NCBI GenBank assembly: GCA_963785045.1
Contig: CAWAUC010000028.1
Coordinates: 4,367-68,366 of the forward strand
Direction: 5' to 3'
From: an uncultured delta proteobacterium
GTDB taxonomy: Bacteria; Desulfobacterota; Desulfobacteria; Desulfobacterales; SpSt-501
DNA: 64,000 nucleotides
How positions within the stretch are numbered: the stretch's first letter is position 1; each line of letters starts with the position of its first letter. Below are positions 1 through 64,000 of this stretch, one piece after another. Under the pieces are notes generated by a model, which saw only the letters and a list, made by a program, of their open reading frames with translations, searched no databases and was not told the DNA's origin. A program made the translations under genes and the position numbers.

Positions 1-683
1 CTCTGAAGAGCCCGTACCACCGGAAACAGCCGCCACTGCGGCACCAGCTGCCGGATCTGATCGGTCAGCCGCTGCAGCCGCAGGCTGCAGTGACTCAGCG
101 CCTCGATGTATTCTTGCAGGACAATTTGTTGGCAGTGGTGAGGCATCTTGAGGTCGGCCAGCCAGCGCATGTGGGCCTGGCTCCACGACGCGCGCCCGCT
201 ATAATGATGCCCGCTGCGCAGCAGAAAGGCCAGCAGCCGTTGTTTGGCTTTCTTCTCGTCACTCTTGGCGTCTTCCCGTGCGCGGGTCAGATCGCGCAGG
301 GCTTCATCATCGTCGTGGGGAACGCAAACCGCCGTCAGTTCCCCGGCCCGGTGCAGACGGGCGAGCATCAGGCAGTCGCGGCGGTCGTTCTTGATCCGGT
401 TGCCGTTTGCTCTGGGTACCAGCGATGGTGCCACGACCGCACAGTCAAACCCCTTGGCGGTCAAGTGACGGTAGATCGAGTAGCCACAAGGACCGGCTTC
501 GTACGCAAAACAGGGGCGCTGCCCGTTGCTGACCAGTTTTCGCACTACCTTGTCCAGGGCCGCCAAGCTGCCCTCGATCGTGCCGAAGTGCCGCAGCTGA
601 CCCTGGCGGCCCTTTTGGGCAATGGCGATATCGATGGAATTTTTGTGGACATCCATACCGACGAATATGCTATTGTCTTTCAT
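1..683 (-). CDS. IS110-family transposase (DEDD-type), N-terminal part; 3' end lies beyond window start
   Basis: Absent from the ORF track because it runs off the window. The reverse complement from ATG at 681..683 reads MKDNSIFVGMDVHKNSIDIAIAQKGRQG..., which is the MDVHK N-terminal signature of IS110/IS1111 transposases. The + strand ORF 90..866 is its antisense shadow. Confidence 0.8.
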   Translation of the reverse strand, partial: MKDNSIFVGMDVHKNSIDIAIAQKGRQGQLRHFGTIEGSLAALDKVVRKLVSNGQRPCFAYEAGPCGYSIYRHLTAKGFDCAVVAPSLVPRANGNRIKNDRRDCLMLARLHRAGELTAVCVPHDDDEALRDLTRAREDAKSDEKKAKQRLLAFLLRSGHHYSGRASWSQAHMRWLADLKMPHHCQQIVLQEYIEALSHCSLRLQRLTDQIRQLVPQWRLFPVVRALQ

Positions 684-1005
684 GGCCTGCCTCCTTGGTT
701 TTGGCTCTGTGTTGGGGTTATAAGCACTCCCAGCATAACCCACGTTTGCAAGGATGGCAGGCCTTTTGTGTGGCGCTACCGGGCTGGCCAGCGCAAAAGC
801 CTCCCGGGCGAGAATGGGCTCCGGAGTGCTCGTCGGAGCCCGGGAGGTTTTTGCGCGGGTTCATAGCGACGACTCCCAGCTATGCCCGATGTTAAACTGT
901 CAACCATAATGTCTAGACTAGTGGCAATGGCATCCGTCCGGCCGCGCTGGACCCGACCGCCTGTCTTCTGCCGAATAAAACGCACCCACGGCAGGCCGGC
1001 ATGTG
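1..1005 (-). mobile_element. IS110-family insertion sequence, 5' (left-end) part with 322-nt non-coding end
   Basis: Transposase gene plus non-coding 684..1005. Homology of the flank to the dispersed repeat family (copies near 30.4, 39.4 and 42.1 kb) begins abruptly at 1006 (gtgatcccgatcgg...), which places the IS end at about 1005. Confidence 0.65.
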
Positions 1006-1200
1006 GTGATCCCGATCGGCATCGTTCTGGAATATCCTGCCTCTTTCGATGCCCCTCACCATAACATGCTGCAGGGCACCCGCAGCATCGATTCGCGATC
1101 GCCTCGGCATGAGACACCGTTATTACTTCCAAGCCTCACCTGTCGACTTAAATACTTAACAACGTGCCCTTTCACCTACAACAGATATTATGATGCAACA
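1006..1200 (-). repeat. Dispersed repeat copy A: 5' fragment of an IS200-like/RAYT (COG1943-type) transposase gene plus its upstream flank, cut by the IS110 insertion
   Basis: The minus strand from ATG 1110 reads MPRRSRIDAAGALQHVMVRGIERGRIFQNDADRD, a typical N-terminus of Y1 (IS200-like/REP-associated) transposases. It aligns at the nucleotide level with 30335..30548 and 39288..39531. It ends in ...gtgccctttcacctacaacagatatta. Confidence 0.7.
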
Positions 1201-1663
1201 CTCCGAGCGAGTCAGTGCGCGCTCTGCAAGGTATTCTAGGTTTTTTCCGGGACCAAATAAACAGATAAAACATTAAAAATTAGGATGTCCCCTACTCCCC
1301 CGAAAATCGCCTTTCGGATCGCGACCTCGCTCCCGGGAGAAGACTCCCACCGGTATTCTCGGGCATATGGTTTGCGGGCGAACTTGTGCCGAGCATCGAC
1401 CGCCTCCCTGTCATTGCACGCAATAGCCGATGCCAACATCTCCATCGCCACGCGGGCACGTCTGTTATCCCCTCCCTCGGGAAGCCATCCGTCGAAATCG
1501 AACGGAAAGTGTTTTTTGCATAATTGACCGCCGGCAATTTCTTGACTACAATAAGCCTGCCATTGCGAGACAGAGCCGTGGCTTGGTGCCGTTTTCCTTG
1601 TTGCGCCTGCCGCGCCCTCGTTTCAACCCTGACTCCTCGCTTCATGCACCGCAGGCTCATAAA

Positions 1664-3394
1664 ATGACAGACTCCCACAGCCCAGCTAAAACCAAGTTCA
1701 GGTGGATCGCGCTGCCGCTCGTGGCAGCCCTGTGCATTGCGGGAGCAAGCCGTTCGTTTTCCAGCATGTACACGCCAGGAATGGGAGCGGCTGCGGAGCT
1801 TTTCCTGGGGCGCTTGCAGGCAGCCCTCACAGCGTTTTCCGAGACTCCCATCCGAACTCAGGTATCCGGTCAGATGGTCTTTTTCAATTCCACCGAACTG
1901 CCCTCGGCCGCCGGCAACCTATCATTTGCGGGGCACTTCACCCTTGACCCCACAGGCCAGGCATTCAACGGCGTTCTGGAGCGCTTTGACATCAGCGGGG
2001 GGCGCATCAAGCTGGATCTGAAACAACCAGCCCGAATAAACGGTACACAGGACGGGACCTTGTCGATTGAAGGTTTCGAGGCCTACGGTCCCCAAGGCCA
2101 CATAACCGCCAATGGGTCAATCTCTCGCGATGGTAAATTTGACTTTTTCTTTCACTTGGAGGGCGCCAACCTGCACGCCTTCATCCCCTCTTGGGTGCCG
2201 GCGTCGATCGGAACCTTGGATGCCGAGCTTGCCCTGGAAGGCAACTGGGAAGCCCCTCCTTCCCATACCAGCGTCCCGGTCAACATCACCCTAAACGGTG
2301 GTAGGCTCCGGGCGGAATGGGGCATTCCGCCCATCGAATCCCTCGACATCAAAGCCCGCCTGGAACAACCCGGCCTCGAGATCCGGTCTCTCGAAGGTCT
2401 ATTGGGCGGGGCCCCTTTTCGGATAACGGGCCGCATCGAAAAGCCGTCGCCTCTGTCTGAAAACGGCCGGGTCGAACTTTCGCTCCACGGAGACGACCTC
2501 CTATTGTACCGCACCGAGGAGATTCGACTGCGCGCCGCAGCCGATCTCCGGTTGGCTGGACCCTTTTCGCGACCCGAGCTCAGCGGTACGCTCTCCATCA
2601 CCGATGGTCGTTATGAGAAGAATTTTGACCTGCTGGGGGGAGTAAGAGGCGCCGCTCAAAAAAGTTCGGCCTCGCCGCTTGAGCTTTTATCGATTCGTTC
2701 GCAGTTGTTCCGAGACGTGGTTTTTGGTGTTACGATCACAGGAACAACCCCCTTTGATATAAGGAACAACCGGGTTCGAACCGCCGCACGTCCGGAGCTG
2801 CGCTTAACCGGTACCGGTGAGAAGCCGATCCTGACCGGGAAGGTCTTCTTCAATGCGAGCACTCTCTATCTCCCTGGAGGGCGAATGCAATTTGAACCCG
2901 GCACGATTCGCTTCCAGCCACCCGACCCCGACCGTCCGTTGCTGGAATTTAACGGCCGTGGGAGGCTCCAGGGGTACGATGTTGTCGCCGTGGTGGAAGG
3001 CCCATACGATCAGCCGACGGTGACTCTGTCTTCATCACCGGTTCTTGCGAATGAAGAGCTGCTGCTGTTGGTGCTGAGCGGCCAGCCCCCAAAAACGCGC
3101 AAGGATATAAATTCTGGTAAATCGCACGACCTCGATGTGGCATTCTTCCTGGGGAAGGACATGATGTCGCGGATCGGAGGTCCCGGGTCCAACCCTTCAA
3201 CCCAGTCCATCATGGATCGCTTCGACGTGGATGTCGGCAGCAAAGTCACCCCGTCAGGGGACGAAACCGTTCATGTCTTGTTCCGAGTAGTGGACGGCCT
3301 TTTCCATAAGGGCGGCACGCTGTTTCTGACCGGTGAAAAAGACAGCTACGGATACTATAATGGTGGTGTGAGAATTGCTTTCCGTTTTCGATAG
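1664..3394 (+). CDS. TamB-like / DUF490 translocation-and-assembly-module protein
   Basis: ORF 1430..3394 with the start moved to ATG 1664 (MTDSHSPAKTKFRWIALPLVAALCIAGA anchor helix). The body is long and beta-rich. The C-terminus ...DSYGYYNGGVRIAFRFR is typical of the TamB C-terminal domain. It lies directly upstream of an Omp85 gene. Confidence 0.6.
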   Translation: MTDSHSPAKTKFRWIALPLVAALCIAGASRSFSSMYTPGMGAAAELFLGRLQAALTAFSETPIRTQVSGQMVFFNSTELPSAAGNLSFAGHFTLDPTGQAFNGVLERFDISGGRIKLDLKQPARINGTQDGTLSIEGFEAYGPQGHITANGSISRDGKFDFFFHLEGANLHAFIPSWVPASIGTLDAELALEGNWEAPPSHTSVPVNITLNGGRLRAEWGIPPIESLDIKARLEQPGLEIRSLEGLLGGAPFRITGRIEKPSPLSENGRVELSLHGDDLLLYRTEEIRLRAAADLRLAGPFSRPELSGTLSITDGRYEKNFDLLGGVRGAAQKSSASPLELLSIRSQLFRDVVFGVTITGTTPFDIRNNRVRTAARPELRLTGTGEKPILTGKVFFNASTLYLPGGRMQFEPGTIRFQPPDPDRPLLEFNGRGRLQGYDVVAVVEGPYDQPTVTLSSSPVLANEELLLLVLSGQPPKTRKDINSGKSHDLDVAFFLGKDMMSRIGGPGSNPSTQSIMDRFDVDVGSKVTPSGDETVHVLFRVVDGLFHKGGTLFLTGEKDSYGYYNGGVRIAFRFR

Positions 3395-5525
3395 GACCTG
3401 TGCAAGAAGATCACGGTTTCTTTTCCGTCTCACCCTGGCGGTTGCGGGGCTGGCTTTATTGAATTTCCAGATGACGGCGGTTGAGGCGCAACTTGAGCCC
3501 GGCCGGGTCGAACTGCGGTTCGAGGGAAACATCTCCAAAAGCGAGACAATCCTTCGTAAAGCGGCCGCGGATGAACTTGCCGCTTTTGAGCAAAGAGGGC
3601 AGCGGCAAGCTGACATCGACGACGCCGCTTTCCAGATGGAGTCGGTCTACTGGAAGGACGGATTTGCTTTTGCCAAAGTTGACTACCACATATCGCAAAC
3701 CGGAAATTTTACTACGGTCGTGTTTAAAATCGATGAGGGGCCGCGGGTGTTGGTGGACAAGCTCACCATAACCGGCAACCATGCCGTGGAGCGCACCACC
3801 ATCGAGTCGCGCTTTCGAGGAGACCGTCTCACGATTTTCGGTGAAACCGGCTACCCTCTTGTAAGATCAGAGATCGAATCGGCGGTCGAATCGGTTCGGG
3901 ATCTCTACCTGGGTCTCGGCTTCCTGGACCTCGTGGTCCAGGGCCCCCAATACGTCTTCCACCAAGATCGTACCCGGGTGGATATCGCCATCCAAATCGA
4001 TGAAGGGACCCGCTACTGGATCCGCCGCGTGACCTTCAGCGGTGATATCCCCGCCGATGCGAAAAGAGCATTGGACGGTTTATCCAGAGAGATGGTTGAC
4101 CAACCATACACGCGGAGACTGGATCTGGTGGTCAAGGCCCGCGCAGGGGAAATCTTCGGCAACTTGGGATATCCCGAAGCTGCCTTTGATGTGCACGACC
4201 GGTTGCCGGCGGGTCCCGGCCCGGTTGATCTCGACGTGGACATCGTTACGGGTCCCCTGGTCACGATTCAAGATGTCCGCATCTTGGGGGTGGATCAAAC
4301 CCGTGAGGAATTCATCCGCAAGCGATTAAAACTGAAGCCCGGCGACCCCTACAACCTAACACTCGAAAGGGAGAGTTCTTCGGAGCTTTTCAAATCGGGT
4401 GTGTTCAGCAAATGCGATATTGAACTGGAGAACACCGAGAACCCGGGTCAAAAGATCCTCGTGGTGAAGGTGGAGGAGATTCCACCTCAGGAAGTTTACG
4501 TGCAGCCGGGCTGGGGTTCATACGAACAGCTTATGATGAAGGTCGGCTACCGCCACAAGAACCTTTTTGGATCTGCGCTCTCGTGGGACACAGGGCTGTC
4601 CGGTTCACGCAAATCCCAGGGAGTTTCCAACACCCTCGCAGACCCGTGGTTCCTCGATACGAGCCTTAGAGCCGAACTCACCGGGTTTGCCGACCACCGG
4701 GAGGAACCCGCCTTTACCCGCAGGGATTACGGCGGGAGCTTTTTTCTGAGCAAGGAACTGAATCCTGCCATTAATCTCACCGGTGGCTATACTCTGCGGA
4801 ACACAAGGCTCTCCGACCTGGGCACCACGGTGCAGGAAGAGGAATTTCAGCAGAACTACGATCTTTCAAGCATAAAATTGCAGGCTACCTACGACACCCG
4901 CAACGACCTGTTTTTTCCGACCAGCGGGCAAAAGGCCTTCACTGCCGTCGAGCAGGCGGAAAGCTGGCTGGGAGGCGATGTCAACTTCACCCGGCTCACG
5001 CTGGGCTCGCGCGTCTTCTTCCGGATCGCTGATTCCACCGTCTTGGGGCTGCGCTATGACACCGGTCTGATTATTCCGGGCCGCGAGGATTTAACGGTAC
5101 CGCCGGCCGAGCGCTTTTTCAACGGCGGCGAAAACACCGTGCGCAGCTTCAAGGAGTTCAAACTCGGCCCGCGCGACACTTCGGGCAAGCCCACGGGGGG
5201 GCTCGGCTACAATGTTTTCAGCGCGGAGTTTCGCCAGCGGTTGATCGGCAACTTTACCGGCACCATTTTCGGTGACCTCGGCAACGTGTCGCCCAACCGT
5301 ACCCGCGCTGCAGAAGGGGAGTCGCCGTATCGAAACCGCGAGCAGATTATATCCGACACATTGAGCGACTTCTTCCGGGGGTTCCGGCCGGCCGTGGGTT
5401 GCGGGCTGCAGTACCTGTTGCCAATTGGAGCGGCGCGCGTGGATGTCGGGTTCAATCCGGACCGCGAAAAGAGTCGAGACGAAGACCTATACGTGGTGCA
5501 TTTCAGCGTTGGCATGGCTTTTTAG
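3375..5525 (+). CDS. Omp85-family outer-membrane protein (BamA/TamA-like) with POTRA repeats
   Basis: 716 aa with a signal peptide (LTLAVAGLALLNFQMTAVEA). POTRA-like repeats are present (VVFKIDEGPRVLVDKLTITGN; IQIDEGTRYWIRRVTFSGD; IVTGPLVTIQDVRILG). A C-terminal barrel ends ...VVHFSVGMAF. Confidence 0.8.
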   Translation: MLSVFDRTCARRSRFLFRLTLAVAGLALLNFQMTAVEAQLEPGRVELRFEGNISKSETILRKAAADELAAFEQRGQRQADIDDAAFQMESVYWKDGFAFAKVDYHISQTGNFTTVVFKIDEGPRVLVDKLTITGNHAVERTTIESRFRGDRLTIFGETGYPLVRSEIESAVESVRDLYLGLGFLDLVVQGPQYVFHQDRTRVDIAIQIDEGTRYWIRRVTFSGDIPADAKRALDGLSREMVDQPYTRRLDLVVKARAGEIFGNLGYPEAAFDVHDRLPAGPGPVDLDVDIVTGPLVTIQDVRILGVDQTREEFIRKRLKLKPGDPYNLTLERESSSELFKSGVFSKCDIELENTENPGQKILVVKVEEIPPQEVYVQPGWGSYEQLMMKVGYRHKNLFGSALSWDTGLSGSRKSQGVSNTLADPWFLDTSLRAELTGFADHREEPAFTRRDYGGSFFLSKELNPAINLTGGYTLRNTRLSDLGTTVQEEEFQQNYDLSSIKLQATYDTRNDLFFPTSGQKAFTAVEQAESWLGGDVNFTRLTLGSRVFFRIADSTVLGLRYDTGLIIPGREDLTVPPAERFFNGGENTVRSFKEFKLGPRDTSGKPTGGLGYNVFSAEFRQRLIGNFTGTIFGDLGNVSPNRTRAAEGESPYRNREQIISDTLSDFFRGFRPAVGCGLQYLLPIGAARVDVGFNPDREKSRDEDLYVVHFSVGMAF

Positions 5526-5570
5526 CACAGGTGGGGATGCTGGGGTCGCTGTTAGCTTACCATGTTATTA

Positions 5571-6947
5571 CCTGAATTTTGCACGCAACTCACCGCTATG
5601 ATTGGCGGGGAAAAATTTTCTTTCACCCCCGCTGATCGCGAGTGGGAACCCGCAGCCCTTCAGGCGGGGCTATCGCTGGGTATCAAGCAGTCCGAAGTCG
5701 TCTTCAACATATAGATTTTGCGTTCCCTTTTGATCATGCAAGAAAATTCTTGCCTGCACCGGCAGGGCAAAACGCTGAGGCCAGTAGCCGGGGCCAAGCC
5801 AAGGTTTTGTTTGGCCGCGTCGGTTGTCTAAAAAATGGAGAAAGGAAAGCATCCCCTTCGAACAGCACGCACTGCTGGGGTTGCTTCGATGGTGGTTTCT
5901 GCTCCTTTGCAATGCGCATGGCAACAAAACGGCAGACGTGCTCCCAACCGCCTGGCCGATAAAAGCAGCTATTGAATTCAATCACCTTGCGCTTCCAGGG
6001 CCGATACCAGCCGGCTGGGTCAAATACCGGGGTGCATCCCCGGTTTGCGATGATGAAATCAAAACCGGCCGTCATCGCCGCCTGCACACTTTCCCAGGAT
6101 AGGAATTCGCCGTCGGCCCGAAGCAGTACCTCCCGGACGCAGCCGGGCAGATGGTTTTGGATATCGGCAATAAAGGCAGCGGTTTCTTGACCGGAAACGG
6201 TGACGCCTTTTCGCAGTTTGCCGACCAAATACTCACGGGTTTCTTCGATGAAGCCAAGAATCGGCCGAAGGCCCAGCTTGCCGCGGTGCTGGGTATTGTG
6301 GCCCTTGCGGGCGCCCTGCTGGTTGCCAAAAACAGTTTTGACGGTGATGTCGATGTTGATTCGAATCCGGGCGTATTGCAAATCGCACAATTGCCAGACC
6401 CGCTCGCGCAGCATATCGGCTACCTTCAAGACCGATTGGGCCTGATTGATTCCCAGGCTGTCCACGTAACGCCAATAGGTGCTGGCCGCCGGAAGCCGGC
6501 TTACCCTGAAAAAGCCGCAGAGCATCGCGTCCAAGCGAACGTATACGAAATGCCAGATCCGGTTGAACCCGATAAACAGTAGCATCAAAATGCCTGCCAT
6601 CATCCCATAGTGGCCCAGCTTGGGCTGCCGGCAGGGTGCCTGGTAAGCAAAGTGAAAAATTTCCCGAAAGCCACCAGATCGAAAAATTTAATCAACGCCA
6701 AAAGCCCGCCAAATGGGATCAGCTGCTCGCTGCAGGTCTCAAACCCGGTGGAAGCGTTGATTTTTCCGGCCCTTGCGCGATTGGCACAAAATCCTTTACC
6801 ACCGCGGCTTTTCCTGCTAACCTTTTCCCGTCGTTTTACCATCTGGGTATCTCCTGTTATAGCTGTTTAGGTTTGGCCAAACCGTTGCTATGACAGGATC
6901 CCAGATGGTATTTTATTTTTCAACCCTTATGTCGTGCAAAATTCAGG
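5571..6947 (-). mobile_element. IS1380-family insertion sequence, decayed (shortened, frameshifted transposase)
   Basis: Perfect 15-bp terminal inverted repeats cctgaattttgcacg (5571..5585) and cgtgcaaaattcagg (6933..6947) enclose the transposase remnants. The 1377-bp length is shorter than I recall for intact IS1380 members. Confidence 0.7.
5734..6842 (-). pseudogene. IS1380-family DDE transposase, frameshifted near 6600 and C-terminally degraded
   Basis: ORF 6600..6842 (MVKRREKVSRKSRGGKGF...LIPFGGLLALIKFFDLV) and ORF 5734..6603 (...NIDITVKTVFGNQQGARKGHNTQHRGKLGLRPILGFIEETREYLVGKLRKG...) are consecutive parts of one transposase in different frames. Confidence 0.65.
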
Positions 6948-7365
6948 CAATAATCTCTTCCTAAATTGATGACGACGATGACAATTCAAAACGATAGATC
7001 TATTTTATTTGCCTAATTTATTGCGCTTATATGTCGAATAATATCATAGTCTTCATTAACCTTGCAACAGGCAATAAAATCGCCGCAATTCAGGGTGGTT
7101 CGAGGTTTGGACTTCCTGCCCTTAATCGATTTCTGATCGAGAATCAGAATGACTTGAGAATACAAGATGAAAGGTGCTTGCTCAGGAAGTTGCAAATTTG
7201 TTTGAGGTTGGCGGGATTTTTTGTCAATCAAGCTTTGAGATAGTTCGCGATTATCTCAAGTGCCCGAACCTAATCTCTCCGTATCAATAACCAAGATTTG
7301 ACCCCGAGCTTTTCCGGGTTAAGCCATACTCCTTTTCCTCTTTTTTTCTGCTGGTAATCTCTTCC

Positions 7366-8109
7366 CTACGGCAAACTCTGAATCCGTTGGATTCGATCTT
7401 CAGTGCCTGGATGGTTTTCGAGAAAACCTCCGCTCGGGCCCGATGCCTGCAGCAGCCAGGTCAGCGCCCCGCTCATGATCTGTTTGCCGGGGTAGCCCGC
7501 CCGCCTGAGGATGTCCACTCCGTGCGCATCTGCTTCGTACTCCTCGGACCGACTGAAAGGCCGCATCACCCCCAGGTCAGCGATCAGGGGTGTGATGTAC
7601 CCCGACCCGGGGATGACTTGATCGAGGATGATCATGCCGAGGTTCATCCCGGTCCCGAGGGCCTGGGCTTTCGCGACGTGGCCGAGGTCTGCGTGCGCCA
7701 CCTCGTGCGCCAAGACGCCCCGTAATTGATCATCATTGGCCCTTTCCAGAAGACCGCTCGTGACGTAGAATTTTCCGCCGCCGGCATTGGCGGCATTGAT
7801 TTGTTTGTCTTCCAGCACTGTCAGTTGCACCTGACTCAAAGGGATGGGATGGTCCATGTTCTGAAGGAGCGGAATCATCACCCTCTGAATTCGTTCCGCC
7901 TGTTGTGGGTCAATCTGGCGGGTAGCCGAACCTGTCGATTCTGACGGCACCTGCGACGTTCCGCTCGCGCAGCTCACCATGAGACACATCAGACCCGCCG
8001 TCAGAACCATCGGCATCCTCCAGGAACGATGCGACGCGGTCCGGGCCGAAACGAGTCTCTGGTGTATTCCATTTAGTATTGATAGTGGTTCCCCCATGGT
8101 CCCGCTCAT
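7366..8109 (-). CDS. M48-family zinc metallopeptidase, probable lipoprotein
   Basis: HExxH motif HEVAHADLGH with a downstream EEYEADAHG. N-terminal lipobox-like LTAGLMCLMVSCASG. The true start may be an internal Met. Confidence 0.75.
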   Translation of the reverse strand: MSGTMGEPLSILNGIHQRLVSARTASHRSWRMPMVLTAGLMCLMVSCASGTSQVPSESTGSATRQIDPQQAERIQRVMIPLLQNMDHPIPLSQVQLTVLEDKQINAANAGGGKFYVTSGLLERANDDQLRGVLAHEVAHADLGHVAKAQALGTGMNLGMIILDQVIPGSGYITPLIADLGVMRPFSRSEEYEADAHGVDILRRAGYPGKQIMSGALTWLLQASGPSGGFLENHPGTEDRIQRIQSLP

Positions 8110-8210
8110 TTTACAGTCCTCGCCTGGAAACTCTCACACAGGCTTGGGCTCACTGTGATGCCTAATTTTTCTCCGAGCCCATCTGTATTCTGCGCTCAGT
8201 TAAAACTATG

Positions 8211-9536
8211 CTACCTCCTTTTCACGAGTTCCTCCTCAATCTCCTTAACCCACGGACTGTTTTCGTCACGCCGCTCACGAGACTCACGTATTAGCCGGAG
8301 ATTCCGAGCGGTCGTCTCAGGTTCCCAGACTTCACGAGACGCCGCAAGGGCATCGCTGAGGGCTCCCGCGGCTTTATCCTCATCTTGAGCAAGCACTGCT
8401 AATTCAAGGAGGGTTGCATAATCCCAGTAGTCGGGTTTCCCTGACGCAATCTTTCTTTCAACGCCGTATGCGATAACAGGGATGAGTTGGTTTCGCCTGG
8501 GATCAGGTGGGTCCTTCAGTTCCATGAGGGTAGCCGCGTTGATGCCGGGGAAAACATCCCGCCAATCCGTTTCAAACCCTTTGAGGTAGGCATCAATCGC
8601 CTTTTCCAGCAGACCCCTGGCCAGTATTTTCTCCCCGCGCTTCACTGCTGCATCCCATCTGTCCTTATAAACCCTGCCGAGAATACCATAGGTCTCGCTG
8701 CTCGGACCGCGTTTGCTCATGAGGTCTAAAAGTATCCTCTCAGCTTCTTCACCCTGGCCAACCCTGTTCAATGACAGGGCGAGTTGCTCTTGTACCATAA
8801 TGGTTGCTGCCAGAGGGGATGACATTTTCTTGACCAGCCCGATCATATCCTGCCATGCTTCCACCGCACGATAGGACAGAAAGAGATCTATGACCACTCC
8901 TCCCTCAACGTCTCCAATGTTTCCAAGCTCATGTTCAATCTGCTTCAGCTCCGCAAGCCCCTTTTTCCTTGCCCCAGTGAGCCGCTGCTTCATGTCCAGG
9001 GAGTAATTGACCTGTTCGCGGAACACGTCGGTCCTGGAATGATCGATCATTGGAACGTTTCTGATAAGGTCGAAGTTATAGATAGGACTGTCCGTGGCCG
9101 CGTTCTTGGCCTCAACGAGGCGCTTCGTCAGAACGGTTTGGACAGTCTCAACGTCCGCTGGTTTTCCGCCAGAGGACAGCCGGTAAGGCACACCCCGCAG
9201 ATTAGCAATGTCGAAAGGCAAGCGACTGTTTTCAGCAAAGAGAAGCACGGTGCTCCACGGCCGGACTGCGTGGCGTATGCCGAGTTCATAGAACACATTG
9301 GCATTCGCCGTGGTCAAGTCCGCAACAGCGTACTCACAAAGCATGAGGCGCTCAAACATGGGCTTGTGGATTATCCCGCCCGTCACCTCCTCGTCGGCGC
9401 GGATCGGCTGAAGACCTGCAGCAGTTATTGAGGGCGCGATGAGTTCTTTGTAAATACCATCAAAATCTATGAAAATCCCAGCAGCGTCAGTCTTTTTCCC
9501 AAAGGGCATAAGAACAAAGCAAAGCGGTTTCATCAT
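8211..9536 (-). CDS. DUF4071 (MAP3K TRAF-binding-like, TPR-rich) protein with N-terminal TIR/deoxyribosyltransferase-like alpha/beta domain
   Basis: ORF 8211..9611 with the start moved to ATGATG at 9536, preceded by ggagagg. The N-terminus reads MMKPLCFVLMPFGKK...YAVADLTTANANVFYELGIRHA. The C-terminal helical repeats include ...SETYGILGRVYKDRWDAA...AIDAYLKGFETDWRDVFPGINAATL. Confidence 0.55.
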   Translation of the reverse strand: MMKPLCFVLMPFGKKTDAAGIFIDFDGIYKELIAPSITAAGLQPIRADEEVTGGIIHKPMFERLMLCEYAVADLTTANANVFYELGIRHAVRPWSTVLLFAENSRLPFDIANLRGVPYRLSSGGKPADVETVQTVLTKRLVEAKNAATDSPIYNFDLIRNVPMIDHSRTDVFREQVNYSLDMKQRLTGARKKGLAELKQIEHELGNIGDVEGGVVIDLFLSYRAVEAWQDMIGLVKKMSSPLAATIMVQEQLALSLNRVGQGEEAERILLDLMSKRGPSSETYGILGRVYKDRWDAAVKRGEKILARGLLEKAIDAYLKGFETDWRDVFPGINAATLMELKDPPDPRRNQLIPVIAYGVERKIASGKPDYWDYATLLELAVLAQDEDKAAGALSDALAASREVWEPETTARNLRLIRESRERRDENSPWVKEIEEELVKRR

Positions 9537-10032
9537 CTTTACCTCTCCAAAAACCCGGCGTGGAAAAAACGGACCTGAATTCAAAACCGTACTCTTCGCC
9601 TTGGTCCTCATTAAAAAAGCAGTTCAGGCTTTAGCACGCTTTGATATGTCCGTATTCGCAACCCAGCTCAGAATAGGTTCATTATACAAGCACATGCCAT
9701 ATCTCGGATGCGTATGCGGCAAAGCCTGTTTTTTCCCTGATGTTAGATAGTTACATATGAGATGTAGATTATCACTTTATCTCCCATGTCAAGACCTTTG
9801 TCATAGACCGAGACCCTGGATCCCATTGAGGACGCCCAGATAGGAGCCGCGCCGGCCCTTGAGTGTCGAAAGCTGGCTGCAACACCTGGTTTTTAAGTTT
9901 ATATTGCTGATCTCGAACATTCGGGTTATCTTAGGAAACATAATGAAGGCTTGAGAGTGGCAACAGTTTGTTTATCGGGAGTAGGGGCGATCAGCCCCTG
10001 TATAATCGCACGCGCAGAAACATCCGGCAGAC

Positions 10033-12033
10033 ATGAACGCAATCAGCGCAACGGCCTCCCCCGGCACGGTCTGCAAATACAGAGGGTTTATCTCCTACAG
10101 CCACGCGGCGGATGATCTCTTGGCCCCGGAGCTGCAATCAGGCCTGCATCGATTCGCCAAGCCTTGGTATCGGCTGCGGGCCATGCGCGTATTTCGTGAC
10201 AAGACGGGGCTCGCCGTGACGCCGGAGTTGTGGGGATCGATTGAGAAGGCGTTGGCAGATGCGGATTACTTTCTCCTATTGGCTTCGCCGCAGGCCGCGC
10301 AATCGAAATGGGTTGAGCAGGAAGTCGATTGGTGGCTGCGAAACCGTTCGGCCAGTCATCTGCTGATTGTCTGGACTGACGGCGAGTTAATCTGGGACCG
10401 AACGGCGGGGGATTTCGACTGGACCAAGACAACCGCCCTGCCCCGACGCCTGGTGAAAGTTTTCCAGGAGGAACCAAACTATCTCGATCTGCGGTTCGCC
10501 AAAACCACCGAGCACCTTTCGCTGCGTCAGCCGAAATTTCTCGAAGCCATCGCCAGTTTGTCCGCCACGCTGCGAGGCCGCTCACTTGATGAAATCATCG
10601 GCGAAGATATCCGTCAGCACCGAAAAACGATGCGCTGGCTTCGTTTCGCCGTGGCGGGATTGGCGGGGCTGATGATCGCGGCGGGGTATGCCGCGTTCGT
10701 GGCCCGGCAGGCGTCGTTCACGGCAGGCCACCTGGCAGAGGATATCGAGAATGCGGCAAAAAAGCAGCGACGGGAATCGATCTCTCACGACGTAGCGGAC
10801 AGGTCGCTGGCGGTGCTCGAGACCGATCGTGAATTGGCCATCCTGTTAGCGATTGAAGCGGCCAGAATTTATCCCACCGCCAAAGCGCATAGCGCCCTGC
10901 GTCAGTCGTTGTTCGAGACCTTGCCGCCCGAATTAAGCTTGCCGGGCCACGCCGGGGGTAGCTACTTCGCCGGGTTCATGCCGGATGGCCAGCGGGTGAT
11001 CACGGGCGGCGCGGACAACGTGGCCCGCGTTTGGGAATTGCCCAGCGGCAAAATGGCGCTCGAACTGCGCGGCCATGTCGGCGGCGTCACGGGCGCCGAC
11101 GTTTCGCCCGATGGAAAGCGCATATGTACGACCAGCCGGTACGACGAGACCGCTCGGGTATGGGACGCGGATAGCGGGGCGGGTTTGTTTGAGATCAAAC
11201 AGAAGGGGTTGACCGCCGCCCAGTTCAGCCCGAGTGGCAAGCAGATCCTGACGGTAGCGGAGCAGGCAGACGCGGTGCTGTGGGATGCCGCATCCGGCCA
11301 GCGCTTGCATCCGTTGGCCAGCCCTTACGCACAGATGCGGAAAGCGAGCCGGCTCTATTGTGCCAGATTCAGCCCCGATGGCAAGCGTGTGGCATTAGTG
11401 GATTGGCACCCCGCTGTGAGCGATGTCGCGACAGGGAAGGCTCTTTTTGAGTTGGAGGGGCATACCGCGCAAGTTCTCGACATCGGCTACAGTCCGGACG
11501 GCCAGTGGGTCGTCACCGCCAGCGAAGATCGCACCGCCCGGATCTGGCGGGCGACTACAGGGAAAAGCATCGCCGTGTTGCCGCACGACGCAGAAGTCAT
11601 ATGGGCGACATTCAGCCCCGAAGGCCAGTGGATCGTAACCTGCACCTCGGGGGACAGGCGGATTCACGTTTGGGACGCCGTCAGCTATAAGAAAGTCGCC
11701 GAGATAGATTCCCAGTCAGATGAAATCGCATTCAGTCCGGATGGGGCCTTTCTGGTCACCACGTCGGACGAGGTCCCCGCCGAGGTCTTCGAAACCAGGA
11801 CCGGGGCCCGGGTGGCTGAGTTGACCGGCCACACGGGGCCGGTCCGTTCGCCGGGGTTCAGTCCCAATGGGCGGCGCGTCGTCACAGCAGGACTCGATGG
11901 CAAGGTGGATCTGTACGCTTTCAACCTCGGCGGGACGACGACGCAGTTGATCGCTCTCGCGCGTGAGCGGGTGAAGCGCCAATTGACGCCGGAGGAACGC
12001 ACGCGCTATTTGCCGCCTCCCTTCCCACAATAG
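10033..12033 (+). CDS. TIR domain - single TM helix - WD40 beta-propeller protein
   Basis: N-terminal TIR (YRGFISYSHAADD ... SKWVEQEVDWW, conserved Glu present). TM helix LRFAVAGLAGLMIAAGYAAFVA. It then has at least 7 WD-like blades (GHAGGSYFAGFMPDGQRVITGGADNVARVWE, GHVGGVTGADVSPDGKRICTTS.., GHTAQVLDIGYSPDGQWVVTASEDRTARIW, GHTGPVRSPGFSPNGRRVVTAGLDGKVDLY). Confidence 0.85.
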   Translation: MNAISATASPGTVCKYRGFISYSHAADDLLAPELQSGLHRFAKPWYRLRAMRVFRDKTGLAVTPELWGSIEKALADADYFLLLASPQAAQSKWVEQEVDWWLRNRSASHLLIVWTDGELIWDRTAGDFDWTKTTALPRRLVKVFQEEPNYLDLRFAKTTEHLSLRQPKFLEAIASLSATLRGRSLDEIIGEDIRQHRKTMRWLRFAVAGLAGLMIAAGYAAFVARQASFTAGHLAEDIENAAKKQRRESISHDVADRSLAVLETDRELAILLAIEAARIYPTAKAHSALRQSLFETLPPELSLPGHAGGSYFAGFMPDGQRVITGGADNVARVWELPSGKMALELRGHVGGVTGADVSPDGKRICTTSRYDETARVWDADSGAGLFEIKQKGLTAAQFSPSGKQILTVAEQADAVLWDAASGQRLHPLASPYAQMRKASRLYCARFSPDGKRVALVDWHPAVSDVATGKALFELEGHTAQVLDIGYSPDGQWVVTASEDRTARIWRATTGKSIAVLPHDAEVIWATFSPEGQWIVTCTSGDRRIHVWDAVSYKKVAEIDSQSDEIAFSPDGAFLVTTSDEVPAEVFETRTGARVAELTGHTGPVRSPGFSPNGRRVVTAGLDGKVDLYAFNLGGTTTQLIALARERVKRQLTPEERTRYLPPPFPQ

Positions 12034-12216
12034 ACGCCGGCCCACCCATTTGAGCATCCGACATACCAAAAGCGAAAGAGTTTCACGTGGTGGCTGAAAC
12101 CCTTTCGCTCTTATACGCGGTGTTACGACATAGTCTTCCACATTCTCGCAGCCCATCATTGCTGCGGCCGTCCGTCAGTACCGCTGAAAGATCCGCCGGA
12201 CCATGGTTCGGAATTG

Positions 12217-12241
12217 AAAAACCCTGCAGCAAGCTGCAGGG
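12217..12241 (-). terminator. Rho-independent terminator closing the SLATT-TIR-STAND operon
   Basis: On the minus strand ccctgcag-cttg-ctgcaggg (perfect 8-bp stem, 12222..12241) is followed by ttttt (12217..12221). It lies 50 nt downstream of the stop at 12291. Confidence 0.7.
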
Positions 12242-12290
12242 AATCTTCGACCGTAAGGACTTTTAATCTGATTTTGCGGTTCAGCGTACG

Positions 12291-13253
12291 TTACCCAGCG
12301 CCATTTCGCAAATGAGACTCTTTCAACCGTATCGACACGACTCCGATGGGTGGAATCTCTCCCTTCAGCTCGACCGGCAGATTTCTCTCCGGGTCGATGA
12401 AAAACGAAATCTTGTCTAAAAAACCCATAAACGAAAAATGTTCCACCTGTTCCAAATTCGACTCCAATGGCTTGGCTTCGAGATTAATCTGGAAGGCTTT
12501 GATCTGGCCTTGCCTGTGGTTCTCGCCCTGCTCATTTTTTTCAATATAGTCGACTTTTAAATTCTGCAATCCGGCCGATCGCAGCTTGACCTGAAACAAC
12601 TGCCTTTTTCCAAACACGCACAAGGATAGTGGCTGGTCGTTGTCCAACATTTCAGAAGCGGACGCGATGTAAGTCATCAACAGCCGATCGGTGACGTTGG
12701 GACATCCCAATTTGTCGGTGTCATAAGGATAGAACCGGTCGATAACCTTGGTCCACTGACTGGGTTGCTTCGATGCCTCTTTCTTGTCTTTGGGTTCGCG
12801 CTGGAATCGGAAGACTCCCTGCCGGGTGAATCGGTAGACCTTTTTGAAGTCGTCTTCACCCTGCCTTAAACTATCCCGTCCCAATGCGGTTGCATCCCGT
12901 GGGTCGAACCAAAGATGATCCACGGATTCAACGGGCGATTGAAGAATCGAGTCGATGATCGTGGTGACGGTAAACTTATAGCATCCGCTGGCGGGGACTC
13001 GAACCGGATCTCCTTGGCGGCTCTCGATCATCGCCGCCTCAGCTTCAGACTGGGTCGGGAATTCCAGGCGGATTTCGGTGGTGACATCAACTGATATGCT
13101 TTTAACCTCGAATACCAGATACCTCCATTGGATTCTCTTGGCGTCGAGATTGAGACGGGTATAGGGTTGAGCCAAAATCGCCCCGGGGAAAACAACCATC
13201 CGGCTGATGATCGACAACAAGATCAGCAATATCGATAAATTGTATTTTCGCAT
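12291..13253 (-). CDS. Exported protein of unknown function (weak DUF3108-like impression)
   Basis: ORF 12291..13286. The likely start is Met at 13253 (MRKYNLSILLILLSIISRMVVFPGAILAQP signal peptide). It is the last gene of the operon, and no motif was recognised. Confidence 0.55.
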   Translation of the reverse strand: MRKYNLSILLILLSIISRMVVFPGAILAQPYTRLNLDAKRIQWRYLVFEVKSISVDVTTEIRLEFPTQSEAEAAMIESRQGDPVRVPASGCYKFTVTTIIDSILQSPVESVDHLWFDPRDATALGRDSLRQGEDDFKKVYRFTRQGVFRFQREPKDKKEASKQPSQWTKVIDRFYPYDTDKLGCPNVTDRLLMTYIASASEMLDNDQPLSLCVFGKRQLFQVKLRSAGLQNLKVDYIEKNEQGENHRQGQIKAFQINLEAKPLESNLEQVEHFSFMGFLDKISFFIDPERNLPVELKGEIPPIGVVSIRLKESHLRNGAG

Positions 13254-13305
13254 GTCCGGTGCCTCCAGAGGAAGTGCTTGAATCATGAAAGGAAGGTTCG
13301 ACCCA

Positions 13306-15960
13306 TTATTCGCAGATGTCCTTCTTGCCGATGTTGTAAGGCGTGGTCATGTCGTGCCAGGGATCGGAAGGTTTGGCAAAAAGCTCTTTTTTTATTTTCT
13401 GAAGTTCTGCTTTGATGGTTTCGTCCATCTCGGCTCGGAACAAAGATTTTACACTTGCCAGATCTTGGATCGGTAGATCTGAAACACCACGCAGGTTGGC
13501 ACATCTCAAATCCGCGCCTTTTAGATTCGCATCTTTGAAATCGGAACGTTGAAGATCCGCGAAGCCCATTTGGGCTCCCTCAAGATCCGCCCCGGTGAAG
13601 TTGACGCCCGCCAGGCTGGCCTCGCGAATATCAGCACCCCGGAAATTGGCATTCCTCGAATCAGCCCCGTTCAGCTTGGCTCCACGGAGATCGGCGCGTT
13701 CAAAATCTGCTTCTCTCAGCCGTGCGCCAACCAAATCGGCGTTGCGCAAATTCGCGTTCACCATAAAGGAGCGAAACAGGTCGGCATACCGTAGATCCGC
13801 CTTCTTCAGGAAAGCACCTTTAACCGATTTTAAACGATCGCTTTTCGAGGCAATACACCAATAATTCTCCGGTAACTGCGAAACATTTGTTTCCCTGAAG
13901 TCAAAGAACAGATCGTAGCCAAGTCTATCAAATATCCATGGGACTATTGCATGGGGATTCAACGATGCAGTCAATTGCCGCGCCGGAGTCCCGATGAAGG
14001 CCCCAAAAGAAATGGACCAGAAAACCAAGGCAATCAATGGGACGAAACCGGCTTCCGCAGGCTTCACGCTTCGCCAAACTGTCCGCAATCCTTCATCTTT
14101 TTCTTGTCCGACCAAACGATGGAAAAGCATCACCAAGCCGAATGTGAGCATGATAAAAATAATATGCAAACCCGTGACTGCCCAATCACGGCGCGGTAAG
14201 TACCGCACCCAAAATCCAACAACCGTGACCGGTACGGTGAACCATGCGAGGGAATACATGCCCGCTTGTTCAAGCCTGTCCATCAGGGATCGTCCATCCG
14301 AGGATTTGACTGGCTGATGGGCAAGCATCACTAAGAGACGTTGCAAGTAAAAAAGAAAGTATGCGTAAACGCTGCATAAGAGCAGCGGCAGCACCAAATA
14401 AATCTGATCGCCGGGCATCTTGGTTCCGATGATCGGCAGAGAAACCGAATTGGTTGCTAGCGACACATCATCGGTTGCTGCAATCGTTAGCCAGGAATAG
14501 ATGCAGAAATACACACAGACAAGAAGCGAGGCAACAAAATACCGGTTCGTTTTTTGTTTTCTTACACTTTTTTCCAAAAAACCAATGGCCAGCTTAAATT
14601 TGGGATGATAGCGGGCGGCCCATTCGGCATTGGGCTGTTGCTGGCTTTGCCAATCCAGGGCCACCTGGAGGTCGGCTTCGCGGTAAAAACCCGCTTTACC
14701 GCTGGCGTGAAGCTCCGCGCTCTCCGCCAACCGTTTATAAACCCGGGCGGACTCTGCCTCCTCATCCACCCAGGCAGCCAGGGACTTCCACTGCCGGATG
14801 AGGCTTTCATGGGAAATATCCAGCAACCGGTTCTCAGTGGATGCCCCGGTGGAAAGCACTAGGAAGTTGCGGTTGTCTGCATTGAAGCGTTTGATCAAGG
14901 CCATGACCGTGTCCGGCGTTTCCTTTCTTCCGCACACCGCCGCTATTTCATAAAGACTGGCAGGTCGACGGATGCGGCGGTTTGAAGCATCCGTCTCCGT
15001 TAGGGCCTGAAACATTCGCTTGGCCATCATGAGGCTTTGGTCACTCAGGCCAATCAGCGCTTCGTCTGCATGGATGCTTAGTGCATGTTGAATAGTTCCC
15101 GCCATTTCGTAGTGTTCGAGATCGATGGGACCCTTGGGGTTCTTGGCCTGCATGCTGTAAGTCCGCATCAGCACGTGCTGAAGCACCGGAAGATCATCGC
15201 GGCTGTCGATGTTTTCATTTAACAGCCGGTCCGTCAACCTCGGAGTGATGTCCGCCCGGGCAAGTCGAATAGGTCCCAGGATTGCTTCCCGGCGCTGGTG
15301 GCGAGTGAGACGTGGCACCAGAAATTGGCTGGCATTCATGGCTTCCGGCAGGCCTTGGAAGGCGTCGCATTCACCCAGAAAATCCGAGCGCATGGTCAGC
15401 ACAACGTAAACGGGGATAACCGTTTGGACGGCCAGGCTCAGGAGCATGGAAACGAAATCGGCTGCTTCCTCACGCACCTCGGTCGTCCTAATCTGCTGGA
15501 AGCGAAACAACTCCTCGAACTGGTCCACAACAAGGAGCAGATTGCTCTCGGTTGTGTCCAGGGCCGGTTGGACCTGATGGACCAACGCTTGCGAGCCCTG
15601 CCGCCTGATCCTTGCCAGCAAGCCATTGATAGCTACAGCGGCATCGCTGGCCCCACTCACCGAGACCATGGCTGTGGCGAGGTTCCGAAGGGGAGAATCA
15701 CCGGGCTTGAAAATGGCGATTTTCCATAGATCCAGATCCTGGACCAGAAAGCCGGCTTCCAGGTTGGGAATGAGCCCTGCACGTACCAGCGAGGACTTGC
15801 CGGATCCGGAGCTTCCCACCACGGCCACAAATCGATGTGCATTCAATTGGTCCAAAAGGGCCCGGGTCTGCTGCTTTCGCCCGAAGTAGTAGAGACTGTC
15901 GGCGCTTTCGAAGGGTCTAAGGCCGACAAATGGATTGAGTCCGGCGAGGTGGTTATTCAT
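13306..15960 (-). CDS. STAND-class P-loop NTPase with multi-pass TM region and C-terminal pentapeptide repeats
   Basis: N-terminal NPFVGLRPFESADSLYYFGRKQQTRALLDQL. Walker A VVGSSGSGKSS at 15793..15816 and Walker B LLLVVDQFEELF. About 5 hydrophobic helices are present (YFVASLLVCVYFCIYSWLTIAA, IYLVLPLLLCSVYAYFLFYL, GMYSLAWFTVPVTVVGFWV, VTGLHIIFIMLTFGLVMLF, GFVPLIALVFWSISFGAFI). These are followed by A(D/N)LxxA(D/N)L repeats (ADLRYADL...NANLRNADLVGARLREADFERADLRGAKLNGADSRNANFRGADIREASLAGVNFTGADLEGAQ). Confidence 0.85.
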   Translation of the reverse strand: MNNHLAGLNPFVGLRPFESADSLYYFGRKQQTRALLDQLNAHRFVAVVGSSGSGKSSLVRAGLIPNLEAGFLVQDLDLWKIAIFKPGDSPLRNLATAMVSVSGASDAAVAINGLLARIRRQGSQALVHQVQPALDTTESNLLLVVDQFEELFRFQQIRTTEVREEAADFVSMLLSLAVQTVIPVYVVLTMRSDFLGECDAFQGLPEAMNASQFLVPRLTRHQRREAILGPIRLARADITPRLTDRLLNENIDSRDDLPVLQHVLMRTYSMQAKNPKGPIDLEHYEMAGTIQHALSIHADEALIGLSDQSLMMAKRMFQALTETDASNRRIRRPASLYEIAAVCGRKETPDTVMALIKRFNADNRNFLVLSTGASTENRLLDISHESLIRQWKSLAAWVDEEAESARVYKRLAESAELHASGKAGFYREADLQVALDWQSQQQPNAEWAARYHPKFKLAIGFLEKSVRKQKTNRYFVASLLVCVYFCIYSWLTIAATDDVSLATNSVSLPIIGTKMPGDQIYLVLPLLLCSVYAYFLFYLQRLLVMLAHQPVKSSDGRSLMDRLEQAGMYSLAWFTVPVTVVGFWVRYLPRRDWAVTGLHIIFIMLTFGLVMLFHRLVGQEKDEGLRTVWRSVKPAEAGFVPLIALVFWSISFGAFIGTPARQLTASLNPHAIVPWIFDRLGYDLFFDFRETNVSQLPENYWCIASKSDRLKSVKGAFLKKADLRYADLFRSFMVNANLRNADLVGARLREADFERADLRGAKLNGADSRNANFRGADIREASLAGVNFTGADLEGAQMGFADLQRSDFKDANLKGADLRCANLRGVSDLPIQDLASVKSLFRAEMDETIKAELQKIKKELFAKPSDPWHDMTTPYNIGKKDICE

Positions 15961-17486
15961 CGCGCCGCACCAGCCGATAGGAGTCTATCGGTGAGCTCAG
16001 GATCGATACTTTCGGAGCGGCTATTGTCCAAGATGTCAATGTGAATCAGAGGTGGGAAAACCGGGAGGTCGGATCTCTCACCACTGGGTGGCGCCACAAA
16101 TACCCAGATGTATTCAAGGACCGATCGGTCCTCGGATTCGAATTGCTCGGAAATTGCTTTGAAGGCCTTCTTGATTCGCCCCACCACCCAAGCCGTACCA
16201 ACTTTGCCGGAAACCAGTATCAGGTTTTTAACCTGCTTTACGGACTGCTCGAATTTGGCGAGGCTGATAGATGGATCCTGGGATTCTTGGTTGAAATCCA
16301 CATCCACTCCTTTACCTGAGAGGAAGTCCGCGAGCTGGAATGCGAATCTCTGATCCTTCTGATGTGTGTCGATGAGATAGCTCGGATTTCTGGTCGAATC
16401 CGGTGTCGATTCCCGGCAGCGGGCAATTCGCTCTAAGACCAGGTTTATGAAATCAGCCTGCAGGCACTTTACCAATTCATACTGAGCCAGCTCCCTTGGC
16501 CTGTCTTGGCAATTTTTGAGAAATTGGCGCTGCGGGATGTCTTCAACAGCCTCGATGTCGAGGTCAGGGGGCACCCACACCAACTGCGGGATTCTTTTAC
16601 CGAAAGCTATTTCGTGCTGTTCACGGGGATAGGTTGTCTCTTTGCGGTCCAGAATTTTTCGGCCTGGCCACCGATCCAGCAAGTGAATGGAAAAGTTGGC
16701 CTCAGCCAGTGCCCGGTTTGAAGCATCGGAATGCCCGGCAGCATCCATGGGGGGAGGGATGCTGGTCAAGATCTCCAGGCCGTGGTTATGTACCTCGCCA
16801 GCGATTCGTTCCTTGAAATCCTGAAGGGTGTCGGCCACATCCGCCATGAAAATGACGAGACGGTCGGCTCGATGTCCGTCTTCTGCTTTCGGGAGGGAAG
16901 CAGAAGCCTTTTGCTGAACGACGAATTCGACCGAATCCACGATCGATCGCATTTGCTTTTCAAACGAATTGTCGTTCGGTGAGGTGAACTCCCCAAGATG
17001 TTCGTCGTCACCTGCGTCGTTCATGCGGAATCCGGCAGCACCCTGAAGCTCTGCGGGCCATTGCGTATGGGGAATATTATGAAGCAGGATGTTGAGGATT
17101 CGATATGCTTCACCTACGCGCAACCCTCCGGGGCGTTGCCCGTGATATTGGTGAAACCAACTCATCTCCTTGCGACAATAATCCGACTGCAGATAGTTAC
17201 GAGAGGTTAAGGCGAAGAAAAGGGCGGATGTTTTAAGAGCATTTTGGATGGCATCGTCAAAGAGGGTATTCCCCTGCATCCTTCTGGTGTCGCGCCATAT
17301 TTTGAGGTTGGCCATCCCTCGGCGCTTTCGAAGCCAGTTGTCCAGGGATTGGTCAAAAATGTCCACCCAGCCCGGGCGATTCCAGAGGCCCACGTTGTCA
17401 TTATGGGAATAGCTGATGAAGATGTCGTTTTCGTAGCCGGGTATCTGAGCCATCACCGCCGTCCTTTTCAGAAGACTAGTCGGCAC
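15957..17486 (-). CDS. TIR-domain protein with uncharacterised ~300-aa C-terminal region
   Basis: DIFISYSHNDN ... ALFFALTSRNYLQSDYCRKEMSWF (TIR with the conserved Glu). The C-terminal part contains a second TIR/flavodoxin-like stretch (SYLIDTHQKDQRFAFQLADFLSGKGVDV...NLILVSGK). The stop overlaps the NTPase start as ATGA (15957..15960). An alternative start is Met at 17453. Confidence 0.8.
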   Translation of the reverse strand: MPTSLLKRTAVMAQIPGYENDIFISYSHNDNVGLWNRPGWVDIFDQSLDNWLRKRRGMANLKIWRDTRRMQGNTLFDDAIQNALKTSALFFALTSRNYLQSDYCRKEMSWFHQYHGQRPGGLRVGEAYRILNILLHNIPHTQWPAELQGAAGFRMNDAGDDEHLGEFTSPNDNSFEKQMRSIVDSVEFVVQQKASASLPKAEDGHRADRLVIFMADVADTLQDFKERIAGEVHNHGLEILTSIPPPMDAAGHSDASNRALAEANFSIHLLDRWPGRKILDRKETTYPREQHEIAFGKRIPQLVWVPPDLDIEAVEDIPQRQFLKNCQDRPRELAQYELVKCLQADFINLVLERIARCRESTPDSTRNPSYLIDTHQKDQRFAFQLADFLSGKGVDVDFNQESQDPSISLAKFEQSVKQVKNLILVSGKVGTAWVVGRIKKAFKAISEQFESEDRSVLEYIWVFVAPPSGERSDLPVFPPLIHIDILDNSRSESIDPELTDRLLSAGAAR

Positions 17487-17678
17487 TGTATGAAACTGTC
17501 CGGCCTGCTATAGATGCGCAGCACCTGCCTTGAGCGAATTTCATTTGGATTCGTGCGGATAACCCGTCGGGCCCCTGTGTGTTCTGATAAATCGCTCTAC
17601 CTTCATAAGCCATTAGAAACAATTAGTAATCCACAATCCCTGATTGTAAAGGGTGTCTTACGCGTTGCTCAATGGGCT

Positions 17679-18131
17679 TTACGACGAAGCGTCGGACGGC
17701 CGAGGGCTGTCGGAAGACTTGAGCCCGGTTGCTTCCCCCCACTTCGCGTTTTCAACGCCAAGAATGTTCTCGACCCGGGTGACCAGAACCTGAAAGCGGT
17801 CCTCGGAGTTGAAAGGCGGGGCCTGGGTCAGGAAAAGGAACTTCTCGCGCTTGAGGCTCTCGGAAGTCATACGGTATTCGACTGAGTTCTCCTGCAAGCG
17901 ATAGAGGGACAATAGGCCCCCGATGGCGGCTACCGCCACGCCCATGGCTCCCGCGGCCACCTTGATCGCAGCGTGGGCGTCGGCGTAGCCGACCAGGAAT
18001 GCGATGGCGCAGCCCAGTATGATCTCAACGGCACGGAGTTTCTTGAACCAGCGCTGATTCCACCCGCTTTTGTCGTTCAACCACCGAATCTGAACCTCAA
18101 CCCGCTCTTTCAGGTATTCATCGGCGTTCAT
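17679..18131 (-). CDS. SLATT/DUF4231-like two-TM protein
   Basis: 150 aa. YLKERVEVQIRWLNDKSGWNQRWFKKLRAVEIILGCAIAFLVGY is followed by a second helix (AAGAMGVAVAAIGGLLSLY) and a cytosolic tail (YRMTSESLKREKFLFLTQAPPF). The RBS is gaaggaggtcaggaATG. Confidence 0.7.
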   Translation of the reverse strand: MNADEYLKERVEVQIRWLNDKSGWNQRWFKKLRAVEIILGCAIAFLVGYADAHAAIKVAAGAMGVAVAAIGGLLSLYRLQENSVEYRMTSESLKREKFLFLTQAPPFNSEDRFQVLVTRVENILGVENAKWGEATGLKSSDSPRPSDASS

Positions 18132-18379
18132 TCCTGACCTCCTTCGCTTTCAGCCCGGATCGCGCAGTTTTAGGGGAGTGCTGTCCAGAGTGCCCCGGAA
18201 AATCCCTGAGGCCTTCGTGCTGCGGCAATCAATGTTGCAACTCGATCCCCATCTACTTCAACGCCATGCTAACCCACGCCAACCGGAAATGGGAACTTCA
18301 GTGGAGGCGCACCGGCAATCCAAGGATTCCCCGAGATCCTTAGATTTCGCATTTAACGCATCGGTGTAATGATCGGAAG

Positions 18380-18505
18380 TCAGCTTTGGTTTACAGCTTT
18401 AATTTGATTTTCAGTCAGAACGGCGCAACTTGAACTAATGGTGATTGTGACAAATAACAAAAAGAGCTGAGCGAAATTGTTCCGCAACCTTGGTGAAGCC
18501 GACAT
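18380..18505 (-). CDS. Possible 41-aa small membrane/lipoprotein-like ORF
   Basis: MSASPRLRNNFAQLFLLFVTITISSSCAVLTENQIKAVNQS is preceded by the strong RBS gaggagtatcgcATG. It overlaps the 3' tail of the PLD reading frame in another frame, so only one of the two readings can be real. Confidence 0.25.
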   Translation of the reverse strand: MSASPRLRNNFAQLFLLFVTITISSSCAVLTENQIKAVNQS

Positions 18506-20342
18506 GCGATACTCCTCATTAGGGTTTCGAAAGGTTCGGTGGCTTGTTTCAGCACAAATCCAATTCCCTTGGTCAGCGCTTTTGCAAGATGGTCGTTGCT
18601 GAGGGACAGGCGATCCCATCTAATCGCCGTAGAAATCACTCCACGGGATTGTCTGCCAAGCAGGCGCGCCTCGGCGTTTTCTTGCCGGCGGCAGCCAGCG
18701 GAAGTCACGACGGGCATGGCCCTCTCCGCGGTGGCCTTCTGGTGGGCACGGCTATTCCAGTCGTACAGAAAGATCTTCTCGAAGTACTGCGCGATGCCGG
18801 GATGGTACATGATCAAGCCGGCGTCGCGATTGAACTGCACGCCGTCGCCGGACCAGTTCTGGCTGCTGACGACCACGACCTTCGAGTCGACAATGATGCC
18901 CTTGTTGTGGCAGCCCTTGAGCAGCTTGATCTTGTCCGTATCGAATCCTTTGTTCTTCAGTGCTTCAAGCATCTTGCGTGTGTCGCCGTCGCGCAAAATG
19001 ATCTTAACGTCCACGCCGTGCTTGATGCGGTCGACCATGGCGTCCACCAGTTTGTCGAGCACGCCGCCGTTGGGACCGTAGTTGATGTACTGGTTCTGGA
19101 AGAACAGAGTTTTCTTGGCCGACTTCACCAGCGGGATGATGAAGTCGCCGTAGTTGTCGGGCGTCAAGAGCGGCTGGATGCGTACCTTGGCCGCCTTGAG
19201 CACAAGCGGCGCAAAGATCTGCACCGGCGTCGGCGCCGCCCGCGTCACCGCCATGGGGCTCCGGCGGCAGGAGCAAGTCGGGTTCCGTCGGCTGCAGGGG
19301 CGGCCCGCCGCGCTTCTGCACGCGCGCTGCCTCGGTCATGTCCCATTGGATGTACTTCTCAAACATCTTTGCCAGGTCCGGATGCTCCACGATCACGTGC
19401 CATTCGCGGTTGTGCTCGGCGAGCAGCTTGCGCTGCTTGTTCACGCTCAGCTTCGAGGCGTCGGCGTCGGGCTGGTTAGAGCCTTGCCAGTTGCCACTGG
19501 AGATCCAGAAGGCCTTGCTGTCGCGGACGGCGACCTTGATGTGGTAGGCATTGGGGTACAGGTTGCCGACGGCGGCCTTGGCAATCTCGCAGCGTTTCTT
19601 GAAAGCCGCTTCCAGATCGGCCATGATGTCCGCCTCCGTCATCTCGCCGGCCCGGGCGGTCGAAGCCTTGGGGTCATAGCAAATATCGAGCTCGCCTTGG
19701 GCTGCGTCCATGGCGTCCTTGAGGGCGCTGTAAATGTGCGTGGCGGTGAAGTCGTACATCGCAAAGGTGAAGTGATTCTTGATGCCGTCAATGAACTCGT
19801 ACAACTTCGGCCAGCCGGCATCGGGACTTGCGTGGCAGATCAGGTTGACCGTGTCGTTGACCTCCTTGAGTTGCAATTTCGGCGGCTTGCGGTAGTTCTT
19901 GTTGTTGGCGCCGACTCCACGCACGGCGCCACGCGTCGTGGGGACCCTCCGCGTGAGCGACGCCGGGCAGGTAAAACTCCGGTACCGGCGGAGCGGCTGG
20001 AGCGCCACGCGTCCTGCGGGCCAGGTGTCGCAGTTGCTCTGCGGGGGTCGCCGGGGCGATGTCCGTTGGGATGCCGTCGATCTCGGCCGGGATGCGTTCC
20101 TTGGGCTTGAGCTCGCCCGGCGACAGCTTGCGCAGCACGGTCACGACAATCGCGGGCTGGTCGGTGATCCAGCCGCCGGTGAACTTGAAGCCCGGCCGGA
20201 TCTCGATCACGTTGGGCATCGCCAGCAACTTCTTGCCGTGCCGGGTGATCGCGGAGCGCACGCCGGCAAATGCCACCTTGGCGGCGGGATGCTGATCGAA
20301 ATGCGATGAATGAGGATGCGCGGGTTTCTTTGCTTTGGCCAT
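18415..20342 (-). pseudogene. Phospholipase-D superfamily protein with two HKD motifs, reading frame broken twice (near 19960 and 19255)
   Basis: Three overlapping ORFs in three frames form one protein. The first is 20342.. (MAKAKKPAHPHSS..., RBS ggagaaatcATG). The second is the 19004..20008 frame (..LICHASPDAGWPKLYEF..YHIKVAVRDSKAFWISSGNWQGSN, HKD-1). The third is the 18415..19254 frame (..GCHNKGIIVDSKVVVVSSQNWSGDG, HKD-2). Sequences turn Arg/Ala-rich nonsense after each junction. Confidence 0.55.
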
Positions 20343-20565
20343 GATTTCTCCGTGGGGGAGCGTGGCACACGATTCCACTTGTGTGGCTTGCACCCTGTGC
20401 GGGTTTTTAGGCTCAGGCTTGCCAGTGCGAACTCACCGCGGTTGCACCCAAAAACCTCCAGAATTGCTTGATGAAGCTCTTAACGATTGCCCATCGTTCA
20501 TCATCAAGTCGGTCCGTGGCGCTGCCCTTCGTTGATCGTGATCGTTCTTCCCTTTGCCTTGGCCA

Positions 20566-21435
20566 TTATTGGAGCAGGAGTCGGCTGATCTTTACCCCCT
20601 TTTTACCACGGGAGCTCGCCGCCCTGCTCTTGCGTGTAGTTCGTGAGCCTCGGCCGGGAGGCGGCGGGAACGTCACTTGACCCACGAAAGTGCTGCGGTA
20701 GGCGGCAAGACGCTGTGCAATCGCGGCGCGCTGATCGGCCAGGGCTGCCTCATAGATCGTGGCTTTGCCGGCGGCGTACTTGAGGCTCGTAGAGCTCGAC
20801 GAGAACTTGAAGAACAAAACCTGGGTCAGCTTTGTTTTCGCTTTCAGCTGGAAGCCGATCAATGCGGTTTGCAGGAGCCCGTTCGCGTCGAGCTGGGCCG
20901 TCGCAACCTGGAAGCGAGCATACTTTTCGACCCTGCTCTGCTTTTCGAAAAGTGTGATCATGGGGCTGTTCTCGTTCATCGATTGCAGTGCCTCAAGCGC
21001 GGTCTTTATAACCACCAATACAGCGGCCTGCGGCCCCAACAGAACAGACAAGACTTGAAGAATGACCTTGTTCGTCTCTACATTCACGGTATTGAACTTG
21101 TAATCCTGGAACTGGGTGTCGCTCTGTGCCCATCCGAGCGCCGTGAGGGTTCTAAAATAGGCGTCATACCATTCCCTGACGTTCTCCGGGCTTGTTACAG
21201 CCCCACTGCTTGCAAGCTGAGCAAATAGCGTGCAGTTGATGAGGTCCTCGCGTGTCTGGACCGGCACATTCTCAGAGGCGATAATGAGGCCGGAGCCAAC
21301 AACGAGCGATTGAGCTTCGTTGGCCTTTAGTTCAACAGAAGGCAGGTCAGTCAATGCACGCCTAAGACGAGGAGCGGCGGGAAGCTTGACTTCCTGGATG
21401 AACTGACGGGTAAGGTCGGGGGTAATGACAGTCAT
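20566..21435 (-). CDS. Hypothetical cytoplasmic protein (289 aa), first gene of the pair with the PLD gene
   Basis: Intact ORF (MTVITPDLTRQFIQEVKLPAAP...) with no TM segment and no motif I can name. It sits 220 nt upstream of the PLD start on the same strand. Confidence 0.5.
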   Translation of the reverse strand: MTVITPDLTRQFIQEVKLPAAPRLRRALTDLPSVELKANEAQSLVVGSGLIIASENVPVQTREDLINCTLFAQLASSGAVTSPENVREWYDAYFRTLTALGWAQSDTQFQDYKFNTVNVETNKVILQVLSVLLGPQAAVLVVIKTALEALQSMNENSPMITLFEKQSRVEKYARFQVATAQLDANGLLQTALIGFQLKAKTKLTQVLFFKFSSSSTSLKYAAGKATIYEAALADQRAAIAQRLAAYRSTFVGQVTFPPPPGRGSRTTRKSRAASSRGKKGVKISRLLLQ

Positions 21436-21827
21436 CGCTCATCTCCTTTCTGGGTCTCTGTAAAAAATTATTGCAGGTGGTGCCGAATTGAAGGACTGAG
21501 ACAAAAGAAGAACTCCGAACTGCCGCCCAAGTGTTAACTGATTTTTCGGTCCGGCAAAAATTGGAATGAACTGCATGATTTAACACTAATATATTGCAAC
21601 AAATTTGAGAAAATCAATTTAACTTTATCCCGGGTTCGACCGTCATAGTTACACGAAAACGGGAAAACAACAACATATCAGCAGGATACAGACTGAATGA
21701 AATTCAGCGTAGTGCCTATGAAATTATGAGGCCAAATCGACCTTCAGGACGCATTTGGGAGTTCGGTTTCCACTTCGGCGATGCGGACCAGTAGAAGCGC
21801 CAGCCAGCAGATAAGAACCTGGGACCG

Positions 21828-22046
21828 GATAGGTGCTCGGTGAAGGCCTGGCACATCTGCAGCACGGTCATTTTGCTTGCCGAGAGGGAAAGCGCTGGAG
21901 TTGCTGCGCGCTTTTTCAACCGGTAATATTTTCTGCGCTCAATGACCGCCTCTTCGATTTCCACCCCGTAAGCCAGCCGGATCTCGTCGACCAACCTCAG
22001 CACAGTTTGTTTAGAGCACCCCAGCATCCGTGACAGGTCTGTCAAG
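21828..22046 (-). pseudogene. Fragment (HTH region only) of a WYL-type transcriptional regulator, paralogous to 62495..63589
   Basis: GLTDLSRMLGCSKQTVLRLVDEIRLAYGVEIEEAVIERRKYYRLKKRAATPALSLSASKMTVLQMCQAFTEHL aligns with SLTDLARMLGCSKQTVLRLVDDIRRAYGVEIEESIQGQRKYFKLKKRVATPVLSLSPSEITVLQMCKAFTEHL of the 62.5-kb gene. Similarity is lost on both sides. Confidence 0.7.
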
Positions 22047-22089
22047 CCTGATCCGATCGAAAGCCTCCCACGATACCGGAAGTTCAAAG

Positions 22090-22515
22090 CTACTTCCGCT
22101 CCCAAAGGGTGACTTTGGCCTTCTTTGCGGCGGCTCTCAAGGTCGCATCAAGGGTTGCCAGCGCTATCCCGTTTCGCATGGCCAGGTGCAGATAGGATGC
22201 ATCGTAGCTGGTGAGGCTGTATTGGCGGGCGATCGGCAAAATACCGGCCATCAGTCCCTCGGCGGGAGGCGGCAGTTCGACCTGGATGGGAAGCTGGCTC
22301 AGCAGGGCAATGAAGCGCAGGCTGTCTGCTTCGGTGAGACGCTTTCTGCGTTCCGCCGCAAGCAGCACATTGACCACTTCAAGAGGCCAAATGGGCGGCA
22401 CCGCGGCCGATGCCACGGAGAGGCTTTCAAGGACCCGATCGGCATAGGCGTTGGACTCGTCCCTGAAACACCAGGCCATCACCACGGAGTTGTCGACGAC
22501 GAATCGTTGGGCCAT
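22090..22515 (-). CDS. vapC: Type II toxin VapC (PIN-domain ribonuclease)
   Basis: 141 aa. FVVDNSVVMAWCF..E...A ... LTSYDASYLHLAMRNGIALATLD is the classic PIN acidic-residue pattern. It lies immediately downstream of the antitoxin gene. Confidence 0.85.
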   Translation of the reverse strand: MAQRFVVDNSVVMAWCFRDESNAYADRVLESLSVASAAVPPIWPLEVVNVLLAAERRKRLTEADSLRFIALLSQLPIQVELPPPAEGLMAGILPIARQYSLTSYDASYLHLAMRNGIALATLDATLRAAAKKAKVTLWERK

Positions 22516-22755
22516 TCAGCGCCGCCCCTCTTCGATCAACTCGCGGATGCTCACTTCCCCAAGACTGTGCTGTTCCCTGAACTCCCTTATTTCCGCAATC
22601 ACGGCGGAGGGATCGCTTTTTTCGGTGCTTTCAGGCTGCTGCAGAACGGCGATGGCCGTTCCATGCTTGGTGATGACGATTCGTTCCCCTTTGCTGATCT
22701 GGTCCAGCAACCGCGACAAATGCGTCTTGGCTTCATATGCCCCGACTGTCTTCAT
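22516..22755 (-). CDS. Type II antitoxin, Phd/YefM-like (VapB partner)
   Basis: 79 aa. MKTVGAYEAKTHLSRLLDQISKGERIVITKHGTAIAVLQ is a typical Phd/YefM N-terminal fold sequence. Confidence 0.8.
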   Translation of the reverse strand: MKTVGAYEAKTHLSRLLDQISKGERIVITKHGTAIAVLQQPESTEKSDPSAVIAEIREFREQHSLGEVSIRELIEEGRR

Positions 22756-22767
22756 GCAGCCACCTCA

Positions 22768-22792
22768 ATAGACTAGTTCGAGACTAGTCTAT
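22768..22792. promoter_or_regulatory. Candidate operator of the vapBC promoter (10-bp perfect inverted repeat)
   Basis: atagactagt (22768..22777) - tcgag - actagtctat (22783..22792), 13 nt upstream of the antitoxin start codon. Confidence 0.5.
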
Positions 22793-22844
22793 ACACATAT
22801 ATCGCTCCTGTCAAGCGGCGCGTCCTTGGTGTATCAAGGCTTCC

Positions 22845-23170
22845 TCACGAGGCGATCCGCAGGGTGTCTATAAGGGGCGTTTGATTGACGTAGGGAATGA
22901 TGAGCCGATAGCGTGCGCGGGTGATGCCGACGTAGACCAAGTTGAGGATCTGCTCCTCGGTCCGGCCCGTGGGCGTGAAGTAACCCAGGCCCGGCCAAAA
23001 GACGACCGCGTAGTTTATCCCTTTGGCGCTGGGGATGGTCGCGACGGAAACCCGGTCGGTGGTGTGATGTCGTAGGCTTTCCTGGACCGGTAGCTCTCCG
23101 ACATCAACTGGCTGAGAGGAGGCCTTCTGCCGAAAAGTTTGACCAAGGACGTGGTTGTGGAGAGCATATT
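22845..23170 (-). pseudogene. C-terminal remnant of a UvrD/PcrA-like (SF1) helicase
   Basis: Hand translation of the minus strand gives ...RHHTTDRVSVATIPSAKGINYAVVFWPGLGYFTPTGRTEEQILNLVYVGITRARYRLIIPYVNQTPLIDTLRIAS*. The SAKG..(F/V)V(F) and VYVGITRAR motifs are those of helicase motifs V-VI. There is no start codon and a stop lies about 105 codons upstream. Confidence 0.6.
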
Positions 23171-23499
23171 TTCAAAATCGGCCAAGCAGTCAGGCTGCCA
23201 TGTAGGGGCATTCCGGAGCGTTGGCCGAATTTCACAAAAGCGATCGCTCGAGCACGATCAGTTGCTCTATTCGATCCTGCAGATGGAAGTTTTTACCGAT
23301 CATTATCTATGTGGGATGTTCGGGCTGGGTGTCTCGGTGATGAACTGAAGAGCAGGGATTTTCAAAGCTCAATTTCAGCAACACAAATCACTGCAGCGCA
23401 AATTCGGCCATTAAAATTGACAATCTAGATTTGCAGCAAGATCCCCATATAATCAATAATCGATATTGGACCCCTTTCTTTTCTTCATGTTGGGGACAC

Positions 23500-24735
23500 T
23501 CAATTGGGTTTCCAGTGGTTAAATTCCCCGGGCAGGAGACTGATGATTTCGGGGCCGGACATGCTGTAGAGGTCGTAGGTCACATCCAATTGTTGGATGA
23601 CATCAACAAAGCGGTAAAGCGATCCTGGTGCGGTCTTATTCATTATTGGACCACGTTTGGGTTTATTCTGGAGATTGTCATAATAAAGAATATGCAACGC
23701 CTCCATTATTCCTCGATTTGTAATGAAGCTTTGTCGTGTGGCAATTTCATGATGAAAGTGGCTCTCAACTGATAGAGCTGTATGCAGGGGCAGTTTTGAT
23801 AATTCCTCTCCCCACCCATAAACGGTATAGACCAAATAGGCACCGGATATTAAATGCCGATGACCCGATCGATATCCAGGCTCAGGAATGTGTCGATAGT
23901 CTCTTCCTGGTTTGCGTCTTCCTTTATCATTGGCCGGGCACACCTGGTCGAAATAAAAAAGCGACATCCAGCTCCACAAATTGACGTCGTTTATAAGTTT
24001 GTCGGGCCGTTCGGGTAACTCTTCATTTGCTGAAAAGGCTTCGGTCGCGTTGTCGATCCAGATCTCTTGTTCCCCTTTTGAAGCAGGCGGATCGTCCATG
24101 CCGGGCAATTGGCGCGCAAGTTTTAGCCATAAACTGGGCCAGTCATCATCGCAATCCGGATCGGTGTGTTGATCTTCAACCAGGATGCGAGTCAGAATTT
24201 GCCGGAAAACCTCAGGATAAACCAAAGCGAAAAAGCGCTTGTCCGAGCTTGCCACCAGGCTGATCTCGTCCACCTTTTGGTTCAATTTCAAAACCGGCCA
24301 ATCCCCTTCAAGATCGAGCTGCCATATCTTATTCCCCAGGTCCTCATATTCGACAAACAGGAGCGAGTGGCTGCCGGCCGGCTCGCTGTCAACGCTTTCC
24401 GGCCGAATCCTGTCAAGCGCAGCCAGAATGCGTCCATGCGCCGAGGTCCGGTCCACCACTTTGACCCGGAAAAGCGGGGTGGTTTTATCCGAAAAGCGGT
24501 TCAGCCGACGGTCATCCGGCCTTTTCTGATTGGACAGGCTTCCAAAATCATACCGCTGGTATGCCGTTCGGTGGTAGGCCTCAGCGTAAATGCGGGCGTT
24601 CGACGGGAGTTTGAGATCGGAAATATCGGCATGAAGGTTGAAATATCTCCAGCCTTCAGCATCGCGCAGAATATCCACACGGACATTCGTCCGTTTAATC
24701 TTTTTGCGGCCTGTAAAGTTGATTTTTCGGATCAT
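23500..24735 (-). CDS. Hypothetical protein (411 aa), partner of the upstream GHKL ATPase
   Basis: Intact ORF starting 9 nt after the ATPase stop (MIRKINFTGRKKIKRTNVRVDILRDAEGWRYFNL...). No recognisable catalytic motif. Confidence 0.5.
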   Translation of the reverse strand: MIRKINFTGRKKIKRTNVRVDILRDAEGWRYFNLHADISDLKLPSNARIYAEAYHRTAYQRYDFGSLSNQKRPDDRRLNRFSDKTTPLFRVKVVDRTSAHGRILAALDRIRPESVDSEPAGSHSLLFVEYEDLGNKIWQLDLEGDWPVLKLNQKVDEISLVASSDKRFFALVYPEVFRQILTRILVEDQHTDPDCDDDWPSLWLKLARQLPGMDDPPASKGEQEIWIDNATEAFSANEELPERPDKLINDVNLWSWMSLFYFDQVCPANDKGRRKPGRDYRHIPEPGYRSGHRHLISGAYLVYTVYGWGEELSKLPLHTALSVESHFHHEIATRQSFITNRGIMEALHILYYDNLQNKPKRGPIMNKTAPGSLYRFVDVIQQLDVTYDLYSMSGPEIISLLPGEFNHWKPN

Positions 24736-24743
24736 GACCTTTT

Positions 24744-26402
24744 CTACGGATGAGTTCTCACGCGCAGGTCGCGGTGGGTATCAAAACCCGTCACCTTCAC
24801 TTTGAAATCGCTTCGGATCACCTCGAATTGGATCGCGTTTTCTTTGGCGAGCATGAGCTTGACGCCATCAGCCTTAACCTGAATTGGTTCTTGGCTCACA
24901 TCGAAATCAAGAGAAGTGTATTTCTTAAAGGGGTTACCGCTGCGGACCTCATAGGCAATCCAGAGGGTTATAAAGCGTGGGACCTGAGTTGCCTTTGTGC
25001 GCCGACTCAGCCGGAAACCGCCCTTAATCGCGCTCAACTGCAGATAGCTGCCGGGCTCAAGCTCGATGATATCTCCGCCCCCGGGCGGCGTATTCTCTTT
25101 CCCGGATTTGTCTTGGCCCGGCTTTTCAGCGCTCCCGATCGGTTCAAGCGGCATTGAAAAAATATGCTTCAGCAGGTTCTCGTCGCGGCCTTTTTGGGGT
25201 TGGGTCAGAATTTTGACCAGCTCCCGGGGACTGGACTTGACGAAGTCCAGCGTGGCCGGGCCCAGCTTGTACTTGCTTTTAAACTTTTTCGAATTGCGTT
25301 CCCATTGCGTGTGGGCGGGGTTTTCCGCATCGCCCAAGAATGCGGAAAGATCGCTGTCTGAAATGGAAACGATCACGCGGATTCCCTTGTGCTTGAGAGA
25401 GGCGACCTCAGGGATGGTAATCCCCTGCCGGATAAAATGGTCTTCCGGCTTGTCCAGTTTTTCATCACGTTCGAGGAATACGGAAAAACCGGTGTGGAAA
25501 AGCTTGTCTCCGGGCTGCCTTAAAACCGCTACCGGAACGTAGAAGGCCAGCCGGATGCTTTCGGGAAAATCCCGACGAATCGAATCGAGCTGCCCGGCGC
25601 CGAACAGGTCCTCGGTGAGCTTGGGACGTTTTCCAGGCTGGGGTTCCTGCAGTTGAATGAACGTTTCTTTCGGTTGTTGAATGGCCCAGCGCGCCAGATC
25701 CATCAATCCGGGAAGCCCTTGTTTTTCCGCCCACTGGGATTTCTTGAGATAGTCGTCCAGGTTCAATGCATCCAGACGGATTTTTTTGCCGTCGAACCTG
25801 AACTCCACGTTGAGCCGTCCGGCCAAAATCGGAAAAAAATAATGCCGGATAACCGAGTTGGCGCAGCCTCTGAGGTTTATTTCCTTGTCCGGGTAAGGGA
25901 TTATCACGGAGAGGCCGGGCTTGCCGGTTCGGTCTAATGCAAAATACCTTGAAAACATTTCATGGTAGCTCGGATCTTCGACCGGCAAAGCGAGATGCCC
26001 GCTGAAGAGCCCGAAATACCCATATGGTGCGTAGCGGAAACCGTCTACTTTATGGATTTTGAGAACAGATTGCCCCATCAAGTAGGCCCGGCCGTCATCC
26101 TTGCGGAAGGTAAGGCCGAAAAAGGTGTTGATACGGGAGGCCGCCTGGAAGACGGTCTTGCCCAGACCCCAACGCCCCAGGTCGGTGAGCTCTTTTTTCG
26201 TGCGGCCGATGTTGCGCCAGAAATAAAAAAAGTCGTTCTTTTTGACGTCATCATCCAGGTCATCGTACTGCAGTATATCTCCTTGAAGACCTCGCGTGCC
26301 GTAATCCTCTATCACGATGAAACTTAGTGGCTCGACCACCCGCAGCATCGATTCGAGATCGCCTTGGCAGTCGACTCTATTTCCACTTCCGACCCTCACC
26401 AA
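24744..26402 (-). pseudogene. GHKL (HATPase_c/paraMORC-like) ATPase, 5'-truncated by a repeat element
   Basis: The G1 box IVIEDYGTRGL and G2 box GRWGLGKTVF are present, but the N-box region is missing. The first ~21 codons of the ORF (MVRVGSGNRVDCQGDLESMLR) are encoded by the dispersed repeat (26337..26402). Genuine ATPase sequence therefore starts at about VEPLSF. Confidence 0.6.
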
Positions 26403-26460
26403 TAATCTTTATAACCTAACGGCGTCCCTTTTATTTCCAAAACTTATTTTCTTACCAGCG
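26337..26460 (-). repeat. Dispersed repeat copy E (upstream-flank part only; same subfamily as copy D)
   Basis: cacccgcagcatcgattcgagatcgccttggcagtcgactctatttccacttccgaccctcacc..ctttataacctaacggcgtcccttttatttcc..cttaccagcg aligns with 42160..42282. Confidence 0.75.
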
Positions 26461-26896
26461 TCCGCCATCCCCTGTCCCCCATCGCCGTGGTAAAGATCGC
26501 TGCCAAGATGTTGGTGGTTGCCTAGACGTTGATGAAGCGAAAGGAGCCCTTTAACCCCGCCCACATTCAAGCTTAGAACGGTGTTACCCTCTTCGGCGAG
26601 AGAGCCCGAGCAACAACGTAGAGCCAAACGACCTCTGGAGGGATCCGCCGCAGGCGGACCGAGCCCAAAGCTTGGATAAAGGATGATGGGCACTCCTGGC
26701 GGCCACCGCATGGAGATGCCGGATAATCGTAACGATCAAGCGAGGGCTCATCTTCAGGCAAGAGAATCCGCCGAAGAAAAGATCTGAAAATGTGCAGGTG
26801 GAGTGTTGCTAAAAATCGGTGAAATCCTCAACCCTTCGTAATCATGCACTAATAAAATAGGCTTGACAGGAGCAGGGTCAGGTGCGCCGCGCAAAC

Positions 26897-27196
26897 CTAC
26901 GGCCGCCTCCGCCGCCTTCGGACCTCTTCAGCGAAAACTTCGTAAATGTCCCTGCGGTGTCCGACGTAATGGATTTCAACCGTACGCGCGTTCTCATCGA
27001 TCCGATAAACAACCCGGTAGCGCTTGGCACGATGCGAAAGATATCCCGCCATGTCGCGCTCGAGACGTTTCCCGGTGTGGGGTTCCTGCGCCAGCAGTTC
27101 GATTGCCCGTTTCACAAGGGGTTTCAACGTCGGGGGCAGCCGGAGAATCTGACTGCGGCAAACGGCCGCATATACGAGCCTATAGGCACGTGTCAC
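26897..27196 (-). CDS. Type II toxin, RelE/ParE family
   Basis: 99 aa. ...LRLPPTLKPLVKRAIELLAQEPHTGKRLERDMAGYLSHRAKRYRVVYRIDENARTVEIHYVGHRRDIY is the canonical RelE/ParE pattern. It overlaps the antitoxin gene by 4 nt. Confidence 0.8.
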   Translation of the reverse strand: MTRAYRLVYAAVCRSQILRLPPTLKPLVKRAIELLAQEPHTGKRLERDMAGYLSHRAKRYRVVYRIDENARTVEIHYVGHRRDIYEVFAEEVRRRRRRP

Positions 27197-27477
27197 GGCT
27201 CTGCCCAGGCCTCCTCGTGGGTCATGACCTTGCCGGCATTAAACTCCCGCGACGATCGGGCCAGGGCCCTGACGACGCTTTGATCGGCAAGGATCTCGAT
27301 GGTCTCCAGCAGAGACTCGTAGCGGTCCACCGACATCAACACCGACACCGGGACCCCGTTCTTGGTCACCGTGACGGTAATGTCCTCCTCGGCCATCTCC
27401 TTCACGATTTCGAGAAGCCCCTTCTTGGCCTGGGTCACCGGAATGATTTTCTGGGAGCCCGCCATATGAACCTCCAT
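27193..27477 (-). CDS. Type II antitoxin, Phd/YefM family
   Basis: IIPVTQAKKGLLEIVKEMAEEDITVTVTKNGVPVSVLMSVDRYESLLETIEIL. The start is possibly Met at 27465. Confidence 0.8.
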   Translation of the reverse strand: MEVHMAGSQKIIPVTQAKKGLLEIVKEMAEEDITVTVTKNGVPVSVLMSVDRYESLLETIEILADQSVVRALARSSREFNAGKVMTHEEAWAEP

Positions 27478-27705
27478 GAAATTTATATGGTCATAATAAT
27501 AGTTTCAACGGCCTCCTGTCAACTCTGACCTCCCTTTGCCAAAGGGATAAACCCTCCCGGCCTCCCTTTTTCAAAGGGAGGGGAAACCCCTGTGCGCTTG
27601 TCTCCTGACCGTTGTCGGACGCTATCTCGGGCACGCTGTCTCTTGACTGCCGGGTATCGCTGCCCAATTCTCTTATGAACTTCATATGAGAGGCAGGAGA
27701 ATTCC

Positions 27706-29190
27706 ATGACGCCCAGCCGCAGACAAACCCGCCCGGACACCGGGTGGAATTTCGATAACAGCTACGCACGGTTGCCGGAGGCTTTCTATGTCCGGCATGA
27801 ATCCAGTACCGGTGCCCACGCCGAAACTCGTGGTTTTCAACGTAGCGCTGGCACAGGTTTTTGGGGCTGAACCCCGATGCCCTAAAGGGCGACGAGGGCG
27901 CCGCCGTTTTCTCGGGCAACAGGATCCCCGCGGGGGCCGAGCCTCTTGCCCAAGCCTATGCGGGGCATCAATTCGGCTCTTTCACCATGCTGGGCGATGG
28001 GCGGGCCATATTGCTGGGCGAGCAGGTGACGCCGCAAGGTGAGCGCTTCGACATCCAATACAAAGGGTCCGGCAGGACCCCGTTTTCGCGGCAGGGGGAC
28101 GGGCGGGCGGCCCTGGGGCCGATGCTTCGGGAGTACATCATCAGCGAGGCCCTGCACGCCCTGGGCATACCGACGACCCGCAGCCTCGCGGTGGTGACCA
28201 CGGGGGAGCCGGTGTTTCGTGAAACCGCCCTGCAGGGGGCGATTCTCACCCGCACGGCGGCCAGCCACATCCGCGTGGGCACTTTCGAGTATGCGGCGGC
28301 GAGGGGCAAACCCGACGAGATCCGGACGCTGGCCGATTACACCATCCGGCGCCACTTTCCGGATCTGGCCGCGGCCGGGAACCCCTATCTTGCCCTGCTT
28401 AGGGCCGTCATGGAGCGGCAGGCGTCCCTGGTGGCGCGCTGGCTGCTGGTCGGCTTCATCCACGGCGTCATGAACACGGACAACATGGCCCTTTGCGGTG
28501 AAACCATCGACTACGGCCCCTGCGCGTTCATGGACGCCTACGATCCGAATACCGTCTTCAGCTCCATCGATTATTGACGGCCGATACGCCTACGGCCGGC
28601 AGCCGCGGATCGCCCAGTGGAATCTTGCCCGGTTTGCCGAGACGCTGCTGCCGCTGATTCACGAGAACCCGCAAGAGGCTGTATCGATGGCAACCGCGGT
28701 AATCTCTGGATTTCCAGACACCTTCCGCCATCACTGGCTGGCAGGCATGCGGGCCAAACTCGGACTGCTGAACCAGGAAGCGGATGACGGCGCCCTGGTG
28801 GAGGACCTGCTCGATTGCATGCACCGACACGGGGCGGATTTTACCAACACCTTCCGCGATCTGGCATCCGGTTCCCTGCCGGAAGCCTCCGTGTTCCGGG
28901 CTCCGGATTTCAAGCAGTGGTTCGAGCGCTGGCAAGCCCGGCTGAAACGGCAACCCGCAGCCTGGGAGGCGTCCCGCCGGCTCATGAACACCCACAACCC
29001 GGCGGTCATCCCCCGCAACCACCGGGTGGAAGAGGCCCTGGCGGCGGCCGTGGAGCGGGACGACTTCACGGTCATGGAAAAACTTCTGGCTATTCTGTCC
29101 CAACCCCACCAAGACCCGCCGGAACAGGCCGGCTATCACCTGCCGCCGCCCCCTTCGGCGCAGCCCTACCGAACCTTTTGCGGGACGTGA
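27706..29190 (+). pseudogene. selO: SelO (YdiU/UPF0061 protein adenylyltransferase) disrupted by three frameshifts
   Basis: The protein can be followed through four frames. MTPSRRQTRPDTGWNFDNSYARLPEAFYVR runs from 27706. [23 protein letters not shown] lies in the 27788 frame. [37 protein letters not shown]...VFSSIDY* lies in the 27861 frame. GRYAYGRQPRIAQWNLARFAETLLPL...YRTFCGT lies in the 28498 frame. Junctions are at about 27790, 27860 (g-run) and 28570. Confidence 0.8.
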
Positions 29191-29230
29191 GTCCATCCGG
29201 AATTACCGGGCGCCCCTGTTTTAATGCGTT

Positions 29231-29440
29231 TTATCTCTCAAGCAGTTCGAGGTTATTGGCGGCAGCGATAGCCTCGCCCCGATTGGCCGCTCGGGTTACG
29301 GCCGGCTGGCTGATTCCAAGCCATTTCGATACGGCCACGGACGTCATGCCTAAACTGCGGATGGACTTTACCGCGCTCCAGCCGCCCAGGCTGCGAGTAA
29401 ACCCGCCACCTGTCAGCTCCGGCCTTCTTCCCAGGCGAAT
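29231..29440 (-). pseudogene. C-terminal fragment of an IS200-like/RAYT (COG1943-type) transposase with terminal HTH
   Basis: The tail of ORF 29231..29494 reads ...SAVKSIRSLGMTSVAVSKWLGISQPAVTRAANRGEAIAAANNLELLER. This matches the C-terminal HTH extension I associate with this transposase family. There is no N-terminal catalytic part. Confidence 0.45.
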
Positions 29441-29480
29441 TCCCTGTGACACCGCCACATAAAAACAGGGGCGTCCCCAC

Positions 29481-30041
29481 ACCGTCTGCGCCATTGGAAA
29501 GGCTTACCCGACCTTCGAAGCCGGCCGCAAGTACCTGGCCCCGGGGATGTTCGGACCGTGTGGATACGGCTTCCCTGCAATTCTGGGCGCAAAAATCGCC
29601 AAGCCCGATGTTCCGGTGGTCGGCTTTGCCGGTGACGGCGCCTTCGGTATTTCGATGAACGAAATGACCGCCTGCGGCCGACCCGAATGGCCTGCGATTA
29701 CCATGATCATCTTCCGCAACTATCAGTGGGGTGCCGAGAAGCGGAACACAACACTTTGGTTCGACGACAACTTTGTCGCCACCGAATTGGATCCGGATGT
29801 TTCTTACGCGGGCATCGCACGGGCCTGTGGGTTGGAGGGTGTTCAGGCAACCTCCATGAATGATCTATCCGAAAAGTTGAACGCTGCCATCAAGGCACAG
29901 ATGGAAGAAGGCAAGACCACTTTCATCGAGGTGCTGACGAACCAGGAACTGGGCGAGCCGTTCCGTCGCGATGCCATGAAGAAGCCGATGGTCGTTGCCG
30001 GGATTAACCCCGCCGACATGCGTCCTCAACGAGGCGCCTGA
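29481..30041 (+). pseudogene. 3' fragment of a thiamine-diphosphate enzyme (sulfoacetaldehyde acetyltransferase/acetolactate-synthase-like)
   Basis: Only the C-terminal TPP-binding domain is present: ..GMFGPCGYGFPAILGAKIAKPDVPVVGFAGDGAFGISMNEMTA...IIFRNYQWGAEKRNTTLWF. The frame is open upstream to 29463 without a start, and the N-terminal two-thirds are missing. The Xsc assignment is a recollection of the GDGAFG..NEM..QWGAEKRN pattern. Confidence 0.55.
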
Positions 30042-30156
30042 AGCATTCAATAGTTCCGGATTTTGCATTTTCATTTTTAAGTGAGGGTAGTAAATTCATC
30101 CGGTGAGTGTCACGACAGTTGTCGCTTGAACCATGGGCTTAGCCGTGCCTTGTGCA

Positions 30157-30548
30157 GGGGGACGCTGTTAGCTCAATAGGTTATTAGAAGTGGTTTCACA
30201 ACCTCGGATCACGCCCGATGGCAAGGCGCAGGCCGATTCGAACGCGCAGCCACCACGGCAGGTGGTGAGCATTGCGGGAGGCCTGCAACGCTGCCGTCGG
30301 GCGTCAGACGGGGTTATGGCACCATTTACAGGAATCAACACCCAACATAGCAAAGGCTCTGCGTATCGTGTAGAATCTCTCCCCAACGCTCCAAAGAGTG
30401 ATCCCGATCGGAATCGTTCTGGAATATCCTGCCTCTTTCGATGCCCCTCACCATGACATGCTGCAGGGCACCCGCAGCATCGGTTCGCGACCGCCTCGGC
30501 ATGAGATACCGTCACTACTTCCAAGCCTCGCCTGTCGACTTTAACAGG
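30157..30548 (-). repeat. Dispersed repeat copy B: boundary motif + 140-nt palindromic hairpin (30187..30326) + truncated RAYT 5' fragment (30335..30502) + upstream flank
   Basis: Starts ggggacgctgttagc. The hairpin has arms gaagtggtttcacaacc..cgcccgatggca.. and ..tgccgtcgggcg..ggttatggcacc. The minus strand from ATG 30502 reads MPRRSRTDAAGALQHVMVRGIERGRIFQNDSDRDHSLERWGEILHDTQSLCYVGC*. Confidence 0.75.
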
Positions 30549-30689
30549 GTGTTGAAAGACCGCGCCTCGAACCGTGATCCGGCGTTGTGCGGCTTTTGTA
30601 AATGCTCACCTATCAATCAATAGGCTGCGCTTTCCAAAACGCCGCACGCCATGTCCAACGGCCCAATACTTGTTTTTCAACACCCTGTT
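30543..30689. repeat. 147-bp MITE-like palindromic element with perfect 15-bp terminal inverted repeats
   Basis: aacagggtgttgaaa (30543..30557) and tttcaacaccctgtt (30675..30689). Internal arms are also complementary (ggcgttgtgcggcttttg / caaaacgccgcacgcc). Confidence 0.6.
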
Positions 30690-30753
30690 GATACTCAATA
30701 ACTTCTTTTTTCCGTCCTAAAAGTTCAGGAGGAGCAACCAGGATTTTCTAGTA

Positions 30754-32055
30754 TCATTTCATTGTGGAAGGTAACCATGTGATAATGGCGGGAAAAATAA
30801 TAACGAGAATAAGACCCAGAATGTCTAAAAACATAAACGGAATTGATCCGATCGTTATATCTTTCAAAGTAATATCTGGAGGCGCTACCGACTTCATCAC
30901 ATAGAGATTCAGCCCCAATGGAGGTGTGATCTCAGCTAGCTCCATATTCACCACGAACATGACTCCGAACCAGATAAGATCAAAACCGATTTTCTCCATT
31001 AGCGGGGCTAGAATTGGCACGGTGACCATTATTATGGCGGCAGGATCCATAATACAACCAAGGAAAAAGAGAAGAAAGTTTACCGCGATCAGAATAGAAT
31101 ATGGGGAAACATCAAGGCTAGTGGCCCACGTTACCAAGGATTGCGGCACTCGCAGGAAACTCAAGGTATACCCAAATGCGGAAGCAGCCACTAAAATCCA
31201 CATGATGAAACAAGTGGTATGGGCCGTCTTCTCAAAAGCATCCCTGAGGCATCTAAACTTTAACCTTCTGTAACCGGCTGCAATGAGCAAGGAAGCAAAG
31301 CATCCTACGCCTGCCACCTCTGTCGGAGTAGCAACCCCAAAGTATAAAGCAGAAAACATGAAAATCGATAAAAGCAGCAAAGGTAAAATTTTCCATATTG
31401 CCTTTAAGCGTTCGCCCCACGTGAAGCTTTCTCGTGCAGGTGCCATATCGGGGTTAATGGCCACTCGGATGATAAAGTAAAATATCCGTAGGAGCGTTAA
31501 CATGATACCGGGTATAATGCCGGCGATAAAGAGTGTTCCAATAGATACTTCGGCAATGATGCCATAGATTATCAGCAAAATACTCGGGGGTATGAGCACT
31601 CCAAGTGCCCCTCCAGCGGCGATGGACCCAGTGGCCAAGCGTTTATCATAGCCACGTTGAACCATCTCGGGAACCGCCATACCGCCAATGACGGCCGTGG
31701 TGGCGGTACTGGCGCCGCAGACTGCTGCGAAAAGAGTACAAGCGAATTGAGAAGCAATGGCAAGTCCTGCCGGCAAGCGCGACATCCATTTGTTAAGCGC
31801 ATCAAAGGCATCCCTGGCGGCTCCCGATACAAGGATCATCTCCGCCATAAATATGAACAAAGGAACGGCTCCAAGTTCAAATGAGTTAATCTTACCGTAA
31901 GCCAGCGTACCGAAGAGAAATAAAATCTTCGGTCCCATCAGTGAAATACCGAGAGCCAATGACAAGAACCCGAGGCTGTAGGCAATGGGAACTCCCATAC
32001 CCATCAACAGCAATAGACCCACTGAAGCTATCAGCAGAATTGAGTACCATTCCAT
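30754..32055 (-). CDS. dctM: TRAP transporter large permease subunit
   Basis: 433 aa, polytopic. It has the typical DctM N-terminus MEWYSILLIASVGLLLLMGMGVPIAYSLGF and is adjacent to the Q and P subunits. Confidence 0.85.
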   Translation of the reverse strand: MEWYSILLIASVGLLLLMGMGVPIAYSLGFLSLALGISLMGPKILFLFGTLAYGKINSFELGAVPLFIFMAEMILVSGAARDAFDALNKWMSRLPAGLAIASQFACTLFAAVCGASTATTAVIGGMAVPEMVQRGYDKRLATGSIAAGGALGVLIPPSILLIIYGIIAEVSIGTLFIAGIIPGIMLTLLRIFYFIIRVAINPDMAPARESFTWGERLKAIWKILPLLLLSIFMFSALYFGVATPTEVAGVGCFASLLIAAGYRRLKFRCLRDAFEKTAHTTCFIMWILVAASAFGYTLSFLRVPQSLVTWATSLDVSPYSILIAVNFLLFFLGCIMDPAAIIMVTVPILAPLMEKIGFDLIWFGVMFVVNMELAEITPPLGLNLYVMKSVAPPDITLKDITIGSIPFMFLDILGLILVIIFPAIITWLPSTMK

Positions 32056-32056
32056 T

Positions 32057-32563
32057 TCAGCCTCTTTCCGGCCTTAACAGGTTCACATTTTTAATTAACT
32101 TTCCTAAGAGCGCAAGACACAAAAGGAATGAGCCAAGGGGGACCAGAACCTGGGACGGAAACAAGGGCCACTGCATGGCCTGAGAAGATCTCGAGCCGAC
32201 TTCTAACGACTTAAGCGCCAAGAGAGCACTTTGCCAGGTCACCACACCTCCCCAACAAAGTCCAATCAGCGAAATGATTACATCGACCATGGCTTTGAAT
32301 TTACCCTTAAACAGGTTGTATATGAAATCGACCCGGATGTGGTGTTCATGGATTTCAGTATGTGCAGATGCCAAATAGGTCATACCGACCAACAAGTAGC
32401 CGTTTAATTCGAGTGACCAATCCGAAGGAGAATGCAGTAGGTACCTGCCAATAACCTCGCGCAAAACTGAAATCATCATCACGAAGGCTAAACTTCCGCC
32501 AATCCATCCCATTTGGTCGGAGAGCTTTTCCAAACGCTGAAAAAGACACCTTTCCACATTCAT
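32057..32563 (-). CDS. dctQ: TRAP transporter small permease subunit
   Basis: ORF 32057..32617 with the likely start at Met 32563 (MNVERCLFQRLEKLSDQMGWIGGSLAFVMMISVL). It has four hydrophobic helices, and its stop abuts the dctM start. Confidence 0.75.
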   Translation of the reverse strand: MNVERCLFQRLEKLSDQMGWIGGSLAFVMMISVLREVIGRYLLHSPSDWSLELNGYLLVGMTYLASAHTEIHEHHIRVDFIYNLFKGKFKAMVDVIISLIGLCWGGVVTWQSALLALKSLEVGSRSSQAMQWPLFPSQVLVPLGSFLLCLALLGKLIKNVNLLRPERG

Positions 32564-32629
32564 GATAAAATAATCCCCTTCCCGCTCACCAGAGCGCGCT
32601 GCGGCCCCCCTCAGCATGAAAAAGAATGG

Positions 32630-33685
32630 CTATTTCTGAGAATTATAGCGCTTCTGAATAATTTGTCGAAGCTCCTGAGCCTCTTTGCCAAAACCTTGCG
32701 CTTCGTTCTGCTTGACATAGGTGTCCCAAAGGGGTTCTGTGGCATGCTCCATTTTTACAACATCTTCTTTTGGAAGAGTGTAAAATTCTACACCATATTT
32801 TTCTTTCGCTTCTTTGCGAATGGCCTCATCGTCATTCTCGACGAACGAAATCCATTTGGGGACGATCGCACGAGCACTGTCTATAATTAACTTCTGCAGT
32901 TTTGGATCGAGGCTGTTCCATTTATCCAAGTTCATCCAAGCGAGCACCCATGAATGGGGAAAAAGTGGAGGATTCACGACTTGATCACAAACTTCCCACA
33001 TCCTGTATGTTTTTAGCGAGTATGTACCCATAATGCCCGCGTCGATGATTCCCTTTTGCATGGCGGTATAATACTCACCGCCGACAGTCGCGACGGGGGA
33101 GCCGCCGATTGCTTTCACTGCAAAATTCGGCATCCCGCCTCCAGCTCTGATTTTAAGCCCCTGAAAGTCCTCGAATTTCTGGATTTTTTTTGTTCGTTTC
33201 CCAATTTGAAAATTCTGGGGGCCGAAAATTATAGGGAAAAGCGCCTTTACATTAAACCTTTTCTGATAAACCCTATCGATAATTGCTGCCATGGGTGAGT
33301 TCCACCAAAGGTCGTAAATATCTTGATAATTTTTAAAATTGGTTGGCATAGCACAGACATCAGCAATGCCTACTTGCCCACCAAAGAAAGGAGGGTAGGC
33401 AACGAGCATATCGATGAGGCCTTTTGATAGGGCGTCCAATGTTTCCTTCGTTGGAACAGGTTCGCCTCCCCAGTGAGTCTCTATGTCAATCATTCCTTTG
33501 CCTTGCTTATTTAATTCTTCAAGCCACATGCCTACCGTAGCTTTTTCACCTAAACGCACGTGGGATGCAGTATAGACATTTTCGAAAATAATTTTAACCG
33601 GTTTGTCAGCGGCCAGGAGGCTACTCCCGAAAAGCAACAACGCACAAAGACAGGTCTGGAAACAGATAGCCAATTTTTTTTTCAT
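32630..33685 (-). CDS. dctP: TRAP transporter substrate-binding protein
   Basis: 351 aa with a signal peptide (MKKKLAICFQTCLCALLLFGSSLLAA). Its position is upstream of dctQM. Confidence 0.75.
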   Translation of the reverse strand: MKKKLAICFQTCLCALLLFGSSLLAADKPVKIIFENVYTASHVRLGEKATVGMWLEELNKQGKGMIDIETHWGGEPVPTKETLDALSKGLIDMLVAYPPFFGGQVGIADVCAMPTNFKNYQDIYDLWWNSPMAAIIDRVYQKRFNVKALFPIIFGPQNFQIGKRTKKIQKFEDFQGLKIRAGGGMPNFAVKAIGGSPVATVGGEYYTAMQKGIIDAGIMGTYSLKTYRMWEVCDQVVNPPLFPHSWVLAWMNLDKWNSLDPKLQKLIIDSARAIVPKWISFVENDDEAIRKEAKEKYGVEFYTLPKEDVVKMEHATEPLWDTYVKQNEAQGFGKEAQELRQIIQKRYNSQK

Positions 33686-33890
33686 CGCTTGTCTCCTTTT
33701 GGTGGGCGAATCGAATGTGAGGTATTAATGCAGATTCCGAACTTATCCACCTCCTTTCATTGCTGCGCCTCCTCAGAAAGTTATGCGCGCTACTGGTTTA
33801 TTATTTTGTGATCTCAACCAATCCTCGATTACCGTCAACCTCCACCAAATCTCCTTTCCCATGATCTCCATGTTGAATATGTTGTTTTAA

Positions 33891-35105
33891 TCACTCAATA
33901 ACCTTTATTTTTCTGAGCTCACTAACTTGATCGTCGGAAAAATTCAGGATGTCCTTAAGAACCTCGTTAGTATGCTGCCCCAATAAAGGTGCCGGAGTAT
34001 AGACCTCTGGAGGCGTTTCTGACAGGTTGATTGGAGATCCTATTACCTTAATCTTGCCGGCAATCGGGTGATCGACTTCGCGGATCATCTTCCTATCTTC
34101 CACTATATGCAGGTCTTCTACGACATCTTTAACGGTATATATCGGCGCACACGGAATCTTACGCGCTAAAAGAAAATCGACTACTTCTTTCACATCCCTT
34201 CGCAGTGTCCAGTCTTCCACAACTTTTTTAACTTCTTCATGGCTCTTCACGCGATCATAATTGTCTTTGTATTTCTCATTATTGAGCATATCTGCCCTAT
34301 CAATGGCCTTGCAGAATGCTTCCCACAGTTTGTTATTGCCACAAGCGATAACAACCCAGCCGTTTTTCGCTTTAAATGTGTCATAAGGATAAATGAATTC
34401 GTAACGGTTTCCGGTTCTTTTTGGCTCTCTTTTTTCGACCAAGTAAATCTGAATGATTGTTTCCATCGCGGAAACGACGGAATCGACAAGCGCAATATCA
34501 ACCTTTTGCCCTGGTCTTCCGTTTTTTATGGCGATGAGGCTGCTCAGGATTCCGATGCAAGCACATAGCCCGCCAAGAATATCTGCAATCGCGGTGCCCG
34601 TCCTGGTGGGAGAGCCGTCCGGCCAACCGGTCACGCTCATGATTCCTCCCATGGCCTGCCCAACGATATCGTAGCCCGGAAGATTTTTTTTGGATCCCGA
34701 CTGGCCGAACCCCGAGATGGATGAGTAAATTATTTGGGGGTTCATTTCTTTCAGTTTATCATACCCGATGCCAAGATTATCTAGCGTTCCTGGTCGAAAG
34801 TTTTCTAAGACGACGTCGGAACATTTGACAAGATCAAGAAAAATCTCCCTTCCGCGGATATCTTTCAAATTCAAAACAAAGCTTTTCTTATTGCGGTTCA
34901 GGTTCATGAAGTAGGCACTCTCACTACCGATGAACGGGGGATAGTTTCTGGAATCATCGCCATGTCCCGGAACTTCGATCTTGATTATCTCAGCCCCCAT
35001 GTCGCCCATAAGCATTGTGCAAAACGGTCCCGCCAAAACCCTCGTTAAATCGAGGACCCGAATTCCTTGAAGTGCCCCTAAATTTTTTTGCGAGTTATCC
35101 ATCAT
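33891..35105 (-). CDS. Family III CoA-transferase (CaiB/BaiF/Frc-like)
   Basis: GIRVLDLTRVLAGPFCTMLMGDMGAEIIKIEVPG... and ..FRPGTLDNLGIGYDKL.. are signature stretches of class III CoA-transferases. Confidence 0.85.
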   Translation of the reverse strand: MMDNSQKNLGALQGIRVLDLTRVLAGPFCTMLMGDMGAEIIKIEVPGHGDDSRNYPPFIGSESAYFMNLNRNKKSFVLNLKDIRGREIFLDLVKCSDVVLENFRPGTLDNLGIGYDKLKEMNPQIIYSSISGFGQSGSKKNLPGYDIVGQAMGGIMSVTGWPDGSPTRTGTAIADILGGLCACIGILSSLIAIKNGRPGQKVDIALVDSVVSAMETIIQIYLVEKREPKRTGNRYEFIYPYDTFKAKNGWVVIACGNNKLWEAFCKAIDRADMLNNEKYKDNYDRVKSHEEVKKVVEDWTLRRDVKEVVDFLLARKIPCAPIYTVKDVVEDLHIVEDRKMIREVDHPIAGKIKVIGSPINLSETPPEVYTPAPLLGQHTNEVLKDILNFSDDQVSELRKIKVIE

Positions 35106-35121
35106 TCCTCTATTGTCTATA

Positions 35122-35263
35122 GAAGTGGTTTTATAACCCCGTCTGACCCCCGATGGCGGTGTTGCAGACCTCTCGAAATGCTCACGTACTGGCGTGGTTG
35201 CTGCGCTTTCGAATCGGTCTGCGCCTTGCCCTCAGGGGTGATCCGAGGTTATGAAACCACTTC
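35122..35263 (+). repeat. Solo copy (F) of the 140-nt palindromic hairpin element, inverted relative to copy B
   Basis: The termini gaagtggttttataacc ... ggttatgaaaccacttc have 1 mismatch in 17. The reverse complement aligns along its whole length with 30187..30326. It lies in the CoA-transferase/IclR intergenic region. Confidence 0.75.
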
Positions 35264-35313
35264 GAACCTTAAAAAAGTCAGTATAATTCGTCGATGAAGC
35301 TGGAACAGCCCAG

Positions 35314-36165
35314 TCAATCCTTCAACCGATGCCCAATCTTGAACGAAATTTCCTTTGCGGCAGCTGTGACATTCTCTGCGAACTCCGCAAATACACGCCG
35401 GCCTGGGCGTCTTGCAGTAGACCATGCTATGTTGATACCTGCAAACGCCTCCCCCGTGTAATTGATAATAGGCGCAGCCACCGCTCTTAAGCCTTTTTCC
35501 AATTCTTCGTCGTTTATGGCATACCCTATGGACCTGATTTCCGCGAGTTCTTGTTTCAGTGACATCTTCGATTTAATCGTGCGCGCTGTTTTAACTTTGA
35601 ATTCAAGGCGGGAAATAATTTCATCCTGGCGATCAACCGACAAAAAAGCCAGAATCGCCTTGCCTAGGCTCGCGCAGTAAACCGGTAGTCTGTCTCCAAT
35701 GTTAATATTTGTATTCACCAAGTAGTCGGACATGATTCTTTCGACGAAAATAACCTCGGTGTCGTTCAATATCGCAAGGTTAACTGTCTCTTGGGTGTCG
35801 TTTCTTAATTTCAACATTATTGGCAGCGCAGCCCTGCGCAGATTCATGCCTTTAAGAGCGGTTAGCCCCAGAGACACGAGCCTGGGGCCCAGCTGATATG
35901 CTTTGGTGTTCGGGTCCTGTTCCACCAGCCCCAGATCGCGCATAGTTTTCAAAAAGCGGAAGCAGGTAGTTTTGGTATAAGCAGATCTTTTGGTGAGTTC
36001 TTCGAGATTTAAGGGGGCTGCGTCTGCTGAAAGGCAATTCAGGAGGTTAAAGCACTTTTGAATTGATTGGATGTTGTCTTTCTTATTCATATTCCGCATT
36101 CCGGAATATTTATTGTTTTTATTACGCATAGTGGAACTATCAATTGACCTTTGTGTTGTCAACAT
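35314..36165 (-). CDS. IclR-family transcriptional regulator
   Basis: N-terminal wHTH (LNLEELTKRSAYTKTTCFRFLKTMRDLGLVEQD) plus an IclR effector domain (..RLPVYCASLGKAILAFL..). The start codon is uncertain because several Met codons are available. Confidence 0.8.
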   Translation of the reverse strand: MLTTQRSIDSSTMRNKNNKYSGMRNMNKKDNIQSIQKCFNLLNCLSADAAPLNLEELTKRSAYTKTTCFRFLKTMRDLGLVEQDPNTKAYQLGPRLVSLGLTALKGMNLRRAALPIMLKLRNDTQETVNLAILNDTEVIFVERIMSDYLVNTNINIGDRLPVYCASLGKAILAFLSVDRQDEIISRLEFKVKTARTIKSKMSLKQELAEIRSIGYAINDEELEKGLRAVAAPIINYTGEAFAGINIAWSTARRPGRRVFAEFAENVTAAAKEISFKIGHRLKD

Positions 36166-36461
36166 CTTTTTTATGCCAACTATGATTATTGAACCATCTG
36201 AGGGTAAAAAGGGTTCAAGACTGTGGCCATCGAAGCGTTTTTCAGATAACGACTGGAAACTTGGTATTTTTTAAGGCGTTCGGTTCAGTAGCTTCCTGCA
36301 TCGATTCTTTGGAGGGACTCCAAAGAATTTGAATTTATTGGAAAAGGTGACCGCATCAGCGATGGCGTCGATTGTACCAGAGGGCATAGCCCGTTAAAAG
36401 ACGCCTCATGACGGTGGAGATCGGCACTGGCCCGGTTCACAGACCTTACTTGAGGCTGCCA

Positions 36462-37259
36462 TCAGGGGTTCTTCAATCTCACCGTGAATTTGACGCCCCC
36501 TTTTTCTCTGTCGATGACTTTCTCGACATTGGCAATCAGTTTCTTTCCTTCCTCCCAATAACCCTTTGTACTGACGACAATTTCGCCGTTCTCGACTTCT
36601 ACTGTCGTCGCAGGGAACTCTGCCACCATGGCCGCCTGCACCTGAGCAGCGAGGAAGAGGATGTCTATCGCCTTCTGAGACTCGGGTGTGGCCTGAAACG
36701 AAGGCCGACTCGCCGCCTCGGCGATAATCTCAACCGCATCGTCTGTGGTGAGGGACTTGATGTGGATCACCATATCGTAGAGGCTGGGATCGGAGGTGTC
36801 GATTCCGTATAGGTGCTGGCTCCACCGGCGGCGCTCGTCATCGTCCTTCATGAGGGTCTTTCTGGCCTCCTCGGGCGAGATGCTCTCCAGCCTCCGCATC
36901 TCCTCATCTACGCGGTCTTCAAGGTCCGCCATGATTCTGACTTTTAGGGCATGGGAGACCCCTTGCACGAAAAAATGGCCGGCCAGCCCGTGATAGATTA
37001 CGTTGTCCTTTTGGAGGTAATGCAGCAGGGCTTCGCGGATGAAAGCGACGTACCTTTCTTTTCCGTATGTAAAACGGTCCAGGATGGAAGGCGCATCATG
37101 AATGGCGCGGCTCAGTTTGATTTCAGGTATGTTGAAATGCTCGGAAGAGTTCAAGATGATCTCTCGGGAAACGCAAACGTAACCCAGTTTCGCGCACAAC
37201 TTCTCAGCCACTTCTTTTCCGTGGCTGTAACAGCCTCTCGAAATAGTGATAATGGGCAT
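36462..37259 (-). CDS. Cytidylate-kinase-like family protein
   Basis: ORF 36462..37415 with the start moved to ATG 37259, preceded by caaggaggg. The N-terminus is MPIITISRGCYSHGKEVAEKLCAKLGYVCVSREIIL. Confidence 0.55.
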   Translation of the reverse strand: MPIITISRGCYSHGKEVAEKLCAKLGYVCVSREIILNSSEHFNIPEIKLSRAIHDAPSILDRFTYGKERYVAFIREALLHYLQKDNVIYHGLAGHFFVQGVSHALKVRIMADLEDRVDEEMRRLESISPEEARKTLMKDDDERRRWSQHLYGIDTSDPSLYDMVIHIKSLTTDDAVEIIAEAASRPSFQATPESQKAIDILFLAAQVQAAMVAEFPATTVEVENGEIVVSTKGYWEEGKKLIANVEKVIDREKGGVKFTVRLKNP

Positions 37260-37311
37260 AGGTCCCTCCTTGTTCGGCGAAAACCGTCCCACTTGGTCTT
37301 GTTTCCATGGA

Positions 37312-38160
37312 TCACCAGAAAAGAGCGAGGAGTATTTTTGCACCGACCAACACCAGAGCCACAGCCAGACTTCGAATGATCCATTCCCCTTTGATTTTGC
37401 TGGAAAGATACGCACCCAATTGAGCGCCCACCAGCATCCCTATGCCGATGGCTGCGATGCGGTGCACCCCATGGTGAAATGAACCGAGGAAGATGTGCAC
37501 CAGGGTGGCGATGAAGGTCAGACTGGCCACAATCAACTGGGAAGTACCTGTCGCAATGGCGACGGGAAAATTCATGACAAAAATGAGTAAAGGCACCACC
37601 AAACTACCGCCCCCGATGCCCAGGAAGCTGGCTGCAAAACCAAGAAAGAGGAAAAGTCCCATTCCCAGTATCCGGTTGGATTCATATTCATAGACGATTC
37701 CGTCCACGGCCACCGTGCTGTGACTTATTCCCGAGGTAAAACGGGAGGCTACGCCTTTCCACTCGCGGGCAGTATGCGATTTCGGCCTCACGAGCATGAA
37801 CAGGGCCAGACCGATTAAAAAAACGCTGAAGAGCCCTTCAAAGAATCCACGCGCAATGGTTGCCGTAGTGAGAACACCTGCGATTGCACCGGGAAGCGTT
37901 GCGGCGGCAAACAGCAATCCGGATTTGTATTCAATGCGTTTCATCCTGGCATAGGCTGTGGTGCCTGAAAGGGTGTTGATGAGAACGACAGCTAACGAAA
38001 TAGCCGTCAATTCATGAGGCTGCTCATGCGGATAAAGCCAGAGCAAGAGCGGCATCAGGACGAACCCGCCCCCGGCGCCAATAAGCGTGCCGTAACAACT
38101 CACACCGAATCCCAAAGCGATGAGGCCGATATACTGAAGCGGAGTGTAATTCATTGCCAT
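37312..38160 (-). CDS. TauE/SafE (TSUP) family anion exporter
   Basis: Start at MAMNYTPLQYIGLIALGFGVSCYGTLIGAGGGFVLMPLLLWLY. About 8 TM helices with a repeated GxGGG motif (FLGIGGGSLVVPLL). Confidence 0.75.
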   Translation of the reverse strand: MAMNYTPLQYIGLIALGFGVSCYGTLIGAGGGFVLMPLLLWLYPHEQPHELTAISLAVVLINTLSGTTAYARMKRIEYKSGLLFAAATLPGAIAGVLTTATIARGFFEGLFSVFLIGLALFMLVRPKSHTAREWKGVASRFTSGISHSTVAVDGIVYEYESNRILGMGLFLFLGFAASFLGIGGGSLVVPLLIFVMNFPVAIATGTSQLIVASLTFIATLVHIFLGSFHHGVHRIAAIGIGMLVGAQLGAYLSSKIKGEWIIRSLAVALVLVGAKILLALFW

Positions 38161-38568
38161 CGAATCCCTTCTCAGAGGATTGCGATTCTGGGCGTTTTTC
38201 AAAAAAAAGGAATTAATTTGGGCATTCCGGACGAAGCCGGCCACCGATTCCGATCGAAATTAATTCAGACAAGCCGGCGAATCAATGCAGGGGAGTGCGT
38301 ATTTCAGCGAAAAAATCGACGGTATAAGCCGCGCAGCCCCTCATCACTCCTGCTCAATGAAGGGGCTAAAAAATATTGAATAAGTGAACAGCCGTGTTTT
38401 GTCCTCGTAAAATTGACAACCAGGCTTTGTTACTTAAGTTTATCAACATAACCGAGGGTCAGCAATGAAACGCAAAGCTATTTGACCGCTGTATGTTCTC
38501 TTTGTTTTTCATTTCCCACCTTCGACTCTACAGTTAAAAGAATGGATCCTAAATAAGGAGTCCAAGAG

Positions 38569-39093
38569 ATGGATAGTCAAGGGTTGCGTGCAGTCCAAAT
38601 GCCGATTAAGAAAAAATATATGCATGACCCTCAGGCCGCGGTGTATAATTTGCTTGCTCAGGGCCGCTTGAATCAGAATCGCATATCGGTCCAAATCCAG
38701 TCCGGCCACGGACGCGTCGAGGCTGGTTTGCATTCAGCAACCGGTGGCGATGGAAGTTTCGCTTGCTCCGGAGATATGCTGCTGGAGGCTCTGGCAGCAT
38801 GCGCTGGTGTTACGCTGTGCGCTGTAGCAACTGCCATGGGCATCCAGATCAAGGATGGCACTGTCACTGCAGAAGGTGAACTAGATTTTCGAGGGACACT
38901 CGGGGTGTCCAAGGAAGTCCCCGTTGGGTTCAAGGCAATACGGCTCAACTTCGACCTGGATGCAAATGTTGACCCTGATCAAATGGCAAACTTGATGAAA
39001 CTCACCGAGAGGTACTGCGTTGTACATAGTACTTTGAGTCATCCACCGGACTTATCTATAAGCTGCAGTCAGCAGAAACCAGCAGAAACGTAA
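38569..39093 (+). CDS. OsmC/Ohr-family protein
   Basis: ..GGDGSFACSGDMLLEALAACAGVTLCAVA.. and ..LMKLTERYCVVHSTL match the two conserved Cys regions of the OsmC family. Confidence 0.7.
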   Translation: MDSQGLRAVQMPIKKKYMHDPQAAVYNLLAQGRLNQNRISVQIQSGHGRVEAGLHSATGGDGSFACSGDMLLEALAACAGVTLCAVATAMGIQIKDGTVTAEGELDFRGTLGVSKEVPVGFKAIRLNFDLDANVDPDQMANLMKLTERYCVVHSTLSHPPDLSISCSQQKPAET

Positions 39094-39217
39094 TTTGTCG
39101 GATGGTATTCAAGATCGCCAACAATTCAAAATCATAGCAGATTCTTTCTGTATATCATAGTCTTAACCCTGTCGGATAGTATGTGAAGTGCTTCGAGAGC
39201 CAACTCGCGTTGATGCT

Positions 39218-39531
39218 GGGGGACGCTGTTAGCGTTATTAGAGGAAATCCGCTTTCCTCTGCGACCCTCTGGCCGCGGGAAGCGGAGTCACTTACGGAGA
39301 GAATCGATATAGCAAAGGCTCTGCGTATCTTGTAGAACCTCTGCCAATCGCTCCAAAAAGTGATCCCGATCGGCATCGTCCTGGAATATCCGGCCTCTTT
39401 CGATGCCCCTCACCATGACATACTGCAGGGCACCCACAGCATCGATTCGCGATCGCCTCGGCATGAGACACCGTTACTACTCCCAAGCCTCGCCTGTTAG
39501 CTTTAATACTTAACAACGTACCCTTTCACCT
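39218..39531 (-). repeat. Dispersed repeat copy C: boundary motif + truncated RAYT 5' fragment (39288..39464) + upstream flank
   Basis: Starts gggggacgctgttagcg. The minus strand from ATG 39464 reads MPRRSRIDAVGALQYVMVRGIERGRIFQDDADRDHFLERLAEVLQDTQSLCYIDSLRK*, so the break falls after ..SLCY as in copy B. It ends ..aacaacgtaccctttcacct. Confidence 0.75.
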
Positions 39532-40066
39532 CTACCACGTTCCTCTTGCCTTCTCTGGCTAACTCGTTTATATCTCAATTAATTCTGCCTAAACAAAGAG
39601 ATTCTCCGCGAATAGCAATTAAGCCCTCGCGAATAGTTTTTTACCCAGAGAGGAGGCTGAAATGCAAATCCTTTCCAGGTGTTGGCGATCCCTGATCTTC
39701 TCGTCGCTTTTTCTTATTTCGTCAGCATCGGCATTTCAAATACAACCGGTCGGGACGGAATATGATCAAAAGCTTGCCCAGTTGGATGAATCCAAAGCAG
39801 AGAGGCTATTAGCGAAAATTGCCGACAGGGGGGCTGCAATATTTCTTGAACCCGTCCACGAAGAGATAACAATGTGCCCTTTCACCTACAACAGATATTA
39901 GGTTCGACTATTAGAAGCTGTTTAAAACCGGCATGTCTGCTGCTGTGGTATTGCGGCCTTGCTTGCCTGCCCTGCTGCATTAACATGTGAGATAAAATCC
40001 ATGCTCGTCACGACGCAAGTCGGCGGCCGGTCGTTTCGTGCTGCCGTCCAGGCCGGCTGAAAGAAG

Positions 40067-41059
40067 ATGACCATGTATTACATAAACAATCGATCCCGCA
40101 ATCCGTACTTCAATCTGGCCCTCGAAGAGTACGCGCTGCGCTTTCTGCCCAAGGATCGCTCCTATTTCATGCTGTGGCAGAACGATCCAGCCATCATCAT
40201 CGGCGTCAGTCAAAATACGCTGGAAGAGATCAATCCGATGTTCGTTAAGCAAAACGGCGTGCATGTCGTCCGTCGCCGATCGGGAGGCGGCGCGGTCTAC
40301 CACGATCAAGGCAATCTGAACTTTTCATTTATCACGGACCGGGCAGGCGGTGGGGCCTTTGATTTTAAAAAGTTCACTTTGCCCGTCATCCGTATCTTGC
40401 ACAAACTGGGTATCAGCTCGGCCTTCAGCAACCGCAACGATCTGGTGATCGAAACGCGCAAATTTTCGGGCAACGCCCAGTATGTGTCCAAGGATCGCGT
40501 GCTGCACCACGGCACTCTGCTGGTGCACTCCAACCTGGATCACCTGCAACACGCGCTCACCGTCTCCAAGGACAAAATCCAGGCCAAAGGCATCCGTTCG
40601 GTCAGAAGCCGTGTCACCAACATCAGCGAGCATCTGGGCGAAAAGATTCCCGTGGAGCAACTCAAGGCTCTGCTGCTGGCGGCCATCGCCGAGGAGGAAA
40701 GGGAGATGGTTGAATACCGCCTTGCGGCCCGCGACCTGAAGGGGGTTCACCGGTTGATGCAGGAGCGCTACCTTCGCCGCGATTGGAACTTCGGCCCCTA
40801 TGCCCAATTCAACGTCCGCCGCAGCTACCGTTTCCCCGCTGGCAAAGTGGAAGCGCGCATCGGCGTCACCGGCGGCAGATTGGAGCGCTTGAAATTTTAC
40901 GGGGACTTTTTCTCGCACGGCGACCTGAGCGAGTTCGAACAGCGCCTCATCGGCCGCCGCAGGGAACGGTCTGAAATAAAGGATGCGCTGGAAACGCTGG
41001 ATGTGGGCCACTATTTCCATGGCATTAACAGGGAAGGATTGCTCGATCTTTTGGTCTAG
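40067..41059 (+). CDS. lplA: Lipoate-protein ligase A
   Basis: MTMYYINNRSRNPYFNLALEEYALRF..MLWQNDPAIIIGVSQNTLEEIN...VVRRRSGGGAVYHDQGNLNFSFI...FSGNAQY..VLHHGTLL is the canonical LplA motif series. Confidence 0.85.
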   Translation: MTMYYINNRSRNPYFNLALEEYALRFLPKDRSYFMLWQNDPAIIIGVSQNTLEEINPMFVKQNGVHVVRRRSGGGAVYHDQGNLNFSFITDRAGGGAFDFKKFTLPVIRILHKLGISSAFSNRNDLVIETRKFSGNAQYVSKDRVLHHGTLLVHSNLDHLQHALTVSKDKIQAKGIRSVRSRVTNISEHLGEKIPVEQLKALLLAAIAEEEREMVEYRLAARDLKGVHRLMQERYLRRDWNFGPYAQFNVRRSYRFPAGKVEARIGVTGGRLERLKFYGDFFSHGDLSEFEQRLIGRRRERSEIKDALETLDVGHYFHGINREGLLDLLV

Positions 41060-41179
41060 TGTTTGGTCGACCTTGGGTCTCCGGCGGGCAGCCTTTAATG
41101 CGGTTCGCAGATTGCACGAATTCGCCGTTCAGGTCGAAATATTATCCCCAATCCGGCAATTTCAAGAAAAGGGGCCGTT

Positions 41180-41840
<661 letters not shown>

Positions 41841-41876
41841 CACTGACCTCAAAAGTTGCAGTCGCGCTGAGCGCTG

Positions 41877-42282
41877 AGGACACTGTTAGCTTATTAGGTT
41901 ATTAGAAGCCATCTCAAAATAGCAGATCACAGCCGGGGGCAAGGCGCACACCGATGAAAAAGCGCAGCAACCGCGACTGGTTGTGAGCACTTTCCACTGG
42001 CCGCGGGAAACGCAGTCACTTATTGAGGGAATCGATATAGCAAAGGCTCTGCGTATCTTGTAGAATTTCTCCCAAGCGCTTCAAAAAGTGATCCCGATCG
42101 GCATCGTTCTGGAATATCCTGCCTCTTTCAATGCCCCTCACCATGACATGCTACAGGGCACCCACAGCATCAATTCGAGATCGCCTTGGCAGGCGACACT
42201 ATTACCACTTCCGACCCTCACCGATAGACTTTATAACCTAACGGCGTCCCTTTTATTTCCCAAACTGATTTTCTTACCAGCG
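41877..42282 (-). repeat. Dispersed repeat copy D: boundary motif + half hairpin + RAYT 5' fragment with lost start codon + variant upstream flank
   Basis: gaggacactgttagcttattaggttattagaag.. followed by gatcacagccgggggcaaggcgcacaccgat.., then atagcaaaggctctgcgtatcttgtagaa..gtgatcccgatcggcatcgttctggaatatcc... The position of the ATG reads cag. The flank matches copy E. Confidence 0.75.
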
Positions 42283-42357
42283 TTCCCCCCTTCCCCAGCC
42301 CGTAAAGGATCCGCAAGGCGGTGCCGCCGTAGAAGGCCGCCTTATCCAAGGTAAGAT

Positions 42358-43341
42358 CTAATTCGCTTTTAACCAGTCTACTTTCATGAGTTGACTGGTC
42401 TCCAACGTGGGAACCGACAACGCTGCATTGTTATTACCCGTCATAGTGACAGCCGTTCCCGAGCCGAGATTGACGACGGTAAAAGGCGTTCCGCTCAAGC
42501 CGGCGATACCTTCATCAAAGTAAACGGCCTTCGTGTCTGTAAGACTGGTGAGAGAACCATTGACCGAGGGGCGCTCGACGACCCATTCGGCAGAATTCCC
42601 CACCAGCGTCGTCCCTTTCGGGGCCGTGATTGTGAAGGAGGTGCTGACTCCGCTACTTTGGTTGGTGAGATAGATTGTTGCCGTTGTTGTAGAATTTACG
42701 CAGATCAGGCAATACATGATATCGCCTGGCGAAACGGAAAAATTAGTAATCGCAACTTCGCCGGACGGAAACCATTCCCACCACACATACACCTGCTTGA
42801 TTGAGAAAATCACATTGACGATCTCGGTTTCGGTTCCGGCCTGAAGCACATCATTTGATCCCCAGCCATCTATGCCGACCCATTCCGAGGCATAATAAAT
42901 TCCGAATCCCGGTGCGTGTGGATTCGGGACGGTCCACTGCCCCGCTACCCAGCCAAAGGTCCGTTTGGCAGGAGCCAGTGCAACACTACCGGACCAGTTC
43001 GTACTGGTGGCATTCGCGACCCCTTTGGGCGCAACAATCTTAGTCCGTGTGCTTCCGGGTTTTATCGCAGGACCGTGCGACTTCCCTTCAATTTCGCGAA
43101 AGATAGGTATGATCCAGGTGCGCGGGCGTGACAAGGCTTTGTCCCACATCTGCCGCAGCTTCGGCTGGGTTTTCTTATCTGGTTTGGAAGGAAAGCCGTG
43201 ATGCAGTAAGAGACGCGGCGTTGCGACGAGTGGGTCGAATTCCGGAGGTGGTGACTCGTAGGTGCGAATGGTAAAGCCCTTCGAAGTTTTGGTAATATAC
43301 TCGTTCTTTCCTTTTTGACCGGTTGAGCGTTTTGTTTTCAT
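42358..43341 (-). CDS. Family G1 glutamic peptidase (eqolisin/scytalidoglutamic-peptidase-like), no signal peptide, ~115-aa N-terminal extension
   Basis: Start ATG 43341 is preceded by ggagggatt. G1 motifs are present in order: TSTNWSGSV, ASEWVGIDGWGSNDVLQAGTE (catalytic Gln candidate Q167), VWWEWFP and NSAEWVVERP (catalytic Glu candidate E252). The Gln-Glu spacing is 85 aa. The N-terminus MKTKRSTGQKGKNEYITK is hydrophilic. Confidence 0.75.
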   Translation of the reverse strand: MKTKRSTGQKGKNEYITKTSKGFTIRTYESPPPEFDPLVATPRLLLHHGFPSKPDKKTQPKLRQMWDKALSRPRTWIIPIFREIEGKSHGPAIKPGSTRTKIVAPKGVANATSTNWSGSVALAPAKRTFGWVAGQWTVPNPHAPGFGIYYASEWVGIDGWGSNDVLQAGTETEIVNVIFSIKQVYVWWEWFPSGEVAITNFSVSPGDIMYCLICVNSTTTATIYLTNQSSGVSTSFTITAPKGTTLVGNSAEWVVERPSVNGSLTSLTDTKAVYFDEGIAGLSGTPFTVVNLGSGTAVTMTGNNNAALSVPTLETSQLMKVDWLKAN

Positions 43342-43560
43342 AATCCCTCCTAATGTCATAGGTCGTTCTGTATTCTCGCACCGCGTGTTCTTTTTTTACG
43401 GTGCCCCTAGCCGGAATGGAGAGTTTATCTGAGGAATAATGACACTAAGGGCTGCTTCGCGGCATCTGCGGACCTGACCTTTTCCGGGAAGCCTCCGCCG
43501 GGATGTCATCGTGGAGGCTTCCCGGAGAGATGGGGATGCGGTGTTCAAGGCCGATTGCTG

Positions 43561-45000
43561 CTAAGCTGTTATGGAAATATCCCTCATCACTTCTTCTCGT
43601 AAATAGTTCCAGGCCATATTCATTTCTTTTAGTATGGGTTTGCAATCGGGTGCTTCCTGACCCCTGAACCTTTTGACCGCACATCCGCCTGCGCAGATGA
43701 ATCGGACCTTGCAGTTGGAGCAAGCCGACAGGTGCACCAGGTCCTTGGTGTACCATTCTTCAAGTTTAGTCTCATGCAGTTCAAGTTGGGGGACGTATGA
43801 CCCGACTTTCAGCTCTGGGTCGCCCGCGGCTTCCAGGCAGACATAGATATCTCCCCGGGCATCGAAAATATACATACCGAGCACGGCTTCACAGCGATAG
43901 AGCACCGGCATCTTGGGTTCCTTCTTTTCGATGAGCCTCCTGATGTAATCGAACCCCCGGAAGTGTTCTATGCTGAAAACCTTGGCCAGTCTTGGATCTC
44001 GATTAAAAAGAGTGAGCATTTTCTCAAGGAGTTCACCCTCGTCTGAAATCGCGCCGTATCCTCCCAAGTCGCTGTTGTCCGTAACCGGCGAAACATAACA
44101 GTGAAAATTTTCTGCCTCTAACCACCCCGAAGATAGAATAAATGCTCCTAGGTCACCCATGTGATCAACATTCTCCCGATCCAAATTAACCCGGAGAGAC
44201 AGAGGCAGTCGCTTCTTTATGGCTGCATTCACCCCATTTTCAATCCGGTGGAACGAGCCGCTGCCATTGATGAATGCACGCCGGCTGTCGTGCACTTGCG
44301 GGGGTCCATCAATTGTAATCTGAATGTCCGTGATCATTTTTGTGCCGGCGAGCAAGTCGACAAATTTCTCAAGCTCCACGCCATTTGTTGTGACAGAATA
44401 ACGCAACCCTCGTTTCTCGGAACCCTGGATGATGCGCTCCAATACCTCCCGTTGACGATTCGATCTCAGCAACGGCTCACCGCCTGCAATGGAAACGCCT
44501 GGGACCGGCGCCGTTTTTCCAAATTCTTCTTTTAACTCTCGCATGCCCGCTTCTATCTCATCTATCGCCCGAAAGGCCAGATCCACCATTTCGGTCGTCA
44601 TCAAACCGCCTCTGTCGTTCAATTCCCGTTGAAAGCAGTAAGGACACCTCAGGTTGCACGCATAAGTAGGGAGAAAACCATACTGGCTTCCGCGGCGGCC
44701 GAGGACGATGGCTTCTCGTCGTCCGGCGGTTTCAACGTATTTTTGAATCAGCGCATCCTCTGCTTTGCCGGTCGAGTAAAGGAAACCCTTCTCGATTAAG
44801 TGGTCCAGAATATTGGAACGGGAGTCGTTGCTGACTTCGATCACCTGTGGATTTTCCAACATTCTTAATAATGGATGAGGGATGGATGAATCGTAAAAAT
44901 CCACCTGGCCGTGAAAGAGATTCTGGAGAATATATATGGGCTTCTGGTCTGGCGGCTGGATCTGAAACACGACGTTATATTTGCTCGGCCACAGCTTCAT
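43561..45000 (-). CDS. Radical SAM / SPASM-domain peptide maturase with N-terminal RRE-like extension
   Basis: Start ATG 45000 (aaaggagggatgtgATG). CNLRCPYC lies at 44635..44658. The ~105-aa N-terminal extension includes a wHTH-like ILDHLIEKGFLY. The C-terminal SPASM-type Cys cluster is YRCEAVLGMYIFDARGDIYVCLE...LSACSNCKVRFICAGGCAV. Confidence 0.85.
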   Translation of the reverse strand: MKLWPSKYNVVFQIQPPDQKPIYILQNLFHGQVDFYDSSIPHPLLRMLENPQVIEVSNDSRSNILDHLIEKGFLYSTGKAEDALIQKYVETAGRREAIVLGRRGSQYGFLPTYACNLRCPYCFQRELNDRGGLMTTEMVDLAFRAIDEIEAGMRELKEEFGKTAPVPGVSIAGGEPLLRSNRQREVLERIIQGSEKRGLRYSVTTNGVELEKFVDLLAGTKMITDIQITIDGPPQVHDSRRAFINGSGSFHRIENGVNAAIKKRLPLSLRVNLDRENVDHMGDLGAFILSSGWLEAENFHCYVSPVTDNSDLGGYGAISDEGELLEKMLTLFNRDPRLAKVFSIEHFRGFDYIRRLIEKKEPKMPVLYRCEAVLGMYIFDARGDIYVCLEAAGDPELKVGSYVPQLELHETKLEEWYTKDLVHLSACSNCKVRFICAGGCAVKRFRGQEAPDCKPILKEMNMAWNYLREEVMRDISITA

Positions 45001-45103
45001 CACATCCCTCCTTTTGATTGACGTCTCCCTCACGTGCTGCGGGGGTCGGCGTCCCTGAAATGTTCTCCCAATGCTGTCGTGCTCAGGCGTGGAATAGATG
45101 GAA

Positions 45104-45331
45104 CTATGTGATCCTCACGCAGCAAAAGCTCACACAGCAGCCATGGAAGCAACAGGATAGCGCGGCAAGCTGCTCCCGCATCAAGCTATCCATTTTTGAC
45201 CGGAAACCTTCGATGGAACCTCTAAGGACTGGGTCCCCATCCAGGGTCAGGCGAATTTCACCGATCTTGGTATCCCCAACCGCGGATCGCACTAGAAGGT
45301 TTTCCTTGCCCTTCTTGGTATCTTCTGCCAT
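45104..45331 (-). CDS. Candidate RiPP precursor peptide, 75 aa, with C-terminal CC-x3-CC-x3-CC core
   Basis: An internal start of ORF 45104..45472 is preceded by gggaaaggagggctctATG. The product is MAEDTKKGKENLLVRSAVGDTKIGEIRLTLDGDPVLRGSIEGFRSKMDSLMREQLAALSCCFHGCCVSFCCVRIT. It ends 70 nt upstream of the rSAM gene on the same strand. Confidence 0.6.
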   Translation of the reverse strand: MAEDTKKGKENLLVRSAVGDTKIGEIRLTLDGDPVLRGSIEGFRSKMDSLMREQLAALSCCFHGCCVSFCCVRIT

Positions 45332-45941
45332 AGAGCCCTCCTTTCCCAAGTTAGTCCGAGCCGATTCCTCCGGCCGGCGGTTAAATCCAGCGCCACACCG
45401 TAGCGTCTCTTTTACACGAGTCCAAGCGTATGAATCGATAGGGTCAACTGTGTATTTTTCGTCTACAGGCACCTTGTTTTTGACAAGCTCACCGGAAATG
45501 AGGTGAGAGACGCTGGGGGAAAGCGGTGCTCAGAACGATGCCTTGGCCATTCGTAAAATTTGGCACTTCTTGAGAATCAGATAGGGCAGCAGATTAAGTA
45601 TGTCGTGAAGCGAATTTTCCAATGCGGGTGAACTGTCACTGCACTAAAAAAAATTACTTGTGACCCTCAATGGCCGTCAGTGCGATTAGACGGTGCTGCA
45701 GGAATATTCCAGGCGGGCTTTTCGTGGCGTGCAAAACAATTTTAAGGAGGGAATCCATCGTCAAATAGAATAAGTTACGTCTTTGCTCCCTCTAATTAGC
45801 AAATAAGGCATTAAAGATAGACCGTCTCCATTATACCCTTCTGCCGGTTGTCGGCAGGGTGCCTCCTCTGCAGGTGCGGCTGCCGGAACACGCGGCATAG
45901 CCCTTTCCGGCGCGGCCCGCCTGCAAGAACACACTCCGCAT

Positions 45942-45985
45942 AAAAACCGAAAGGCCGTGGGGGGCAATCCCTCCCGCGGCCTTTC
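45942..45985 (-). terminator. Rho-independent terminator of the hydrogenase/Hdr operon
   Basis: A 16-bp stem (gaaaggccgtgggggg / ccctcccgcggcctttc, 45949..45985) is followed on the minus strand by ggttttt. It lies 29 nt after the stop at 46014. Confidence 0.75.
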
Positions 45986-46013
45986 ACATTGCCGCAAGCA
46001 ATTCCCTGCTGCC

Positions 46014-47192
46014 TCATTTACCCTGCCACCACCGGAAGATGCGGTAGTCGTCCAGCATGCGCGGCTCCTTCTTCACGCAGGCGAGCGGCGGGATCAGGTT
46101 CAGCTCCTTGACGTCGCGCACCGACTGGGAGCGCACCAGGGAGTTGAGATTGGCGAGCATGGTGGCGGACATCCGCGCCCGCGTGTCGGCGTCGGCCGTG
46201 GCGCTGTGGGGCGTGAAGATGAAGCGCAGGTCCGGCCGCTCGGCGGCGATCTCGCGGAACTCGTTCAGCGTCTGCGCGGGGATGGGCTCGTCCTCATAGA
46301 CGTCGAACGCGAGGTGGATGGCGATCTCCTTGGTCTTCAGCAGCCGGATCAGCGCGGCGGTGTCGACGATGGCGCCGCGGGCCGTGTTCACCAGAAGCGC
46401 GCGCGGCCGCATCAGCCGCAGGAGGTGCTCGCCGACAAAGTGCCGGGTCTCCTCGGCGAGCGGGATGTGAATCGAGACGATGTCGGCGGCCCTGAAAAGC
46501 TGCTCGACGTCTTCGTAGTAGGTCAAATTGGGAAACTTTTCCTCCAGTTCGGCACTCTGGAAGATGTCATGGTAGGTGACGTGGATGCCCCAGGGCGCCA
46601 CGCGGTGCACGACCTCCCGGCCGATTTCGCCCAGACCCAGGATACCGTAGGTCAGGTTTTCGGTGTTCTTGGTGATGTGCCTGTCCAAGTCCCACTTCTC
46701 GCCGGGGGCCCACTGCCCGCTCCAGACGTAGTTGTTGAGGCCCACGATGTTTCGCAGATTGGCCAGGATGAGCGAGACGGTGTAGTCGGCGATGGTCCCG
46801 GCCAGGACCCCGGGCGTGTTGGTGACGATCACACCGGGATGCAGGTGGATGTGGTCCCAGCCGACGTTGCTCGTGCTGACGGCCTTGACGCTAGGGATGG
46901 AGACGATCTGCTCGGTGATGCGGTGGCCGAGGTGACAGCCGATAAAGTCGACGTCGTTCTGCGTCACCACGCGCTGCATCTCCTCCGCGCTCGGGAACCG
47001 GCTGTCGGCCACGATGACGTGAGCGGCGGTGTTCAGGTTGCTCCACACCTTGTTGATCATGAATTTATACCTCACGGACACCCTTGCATTGTCCGCGATC
47101 TCCCGAAAAACCGGCGATGCCAGGTAGACGGTGGGGGTCGTTCCTTTCACAATTCCTCCTCCCTTCATGCCAGGCTGCTGATCAACGCTCAT
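46014..47192 (-). CDS. D-isomer-specific 2-hydroxyacid dehydrogenase family protein (NAD-binding)
   Basis: GILGLGEIGREV (GxGxxG), ..LLVNTARGAIVD.., ..AFDVYEDEP.. and ..FTPHSA.. are present. The start is possibly Met at 47168. Confidence 0.75.
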   Translation of the reverse strand: MSVDQQPGMKGGGIVKGTTPTVYLASPVFREIADNARVSVRYKFMINKVWSNLNTAAHVIVADSRFPSAEEMQRVVTQNDVDFIGCHLGHRITEQIVSIPSVKAVSTSNVGWDHIHLHPGVIVTNTPGVLAGTIADYTVSLILANLRNIVGLNNYVWSGQWAPGEKWDLDRHITKNTENLTYGILGLGEIGREVVHRVAPWGIHVTYHDIFQSAELEEKFPNLTYYEDVEQLFRAADIVSIHIPLAEETRHFVGEHLLRLMRPRALLVNTARGAIVDTAALIRLLKTKEIAIHLAFDVYEDEPIPAQTLNEFREIAAERPDLRFIFTPHSATADADTRARMSATMLANLNSLVRSQSVRDVKELNLIPPLACVKKEPRMLDDYRIFRWWQGK

Positions 47193-47364
47193 CTGCGGCG
47201 TTATGCGCCTTCCCCGTCATTGGCACACCTCGTTCCTCGGGACGTCGCATGCCTTGCACCTGTAAGTCTCCGAGCCGCCTGGCCAAACAGTGTTTACGTC
47301 CGAGCGCCGCGCCTTTCGCTCCGTTGGTTTCCGCGGAGGGAAGGCTCGGCGGTTGCCGCCCTGC

Positions 47365-48816
47365 TTACTTCGTTTCCGGCCAATGTTGGATGACCCGGTT
47401 GCGGGCGTCCATGATCTTGATGGACACGCCGTGATCGCCGTCCAGGCGATGCGTGGCACAGCTGATTCAGGGGTCGTAGGCGCGCACCGCCATTTCGATC
47501 CGGTTCAGGATCCCCTCCGTCACCTTCCCGTCGTGGATCAACGCGCGCGCGGCCTGCTTCACACTCAGGTTGATGGGCCCGAGGTTGTGCGTGGTGCCTA
47601 CAATCATGTTGGCGCGGGTGACCAGGCCGTTCTCGTCGGTGGAGTAGTCGTGGATCAGGGTCCCGCGCGGGGCCTCCACACTCCCAACGCCGCGGCCGGC
47701 CTTGGGCTCGACTTTGGCTCGCACGTTCGGGTCCGTGATCTCGGGGTCCTCCAGGATTTCAATGGCCCGCTCGCAGGCGTAGACCTCCTCGATCAGCCGG
47801 GCGTAGTGGTAGAGCAGGGTCGCCTGGGCCGGACGGCCGAAGAGCGACCGGAACTCCTCCAGCTCCGCCTGGGCCCGCGGGGTCGCCATGCGGTCGGCCA
47901 CATTGATACGGGCGAGCGTATTGGCGCGGTAGATGCCCTTGGGCTGGTCCACATCCAGGACGAAACCCTCGTTCCAGCACTTCGCGTAGGGGAACTTGCC
48001 GTAAGAGTAAGGCTCGACGTGCTCCCCGAGGTAGTCGGCGTAGTCCTGCACGCTGAAGTCGACATAGCTCCCGTCAGGCTTCATCAGGCGAATCTTGCCG
48101 TCGTAAAGGTTGTGGGCGCCGTTCGCATCCACGGTGCCGATGAAGCCGGTCGTGATCACCCCCAGGGTCTGGATGGCCTCCAGGTACTTGGGGAAGACGT
48201 TCTTCTTGGCGAAATCGATCGTGAACATTGCGAAATCCAGCACCTGGCGCATCTTGGCAAGGATGTCCTGACGCTCCTCTTCGAGCATCGGCTTGCAGAA
48301 GCCGCCCGGCACGCCGGCGATGGGGTGGATGGTCTTGCGCGAGAACTTGTCCAGGATCATCTTGACCATGTAGCGCGTCTTGACCACCTGTTGGGCCAGT
48401 TCGGGGTTGGCCTTGGCGATGCCCACCACGTTGCGCACGGCGTAGTCGGCATCCGGGCCGATGACGAAGTCCGGCGCTGCCAGAAAATAGAAGTGCAGCA
48501 GCTTGTCCTCGGCGTGGGCGATGGTCTGCATCAACTCGCGCAGCTTGTGGCCGGCCGGCGGCGGCGTGACCCCGAAGCAGCCGTCCACGGCCTTGTTCGA
48601 GGCCAGGTGGTGCATCCAGGGGCAGATGCCGCAGATCCGGCAGACGATATCCGGGAGTTCCTCGGCCGGCCTGCCTTCGACGAATTTTTCGAACCCCCGC
48701 AGGGACATGACATTCACGCGGGCATCCTGGTAGTTGCCCGCGTCGTCCAGCCAGATGTTGATGGACGCATGTCCCTCGATGCGGGTGATCGGTTGAACCG
48801 TGATGATCTGGGTCAT
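47365..48816 (-). CDS. mvhA: [NiFeSe] hydrogenase large subunit, Mvh/Vhu-type (group 3c-like), selenocysteine at TGA 47467..47469
   Basis: The N-terminal Ni-ligand motif RICGICPWMHH is present. The track ORF stops at ..EMAVRAYDP. Reading through the TGA gives DP-U-ISCATH RLDGDHGVSIKIMDARNRVIQHWPETK* (TAA at 47365). This is the DPCxxCxxH motif with Sec in the first Cys position, plus a protease-cleaved C-terminal extension. Confidence 0.85.
47426..47454 (-). promoter_or_regulatory. Candidate SECIS hairpin for the mvhA UGA
   Basis: mRNA ACGC-AUCGCC-UGGAC-GGCGAU-CACG-GCGU has a 6-bp apical stem, a 5-nt loop and a 4-bp lower stem with a bulge. It starts 12 nt after the UGA. Confidence 0.4.
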
Positions 48817-48817
48817 A

Positions 48818-49759
48818 TCAACTCGATCTCCTTTCGTGGGTTACCGGTTTGAGCAGATGGTGGCCGCCCGAGAACCTGAGCAGCAGGGCGCGGTTGGGGA
48901 TCGTCTTGAAATCGATCCCGTTGGACGCCAGCGCATTCAGCATGTCCAGCAGTTGGTTGCCCTCGTGGCGCACGGGACCGGAGCATCCCCGGCACGGCAC
49001 CCGAGCCGAGATGCAGCGCGGGGTGACGGCATCGCCGCCGCAGCCGGCGCGGGTGACGGGCCCCATGCACAAAAGTCCCTGTTCGAGCAGGCAGCGCATC
49101 TGGTCGAGGGGCTCGCCCGGAGCCTTGTATTGCGGCGCCTGCAGGAAGCGCCGCACCTGCTTCAGCTCGCCCTTGCCCTTGCGCACCGTGGGGCAGGTGT
49201 CGCACACGCTCCGGGACGGCAGCTCGGGCATCTTGCCCTGCACCAGGGAGACCAGGCAGTTGAACACATGGTCCGGGTGCGGCGGGCACCCCGGCACATA
49301 AATGTCCACCTTGATCTTCTCGTCCAGCGCATAGCAGCTGTCGAGCAGAACCGGAACGCCGTCGGACGGATAGGCGCCCGTCGTGTCCGTGGTCTCGGTG
49401 GTAAAAACGCGTTCCATCATCTCGCCCGCAGTCCAGGAGTTGGCCAGCGCCGGGATCCCGCCGTGGGTCGCACATGTTCCCAGGGCGATGATGATCTTGC
49501 ACTTTTTACGCATCTCGCGGGCCACTTCCAGGTGCTCCTCGTTGCGGATGCCCCCACTGATGAGGCCTACATCGGCTTCCGGCAGGCGAAGATGGTCTTC
49601 GTTGCCCAGTTGGCCGAAATATTTGCTGTCCACCAATGCCGGGATGTGCACGATGTCCGCCACCGCGAGCACGTCGAGCAACCGCTCGCCCATGTCGATG
49701 ATGGAGATCTCGCACCCCGAGCACGAATTCAGCCATTCGCTCGATACACGCACACCCAT
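48818..49759 (-). CDS. mvhG: [NiFe] hydrogenase small subunit, Mvh/Vhu-type
   Basis: MGVRVSSEWLNSCSGCEISIIDMGERLLD.., ..IALGTCATHGGIPAL.., ..VPGCPPHPD.. and distal Fe-S Cys clusters (CDTCP, CMGPVTRAGCGG, CRGCSGP) are present. The stop abuts the large-subunit ATG. Confidence 0.85.
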   Translation of the reverse strand: MGVRVSSEWLNSCSGCEISIIDMGERLLDVLAVADIVHIPALVDSKYFGQLGNEDHLRLPEADVGLISGGIRNEEHLEVAREMRKKCKIIIALGTCATHGGIPALANSWTAGEMMERVFTTETTDTTGAYPSDGVPVLLDSCYALDEKIKVDIYVPGCPPHPDHVFNCLVSLVQGKMPELPSRSVCDTCPTVRKGKGELKQVRRFLQAPQYKAPGEPLDQMRCLLEQGLLCMGPVTRAGCGGDAVTPRCISARVPCRGCSGPVRHEGNQLLDMLNALASNGIDFKTIPNRALLLRFSGGHHLLKPVTHERRSS

Positions 49760-49827
49760 GGGGGTTCCTCCTGTTCCGATGGTTCGAGCCTCTTCGCGCG
49801 AGGCTTGTTTCGGCTTTGCGCTGTTGC

Positions 49828-50946
49828 CTATTCCTTCACCCGCACGCCGCGGCCGCCGAGATTTTTGCGGTTCTGCTGGGCTGCCTTGCGCTTCTTGGCC
49901 GACCAGGCGCGGACCTTGGCCAGGGCCTGGGTGGCGTAGCTGGGGTTATCCTTGGCGCTGAATTCCTCGAGCCGCGCCGCGCCCCTGGCGTCGGCGAAAG
50001 CCGCCCGGCCGAGCGGCGAACGCATGATGACGGTGGTCCAGCCCTCCTCGGCGCCGATCCCGCCGAAAGAGACATCGGCGAATTCCGAGGCGTAGTCGGG
50101 GCAGAATCGGCAGGCATGGCGCCGGATCGCCTCCAGTCCATCGAGGGCGACATGCCGGAGCTCGCCGTTTTGCAAATGCACCATCAAGTCGTCCTTGATG
50201 TTGATCTTGCGCACCTGATCCCATGCGAAACCGCCGGCTTCCGCCAGGTGCCGGCGCTGTTCCTCACCGAAGATGAAGTTGCCGGAGCAAAAGAGGCCGA
50301 AGCAGAACTGGATGGTCTCGGAAGGCACCAGGCCGAGGGTCTGCATGCGCCGCACGGATTTGATCTGGCAAGGGGTGCCCACCAGGGCCACCCGATTCAA
50401 CCCCTTTTTCATCATCGGGTCGAATTCCTCGATCGAAGAGAAGGTCAGGTACTGGTCGCCGAAGCTCTTCATGCCGTGCGAGGTGTCGAAGAAGAACCCT
50501 GCGGCATCCTTGATCTCTTCGGTGGAGGTGGCCAGGAACGGCCGCCGCTGGAAGGCCCCGGTCTGCCGGGTCACGATGGCACCGTCGATGCGGCCGCGCT
50601 CGAACAGGTGCAGGAGCAGGGCCGTGACAACCCCGCCGTCGGTGGCATTCTTGCGGACCGCCGGGTCGCCGGCCCGTGCGACCGTGGTCTCGATGACCCT
50701 ACCGATCGGCGGCTCCCAGCCGAGCCGTTGCCGGGTTTCGGCTTCAAGCTCGTCGATTTCCGGGCAGATCGCATAGCACAGCCCGCACTCGATGCACTTC
50801 TCGATTTCCCCGTAGCGGGGCTTGCCGTCCGGGTCCAGCTCGAGCGCGCCGTAGTTGACGGCGCTGCAGAAGGTCACGCAGCCGCCGCAGCGGTGGCAGA
50901 GCCCCGGTTTCTGGACTTCTTGAATCAGGTCGAAAAATGTTTTCAT
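49828..50946 (-). CDS. FrhB/FdhB-family iron-sulfur flavoprotein (F420 hydrogenase/dehydrogenase beta-subunit-like)
   Basis: Start ATG 50946 (cgaaaggaggagatATG). N-terminal 2x[4Fe-4S] (CHRCGGCVTFC..CIECGLCYAICP), ..NATDGGVVTALLLHLFERGRIDGAIV.. and ..VALVGTPCQIKSVRRMQ.. are present. Confidence 0.75.
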   Translation of the reverse strand: MKTFFDLIQEVQKPGLCHRCGGCVTFCSAVNYGALELDPDGKPRYGEIEKCIECGLCYAICPEIDELEAETRQRLGWEPPIGRVIETTVARAGDPAVRKNATDGGVVTALLLHLFERGRIDGAIVTRQTGAFQRRPFLATSTEEIKDAAGFFFDTSHGMKSFGDQYLTFSSIEEFDPMMKKGLNRVALVGTPCQIKSVRRMQTLGLVPSETIQFCFGLFCSGNFIFGEEQRRHLAEAGGFAWDQVRKINIKDDLMVHLQNGELRHVALDGLEAIRRHACRFCPDYASEFADVSFGGIGAEEGWTTVIMRSPLGRAAFADARGAARLEEFSAKDNPSYATQALAKVRAWSAKKRKAAQQNRKNLGGRGVRVKE

Positions 50947-50983
50947 ATCTCCTCCTTTCGGGGAGCACCGACATGCGACGGGC

Positions 50984-52279
50984 TCACAATCCGACTTCGG
51001 CCAGGTCCGTCCCGAGGTAGGCCCGCTCGTTTTCGCCCAGGACTCCCATGGCCAGGCAGATGAGGGTCCACAGGTGGACCGTGTGATAGCCGCCTTCGAA
51101 GTGCTCGCCGATGTCGTGGATCTGGGAGTGGCAGTTGTGGCAGGGCGCAATGCAGTAAGCCGCACCGGTGGCCGCGATCTGGTCGACCTTGAGCTTGCCG
51201 AACCCGCGCCGCGCCTCCGCGTAGCCCGCCTGCAGCGACCCGCCGCCGCCGCCGCAGCAGTAGTTGTTGGAGCGGTTGGGGGTCATGTCGACGAAGTTCT
51301 CCTCGCCCACCACGCATTTGACCACGAACCGCAAATCCTCGGCTACGGGGTCGCCGAGGCTCTTGCGAACCAGCTGGCAGGGATCCTGGACCGTGAACTT
51401 CACTTTCCGGTCCTTGTTCCAGTCGGAATTGACCTTGAGTTTGCCCTCCCGGATCCACTGGGCGTAAAGCTGGACGATGCTGAGGATTTCGAACTTGTGG
51501 GGGATGTTGTACTTTTGCAGCCCGACCCGGACTGCGAAGAGCTCGTGCCCTCACTCCGTGTTGAGCCAGTACTTGCACCCCAGGTCGTCCACGGCCTTGG
51601 CCTTGATGCGCACGATGCGCTCCCAGTTCTCGTCGTCGGCCATGAACATGCAGTAGTTTTCGGCCGCCCAGCCCTTGGTGCCGTAGGTCCAGTCGGCTCC
51701 GGCCGTCTGCAGGATCTTCCACAGCGGCACCATCTCGTCCGGCTCGGTGACCGGCTCGCGCGAGTTCTGGTTGAGGAAGAACTCCGCGCCCACCTTGTTG
51801 ATCGGCGCCTGCAGGTCCTCCCAGCCGGGCTGGCTGGCGCGGACCTCCTCGAGCACGTCCTCGACCACGAAGCGAAAATCGTCCTCGGAGGCCCCCATGG
51901 CGCTGCAGGTTTCGTGTTTGAGGGCCATGTCGCAGGAGCCGCGGATTCCTTTGGGGCGGCTGTCCCGCGGCCAGCTCTTGCGGGCGTGGTAGACAAGCTG
52001 GGGGATGTCGATCTTCATCGGGCAGACGTACAGGCAGCGCCAGCACAGGGTGCACATCCACACCCAGCTGCTGCTCAGGATCTGCTCGTCGAGGCCCATC
52101 GACGCCATGCGCAGGAACTTGCGCGGGTCCATGCCCTCCATGCCGGTGGCCGGGCAGCCCGAGGAGCAGGCGCCGCAGGTCAGGCAGGCGTTCAGGTTGC
52201 CCCCGTCGGGCAGCAACTGCATGACCTTGTCCTTGAAAATGCTGATTTTTTCCTTGCCGAGTTTGATCGGTTCGGTCAT
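50984..52279 (-). CDS. HdrC/HdrB-fusion (HdrD/GlpC-like) Fe-S oxidoreductase with CCG domains, selenocysteine at TGA 51551..51553
   Basis: The N-terminal ferredoxin-like region reads CLTCGACSSGCP..CTLCWRCLYVCP. Track ORFs 51551..52279 and 50984..51403 are in the same frame with no other stop between them (hand-translated: ..KYWLNTE-U-GHELFAVRVGLQKYNIPHKF...VKFTVQDPCQLV..NNYCCGGGGG..IAPCHNCHSQ). Confidence 0.75.
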
Positions 52280-52295
52280 GGGACTGCCTCTCTTT

Positions 52296-52751
52296 TCAGC
52301 TGACGTGCGCCGCGGGGGTGGCGGCGGGCTTGCGGCGGCGGGTGGGGTTGGGCCCGATGCCGCGAATTTTTTCGGTGAACCGGGTCACGACTTCGGCAAA
52401 CCGCGGCGCCTCGGCGGAGGAAACCCACTCGATTGCGAACCGCTCCGGGTCGATCCCCTGGGTTTCAAGCACCATCTTAGTGACTTCACTGCGGGCGAGA
52501 GCTTTGTGATTACCGTCCAGGTAATGGCATTCCCCGAGGTGTCAGCCCATCATGATGACCCCGTCCGCCCCGCGGTTGAACGCCTCGAGCACGAGATCGG
52601 GGTGCACCATGCCCGAGCACATCACGCGCACGGCACGCATGTTCGGCGGATACTGCAGCCGGCCCACCCCGGCCAGATCCCCGCCGGCGTAAGCGCACCA
52701 GTTGCAGAGGAACCCCAGGATGACCGGTTCGAAATCAAATTTTTCGCTCAT
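52296..52751 (-). CDS. mvhD: MvhD (methyl-viologen-reducing hydrogenase delta subunit), selenocysteine at TGA 52542..52544
   Basis: ATG 52751 (aaaaggggagacgaaagATG) gives MSEKFDFEPVILGFLCNWCAYAGGDLAGVGRLQYPPNMRAVRVMCSGMVHPDLVLEAFNRGADGVIMMG-U-HLGECHYLDGNHKALARSEV...WVSSAEAPRFAEVVTRF. Sec sits where MvhD proteins have the Cys of G-C-H-x-G-x-C-H-Y. Confidence 0.85.
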
Positions 52752-52879
52752 CTTTCGTCTCCCCTTTTGTGTTGCCCAGAAATTGGTATATTCGCAGAGT
52801 ATTCTCAGGTTCCAATCACTTGCTTCTTCGCCGACGAAAAATACCATTCTGAATTTTCCCCGCCGGAGGCGGGGAAAAT

Positions 52880-55800
52880 TCAGGCCACCTCCTCCAGGGC
52901 TGCTGCAACCTGCGCCTTGAGCTGGTCCAGGCTGAACCCGTGCACGTAGACCCCGCCCTTTGGGCAGGTGGCGGCGCACAGGCCGCAGCCCTTGCACAAG
53001 GCCGGGTCGGTGGCAATGCGCCGGTGGCTGCGGCCGTCGGCGCCGGCGTACTCCTCGAGCTTGATGGCGCGGTAGGGGCAGACGTCCAGGCACAGGGCGC
53101 AGCCGTCGCATTTGTCCGTGACAAAGGACTTGATGGCGTCGAGCGTCATTTCCGTCTGGGACAGGATCGACGCCGCGCGGGCGGCAGCGGCCTTGGCCTG
53201 GGCAATGGTCTCGTTCAGCGGCTTGGGGTAGTTGCACAGCCCGGCCACGAACAGGCCGTCCACCGACATGTCCACCGGCCGCAGCTTCGGGTGGGCCTCG
53301 TTGAGGAAACCGTCGGCGTTGGTGGCGCACTTGTAAAGCTCCACCAGCTCACGGGTTTCGTTCGCCTCCACCGCGGCGGCCAGCACCAGGCGGTCGGCGT
53401 CAATCGCGACCGGCAGCTGCAGGATGGGGTCGAAGACGTCGATCGTGAGATCCGCGCCGTCGCGGCGCACGACCGGTTTCCGGTCCAGGTCGTAGCGGAT
53501 GAAGATGACACCGAGGTCGCGCGCCTTGCGGTAGAGGTCTTCGCGCGCGCCGTAGGTGCGCATGTCGCGGTAGAGCACGTAGATGTTCATCTGCGGGTTT
53601 AGCCCTTTGAGGCTGAGGGCGGCCTTCACCGTGTGGGTGCAGCAGACCCGGCTGCAGTAGGGCCGGCGCTCGTCGCGCGAGCCCACGCATTGGATGAACG
53701 CAACACTCTGCGCTTTCCTGAGCTCCGCCGGCTGGTCCCGCAGCAGCACGTCGAACTCCAGGTGGGTGACGACGCGGGGGTCCTCGCCGTAGAGGTACTC
53801 GTCCGGTCGCGATTCCCGGCCGCCGGTCGCAAGCACCGCCACACCATACGTGACGGCCCGCGGGTCCCCGTTCACCTGAATTTCGCTCACGAAGCTGCCC
53901 ACGGAGCCCACGGCGGTTTTCAGCTGGGCCTTCTTGAGCACCTTGATATTGGGGTGCTGCTCCACCTTCCGGATCAGGCTTTCGAGGTAGGGACGAACGG
54001 CCTCGCCCTGGTCGGTGGCGTTCACCTTCCAGGCATTCCCGCCGAGCCGGTCCGATTTTTCGAGCAGCACGGTCTGGAAACTCTGGTCGGCAAGGCTTAT
54101 GGCCGCGGCCATGCCGGCCACCCCGCCGCCGATGACCAGCGCCTTCGGCACCACCTTGACCCGGCCGCTCGCGAGGGGAACGCTGAGAGCGGTCTTGGCG
54201 ACGGCCATGCGCACCTGATCCTTGGCCTTTTCCGTAGCCTGTTCGGGCGCGCGCTGGTGCACCCAGGCGTTCTGGTTGCGGATGTTGGCCATCTCCACCA
54301 GGTAGGGGTTCAGGCCCGTCTCCCGGAGGGTGTCCTGGAACAGCGGCTCATGGGTGCGCGGGGTGCAAGCGGCGATGACGACCCGGTTCAGCCGGTGCTC
54401 GCTGATCTTTTTCGCCATGAGCTCCTGGGTGTCGGCCGAGCAGCTGAACAGGTTGTTTTCGGCCAGCACCACGTGGGGCAGACTCCTGGCGTACCGGGTC
54501 ACCTCGTCCACGTTGATCACGCCGGCGATGTTGATGCCGCAGGAGCAGACGAAGACGCCGATGCGCGTCTCATCATCGGCGACACTGCGCTCGGCAGGAT
54601 AGGTCTTGCGGCGCGTCAGCTCGCCGCGGGACTGGATCAGGTCCGTGGCGGCCTCGGCGGCGGCGGTGGAGGCCTCCGTCACCGAGCGCGGGATCGCCTT
54701 GGGGGCCTGGAAGGCGCCGGCGACGTAAACGCCCGGCTGGTTGGTGCACGCCGGCGCAAGGTCCGAGGTCTGAGCGAACCGGTAATGGTCGAGGTTCAGC
54801 TTGAACATGTCGGCCAGCTGCTGGACGTCCGCCGTCGGCTCCAGGCCGATCGACAGCACCGCCAGATCGAAGTCCTCGACCTGCGTGCGGCCCTCCTCGG
54901 TGGTGTAGCGCATGACGACGCCGGAGTTTCCGCTGCCGGGCTCGATCGAGTGCGGCCGCGCACGCACGAAGCGCACGCCTTTGGCCTTGGCCCCTTCGTA
55001 GAAGCGCTCGAAGTCCTTGCCGTGGCTGCGGATGTCCATGAAAAAAATGGTCTGCTCGAGTCCCCCGCCCGAGGTGTGCTCGGCGGTGACCAGCGCCTCC
55101 TTGATGGCGTACATGCAGCAGACGCTCGAGCAGTAGCCGTTGGCGCAGCGGTTGGTGTTGCGCGAGCCAACGCACTGGATCCAGGCGATCCGCCGCGGCT
55201 CACTGTTGTCCGACGGTCTGGTCAGATGCCCCATACACGGACCGCTCGATGAGAGCAGGCGCTCGTACTCCATGCTGGTGACGACATCGGGGATCGTCCC
55301 GTAGCCGTAAAAGTCGAAGCCCTTGGGGTCAAACGGCTTGAAGCCGGGCGACAGTATGACCGCCCCCACGTTCAGCGTGACGATGTCCGCTTTGTCCTCG
55401 AAATTGATGGCGGAGGTGGGGCAGAACTTTTCGCAGGCCTTGCACTTGCCGCGGGTCAGGTAGATGCAGGTCTCGCCGTCGATGGCGTACTTCAGGGGAA
55501 TGGACTGGCCGTACTTGATGTAGGCGGACTTGCGCTGGTTCAGGCCCTGGTTGAACTCGTCATCGACCTTGCGGGGGCACTTCTGGGCGCACAGCCCGCA
55601 GGCGATGCACTTGTCCATGTCGATGTAGCGGGGGTTGTGCTTGACCCTGACGGTGAAGTTTCCGAGCGCGCCGGAAACCTCGACAACTTCAGACAGCGTG
55701 TGGAGACTGACGTTCAAATGCCGGCCGACCTCGACCAGTTTGGGCGAGATGATTCACATCGCACAGTCGTTGGTGGGAAAGGTCTTGTCCAGCTGGGCCA

Positions 55801-56200
55801 TGACGCCGCCGATGCCGGCGCTCTTCTCCACCAGGTGCACATAGTACCCCGAGTTGGCCAGATCCAGCGTCGCCTGCATCCCGGCGATGCCGCCCCCGAC
55901 CACCAGGACCGATCCGATGGGCTTTGCGGACATACTCACCTCTTTGCTCTTGGGATAGTGGGTTGGAGTGATGCGGGCACCCGGCGATGGAATGACCGTC
56001 CCGCTGCCGACGAGTTGCTCCAGGGTCTCTAACGGTATGCCCTGTGTCCGGCAGAATTCATGCAGCGCAAACTTTTCGATGAGGTATTTTTTACCGACCG
56101 TCGCCGTCGCGCTCAGTTTGCCGCTGCGAATCCAGTTCGTGACCGTGTTGCGATGCACACCGAGCTTTTCGGCCAGCTGACCGACCCGAATTTCAATCAT
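52880..56200 (-). CDS. hdrA: Large tandem HdrA-like flavoprotein (two FAD/Fe-S modules), selenocysteine at TGA 55754..55756, with in-frame N-terminal excisionase/MerR-type HTH; alternative internal start at 55933
   Basis: Track ORFs 55754..56200 and 52880..55717 share a frame. Read-through gives ..[36 protein letters not shown].., which is the HdrA FPTNDC(S/A)MC(I)L.PK motif. GxGxxG motifs are [12 protein letters not shown] and [12 protein letters not shown], and there are multiple CxxCxxCxxxCP clusters. Residues 1-60 read [32 protein letters not shown]. Both ATG 56200 (ggaggctcatATG) and ATG 55933 (aaagaggtgagtATG) have an RBS. Confidence 0.8.
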
Positions 56201-56708
56201 ATGAGCCTCCGCTGGTGGGTGTTGAACCGATTTCCGCCATGATCCGTGCGCACATGCGCGGGATGGCCGACTGCACCGGCGCGGACAAGCCGGTCATGAC
56301 CTCCTCGGGCAGCCCCGCCACCTGCACGACGAACACCCGCACGTCGATGGCGGTTTCCTCCTTCAACTCCTTGAGCATGTTCGTGGTGGGGAACTGGTGC
56401 AGCGAGAAGTCACAGCATTTTTCCGGCTGGATCTGGTCGATGTCGATGGCCCGTATCTCTCCCGGCGCGATACCCGGGGTGTCCGCAGCATCGACGATGA
56501 TGATCCGGCGCGGTTTTTTTTCGGAAAGGATGAGATCGAAGAGGATGTCGCGAACCGAAGTCCCGACATCGATGCAGGCCGCTGATTCGGGAATGGCATA
56601 GGCTTCTTCCAGCTGCCGGATCACCGCCGGCCCGAAGCCGTCGTCGCCGATCAGCGGGTTGCCGCATCCAAGGACCAGGCAGTCATATTCAAACAACGGC
56701 CTAAGCAT
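56193..56708 (-). CDS. Hydrogenase maturation endopeptidase (HycI/FrhD/HoxW family)
   Basis: ..[20 protein letters not shown].. and ..IIIVDAAD.. ..FSLHQF.. are present. The track start 56717 is TTG, and ATG 56708 (MLRPLF) is more likely. Confidence 0.8.
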
Positions 56709-57583
56709 GTTGTGCAATATATGCCGTTTAATTTTACTATGTCAAGATAAATTGTGCAATGTGTGCTATCCATACTATTATCCATCCAGAAATGGTGGAT
56801 TTCGGTTCAGGCCACAGAAAAAATTTCAAAAAGCACCGCCCCCCGGGGGGGAAAAGGGAGGGGGAAAGAGCAGAGGAAGAGAAGCAGTGCCAATTTGAAA
56901 GCTGGGGCGAATTGATTCAAGTTCAACTTGAAGTTGAATATCAACCGGAGGTCGCAGATGAAAACGGTAAGCCTTCTGGCATTCCGCAAGGACGCTCACT
57001 TCAAAGCCGCCGGCTTCATTCCGCTGCTTGCCTGATGCCGGAACCTTCCGGAACCTTTCAACAAGGGACCAAGGGCGGTGGCGCCGGTAATTCCAGGGGG
57101 CTTTCCACGAAGGGGGGTGTTCGAAAAACCATCGGCAGATTGCGGGCTTGGATCGGGCGGTATAAATTAAAATTTCTGTTTAGAGGTCGTCTTTATTCGG
57201 CGTGATTGGGGGCTTCGGCAGATACTTCTGGTCGTTCTTCCGAGAGCTCTCGCTGGACGGGGTGCGCACGGGGCTTGTTGGCGGCTTCCTTCTCGTGAAG
57301 TGCCCCGCCTTTGAAAACTGGAGATGGAAAGGTTTTCGTTGCCGCTTTCTTGACCCCATCACGTCCTACAATAACCCTTCAAATGCGGTTGTGCCTTATT
57401 TCTAAAATTGCGCATAATAGTTCTTAAATTGCAAGATATAGATTTGAGAATATCTCCGGCACGGTTTTTTAAAGCCGTAGCTTTCGCGACAGGCCGGAGC
57501 CGGAGGTGGAAGCTTGATTTGGTGGATGTCGATGACTGCGGCGTTTGCCTGCGCGACATCATAGAGAAGGAAGGAGTTGTTCT

Positions 57584-57898
57584 ATGGCCGGTATCGAACG
57601 GGTTTTAGAGAAGATAGCCTATGCTGTGGAAGGCTCACTTCCCCAGGGGGTCAATTGGCACCAGGAACTTCTGGATCAAATGGCGCTGGAAATACCGAAT
57701 GTCCGGCCGGCGGTGATATCATCGAAAACCCGTGAGCAGCTCGACCCCTGCCGGGGGTTTCGCCACGTGGTCCGCAATGTCTACACGTACCATATCAGCC
57801 CGGATAAGATGAAGCCTTTGGCCAAGGGCATCCGGCCGGTATTCAAGCAGGTCGAAAAAGAATTGGCCGCCTTCAGTCGCTTTATTCAAACCAAGTGA
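57584..57898 (+). CDS. HepT-like (DUF86-related) putative toxin of an MNT/HepT-type pair; partner appears degraded
   Basis: Start ATG 57584 (ggaaggagttgttctATG). ..WHQELLDQMALEIPNVRPAVIS..LDPCRGFRHVVRNVYTYHISPDKM.. resembles the FRH..RN.Y motif family. Upstream ORF 57408..57608 ends ..KLDLVDVDDCGVCLRDIIEKEGVVLW, like the C-terminus of a small nucleotidyltransferase antitoxin, but lacks the NTase core. Confidence 0.4.
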   Translation: MAGIERVLEKIAYAVEGSLPQGVNWHQELLDQMALEIPNVRPAVISSKTREQLDPCRGFRHVVRNVYTYHISPDKMKPLAKGIRPVFKQVEKELAAFSRFIQTK

Positions 57899-57922
57899 CG
57901 AGAGGATTCTAATGGGTTCCAA

Positions 57923-58054
57923 TCAGGAGCAGATGAAGTCAAAATCAAGATGCTGGGCGATCTGCCTCAAGACATGATCGCTGCGGATGCGCTGATCCAG
58001 ATTGATACGGTCATAAAACATTTTTTGCTGTTGATTTGGCTGGCGACCCATCAT
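57923..58054 (-). pseudogene. N-terminal 43-codon remnant of an IS5/IS1182-family transposase
   Basis: Hand translation gives MMGRQPNQQQKMFYDRINLDQRIRSDHVLRQIAQHLDFDFICS*. This matches the ..Q..LFY...L...IP.DH.LR.I.. N-terminal domain of these transposases. Confidence 0.55.
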
Positions 58055-58093
58055 GGCAGGAGTGCTCTCCCTTATTTGCTGTTTTATTTCTAA

Positions 58094-58335
58094 CTAGCAA
58101 ATAACGAGACGATTTTCAAGACTTATTTGGGCAACGAGTTTCTCCTGAGAGCGCCCATATCGAGAGGCGACACCCACAAGAAAGTCAGCCAGTTCATGAG
58201 CCCGCCTGACGACATCGCGCTCGTCAAATACGCCTTCGGCCAAGCGCCTGAAAAATCGTGGCAGACCATTTTCCAACACCTTTCCTCGCGGGCTGATTAT
58301 CGCAGAGCGGGCGCTGATTCGCCTGGAAATTCCAA
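58094..58335 (-). pseudogene. Remnant of an MhqD-like alpha/beta hydrolase (carboxylesterase), frameshifted and truncated
   Basis: The tail of the dioxygenase ORF (..TVPLHGMGGNKRI) resembles the LLHGxGGxE start of these esterases. ORF 58094..58279 continues in another frame with ..LENGLPRFFRRLAEGVFDERDVVRRAHELADFLVGVASRYG.. and then ends at the IS remnant. Confidence 0.45.
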
Positions 58336-59373
58336 TCAGATCCTTTTGTTTCCGCCCATGCCGTGGAGCGGCACAGTGGTCTGCCCATCATCCAGGGCTT
58401 TTTCCGGTCGCCGGAACTCATGCTGAAACTCCGGGGTTCTCAAAGGCGGAAGGGTGCTTACAATCTTTGACCGGATGGGTTCGTACTGACTCGGCAACTT
58501 CAATGACGCACCGAGCTTTTCCAGCGGCTCGTCCACGGTGAAGCCCGGTGGATCGGTTGCAATCTCAAAAAGCACGCCACCCGGCTCGTGAAAGTAGATG
58601 GACTTGAAATATTTCCTGTCGATGATCGCGGTCACCTGGAATCTTTCCTGGATCAATTGGTTGCGCCAATTCAGTTGCTCCTCGTCCGTCCGGCAGCGGA
58701 AGGCGATATGGTGAACCGTACCGGCCCCTGACCTACCCCTGCCGGCACCCGGGTCCATCAACACGTCGAAAAAATGGCCGGGTGATTGGGAGTCCCGCAT
58801 TTTGAACCGATAGCGGTTGCCTTCCTTGCCATGGAGTTCCAGGCCCATGATTCCGGCCAATAGACCTTGTGTTCGGTCCAAAGAGTTTAAGTGTGCTGTG
58901 GCCGAATGAAACCCGAGAAGGCCATGGCCCGCCTCCACGGAGCTTTCTTGCCAAGGAATGGGAGATGGCGCAGAAGAAACGCCGATCAGTTCCAGAGAAA
59001 GCCCGTGCGGGTCTTTGAATTTTAATACCGGCTCGCCGAAGCGCAGACCTCGCTGAACATCGATCCCCTTGCCGGTCAGCCTTTCATGCCAGTACCCCAT
59101 CGACTTAATCGTGGCTGAAAACGAAATGGCGGATATCATACCGGAACCAGGGCTTCCGAAAGGGGTGCCTTCCCACGGAAAGAACGTGATAATGGTGCCA
59201 GGAGACCCTGTTCCGTCGGCGTAGTAGAGATGGTAGGTGTATGGGTCGTCGAAATTTACGGTCTGTTTAACGAGCCTTAAGCCCAGCACCTGTTCGTAAA
59301 ATTTCAGGTTTTCAGCAGCCGATGCCGCAATGGCGGTTATGTGGTGGATCGCGCTTATTTTGTTCTGTTTCAT
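58336..59373 (-). CDS. VOC-family ring-cleaving dioxygenase (MhqO/YkcA-like)
   Basis: ..IHHITAIAASAAENLKFYEQVLGLRLVKQTVNFDDPYTYHLYYADG.GSPGTIITFFPW.. and ..TVHHIAFRCRTDEEQLNWRNQL...YFKSIYFHEPGGVLFEIATDPPGF form two VOC modules. Confidence 0.75.
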   Translation of the reverse strand: MKQNKISAIHHITAIAASAAENLKFYEQVLGLRLVKQTVNFDDPYTYHLYYADGTGSPGTIITFFPWEGTPFGSPGSGMISAISFSATIKSMGYWHERLTGKGIDVQRGLRFGEPVLKFKDPHGLSLELIGVSSAPSPIPWQESSVEAGHGLLGFHSATAHLNSLDRTQGLLAGIMGLELHGKEGNRYRFKMRDSQSPGHFFDVLMDPGAGRGRSGAGTVHHIAFRCRTDEEQLNWRNQLIQERFQVTAIIDRKYFKSIYFHEPGGVLFEIATDPPGFTVDEPLEKLGASLKLPSQYEPIRSKIVSTLPPLRTPEFQHEFRRPEKALDDGQTTVPLHGMGGNKRI

Positions 59374-59848
59374 TGTGCATCTCCTCAGGTGATTTGTGAT
59401 CTGGTTTCATAACCTGTTTTGGTAACCATGACCCATTGAAATTATTTTTGAGTCCCATCTTTAATCGTGATCGCAGACATCGCATGATCTCCTTTCACGG
59501 GTTTGACTTTTCCTCGATGACAGGGATTGGGTCGTAGATGGGATAGATGGGTTATTTGCGGAGCCATGGCATTCACCCTGGGTGGTTTGAAGAGTTAGTA
59601 CAAGACCAGCGGTTGTCAACGATGGGGGGAATCATCTACTTTTCATCGACAGCCGCCTATCCTAACCAAAATGTGGGTTTAGCTGATCAAAGGTACCAGT
59701 TTACAAAATTGATGAATGTAGCGCACCGGATCGGCGGGAGGCGGCATCGAGAATCTTTACCGAATCTTTACCGAACTTTCATACCACCTTTAAATATCCG
59801 TCTTATCTTTTCTGCACGCCAGTCTGATGCACAATAAGGAGGTGGAGC

Positions 59849-60502
59849 ATGAAGACGCGACGTGAAGCCGTGAAGCTGCTGGTGATGCTGGGGGCGGGGG
59901 CATCCGCCTTCTGGGGACTTCTCGGGTCGGGCCTGAAGCTGGTCTATGCCGAGGCCAAAAAGCTGGTTCTGCCGAAAGGCACTCCCATGGATTCCCTGGT
60001 CACCAAGGATCCCGCCGATCTTGATGCGAGAAACCTGGAGACGACCCCCTTGGACGAATTCGGGACCATGGGCCAGTCGACCTTTCCCGTTTCTCTCGAT
60101 CATTGGCGCCTGGAGGTCACCGGCGCCGTCGAAAAACCGATGGCTTTCAAATACGCGGAGTTGGCGCAGCGCTCGATGATCGAGCGCAACGTCCTTTTGA
60201 TCTGCCCCGGGTTTTTCGCACAGAACGGGCGCTGGAAGGGAATTTCAGCCGCGGAGCTCCTGGCGGAGGCGAAACTCAAGCCGGGGGTCACCCACGTGGC
60301 GTTCAGCGGCCCGAAGGGCTCCAATAACAAGATGGAGCACTTCCCGCTCGAGGAAATCCGATCGGGCAGGGTCTTCCTTGCCTGGCAGGTCAACGGCGCG
60401 CCCTTGCCGCAAAAGCACGGGTTCCCGCTGCGCGTGGTCGCTGAAGGATACTACGGGGCCCGATGGGTCAAATACGTCGACACGATCACGGCCTTGGACT
60501 AG
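59849..60502 (+). CDS. Molybdopterin-binding oxidoreductase (sulfite-oxidase fold, YedY/MsrP-like) with Tat-type signal
   Basis: MKTRREAVKLLVMLGAGASAFWG (twin-Arg). ..WRLEVTGAVEKPMAFKYAEL...LICPGFF...LPQKHGFPLRVVAEGYYGARWVKYV are present. Confidence 0.7.
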   Translation: MKTRREAVKLLVMLGAGASAFWGLLGSGLKLVYAEAKKLVLPKGTPMDSLVTKDPADLDARNLETTPLDEFGTMGQSTFPVSLDHWRLEVTGAVEKPMAFKYAELAQRSMIERNVLLICPGFFAQNGRWKGISAAELLAEAKLKPGVTHVAFSGPKGSNNKMEHFPLEEIRSGRVFLAWQVNGAPLPQKHGFPLRVVAEGYYGARWVKYVDTITALD

Positions 60503-60771
60503 TGTTCACCCATAAACGGCCTCTTTCGGCCCAGGCCGGCGTTCTTGCTCTTTGCAATCCTCGACGCAGACTGACTGCGCCTGCGGTTGCAAAATCGCTG
60601 CGGCCATGGCCTGAACCAAAATCCACCATTTCTGGATGGGCACTAGACTATTGACCAGGGTATCCGTCGTCTCTTGCGGGTGAATTTTGAGAGGTTCACG
60701 ACTGAGGAGGCTTCAACTTTTTCCCGGATCTGTCAAACTCCGAATATTTGGCTGACGTAGAAATAAGCCCC

Positions 60772-60799
60772 TTGACACGCCTGCCGTAATTGATAAAAT
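60772..60799 (+). promoter_or_regulatory. Sigma70-like promoter of abiEi-abiEii, overlapping GTAATT/AATTAC inverted repeats
   Basis: TTGACA (60772..60777), a 16-nt spacer and TAAAAT (60794..60799), 37 nt before ATG 60836. The palindrome gtaatt-gataa-aattac is at 60786..60802, with another gtaatt at 60825..60830. Confidence 0.5.
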
Positions 60800-60835
60800 T
60801 ACCTATATAAAATAATTAGTGCAGGTAATTTTAGC

Positions 60836-61462
60836 ATGAAACTTCGAGGCACGAATACCCTTGGTTCCCGGTTTGACAGAGCGGTTGGGGTTTTCAAAAA
60901 GTACGGCGGCATCCTGCACACAGCACAGGCACTTCGAGCCGGTATCCACCCCAGCACGATCTACGCTATGCGCGACTCTGGGGCGCTGGAGGTGGTAAGC
61001 CGCGGTGTGTACCGCCTTGCCGGCAGCCCTCCCCTGGGCAACCCTGACCTGGTGACCGTCGCGACCCGCATCCCCGGCGGGGTAATTTGCCTGATTTCTG
61101 CGCTGGCCTTCCACAAACTCACCACCCAGATACCTCACGAGGTGCACCTGGCCCTGACCCGCGGTGCAGAGGAGCCACGAGTGGATCACCCACCGATCAA
61201 GACCTATAGGTTTACAGGGGAGGCGTTTACAGAAGGCGTGGATGCTCATGAACTTGACGGCGTAAGCGTGCGCATCTACAACCCGGAGAAGACGCTCGCC
61301 GACTGCTTCAAGTTCCGAAATAGAATCGGCCTCGATACCGCGGTAGAGGCAGTCCGCTTTTACCGTGAACGCAAACGCGTCAAGGCGGACGACCTAATGC
61401 GATATGCATCGATCTGCCGCGTGACGAGGATCATTCGCCCATACCTCGAGGCGATTCTGTAA
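60836..61462 (+). CDS. abiEi: Type IV toxin-antitoxin/abortive-infection antitoxin AbiEi
   Basis: ..GGILHTAQALRAGIHPSTIYAMRDSGALEVVSRGVYRL..PGGVICLISALAFHKLTTQIP..VHLAL..YNPEKTLADCFKFRN are typical AbiEi N- and C-domain motifs. Confidence 0.8.
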   Translation: MKLRGTNTLGSRFDRAVGVFKKYGGILHTAQALRAGIHPSTIYAMRDSGALEVVSRGVYRLAGSPPLGNPDLVTVATRIPGGVICLISALAFHKLTTQIPHEVHLALTRGAEEPRVDHPPIKTYRFTGEAFTEGVDAHELDGVSVRIYNPEKTLADCFKFRNRIGLDTAVEAVRFYRERKRVKADDLMRYASICRVTRIIRPYLEAIL

Positions 61463-62373
61463 TGGCAAAAAACATCCGGAACACCTCTTCATCGGTACAT
61501 CAACGCCTCCTAAACAAGGCCAGGGAATCCTCCCGCCCCTTCAACGAACTCCTGCAGCACTTCGCCATCGAGCGGTTTATATACCGGCTCTCCAAGAGCC
61601 CCCACGCAGAGAGGTTCATCCTGAAAGGGGCCTTGATGTTCGCAGCGTGGATCGGACCGGCGTCACGGCCCACCATGGACATCGATCTTCTCGGAAGAAT
61701 CGACAACAGCCTCGAGGTAATCGCAACCGCGATGAAGGATGCCTGCCGGATGAAGGTTGAAGCGGATGGCATGTCATACCATGCGGAAACATTAACTGCC
61801 GCACGGATCACAGAGGGCGCCGAATACCAAGGCGTGCGAGTCCATGTCCAAGGCAGTCTGGGCAACGCCCGCGTCTCCCTGCAAATAGACATCGGATTCG
61901 GGGATGTCATCGTTCCGGGTCCCAGCAGGGTCGCCTACCCCGTGCTTCTCGACTTTTCACGCCCGGAGTTGAATGGCTACAGCATGGAGAGCACCATCGC
62001 CGAGAAGTTCCAGGCCATGGTAAGGCTTGGCGTTCTGAACAGCCGAATGAAAGATTTCTACGACATTTGGATCCTGTGCCGAACGTTTGATTTCAGGGGC
62101 GAACTTTTAGCTGAGGCGGTCGAGAAAACGTTCGAGAACCGCAGCACACCGGTCATAGTCAATCCCAGGGTTTTCGATTCTTCGTTCGCACAGGATAGGG
62201 ACAAGAAAGTCCAATGGCAGGGATTCATCAGAAAAGCCAAGCTCGCCAACGCGCCGGAGGCCTTTGAGGATGTGGTCGCGGTCGTCAAGCTGTTCCTTGC
62301 ACCTGTCGCAGCATCCCTTTTTGAGCGACGGGTGTTCCGCAGCATCTGGAACGCCCCTGGACCGTGGCGTTGA
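61462..62373 (+). CDS. abiEii: AbiEii/AbiGii nucleotidyltransferase toxin (DUF1814)
   Basis: ..HQRLLNKARESSRPFNELLQHFAIERFIYRLSKSPHAERFILKGALMF....RPTMDIDLLG.. is present. Its start overlaps the AbiEi stop (ATG at 61462). Confidence 0.8.
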   Translation: MAKNIRNTSSSVHQRLLNKARESSRPFNELLQHFAIERFIYRLSKSPHAERFILKGALMFAAWIGPASRPTMDIDLLGRIDNSLEVIATAMKDACRMKVEADGMSYHAETLTAARITEGAEYQGVRVHVQGSLGNARVSLQIDIGFGDVIVPGPSRVAYPVLLDFSRPELNGYSMESTIAEKFQAMVRLGVLNSRMKDFYDIWILCRTFDFRGELLAEAVEKTFENRSTPVIVNPRVFDSSFAQDRDKKVQWQGFIRKAKLANAPEAFEDVVAVVKLFLAPVAASLFERRVFRSIWNAPGPWR

Positions 62374-62494
62374 CCGATGCCTTCAATAAAAACTGTGCCT
62401 AAAATTGTGCCTAATTTCGATGATGCTCTGTTAACCTGAATGAAAAGCAGTGACATCCAAAGGTGTCAGCAATGATGTCCCTAAACTAGCACAT

Positions 62495-63589
62495 TCAAGT
62501 GGCAACCAATTTAAATAAAGAATATTTTTTAGAAATCCGGTCTAAGATTGCCTCGATTTCCTTGATCAACCACTTGGGCTTCAATAACCTGCAGCCGTCG
62601 GAAAACGAGAGGATCCAGGAAATTGTTTCCGGTTCCGATGATGTTTTGAACTTCAGCCGAACCGTCCCATCCTTCTTTTCTGTCACCCTTTGATCCTGGC
62701 TCCATATACGCTCGGAGACAAAACGCGCCGCCCAGTCTTTGAACTCCACCTCTACTTCGAACGGCTCATCTTTGATGACTCCAAAATCGCCGTTGAAATG
62801 GGCTTCAAAGCTGTAGTTCTTGGGATATTCGAAATTCCGGTCTGTTAGTTCGATCTTGGTGATCCTGTGAACAGCCAGCAACGGGTCAAAATCAGGTTTC
62901 TGGTAAGCCCGCCTCGGGTAGCGTGCCATTTGCGAGCTGAGGTACAGGCAGTCTTTGTGGGAAAAGAGCTTCAGCGGCTTAATGAAAAACGTCTTGGCGC
63001 GGCCATCGTACGCAGCCCTATAGTTGACTTTGCACACCTTTCTTTCTTCCATGGCCCGGATCAGCGAACGAAGGGTCTCTTGGTGTGGAGTGTAGTCGAT
63101 GCCGCCGAAAGGGAGAACGGCAAAGTGTTTGCTGGGCGCTCCTTGACCGCCAGAAAGATTTGATAAGCTTTTGTCTATCGCTTGAGCCGCATCTTTCAAG
63201 AGATCAGCTCCCAAAAGATGCTCGGTGAAAGCCTTGCACATCTGGAGCACGGTGATTTCGCTTGGCGATAGGGACAATACCGGCGTTGCAACCCGCTTTT
63301 TGAGCTTAAAATATTTCCTCTGGCCCTGGATACTTTCCTCGATCTCCACCCCGTAAGCCCGCCGAATGTCATCCACCAACCTCAAAACCGTCTGCTTGGA
63401 GCACCCCAGCATCCGGGCCAAGTCCGTCAGGGAGTGGCTCTCGCTGGAAAACATCAGCCGGGCAAACAAACTGATCAGCTTGACGCCGTAGCTTTTGTAA
63501 GGGTCGAGTTTGCTCGGCAAGACAGCCTCCGAAAAATCGACATAACCGTTCCGCAATATGGAACGAGCCCTTTCTATAATCTGGGTCAT
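62495..63589 (-). CDS. HTH + WYL-domain transcriptional regulator
   Basis: ORF 62495..63733 with the likely start at Met 63589 (MTQIIERARSIL). The longer version would overlap the divergent gene. The HTH is SLTDLARMLGCSKQTVLRLVDDI and the WYL region is KVCKVNYRAAYDGRAKTFFIKPLKLFSHKDCLYLSSQ. Confidence 0.75.
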   Translation of the reverse strand: MTQIIERARSILRNGYVDFSEAVLPSKLDPYKSYGVKLISLFARLMFSSESHSLTDLARMLGCSKQTVLRLVDDIRRAYGVEIEESIQGQRKYFKLKKRVATPVLSLSPSEITVLQMCKAFTEHLLGADLLKDAAQAIDKSLSNLSGGQGAPSKHFAVLPFGGIDYTPHQETLRSLIRAMEERKVCKVNYRAAYDGRAKTFFIKPLKLFSHKDCLYLSSQMARYPRRAYQKPDFDPLLAVHRITKIELTDRNFEYPKNYSFEAHFNGDFGVIKDEPFEVEVEFKDWAARFVSERIWSQDQRVTEKKDGTVRLKFKTSSEPETISWILSFSDGCRLLKPKWLIKEIEAILDRISKKYSLFKLVAT

Positions 63590-63667
63590 AAACGGGATTA
63601 CAGGAGGGCCTGAATGGGTATCGGCAAAAATCAAAAAACCTTGATGCCAAGGGAGGATGGAGGGGAA

Positions 63668-64000
63668 ATGAAGAACGATCGGTTCATGTGGATCAAATGC
63701 GCTGAATACGTGAAAAGGCATATTGTCAAGCATTCACTCGGAAATGATGCCCTGGTGCAGTTAGTCTGCAGGATTATCGGAAATGAAAGGGGCAACCTGG
63801 CTAATTTCCTTCTGAGCTGCGTCGGCAAAAGACTGGCCTCGAAATACGAGGAGGAGCTTGCCGAGTCAGGTTTGTCTGTCAGCCGACAGCTGGACACCTC
63901 AGATAGAATTCCTGCAAACGCGAAGGTTCCAAAAAGCATCCTTAAGACCCTTTCTCGCGGTGATCGTGAAATGATGAAAAATCTTTTCGCCCAAAAGGCA
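63668..64000 (+). CDS. Hypothetical protein, 5' part only (open to window end), divergent from the WYL regulator
   Basis: Absent from the track because it has no stop. The hand-translated frame is open from 63614. ATG 63668 is preceded by ggaggatggaggggaa and gives MKNDRFMWIKCAEYVKRHIVKHSLGNDALVQLVCRIIGNERGNLANFLLSCVGKRLASKYEEELAESGLS... Confidence 0.4.
   Translation, partial: MKNDRFMWIKCAEYVKRHIVKHSLGNDALVQLVCRIIGNERGNLANFLLSCVGKRLASKYEEELAESGLSVSRQLDTSDRIPANAKVPKSILKTLSRGDREMMKNLFAQKA

Follow-up and report, generated by a model that had tools for sequence, protein, structure and literature searches.

To our knowledge, the STAND/NLR-like immune proteins of bacteria that have been characterised to date sense phage proteins in the cytosol, and Avs and bNACHT proteins, where characterised, are likewise cytosolic. 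The locus studied here has a three-part logic in common with Avs/AVAST proteins, bNACHT proteins with TIR effectors and plant TIR-NLRs: an effector (TIR), a STAND NTPase and a C-terminal repeat sensor (WD40 or other), with variable sensors set on a constant core and with paralogous arrays. Thoeris systems combine a TIR protein and an effector in a short operon without a STAND partner, and type VII, a validated defence, consists of the TIR protein ThsB and the SLATT protein ThsH, linked by a canonical cADPR signal (Yirmiya et al., bioRxiv 2025, 10.64898/2025.12.03.692087). The passages on nSTAND1 and SLATT in two eLife papers (Kaur, Iyer, Burroughs and Aravind; PMC7159879, 2020; PMC8195603, 2021) describe nSTAND1/effector-associated-domain systems with TIR among the effectors and with variable lectin-like or repeat sensors, and they predict that SLATT proteins form pores gated by nucleotides and lie near TIR-type enzymes; nSTAND1 is defined there in predicted conflict/apoptosis-like systems of multicellular prokaryotes (PMC8195603). 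A search of the literature for the TIR-nSTAND1 pair that forms the core of the locus studied here found no description of it.

The locus is part of a 64,000-nt stretch of DNA that was analysed as a whole (the window) and comprises four ORFs, all on the minus strand: a two-TM SLATT protein of 150 aa (17679..18131), a TIR protein (15957..17486), an nSTAND1 NTPase of 884 aa (13306..15960) and an exported all-beta protein of 320 aa, here called G4 (12291..13253). The first-pass annotation had assigned domains that Pfam/NCBIfam and the translations bear out in full, and had regarded the four genes as a tight operon and one conserved unit. The latter two descriptions do not hold: the SLATT gene is set off by 225 nt with a promoter-like site in between, and the full set of four is found only in close relatives, TIR and nSTAND1 alone being constant across 80 loci. 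The conserved core is a three-domain TIR protein of ~500 aa followed directly by an nSTAND1 NTPase. The nSTAND1 gene lies directly 3' of the TIR gene in 70 of 80 species-level loci, with a 4-nt overlap in 40, the remaining ten being contig ends or broken genes/pseudogenes; in the window, the TIR stop and the NTPase start share ATGA at 15957..15960, as had been noted before together with the gap of about 50 nt ahead of the last gene (exactly 52 nt). The pair is found in at least nine lineages (Desulfobacterales, SAR324, Methylococcales, Bacteroidota, Acidobacteriota, Calditrichia, KSB1, Gemmatimonadales, a cyanobacterium), and its two genes are occasionally fused into one (L013, L060, P0251, P0253, P0359, P0371), the P0251 fusion comprising TIR-D2D3-nSTAND1-WD40 in 1773 aa. 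Clustering of the ORFs around the pair revealed no third gene common to all 80 loci; a universal third component was rejected, given that the clusters are lineage-restricted with at most 6 loci each. Synteny across homologous loci, which the first-pass annotation had proposed to check, thus extends to the TIR-NTPase adjacency and not to SLATT (5/80) or G4 (Desulfobacterales only).

TIR homologues are 496-506 aa long and begin with MAQIPGY, so that the TIR gene of the window likely starts at the ATG at 17453 and encodes 498 aa; the family contains at least 326 clusters at 90% identity. The TIR domain proper (aa 1-185, 16899..17453) matches TIR_2 over aa 22-113 (Pfam, E 1.1e-10, 42.5 bits against a cutoff of 28), and Foldseek relates it to the TIR structures of RUN1, MyD88, SARM1 and SPARTA (probability 1.0, E from 1e-3 to 3e-2). 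The glutamate that the first-pass annotation had singled out as conserved in NAD-cleaving TIRs, E96 in YCRKE, is indeed invariant in 26 TIR homologues, down to 40% identity. E96 is the candidate catalytic residue, its equivalence being taken from motif position and not from superposition, and the TIR protein is probably an NADase rather than a scaffold. Two further alpha/beta domains follow in the AF2 model. D2 (aa ~198-348, 16410..16862) has block pLDDT values mostly of 76-93, and for it hhalign, Pfam and PDB sequence searches gave no match, one weak DUF4062 match being found at the D2 start in the relative P0275. D3 (aa ~358-498, 15960..16382) is modelled as beta-alpha repeats, has an invariant DTHQKDQ motif and, in 6 of 14 members, gives weak TIR_2 matches, the best at 0.0081. 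Nothing significant came from searching the PDB by sequence profile with the C-terminal half of the TIR protein (best E 0.31). The idea that D2 and D3 are internal TIR duplications was dropped, hhalign of D1 against D2 against D3 being empty (probabilities <1%) and the TIR_2/DUF4062 matches being weak. The D2-D3 profile retrieved 1718 clusters at 50% identity; among the 150 clusters listed, most are proteins of ~490-520 aa with D2-D3 beginning near aa 200, shorter and probably partial proteins being numerous too, and 7 of 10 atypical D2-D3 proteins scanned contain a TIR domain. As judged from the sequences collected, D2-D3 is almost confined to pairing with nSTAND1, and it probably serves for docking of the TIR protein onto the NTPase.

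The NTPase has its nSTAND1 module (PF20703) at aa 10-418 (14707..15933; 1e-93, 315.4 bits against a cutoff of 27.1; AAA_16 at 3e-8), with Walker A GSSGSGKS at aa 49-56 (15793..15816) and Walker B LLLVVDQFEE read from the translation. Throughout the family, this module is tied to the membrane: a strong hydrophobic helix follows 40-150 aa past the NTPase module in 54 of 54 C-terminal regions, the 15 residues before it containing 6.9 K/R on average as opposed to 3.1 after it. The N side is richer in K/R than the C side in 49 of 51 cases and poorer in none, and because of this charge bias the variable C-terminal domain is placed outside the cytoplasm; the sensor of the partner NTPase thus probably faces outwards. 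The ectodomains are WD40 in 27 of 54, Lcl_C in L020 and pentapeptide in three, and tandem paralogous pairs are frequent (L040, L051, L079). Culturable Bacteroidota with a WD40-type pair include Arenibacter (L016), Aequorivita (L049, L063) and Ilyomonas (L042). Both the membrane anchoring of the whole family, with its probable outward sensor, and the origin of the pentapeptide module had gone unremarked in the first-pass annotation.

Compared with Avs and bNACHT, the architecture differs in that the effector is encoded on its own, as a polypeptide that has two additional domains and is fused only occasionally, and in that the NTPase is membrane-anchored with a sensor predicted to be extracytoplasmic; the STAND clade, moreover, is nSTAND1, and PADLOC gave no Avs match. 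The NTPase clade is common to the locus and to the predicted nSTAND1 conflict systems, but the forms presented in the pertinent passages of PMC7159879 and PMC8195603 are FGS/bDLD3/EAD-coupled, without the TIR-D2D3 partner, the universal TM anchor, the pentapeptide-TM sensor or G4. Toll-like receptors, too, have a repeat sensor on the outside, a span through the membrane and a TIR output in the cytoplasm, but this is an analogy only, for the sensor and the membrane part are non-homologous and a STAND NTPase is interposed here.

The window NTPase departs from the family pattern in its membrane module (13993..14538, Kyte-Doolittle), whose helices are located at aa 475-493, 520-538, 567-585, 595-613 and 638-656 with respective peaks of 2.08, 2.00, 1.39, 2.31 and 2.07. 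The earlier count of about five TM helices is matched by five peaks, of which four are strongly hydrophobic and the third is weaker; under a strict hydrophobicity threshold, only four are retained. K/R residues abound in loops 2 and 4 of all homologues, which favours a five-helix arrangement whose C-terminus lies outside, and we infer this topology for the window protein. Against it stand loop 3 (PRRD), which violates the positive-inside rule, and the weakness of the third helix (1.39), on which a count of five depends; a four-TM form with a cytoplasmic pentapeptide end may be the alternative. The pentapeptide array (aa ~712-830, 13471..13827) is recognised by Pfam in three stretches (9.2e-27, 92.7 bits against a cutoff of 20.2) and leads into a conserved tail, PWHDMTTPYN..KKDICE, that runs to the stop at 13306; of two conserved Cys in the C-terminal domain, one is in DLRCA and one in the tail. 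Stand-alone pentapeptide-TM-pentapeptide proteins homologous to this C-terminus are encoded in L110, L135, L141, L146 and L154. In those of ~606-634 aa (L110/L135/L146), homology to the window NTPase (its aa ~465-884) covers the TM bundle, the C-terminal array and the tail, whereas an N-terminal pentapeptide domain replaces nSTAND1 and a TIR partner is lacking; these proteins, too, are encoded beside a G4 homologue. The Desulfobacterales clade of the window has swapped the usual single TM and WD40 propeller for a bundle of probably five TM helices and a pentapeptide beta-helix. Searching proteins with the TM module by itself was uninformative (5 fragments only), and since it provided no unbiased census of TM-pentapeptide proteins, three extra TIR-seeded loci were added.

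G4 is preceded by a GGAGG ribosome-binding site 8 nt 5' of its ATG, and its signal peptide ends ...ILA/QPY. It has no match in Pfam (E<=0.01), NCBIfam or PADLOC, and none of its 137 homologues contains a Pfam domain. Structure prediction and fold search, suggested earlier as a check, gave an AF2 model with pLDDT 89.5 and pTM 0.84, whose best PDB fold match is 6NTR (DUF1849), with E 1.8e-4 and probability 1.0 and a TM-score of only 0.41-0.53 at an rmsd of 6.5-7.6 Å. 6NTR is EipB of Brucella, a secreted, all-beta protein of open-barrel-like fold, and G4 may be an EipB/DUF1849-like periplasmic beta-barrel. A relationship to EipB is not seen at the sequence level, where an assignment of G4 to DUF1849/DUF3108 was rejected (Pfam empty even at E<=1 for 36 members). 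G4 has a conserved Cys pair, C184 and C212, both invariant. The first-pass annotation had closed the unit with a clean terminator at 12217..12241. A hairpin is present there (12241..12222, 8-bp stem with 6 G-C pairs, then TTTTT), starting 50 nt 3' of the G4 stop, yet in the scan overall such terminator-like sites were no commoner than in shuffled sequence.

The gene neighbourhood of G4 was surveyed in metagenome loci seeded with G4, of which 42 reach 1 kb or more upstream. In these 42, the order is TIR>NTP>G4> in eight and <NTP<TIR G4> in three, types A and B being related by inversion of the pair beside a fixed G4; in six more (type C), G4 adjoins a pentapeptide-TM-pentapeptide gene without TIR and without STAND, and in 25 a TM-pentapeptide neighbour is absent. 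The NTPase/G4 junction is a 4-nt overlap in L007 and a 6-nt gap in L089, with gaps of -4 to 107 nt in 12 of 12 window-clade loci having enough flank. Independently seeded loci with the window's type of NTPase lack G4 in four of six cases, and G4 was not found within 6-10 kb in L008, L168, L169 and L170. The TIR-NTPase locus L170 and L002, where only G4 is present, belong to one assembly, ERZ25039600. A 325-aa gene downstream of the pair in L010/L008 was considered as a diverged G4 and rejected (no match to the G4 profile, E 0.16); judged by its sequence, this gene product is similar to alpha-E-type proteins. As homologous stand-alone pentapeptide-TM-pentapeptide proteins adjoin G4, we regard G4 as a facultative partner of the TM-pentapeptide module; it is an accessory to the pair and probably a periplasmic partner of that module.

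The SLATT gene is of a similarly optional kind. Its product is assigned clearly (DUF4231 2.8e-17, 63.5 bits against a cutoff of 24.7; SLATT_1 1.4e-13 in Pfam and 6.7e-32 in NCBIfam, 110.2 bits against a cutoff of 41) and contains two hydrophobic stretches, VEIILGCAIAFLVGY and AAGAMGVAVAAIGGLLSLY; the ribosome-binding site is GAAGGAGG. The gene is adjacent to the TIR gene and co-oriented with it, the SLATT stop and the TIR ATG being 225 nt apart (spacer at 17454..17678), with a promoter-like sigma-70 site, TTGAGC-18-TACAAT, at 17672..17643. A regulatory RNA in this spacer was dropped from consideration: Rfam gave no match for it, and its 87% identity to L004 is not above the conservation of coding DNA. 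A SLATT-like gene occurs within 4 kb of the pair in only 5 of 80 species-level loci (~6%), among them unrelated lineages that have SLATT directly upstream of the pair, on the same strand in L052 and L061 and divergent in L070, so that SLATT is an optional, lineage-specific accessory of the TIR-nSTAND1 pair. Its output is probably pore formation.

As regards the surroundings, the locus belongs to a variable island that also contains other conflict genes; its neighbours encode a TIR-like protein with TPR-S and a protein of TIR-TM-WD40 layout, next to genes of the PLD family and a fragment of a transposase. Integrases flank L006 and L007. At the level of the family, the defence-island signal is weak because flanking genes are mostly ordinary. 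Conflict-type genes (TIR, TPR-S, patatin) make up only ~8 of 94 neighbouring ORFs, L168-L170 are surrounded by housekeeping genes, and PG_binding_1 and M15 peptidase genes are among the neighbours of the pair. Enrichment of the family in defence islands is weak as well, PADLOC matches of the neighbours being mostly generic DEAD-box helicases, and carriage of the pair by phages or prophages was rejected, none being on viral contigs. The first-pass annotation had not recognised the combination as a named defence system. This stands insofar as none of the typed systems in PADLOC-DB 2.0.0 (library of 2023) matches, the results being weak ThsB/TIR matches (1.5e-5), P-loop-only mad3/mad8 matches over aa 27-61 and no match for SLATT or G4; TIR with SLATT alone has since been named Thoeris type VII.

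We lean, with modest confidence, towards understanding the locus as an NLR-like module for immunity or conflict, split between two polypeptides and anchored in the membrane, for which the enzymology, direction of signalling, nature of the trigger and immune role would be the following. The cytoplasmic effector would be the catalytic-type TIR with D2-D3, its gene translationally coupled to that of nSTAND1; the NTPase would consist of a cytoplasmic ATPase module, membrane helices and a variable sensor outside the cytoplasm; and G4 could be a facultative co-sensor or ligand-presenting partner of the pentapeptide module. The pentapeptide domain, alone or together with G4, would pick up an envelope or periplasmic cue, for which phage adsorption or injection and envelope damage are candidates, and the TM bundle would pass the signal across. 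The nSTAND1 module might then bind ATP and oligomerise, gathering the bound TIR proteins for NAD+ cleavage, with NAD+ depletion and arrest or death of the cell as the presumed outcome. Where a SLATT gene is present, as in the window, a TIR-made ADP-ribose-type signal could open the two-TM SLATT pore in the manner of Thoeris type VII. More tentatively, as a possibility that may well fail, the pairs could be outside-in immune receptors, in which a periplasmic sensor (WD40, lectin-like or, in this case, a pentapeptide helix working with secreted G4) spots envelope attack before or without cytoplasmic entry and the STAND switch fires the cytoplasmic TIR.

That SLATT, TIR, NTPase and exported protein form one obligate four-component system in a single tight operon would accord with their common orientation, with the one terminator past G4 and with L004, where all four recur in identical order; L004 and L005 are close relatives, however (G4 83% and TIR 87% identical), L007 is without SLATT and L006 has it on the opposite strand, and the scarcity of SLATT near the pair, the loci devoid of G4, the lack of a common third gene and the spacer with its promoter-like site make this very unlikely and, by synteny, largely refute it. 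Another interpretation would equate the locus with Thoeris type VII, the TIR protein making cADPR and SLATT killing, with NTPase and G4 as an unrelated neighbouring unit. The TIR gene does adjoin a two-TM SLATT gene on the same strand, the validated type VII makes SLATT a plausible output route (bioRxiv 10.64898/2025.12.03.692087), and a weak ThsB match exists in PADLOC. Unlike ThsB, however, this TIR family has two more domains and is coupled to the STAND NTPase in every informative locus, sometimes by fusion; it is the NTPase and not SLATT to which the 4-nt overlap joins it, and TIR-SLATT did not emerge as a conserved unit (SLATT 5/80, nSTAND1 70/80). We consider such an equation most improbable.

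A role for G4 is what the next alternative denies: G4 would be a resident envelope gene beside which the pair has landed, and the pentapeptide end would be cytoplasmic (four-TM form), as a cytosolic sensor or DNA mimic. The many G4 homologues by themselves (25/42), the conserved sulfotransferase context of the G4 homologue in L002 and L003, the inversion of the pair beside a fixed G4, the TIR-seeded loci without G4 and the four helices passing the strict threshold all agree with it. A landing site leaves unexplained, though, why G4 stands beside the TM-pentapeptide module in six type C loci that have neither TIR nor STAND, and the short gaps in all 12 window-clade loci, the K/R-rich loops 2 and 4, the conserved C-terminal Cys pair and the C-out sensor rule of the family also speak against it, so that we think it rather doubtful. 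The pair might also serve other purposes than anti-phage defence, as a device for envelope stress, cell-cell/kin recognition or regulated cell death, such as has been proposed for STAND systems of socially living bacteria. Sensors predicted outside the cell, PG_binding_1 and M15 peptidase neighbours, flanks that are often housekeeping genes and the definition of nSTAND1 in conflict/apoptosis-like systems of multicellular prokaryotes, as the relevant passages of PMC8195603 have it, are in line with this. The conserved catalytic-type Glu, the occasional SLATT, tandem paralogous pairs and rapid sensor swapping are, on the contrary, typical of immune receptors, and the window island holds other TIR and PLD genes; a non-phage role appears unlikely to us.

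Lastly, the analysis of the locus cautions that co-oriented neighbours need not be one system, its core comprising only two of the four genes flagged. The membrane-anchored NLR-like module that we favour belongs to a widespread family in which a membrane-anchored STAND protein, with a sensor that apparently faces the periplasm, has its TIR effector in a separate, dedicated three-domain partner. The clade of the window presents a natural swap of sensor modules, from WD40 to a pentapeptide-TM module that occurs next to an accessory periplasmic protein as well. If our interpretation is true, the locus would offer a testable case of envelope-level threat sensing tied to TIR/NAD+ chemistry, and if the outside-in reading of the pairs should be true as well, they would be a bacterial cross between TLR-like and NLR-like logic, with ectodomains that can be swapped.

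Translation of the window recovered the four minus-strand reading frames of the first-pass annotation at the coordinates it had assigned, and their domain content was borne out by Pfam and NCBIfam: SLATT at 17679..18131 (DUF4231 2.8e-17; Pfam SLATT_1 1.4e-13; NCBIfam SLATT_1 6.7e-32), TIR at 15957..17486 (TIR_2 1.1e-10, aa 22-113), and nSTAND1 with pentapeptide repeats in the NTPase gene at 13306..15960 (nSTAND1 1e-93, aa 10-418; Pentapeptide 9.2e-27). The fourth gene, G4 (12291..13253), is preceded by a GGAGG site and has no match in Pfam, NCBIfam or PADLOC. The proposed Walker A position is exact (GSSGSGKS, NTPase aa 49-56, 15793..15816), the ATGA overlap of the TIR and NTPase genes is seen in the sequence, the short spacing claimed between NTPase stop and G4 start amounts to 52 nt, and the suggested terminator after G4 is a hairpin (12241..12222) with six G-C pairs, then a T-run. 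Since homologues are 496-506 aa long and begin with MAQIPGY, translation of TIR probably begins at the 17453 ATG, for a product of 498 aa. The SLATT stop lies 225 nt from this ATG, with a sigma-70-like site in the gap. The reading as a tight four-gene operon thus stands for the genes, their domains and the TIR/NTPase overlap, but SLATT is not tightly linked and only TIR and nSTAND1 are constant across the loci compared.

The TIR family comprises the entire 498-aa protein, beyond the TIR domain alone, and has at least 326 clusters at 90% identity, all of about 500 aa. Scanning one genome per species with this protein gave 80 loci, from Desulfobacterales, SAR324, Methylococcales and other Gammaproteobacteria, many Bacteroidota, Acidobacteriota, Calditrichia, KSB1, Gemmatimonadales and one cyanobacterium, whose six-frame ORFs were searched with profiles of the window proteins. 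An nSTAND1 gene lies directly 3' of the TIR gene in 70 of the 80 (4-nt overlap in 40); the remaining 10 involve contig ends (L022, L056, L068, L072, L076, L079, L080), broken genes (L062, L081) and a pair with 800 nt between its members (L084). L013 and L060 carry the pair as a single fused gene. Because nSTAND1 follows TIR so regularly, and clustering of flanking ORFs across the 80 loci found no common third gene beyond narrow lineages, the conserved system is, on comparative sequence evidence, the two-gene pair TIR + nSTAND1. Paralogous copies of the pair, or of the NTPase alone, stand side by side in L040 (4547..14251), L051 (5594..11342), L079 (5765..10480), L084 and L086, as would be expected for diversifying receptor arrays. 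Six Chitinophagaceae loci (L032, L038, L039, L041, L042, L045) share a 470-900-aa gene 60-106 nt upstream of TIR on the same strand, which may be another lineage-specific accessory; the L039 copy, when scanned, contained no Pfam domain.

The AF2 model of the TIR protein (mean pLDDT 79.7) consists of three alpha/beta domains, D1 to D3. D1 matches the TIR domains of RUN1, SARM1, MyD88 and SPARTA with Foldseek probability 1.0, and E96 within YCRKE is invariant among 26 aligned homologues. By hhalign, D2 and D3 resemble neither D1 nor each other, and a sequence-profile search of D2-D3 against PDB sequences found no similarity; weak TIR_2 matches occur for D3 in 6 of 14 members, and D2 has a single weak DUF4062 match. 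A D2-D3 profile run against 1.84 billion representative proteins (E<=1e-3) matched 1718 clusters. Among the 150 matches listed, most are ~490-520 aa with D2-D3 beginning near aa 200, and many are shorter, probably partial proteins. Seven of ten atypical matches scanned carry a TIR domain, and several are fused to nSTAND1, such as the 1773-aa P0251 (TIR-D2D3-nSTAND1-WD40). From the strict co-occurrence with nSTAND1, we infer that D2-D3 is the docking part of the TIR protein.

The 54 partner-NTPase C-terminal regions that were examined all contain a strongly hydrophobic 19-residue window (Kyte-Doolittle 1.7-3.35), 40-150 residues past the NTPase module. In 51 members, nearly all single-helix, the flanking 15 residues hold on average 6.9 K/R before the helix versus 3.1 after it; the N side has more in 49 members, the two sides tie in 2, and the C side never leads. 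Since the ATPase must be cytoplasmic, this asymmetry predicts that the C-terminal domains are outside the cytoplasm. WD40 propellers account for 27 of the 54, L020 (5438..6262) has a lectin-like Lcl_C domain, 3 have pentapeptide repeats, and the others are without assignment. In the Flavobacteriaceae loci L021 (13695..14906), L025 (6671..7876) and L027 (13783..15003), a same-strand ~400-aa gene follows the pair by 64-90 nt; the L021 product has a PG_binding_1 domain and the other two cluster with it. Together with the Lcl_C ectodomain, this gene hints at cell-envelope ligands. In the window NTPase, helices span aa 475-493, 520-538, 595-613 and 638-656, with a weaker one at 567-585, and two Cys are kept in its pentapeptide end (DLRCA, KKDICE). 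Loops 2 and 4 are K/R-rich across homologues, and in free-standing relatives of the module loop 2 is extended by an inserted RRHHK..RR; this favours a five-helix arrangement that leaves the pentapeptide end outside. Loop 3 (PRRD) speaks against this topology, which we therefore put forward as a prediction.

G4 has a signal peptide, two invariant Cys in the homologue alignment and a confident all-beta model (pLDDT 89.5, pTM 0.84). Its best structural match is Brucella DUF1849 (PDB 6NTR; E 1.8e-4), at a TM of only 0.41-0.53, and a Pfam search of G4 members found no relationship at sequence level. A G4-seeded metagenome scan kept 42 loci, each with at least 1 kb upstream. G4 follows the TIR and NTPase genes in the same direction in 8 (type A, 63-83% identical to the window G4), diverges from the pair in 3 (type B, 55-56%), and diverges from a ~606-634-aa pentapeptide-TM-pentapeptide gene in 6 (type C, 46-54%); 25 have no such neighbour (44-54%), 9 of them, like L002/L003, having a sulfotransferase context and a ~470-510-aa soluble protein as the neighbour of G4. 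The type C proteins, one of the six merely a remnant, are without STAND or TIR and are homologous to the TM bundle, C-terminal repeats and tail of the window NTPase; examples, all on the minus strand and divergent from G4, are L110 81..1901, L135 3836..5668, L146 62..1966 and L154 1..1665. Gene and G4 possibly form a two-gene envelope module in sediment Desulfobacterota. Given this homology, a Desulfobacterales lineage would have grafted the TM-pentapeptide module of a G4-linked membrane protein onto its nSTAND1. Among TIR-seeded loci with the same 884-aa NTPase, G4 is present at L009 and L010, and none was found within 6-10 kb of the pair in L008, L168, L169 and L170. Judged from these contexts, G4 is a recurrent partner of the TM-pentapeptide module, dispensable in cis. 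Assembly ERZ25039600 holds a stand-alone G4 in L002 (contig_22338) and a G4-less TIR-NTPase(TM-pentapeptide) pair in L170 (contig_18992); should the assembly represent a single genome, G4 could be acting in trans. In L001, where there is no TIR or NTPase, the gene immediately upstream of a G4 homologue is a 69-aa ORF (9743..9952) that matches the NTPase pentapeptide C-terminus (9e-31), apparently what is left of a decayed pair.

An iterated SLATT profile run over the pair loci showed few with a SLATT-like gene beside the pair: it lies 128-141 nt upstream on the same strand in L052 and L061, and 118 nt upstream but divergent in L070. SLATT lies 1.4 kb away in L047 and 3.9 kb in L037, and also occurs at the window, L004 and L006. 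Recurrence across unrelated phyla argues for an association that is real but optional. In its TIR+SLATT content the window locus resembles Thoeris type VII, validated with the canonical cADPR signal (Yirmiya et al., bioRxiv 2025-12-03, 10.64898/2025.12.03.692087), so that cADPR-type signalling to SLATT would be a plausible output for loci that have the gene. For loci that do not, the simplest reading would be a TIR effector that depletes NAD+.

The window locus sits in a variable stretch (~5.7-27 kb) between TamB/Omp85-family genes (TamB-like 1430..3394; Omp85/POTRA 3375..5525) and a TRAP transporter gene. The TamB/Omp85-family genes, a DDE transposase fragment at 5734..6603 and a gene for an M48 peptidase at 7366..8109 together delimit this island on the left; within the stretch are also a TIR-like + TPR-S protein, a TIR-TM-WD40 protein, PLD-family ORFs, and ORFs at 22030..27528 without Pfam match. 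Across the family, neighbours of the pair are mostly ordinary genes, and no pairs were found on viral contigs. Convergent to G4, and likewise placed in the close relatives L004 and L005, is the 666-aa TIR-TM-WD40 protein (10033..12033, plus strand). Its K/R count falls from 5 ahead of the TM to 1 behind it, which suggests that the TIR is cytoplasmic and that the WD40 part faces outward. This WD40 part matches the WD40 sensors that nSTAND1 partners carry at other loci (4e-172 to L058), and the protein looks like a STAND-less version of the outside-in architecture. The 466-aa protein at 8211..9611 (minus) combines a TIR-like N-terminus (PADLOC effector TIR 4.4e-8) with MAP3K_TRAF_bd (1.3e-51) and TPR-S, and has homologues near TIR-nSTAND1 pairs: one stands directly upstream in L023 (5e-81), and others occur in L044 (9e-105) and L007. 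Overlapping minus-strand ORFs at 18415..19254 and 19004..20008, in different frames, each hold one PLDc_2 with weak DrmC/NucT-like matches; a frameshift or sequencing error has probably divided what is one PLD-family gene with two HKD motifs.

In earlier comparative work, nSTAND1 is defined in predicted conflict systems, where its partners are FGS, bDLD3 and EAD (Kaur et al. 2021, PMC8195603), and SLATT is predicted beside TIR-type enzymes (Kaur et al. 2020, PMC7159879). WD40 and FGE-like sensors are described in a survey of 589 STAND clades from 2026, and keyword searches of it gave nothing on membrane anchoring or on effectors encoded by a gene of their own. We found no published description of the TIR-D2D3 + nSTAND1-TM pair, its pentapeptide variant or G4. 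For the window locus, the best explanation is a split NLR-like TIR module that is anchored in the membrane, whose pentapeptide/G4 sensor is specific to a lineage and whose SLATT output is optional; any mechanism beyond this architecture is a proposal. The interest of the family lies in an extracytoplasmic sensor on a STAND switch, predicted family-wide.
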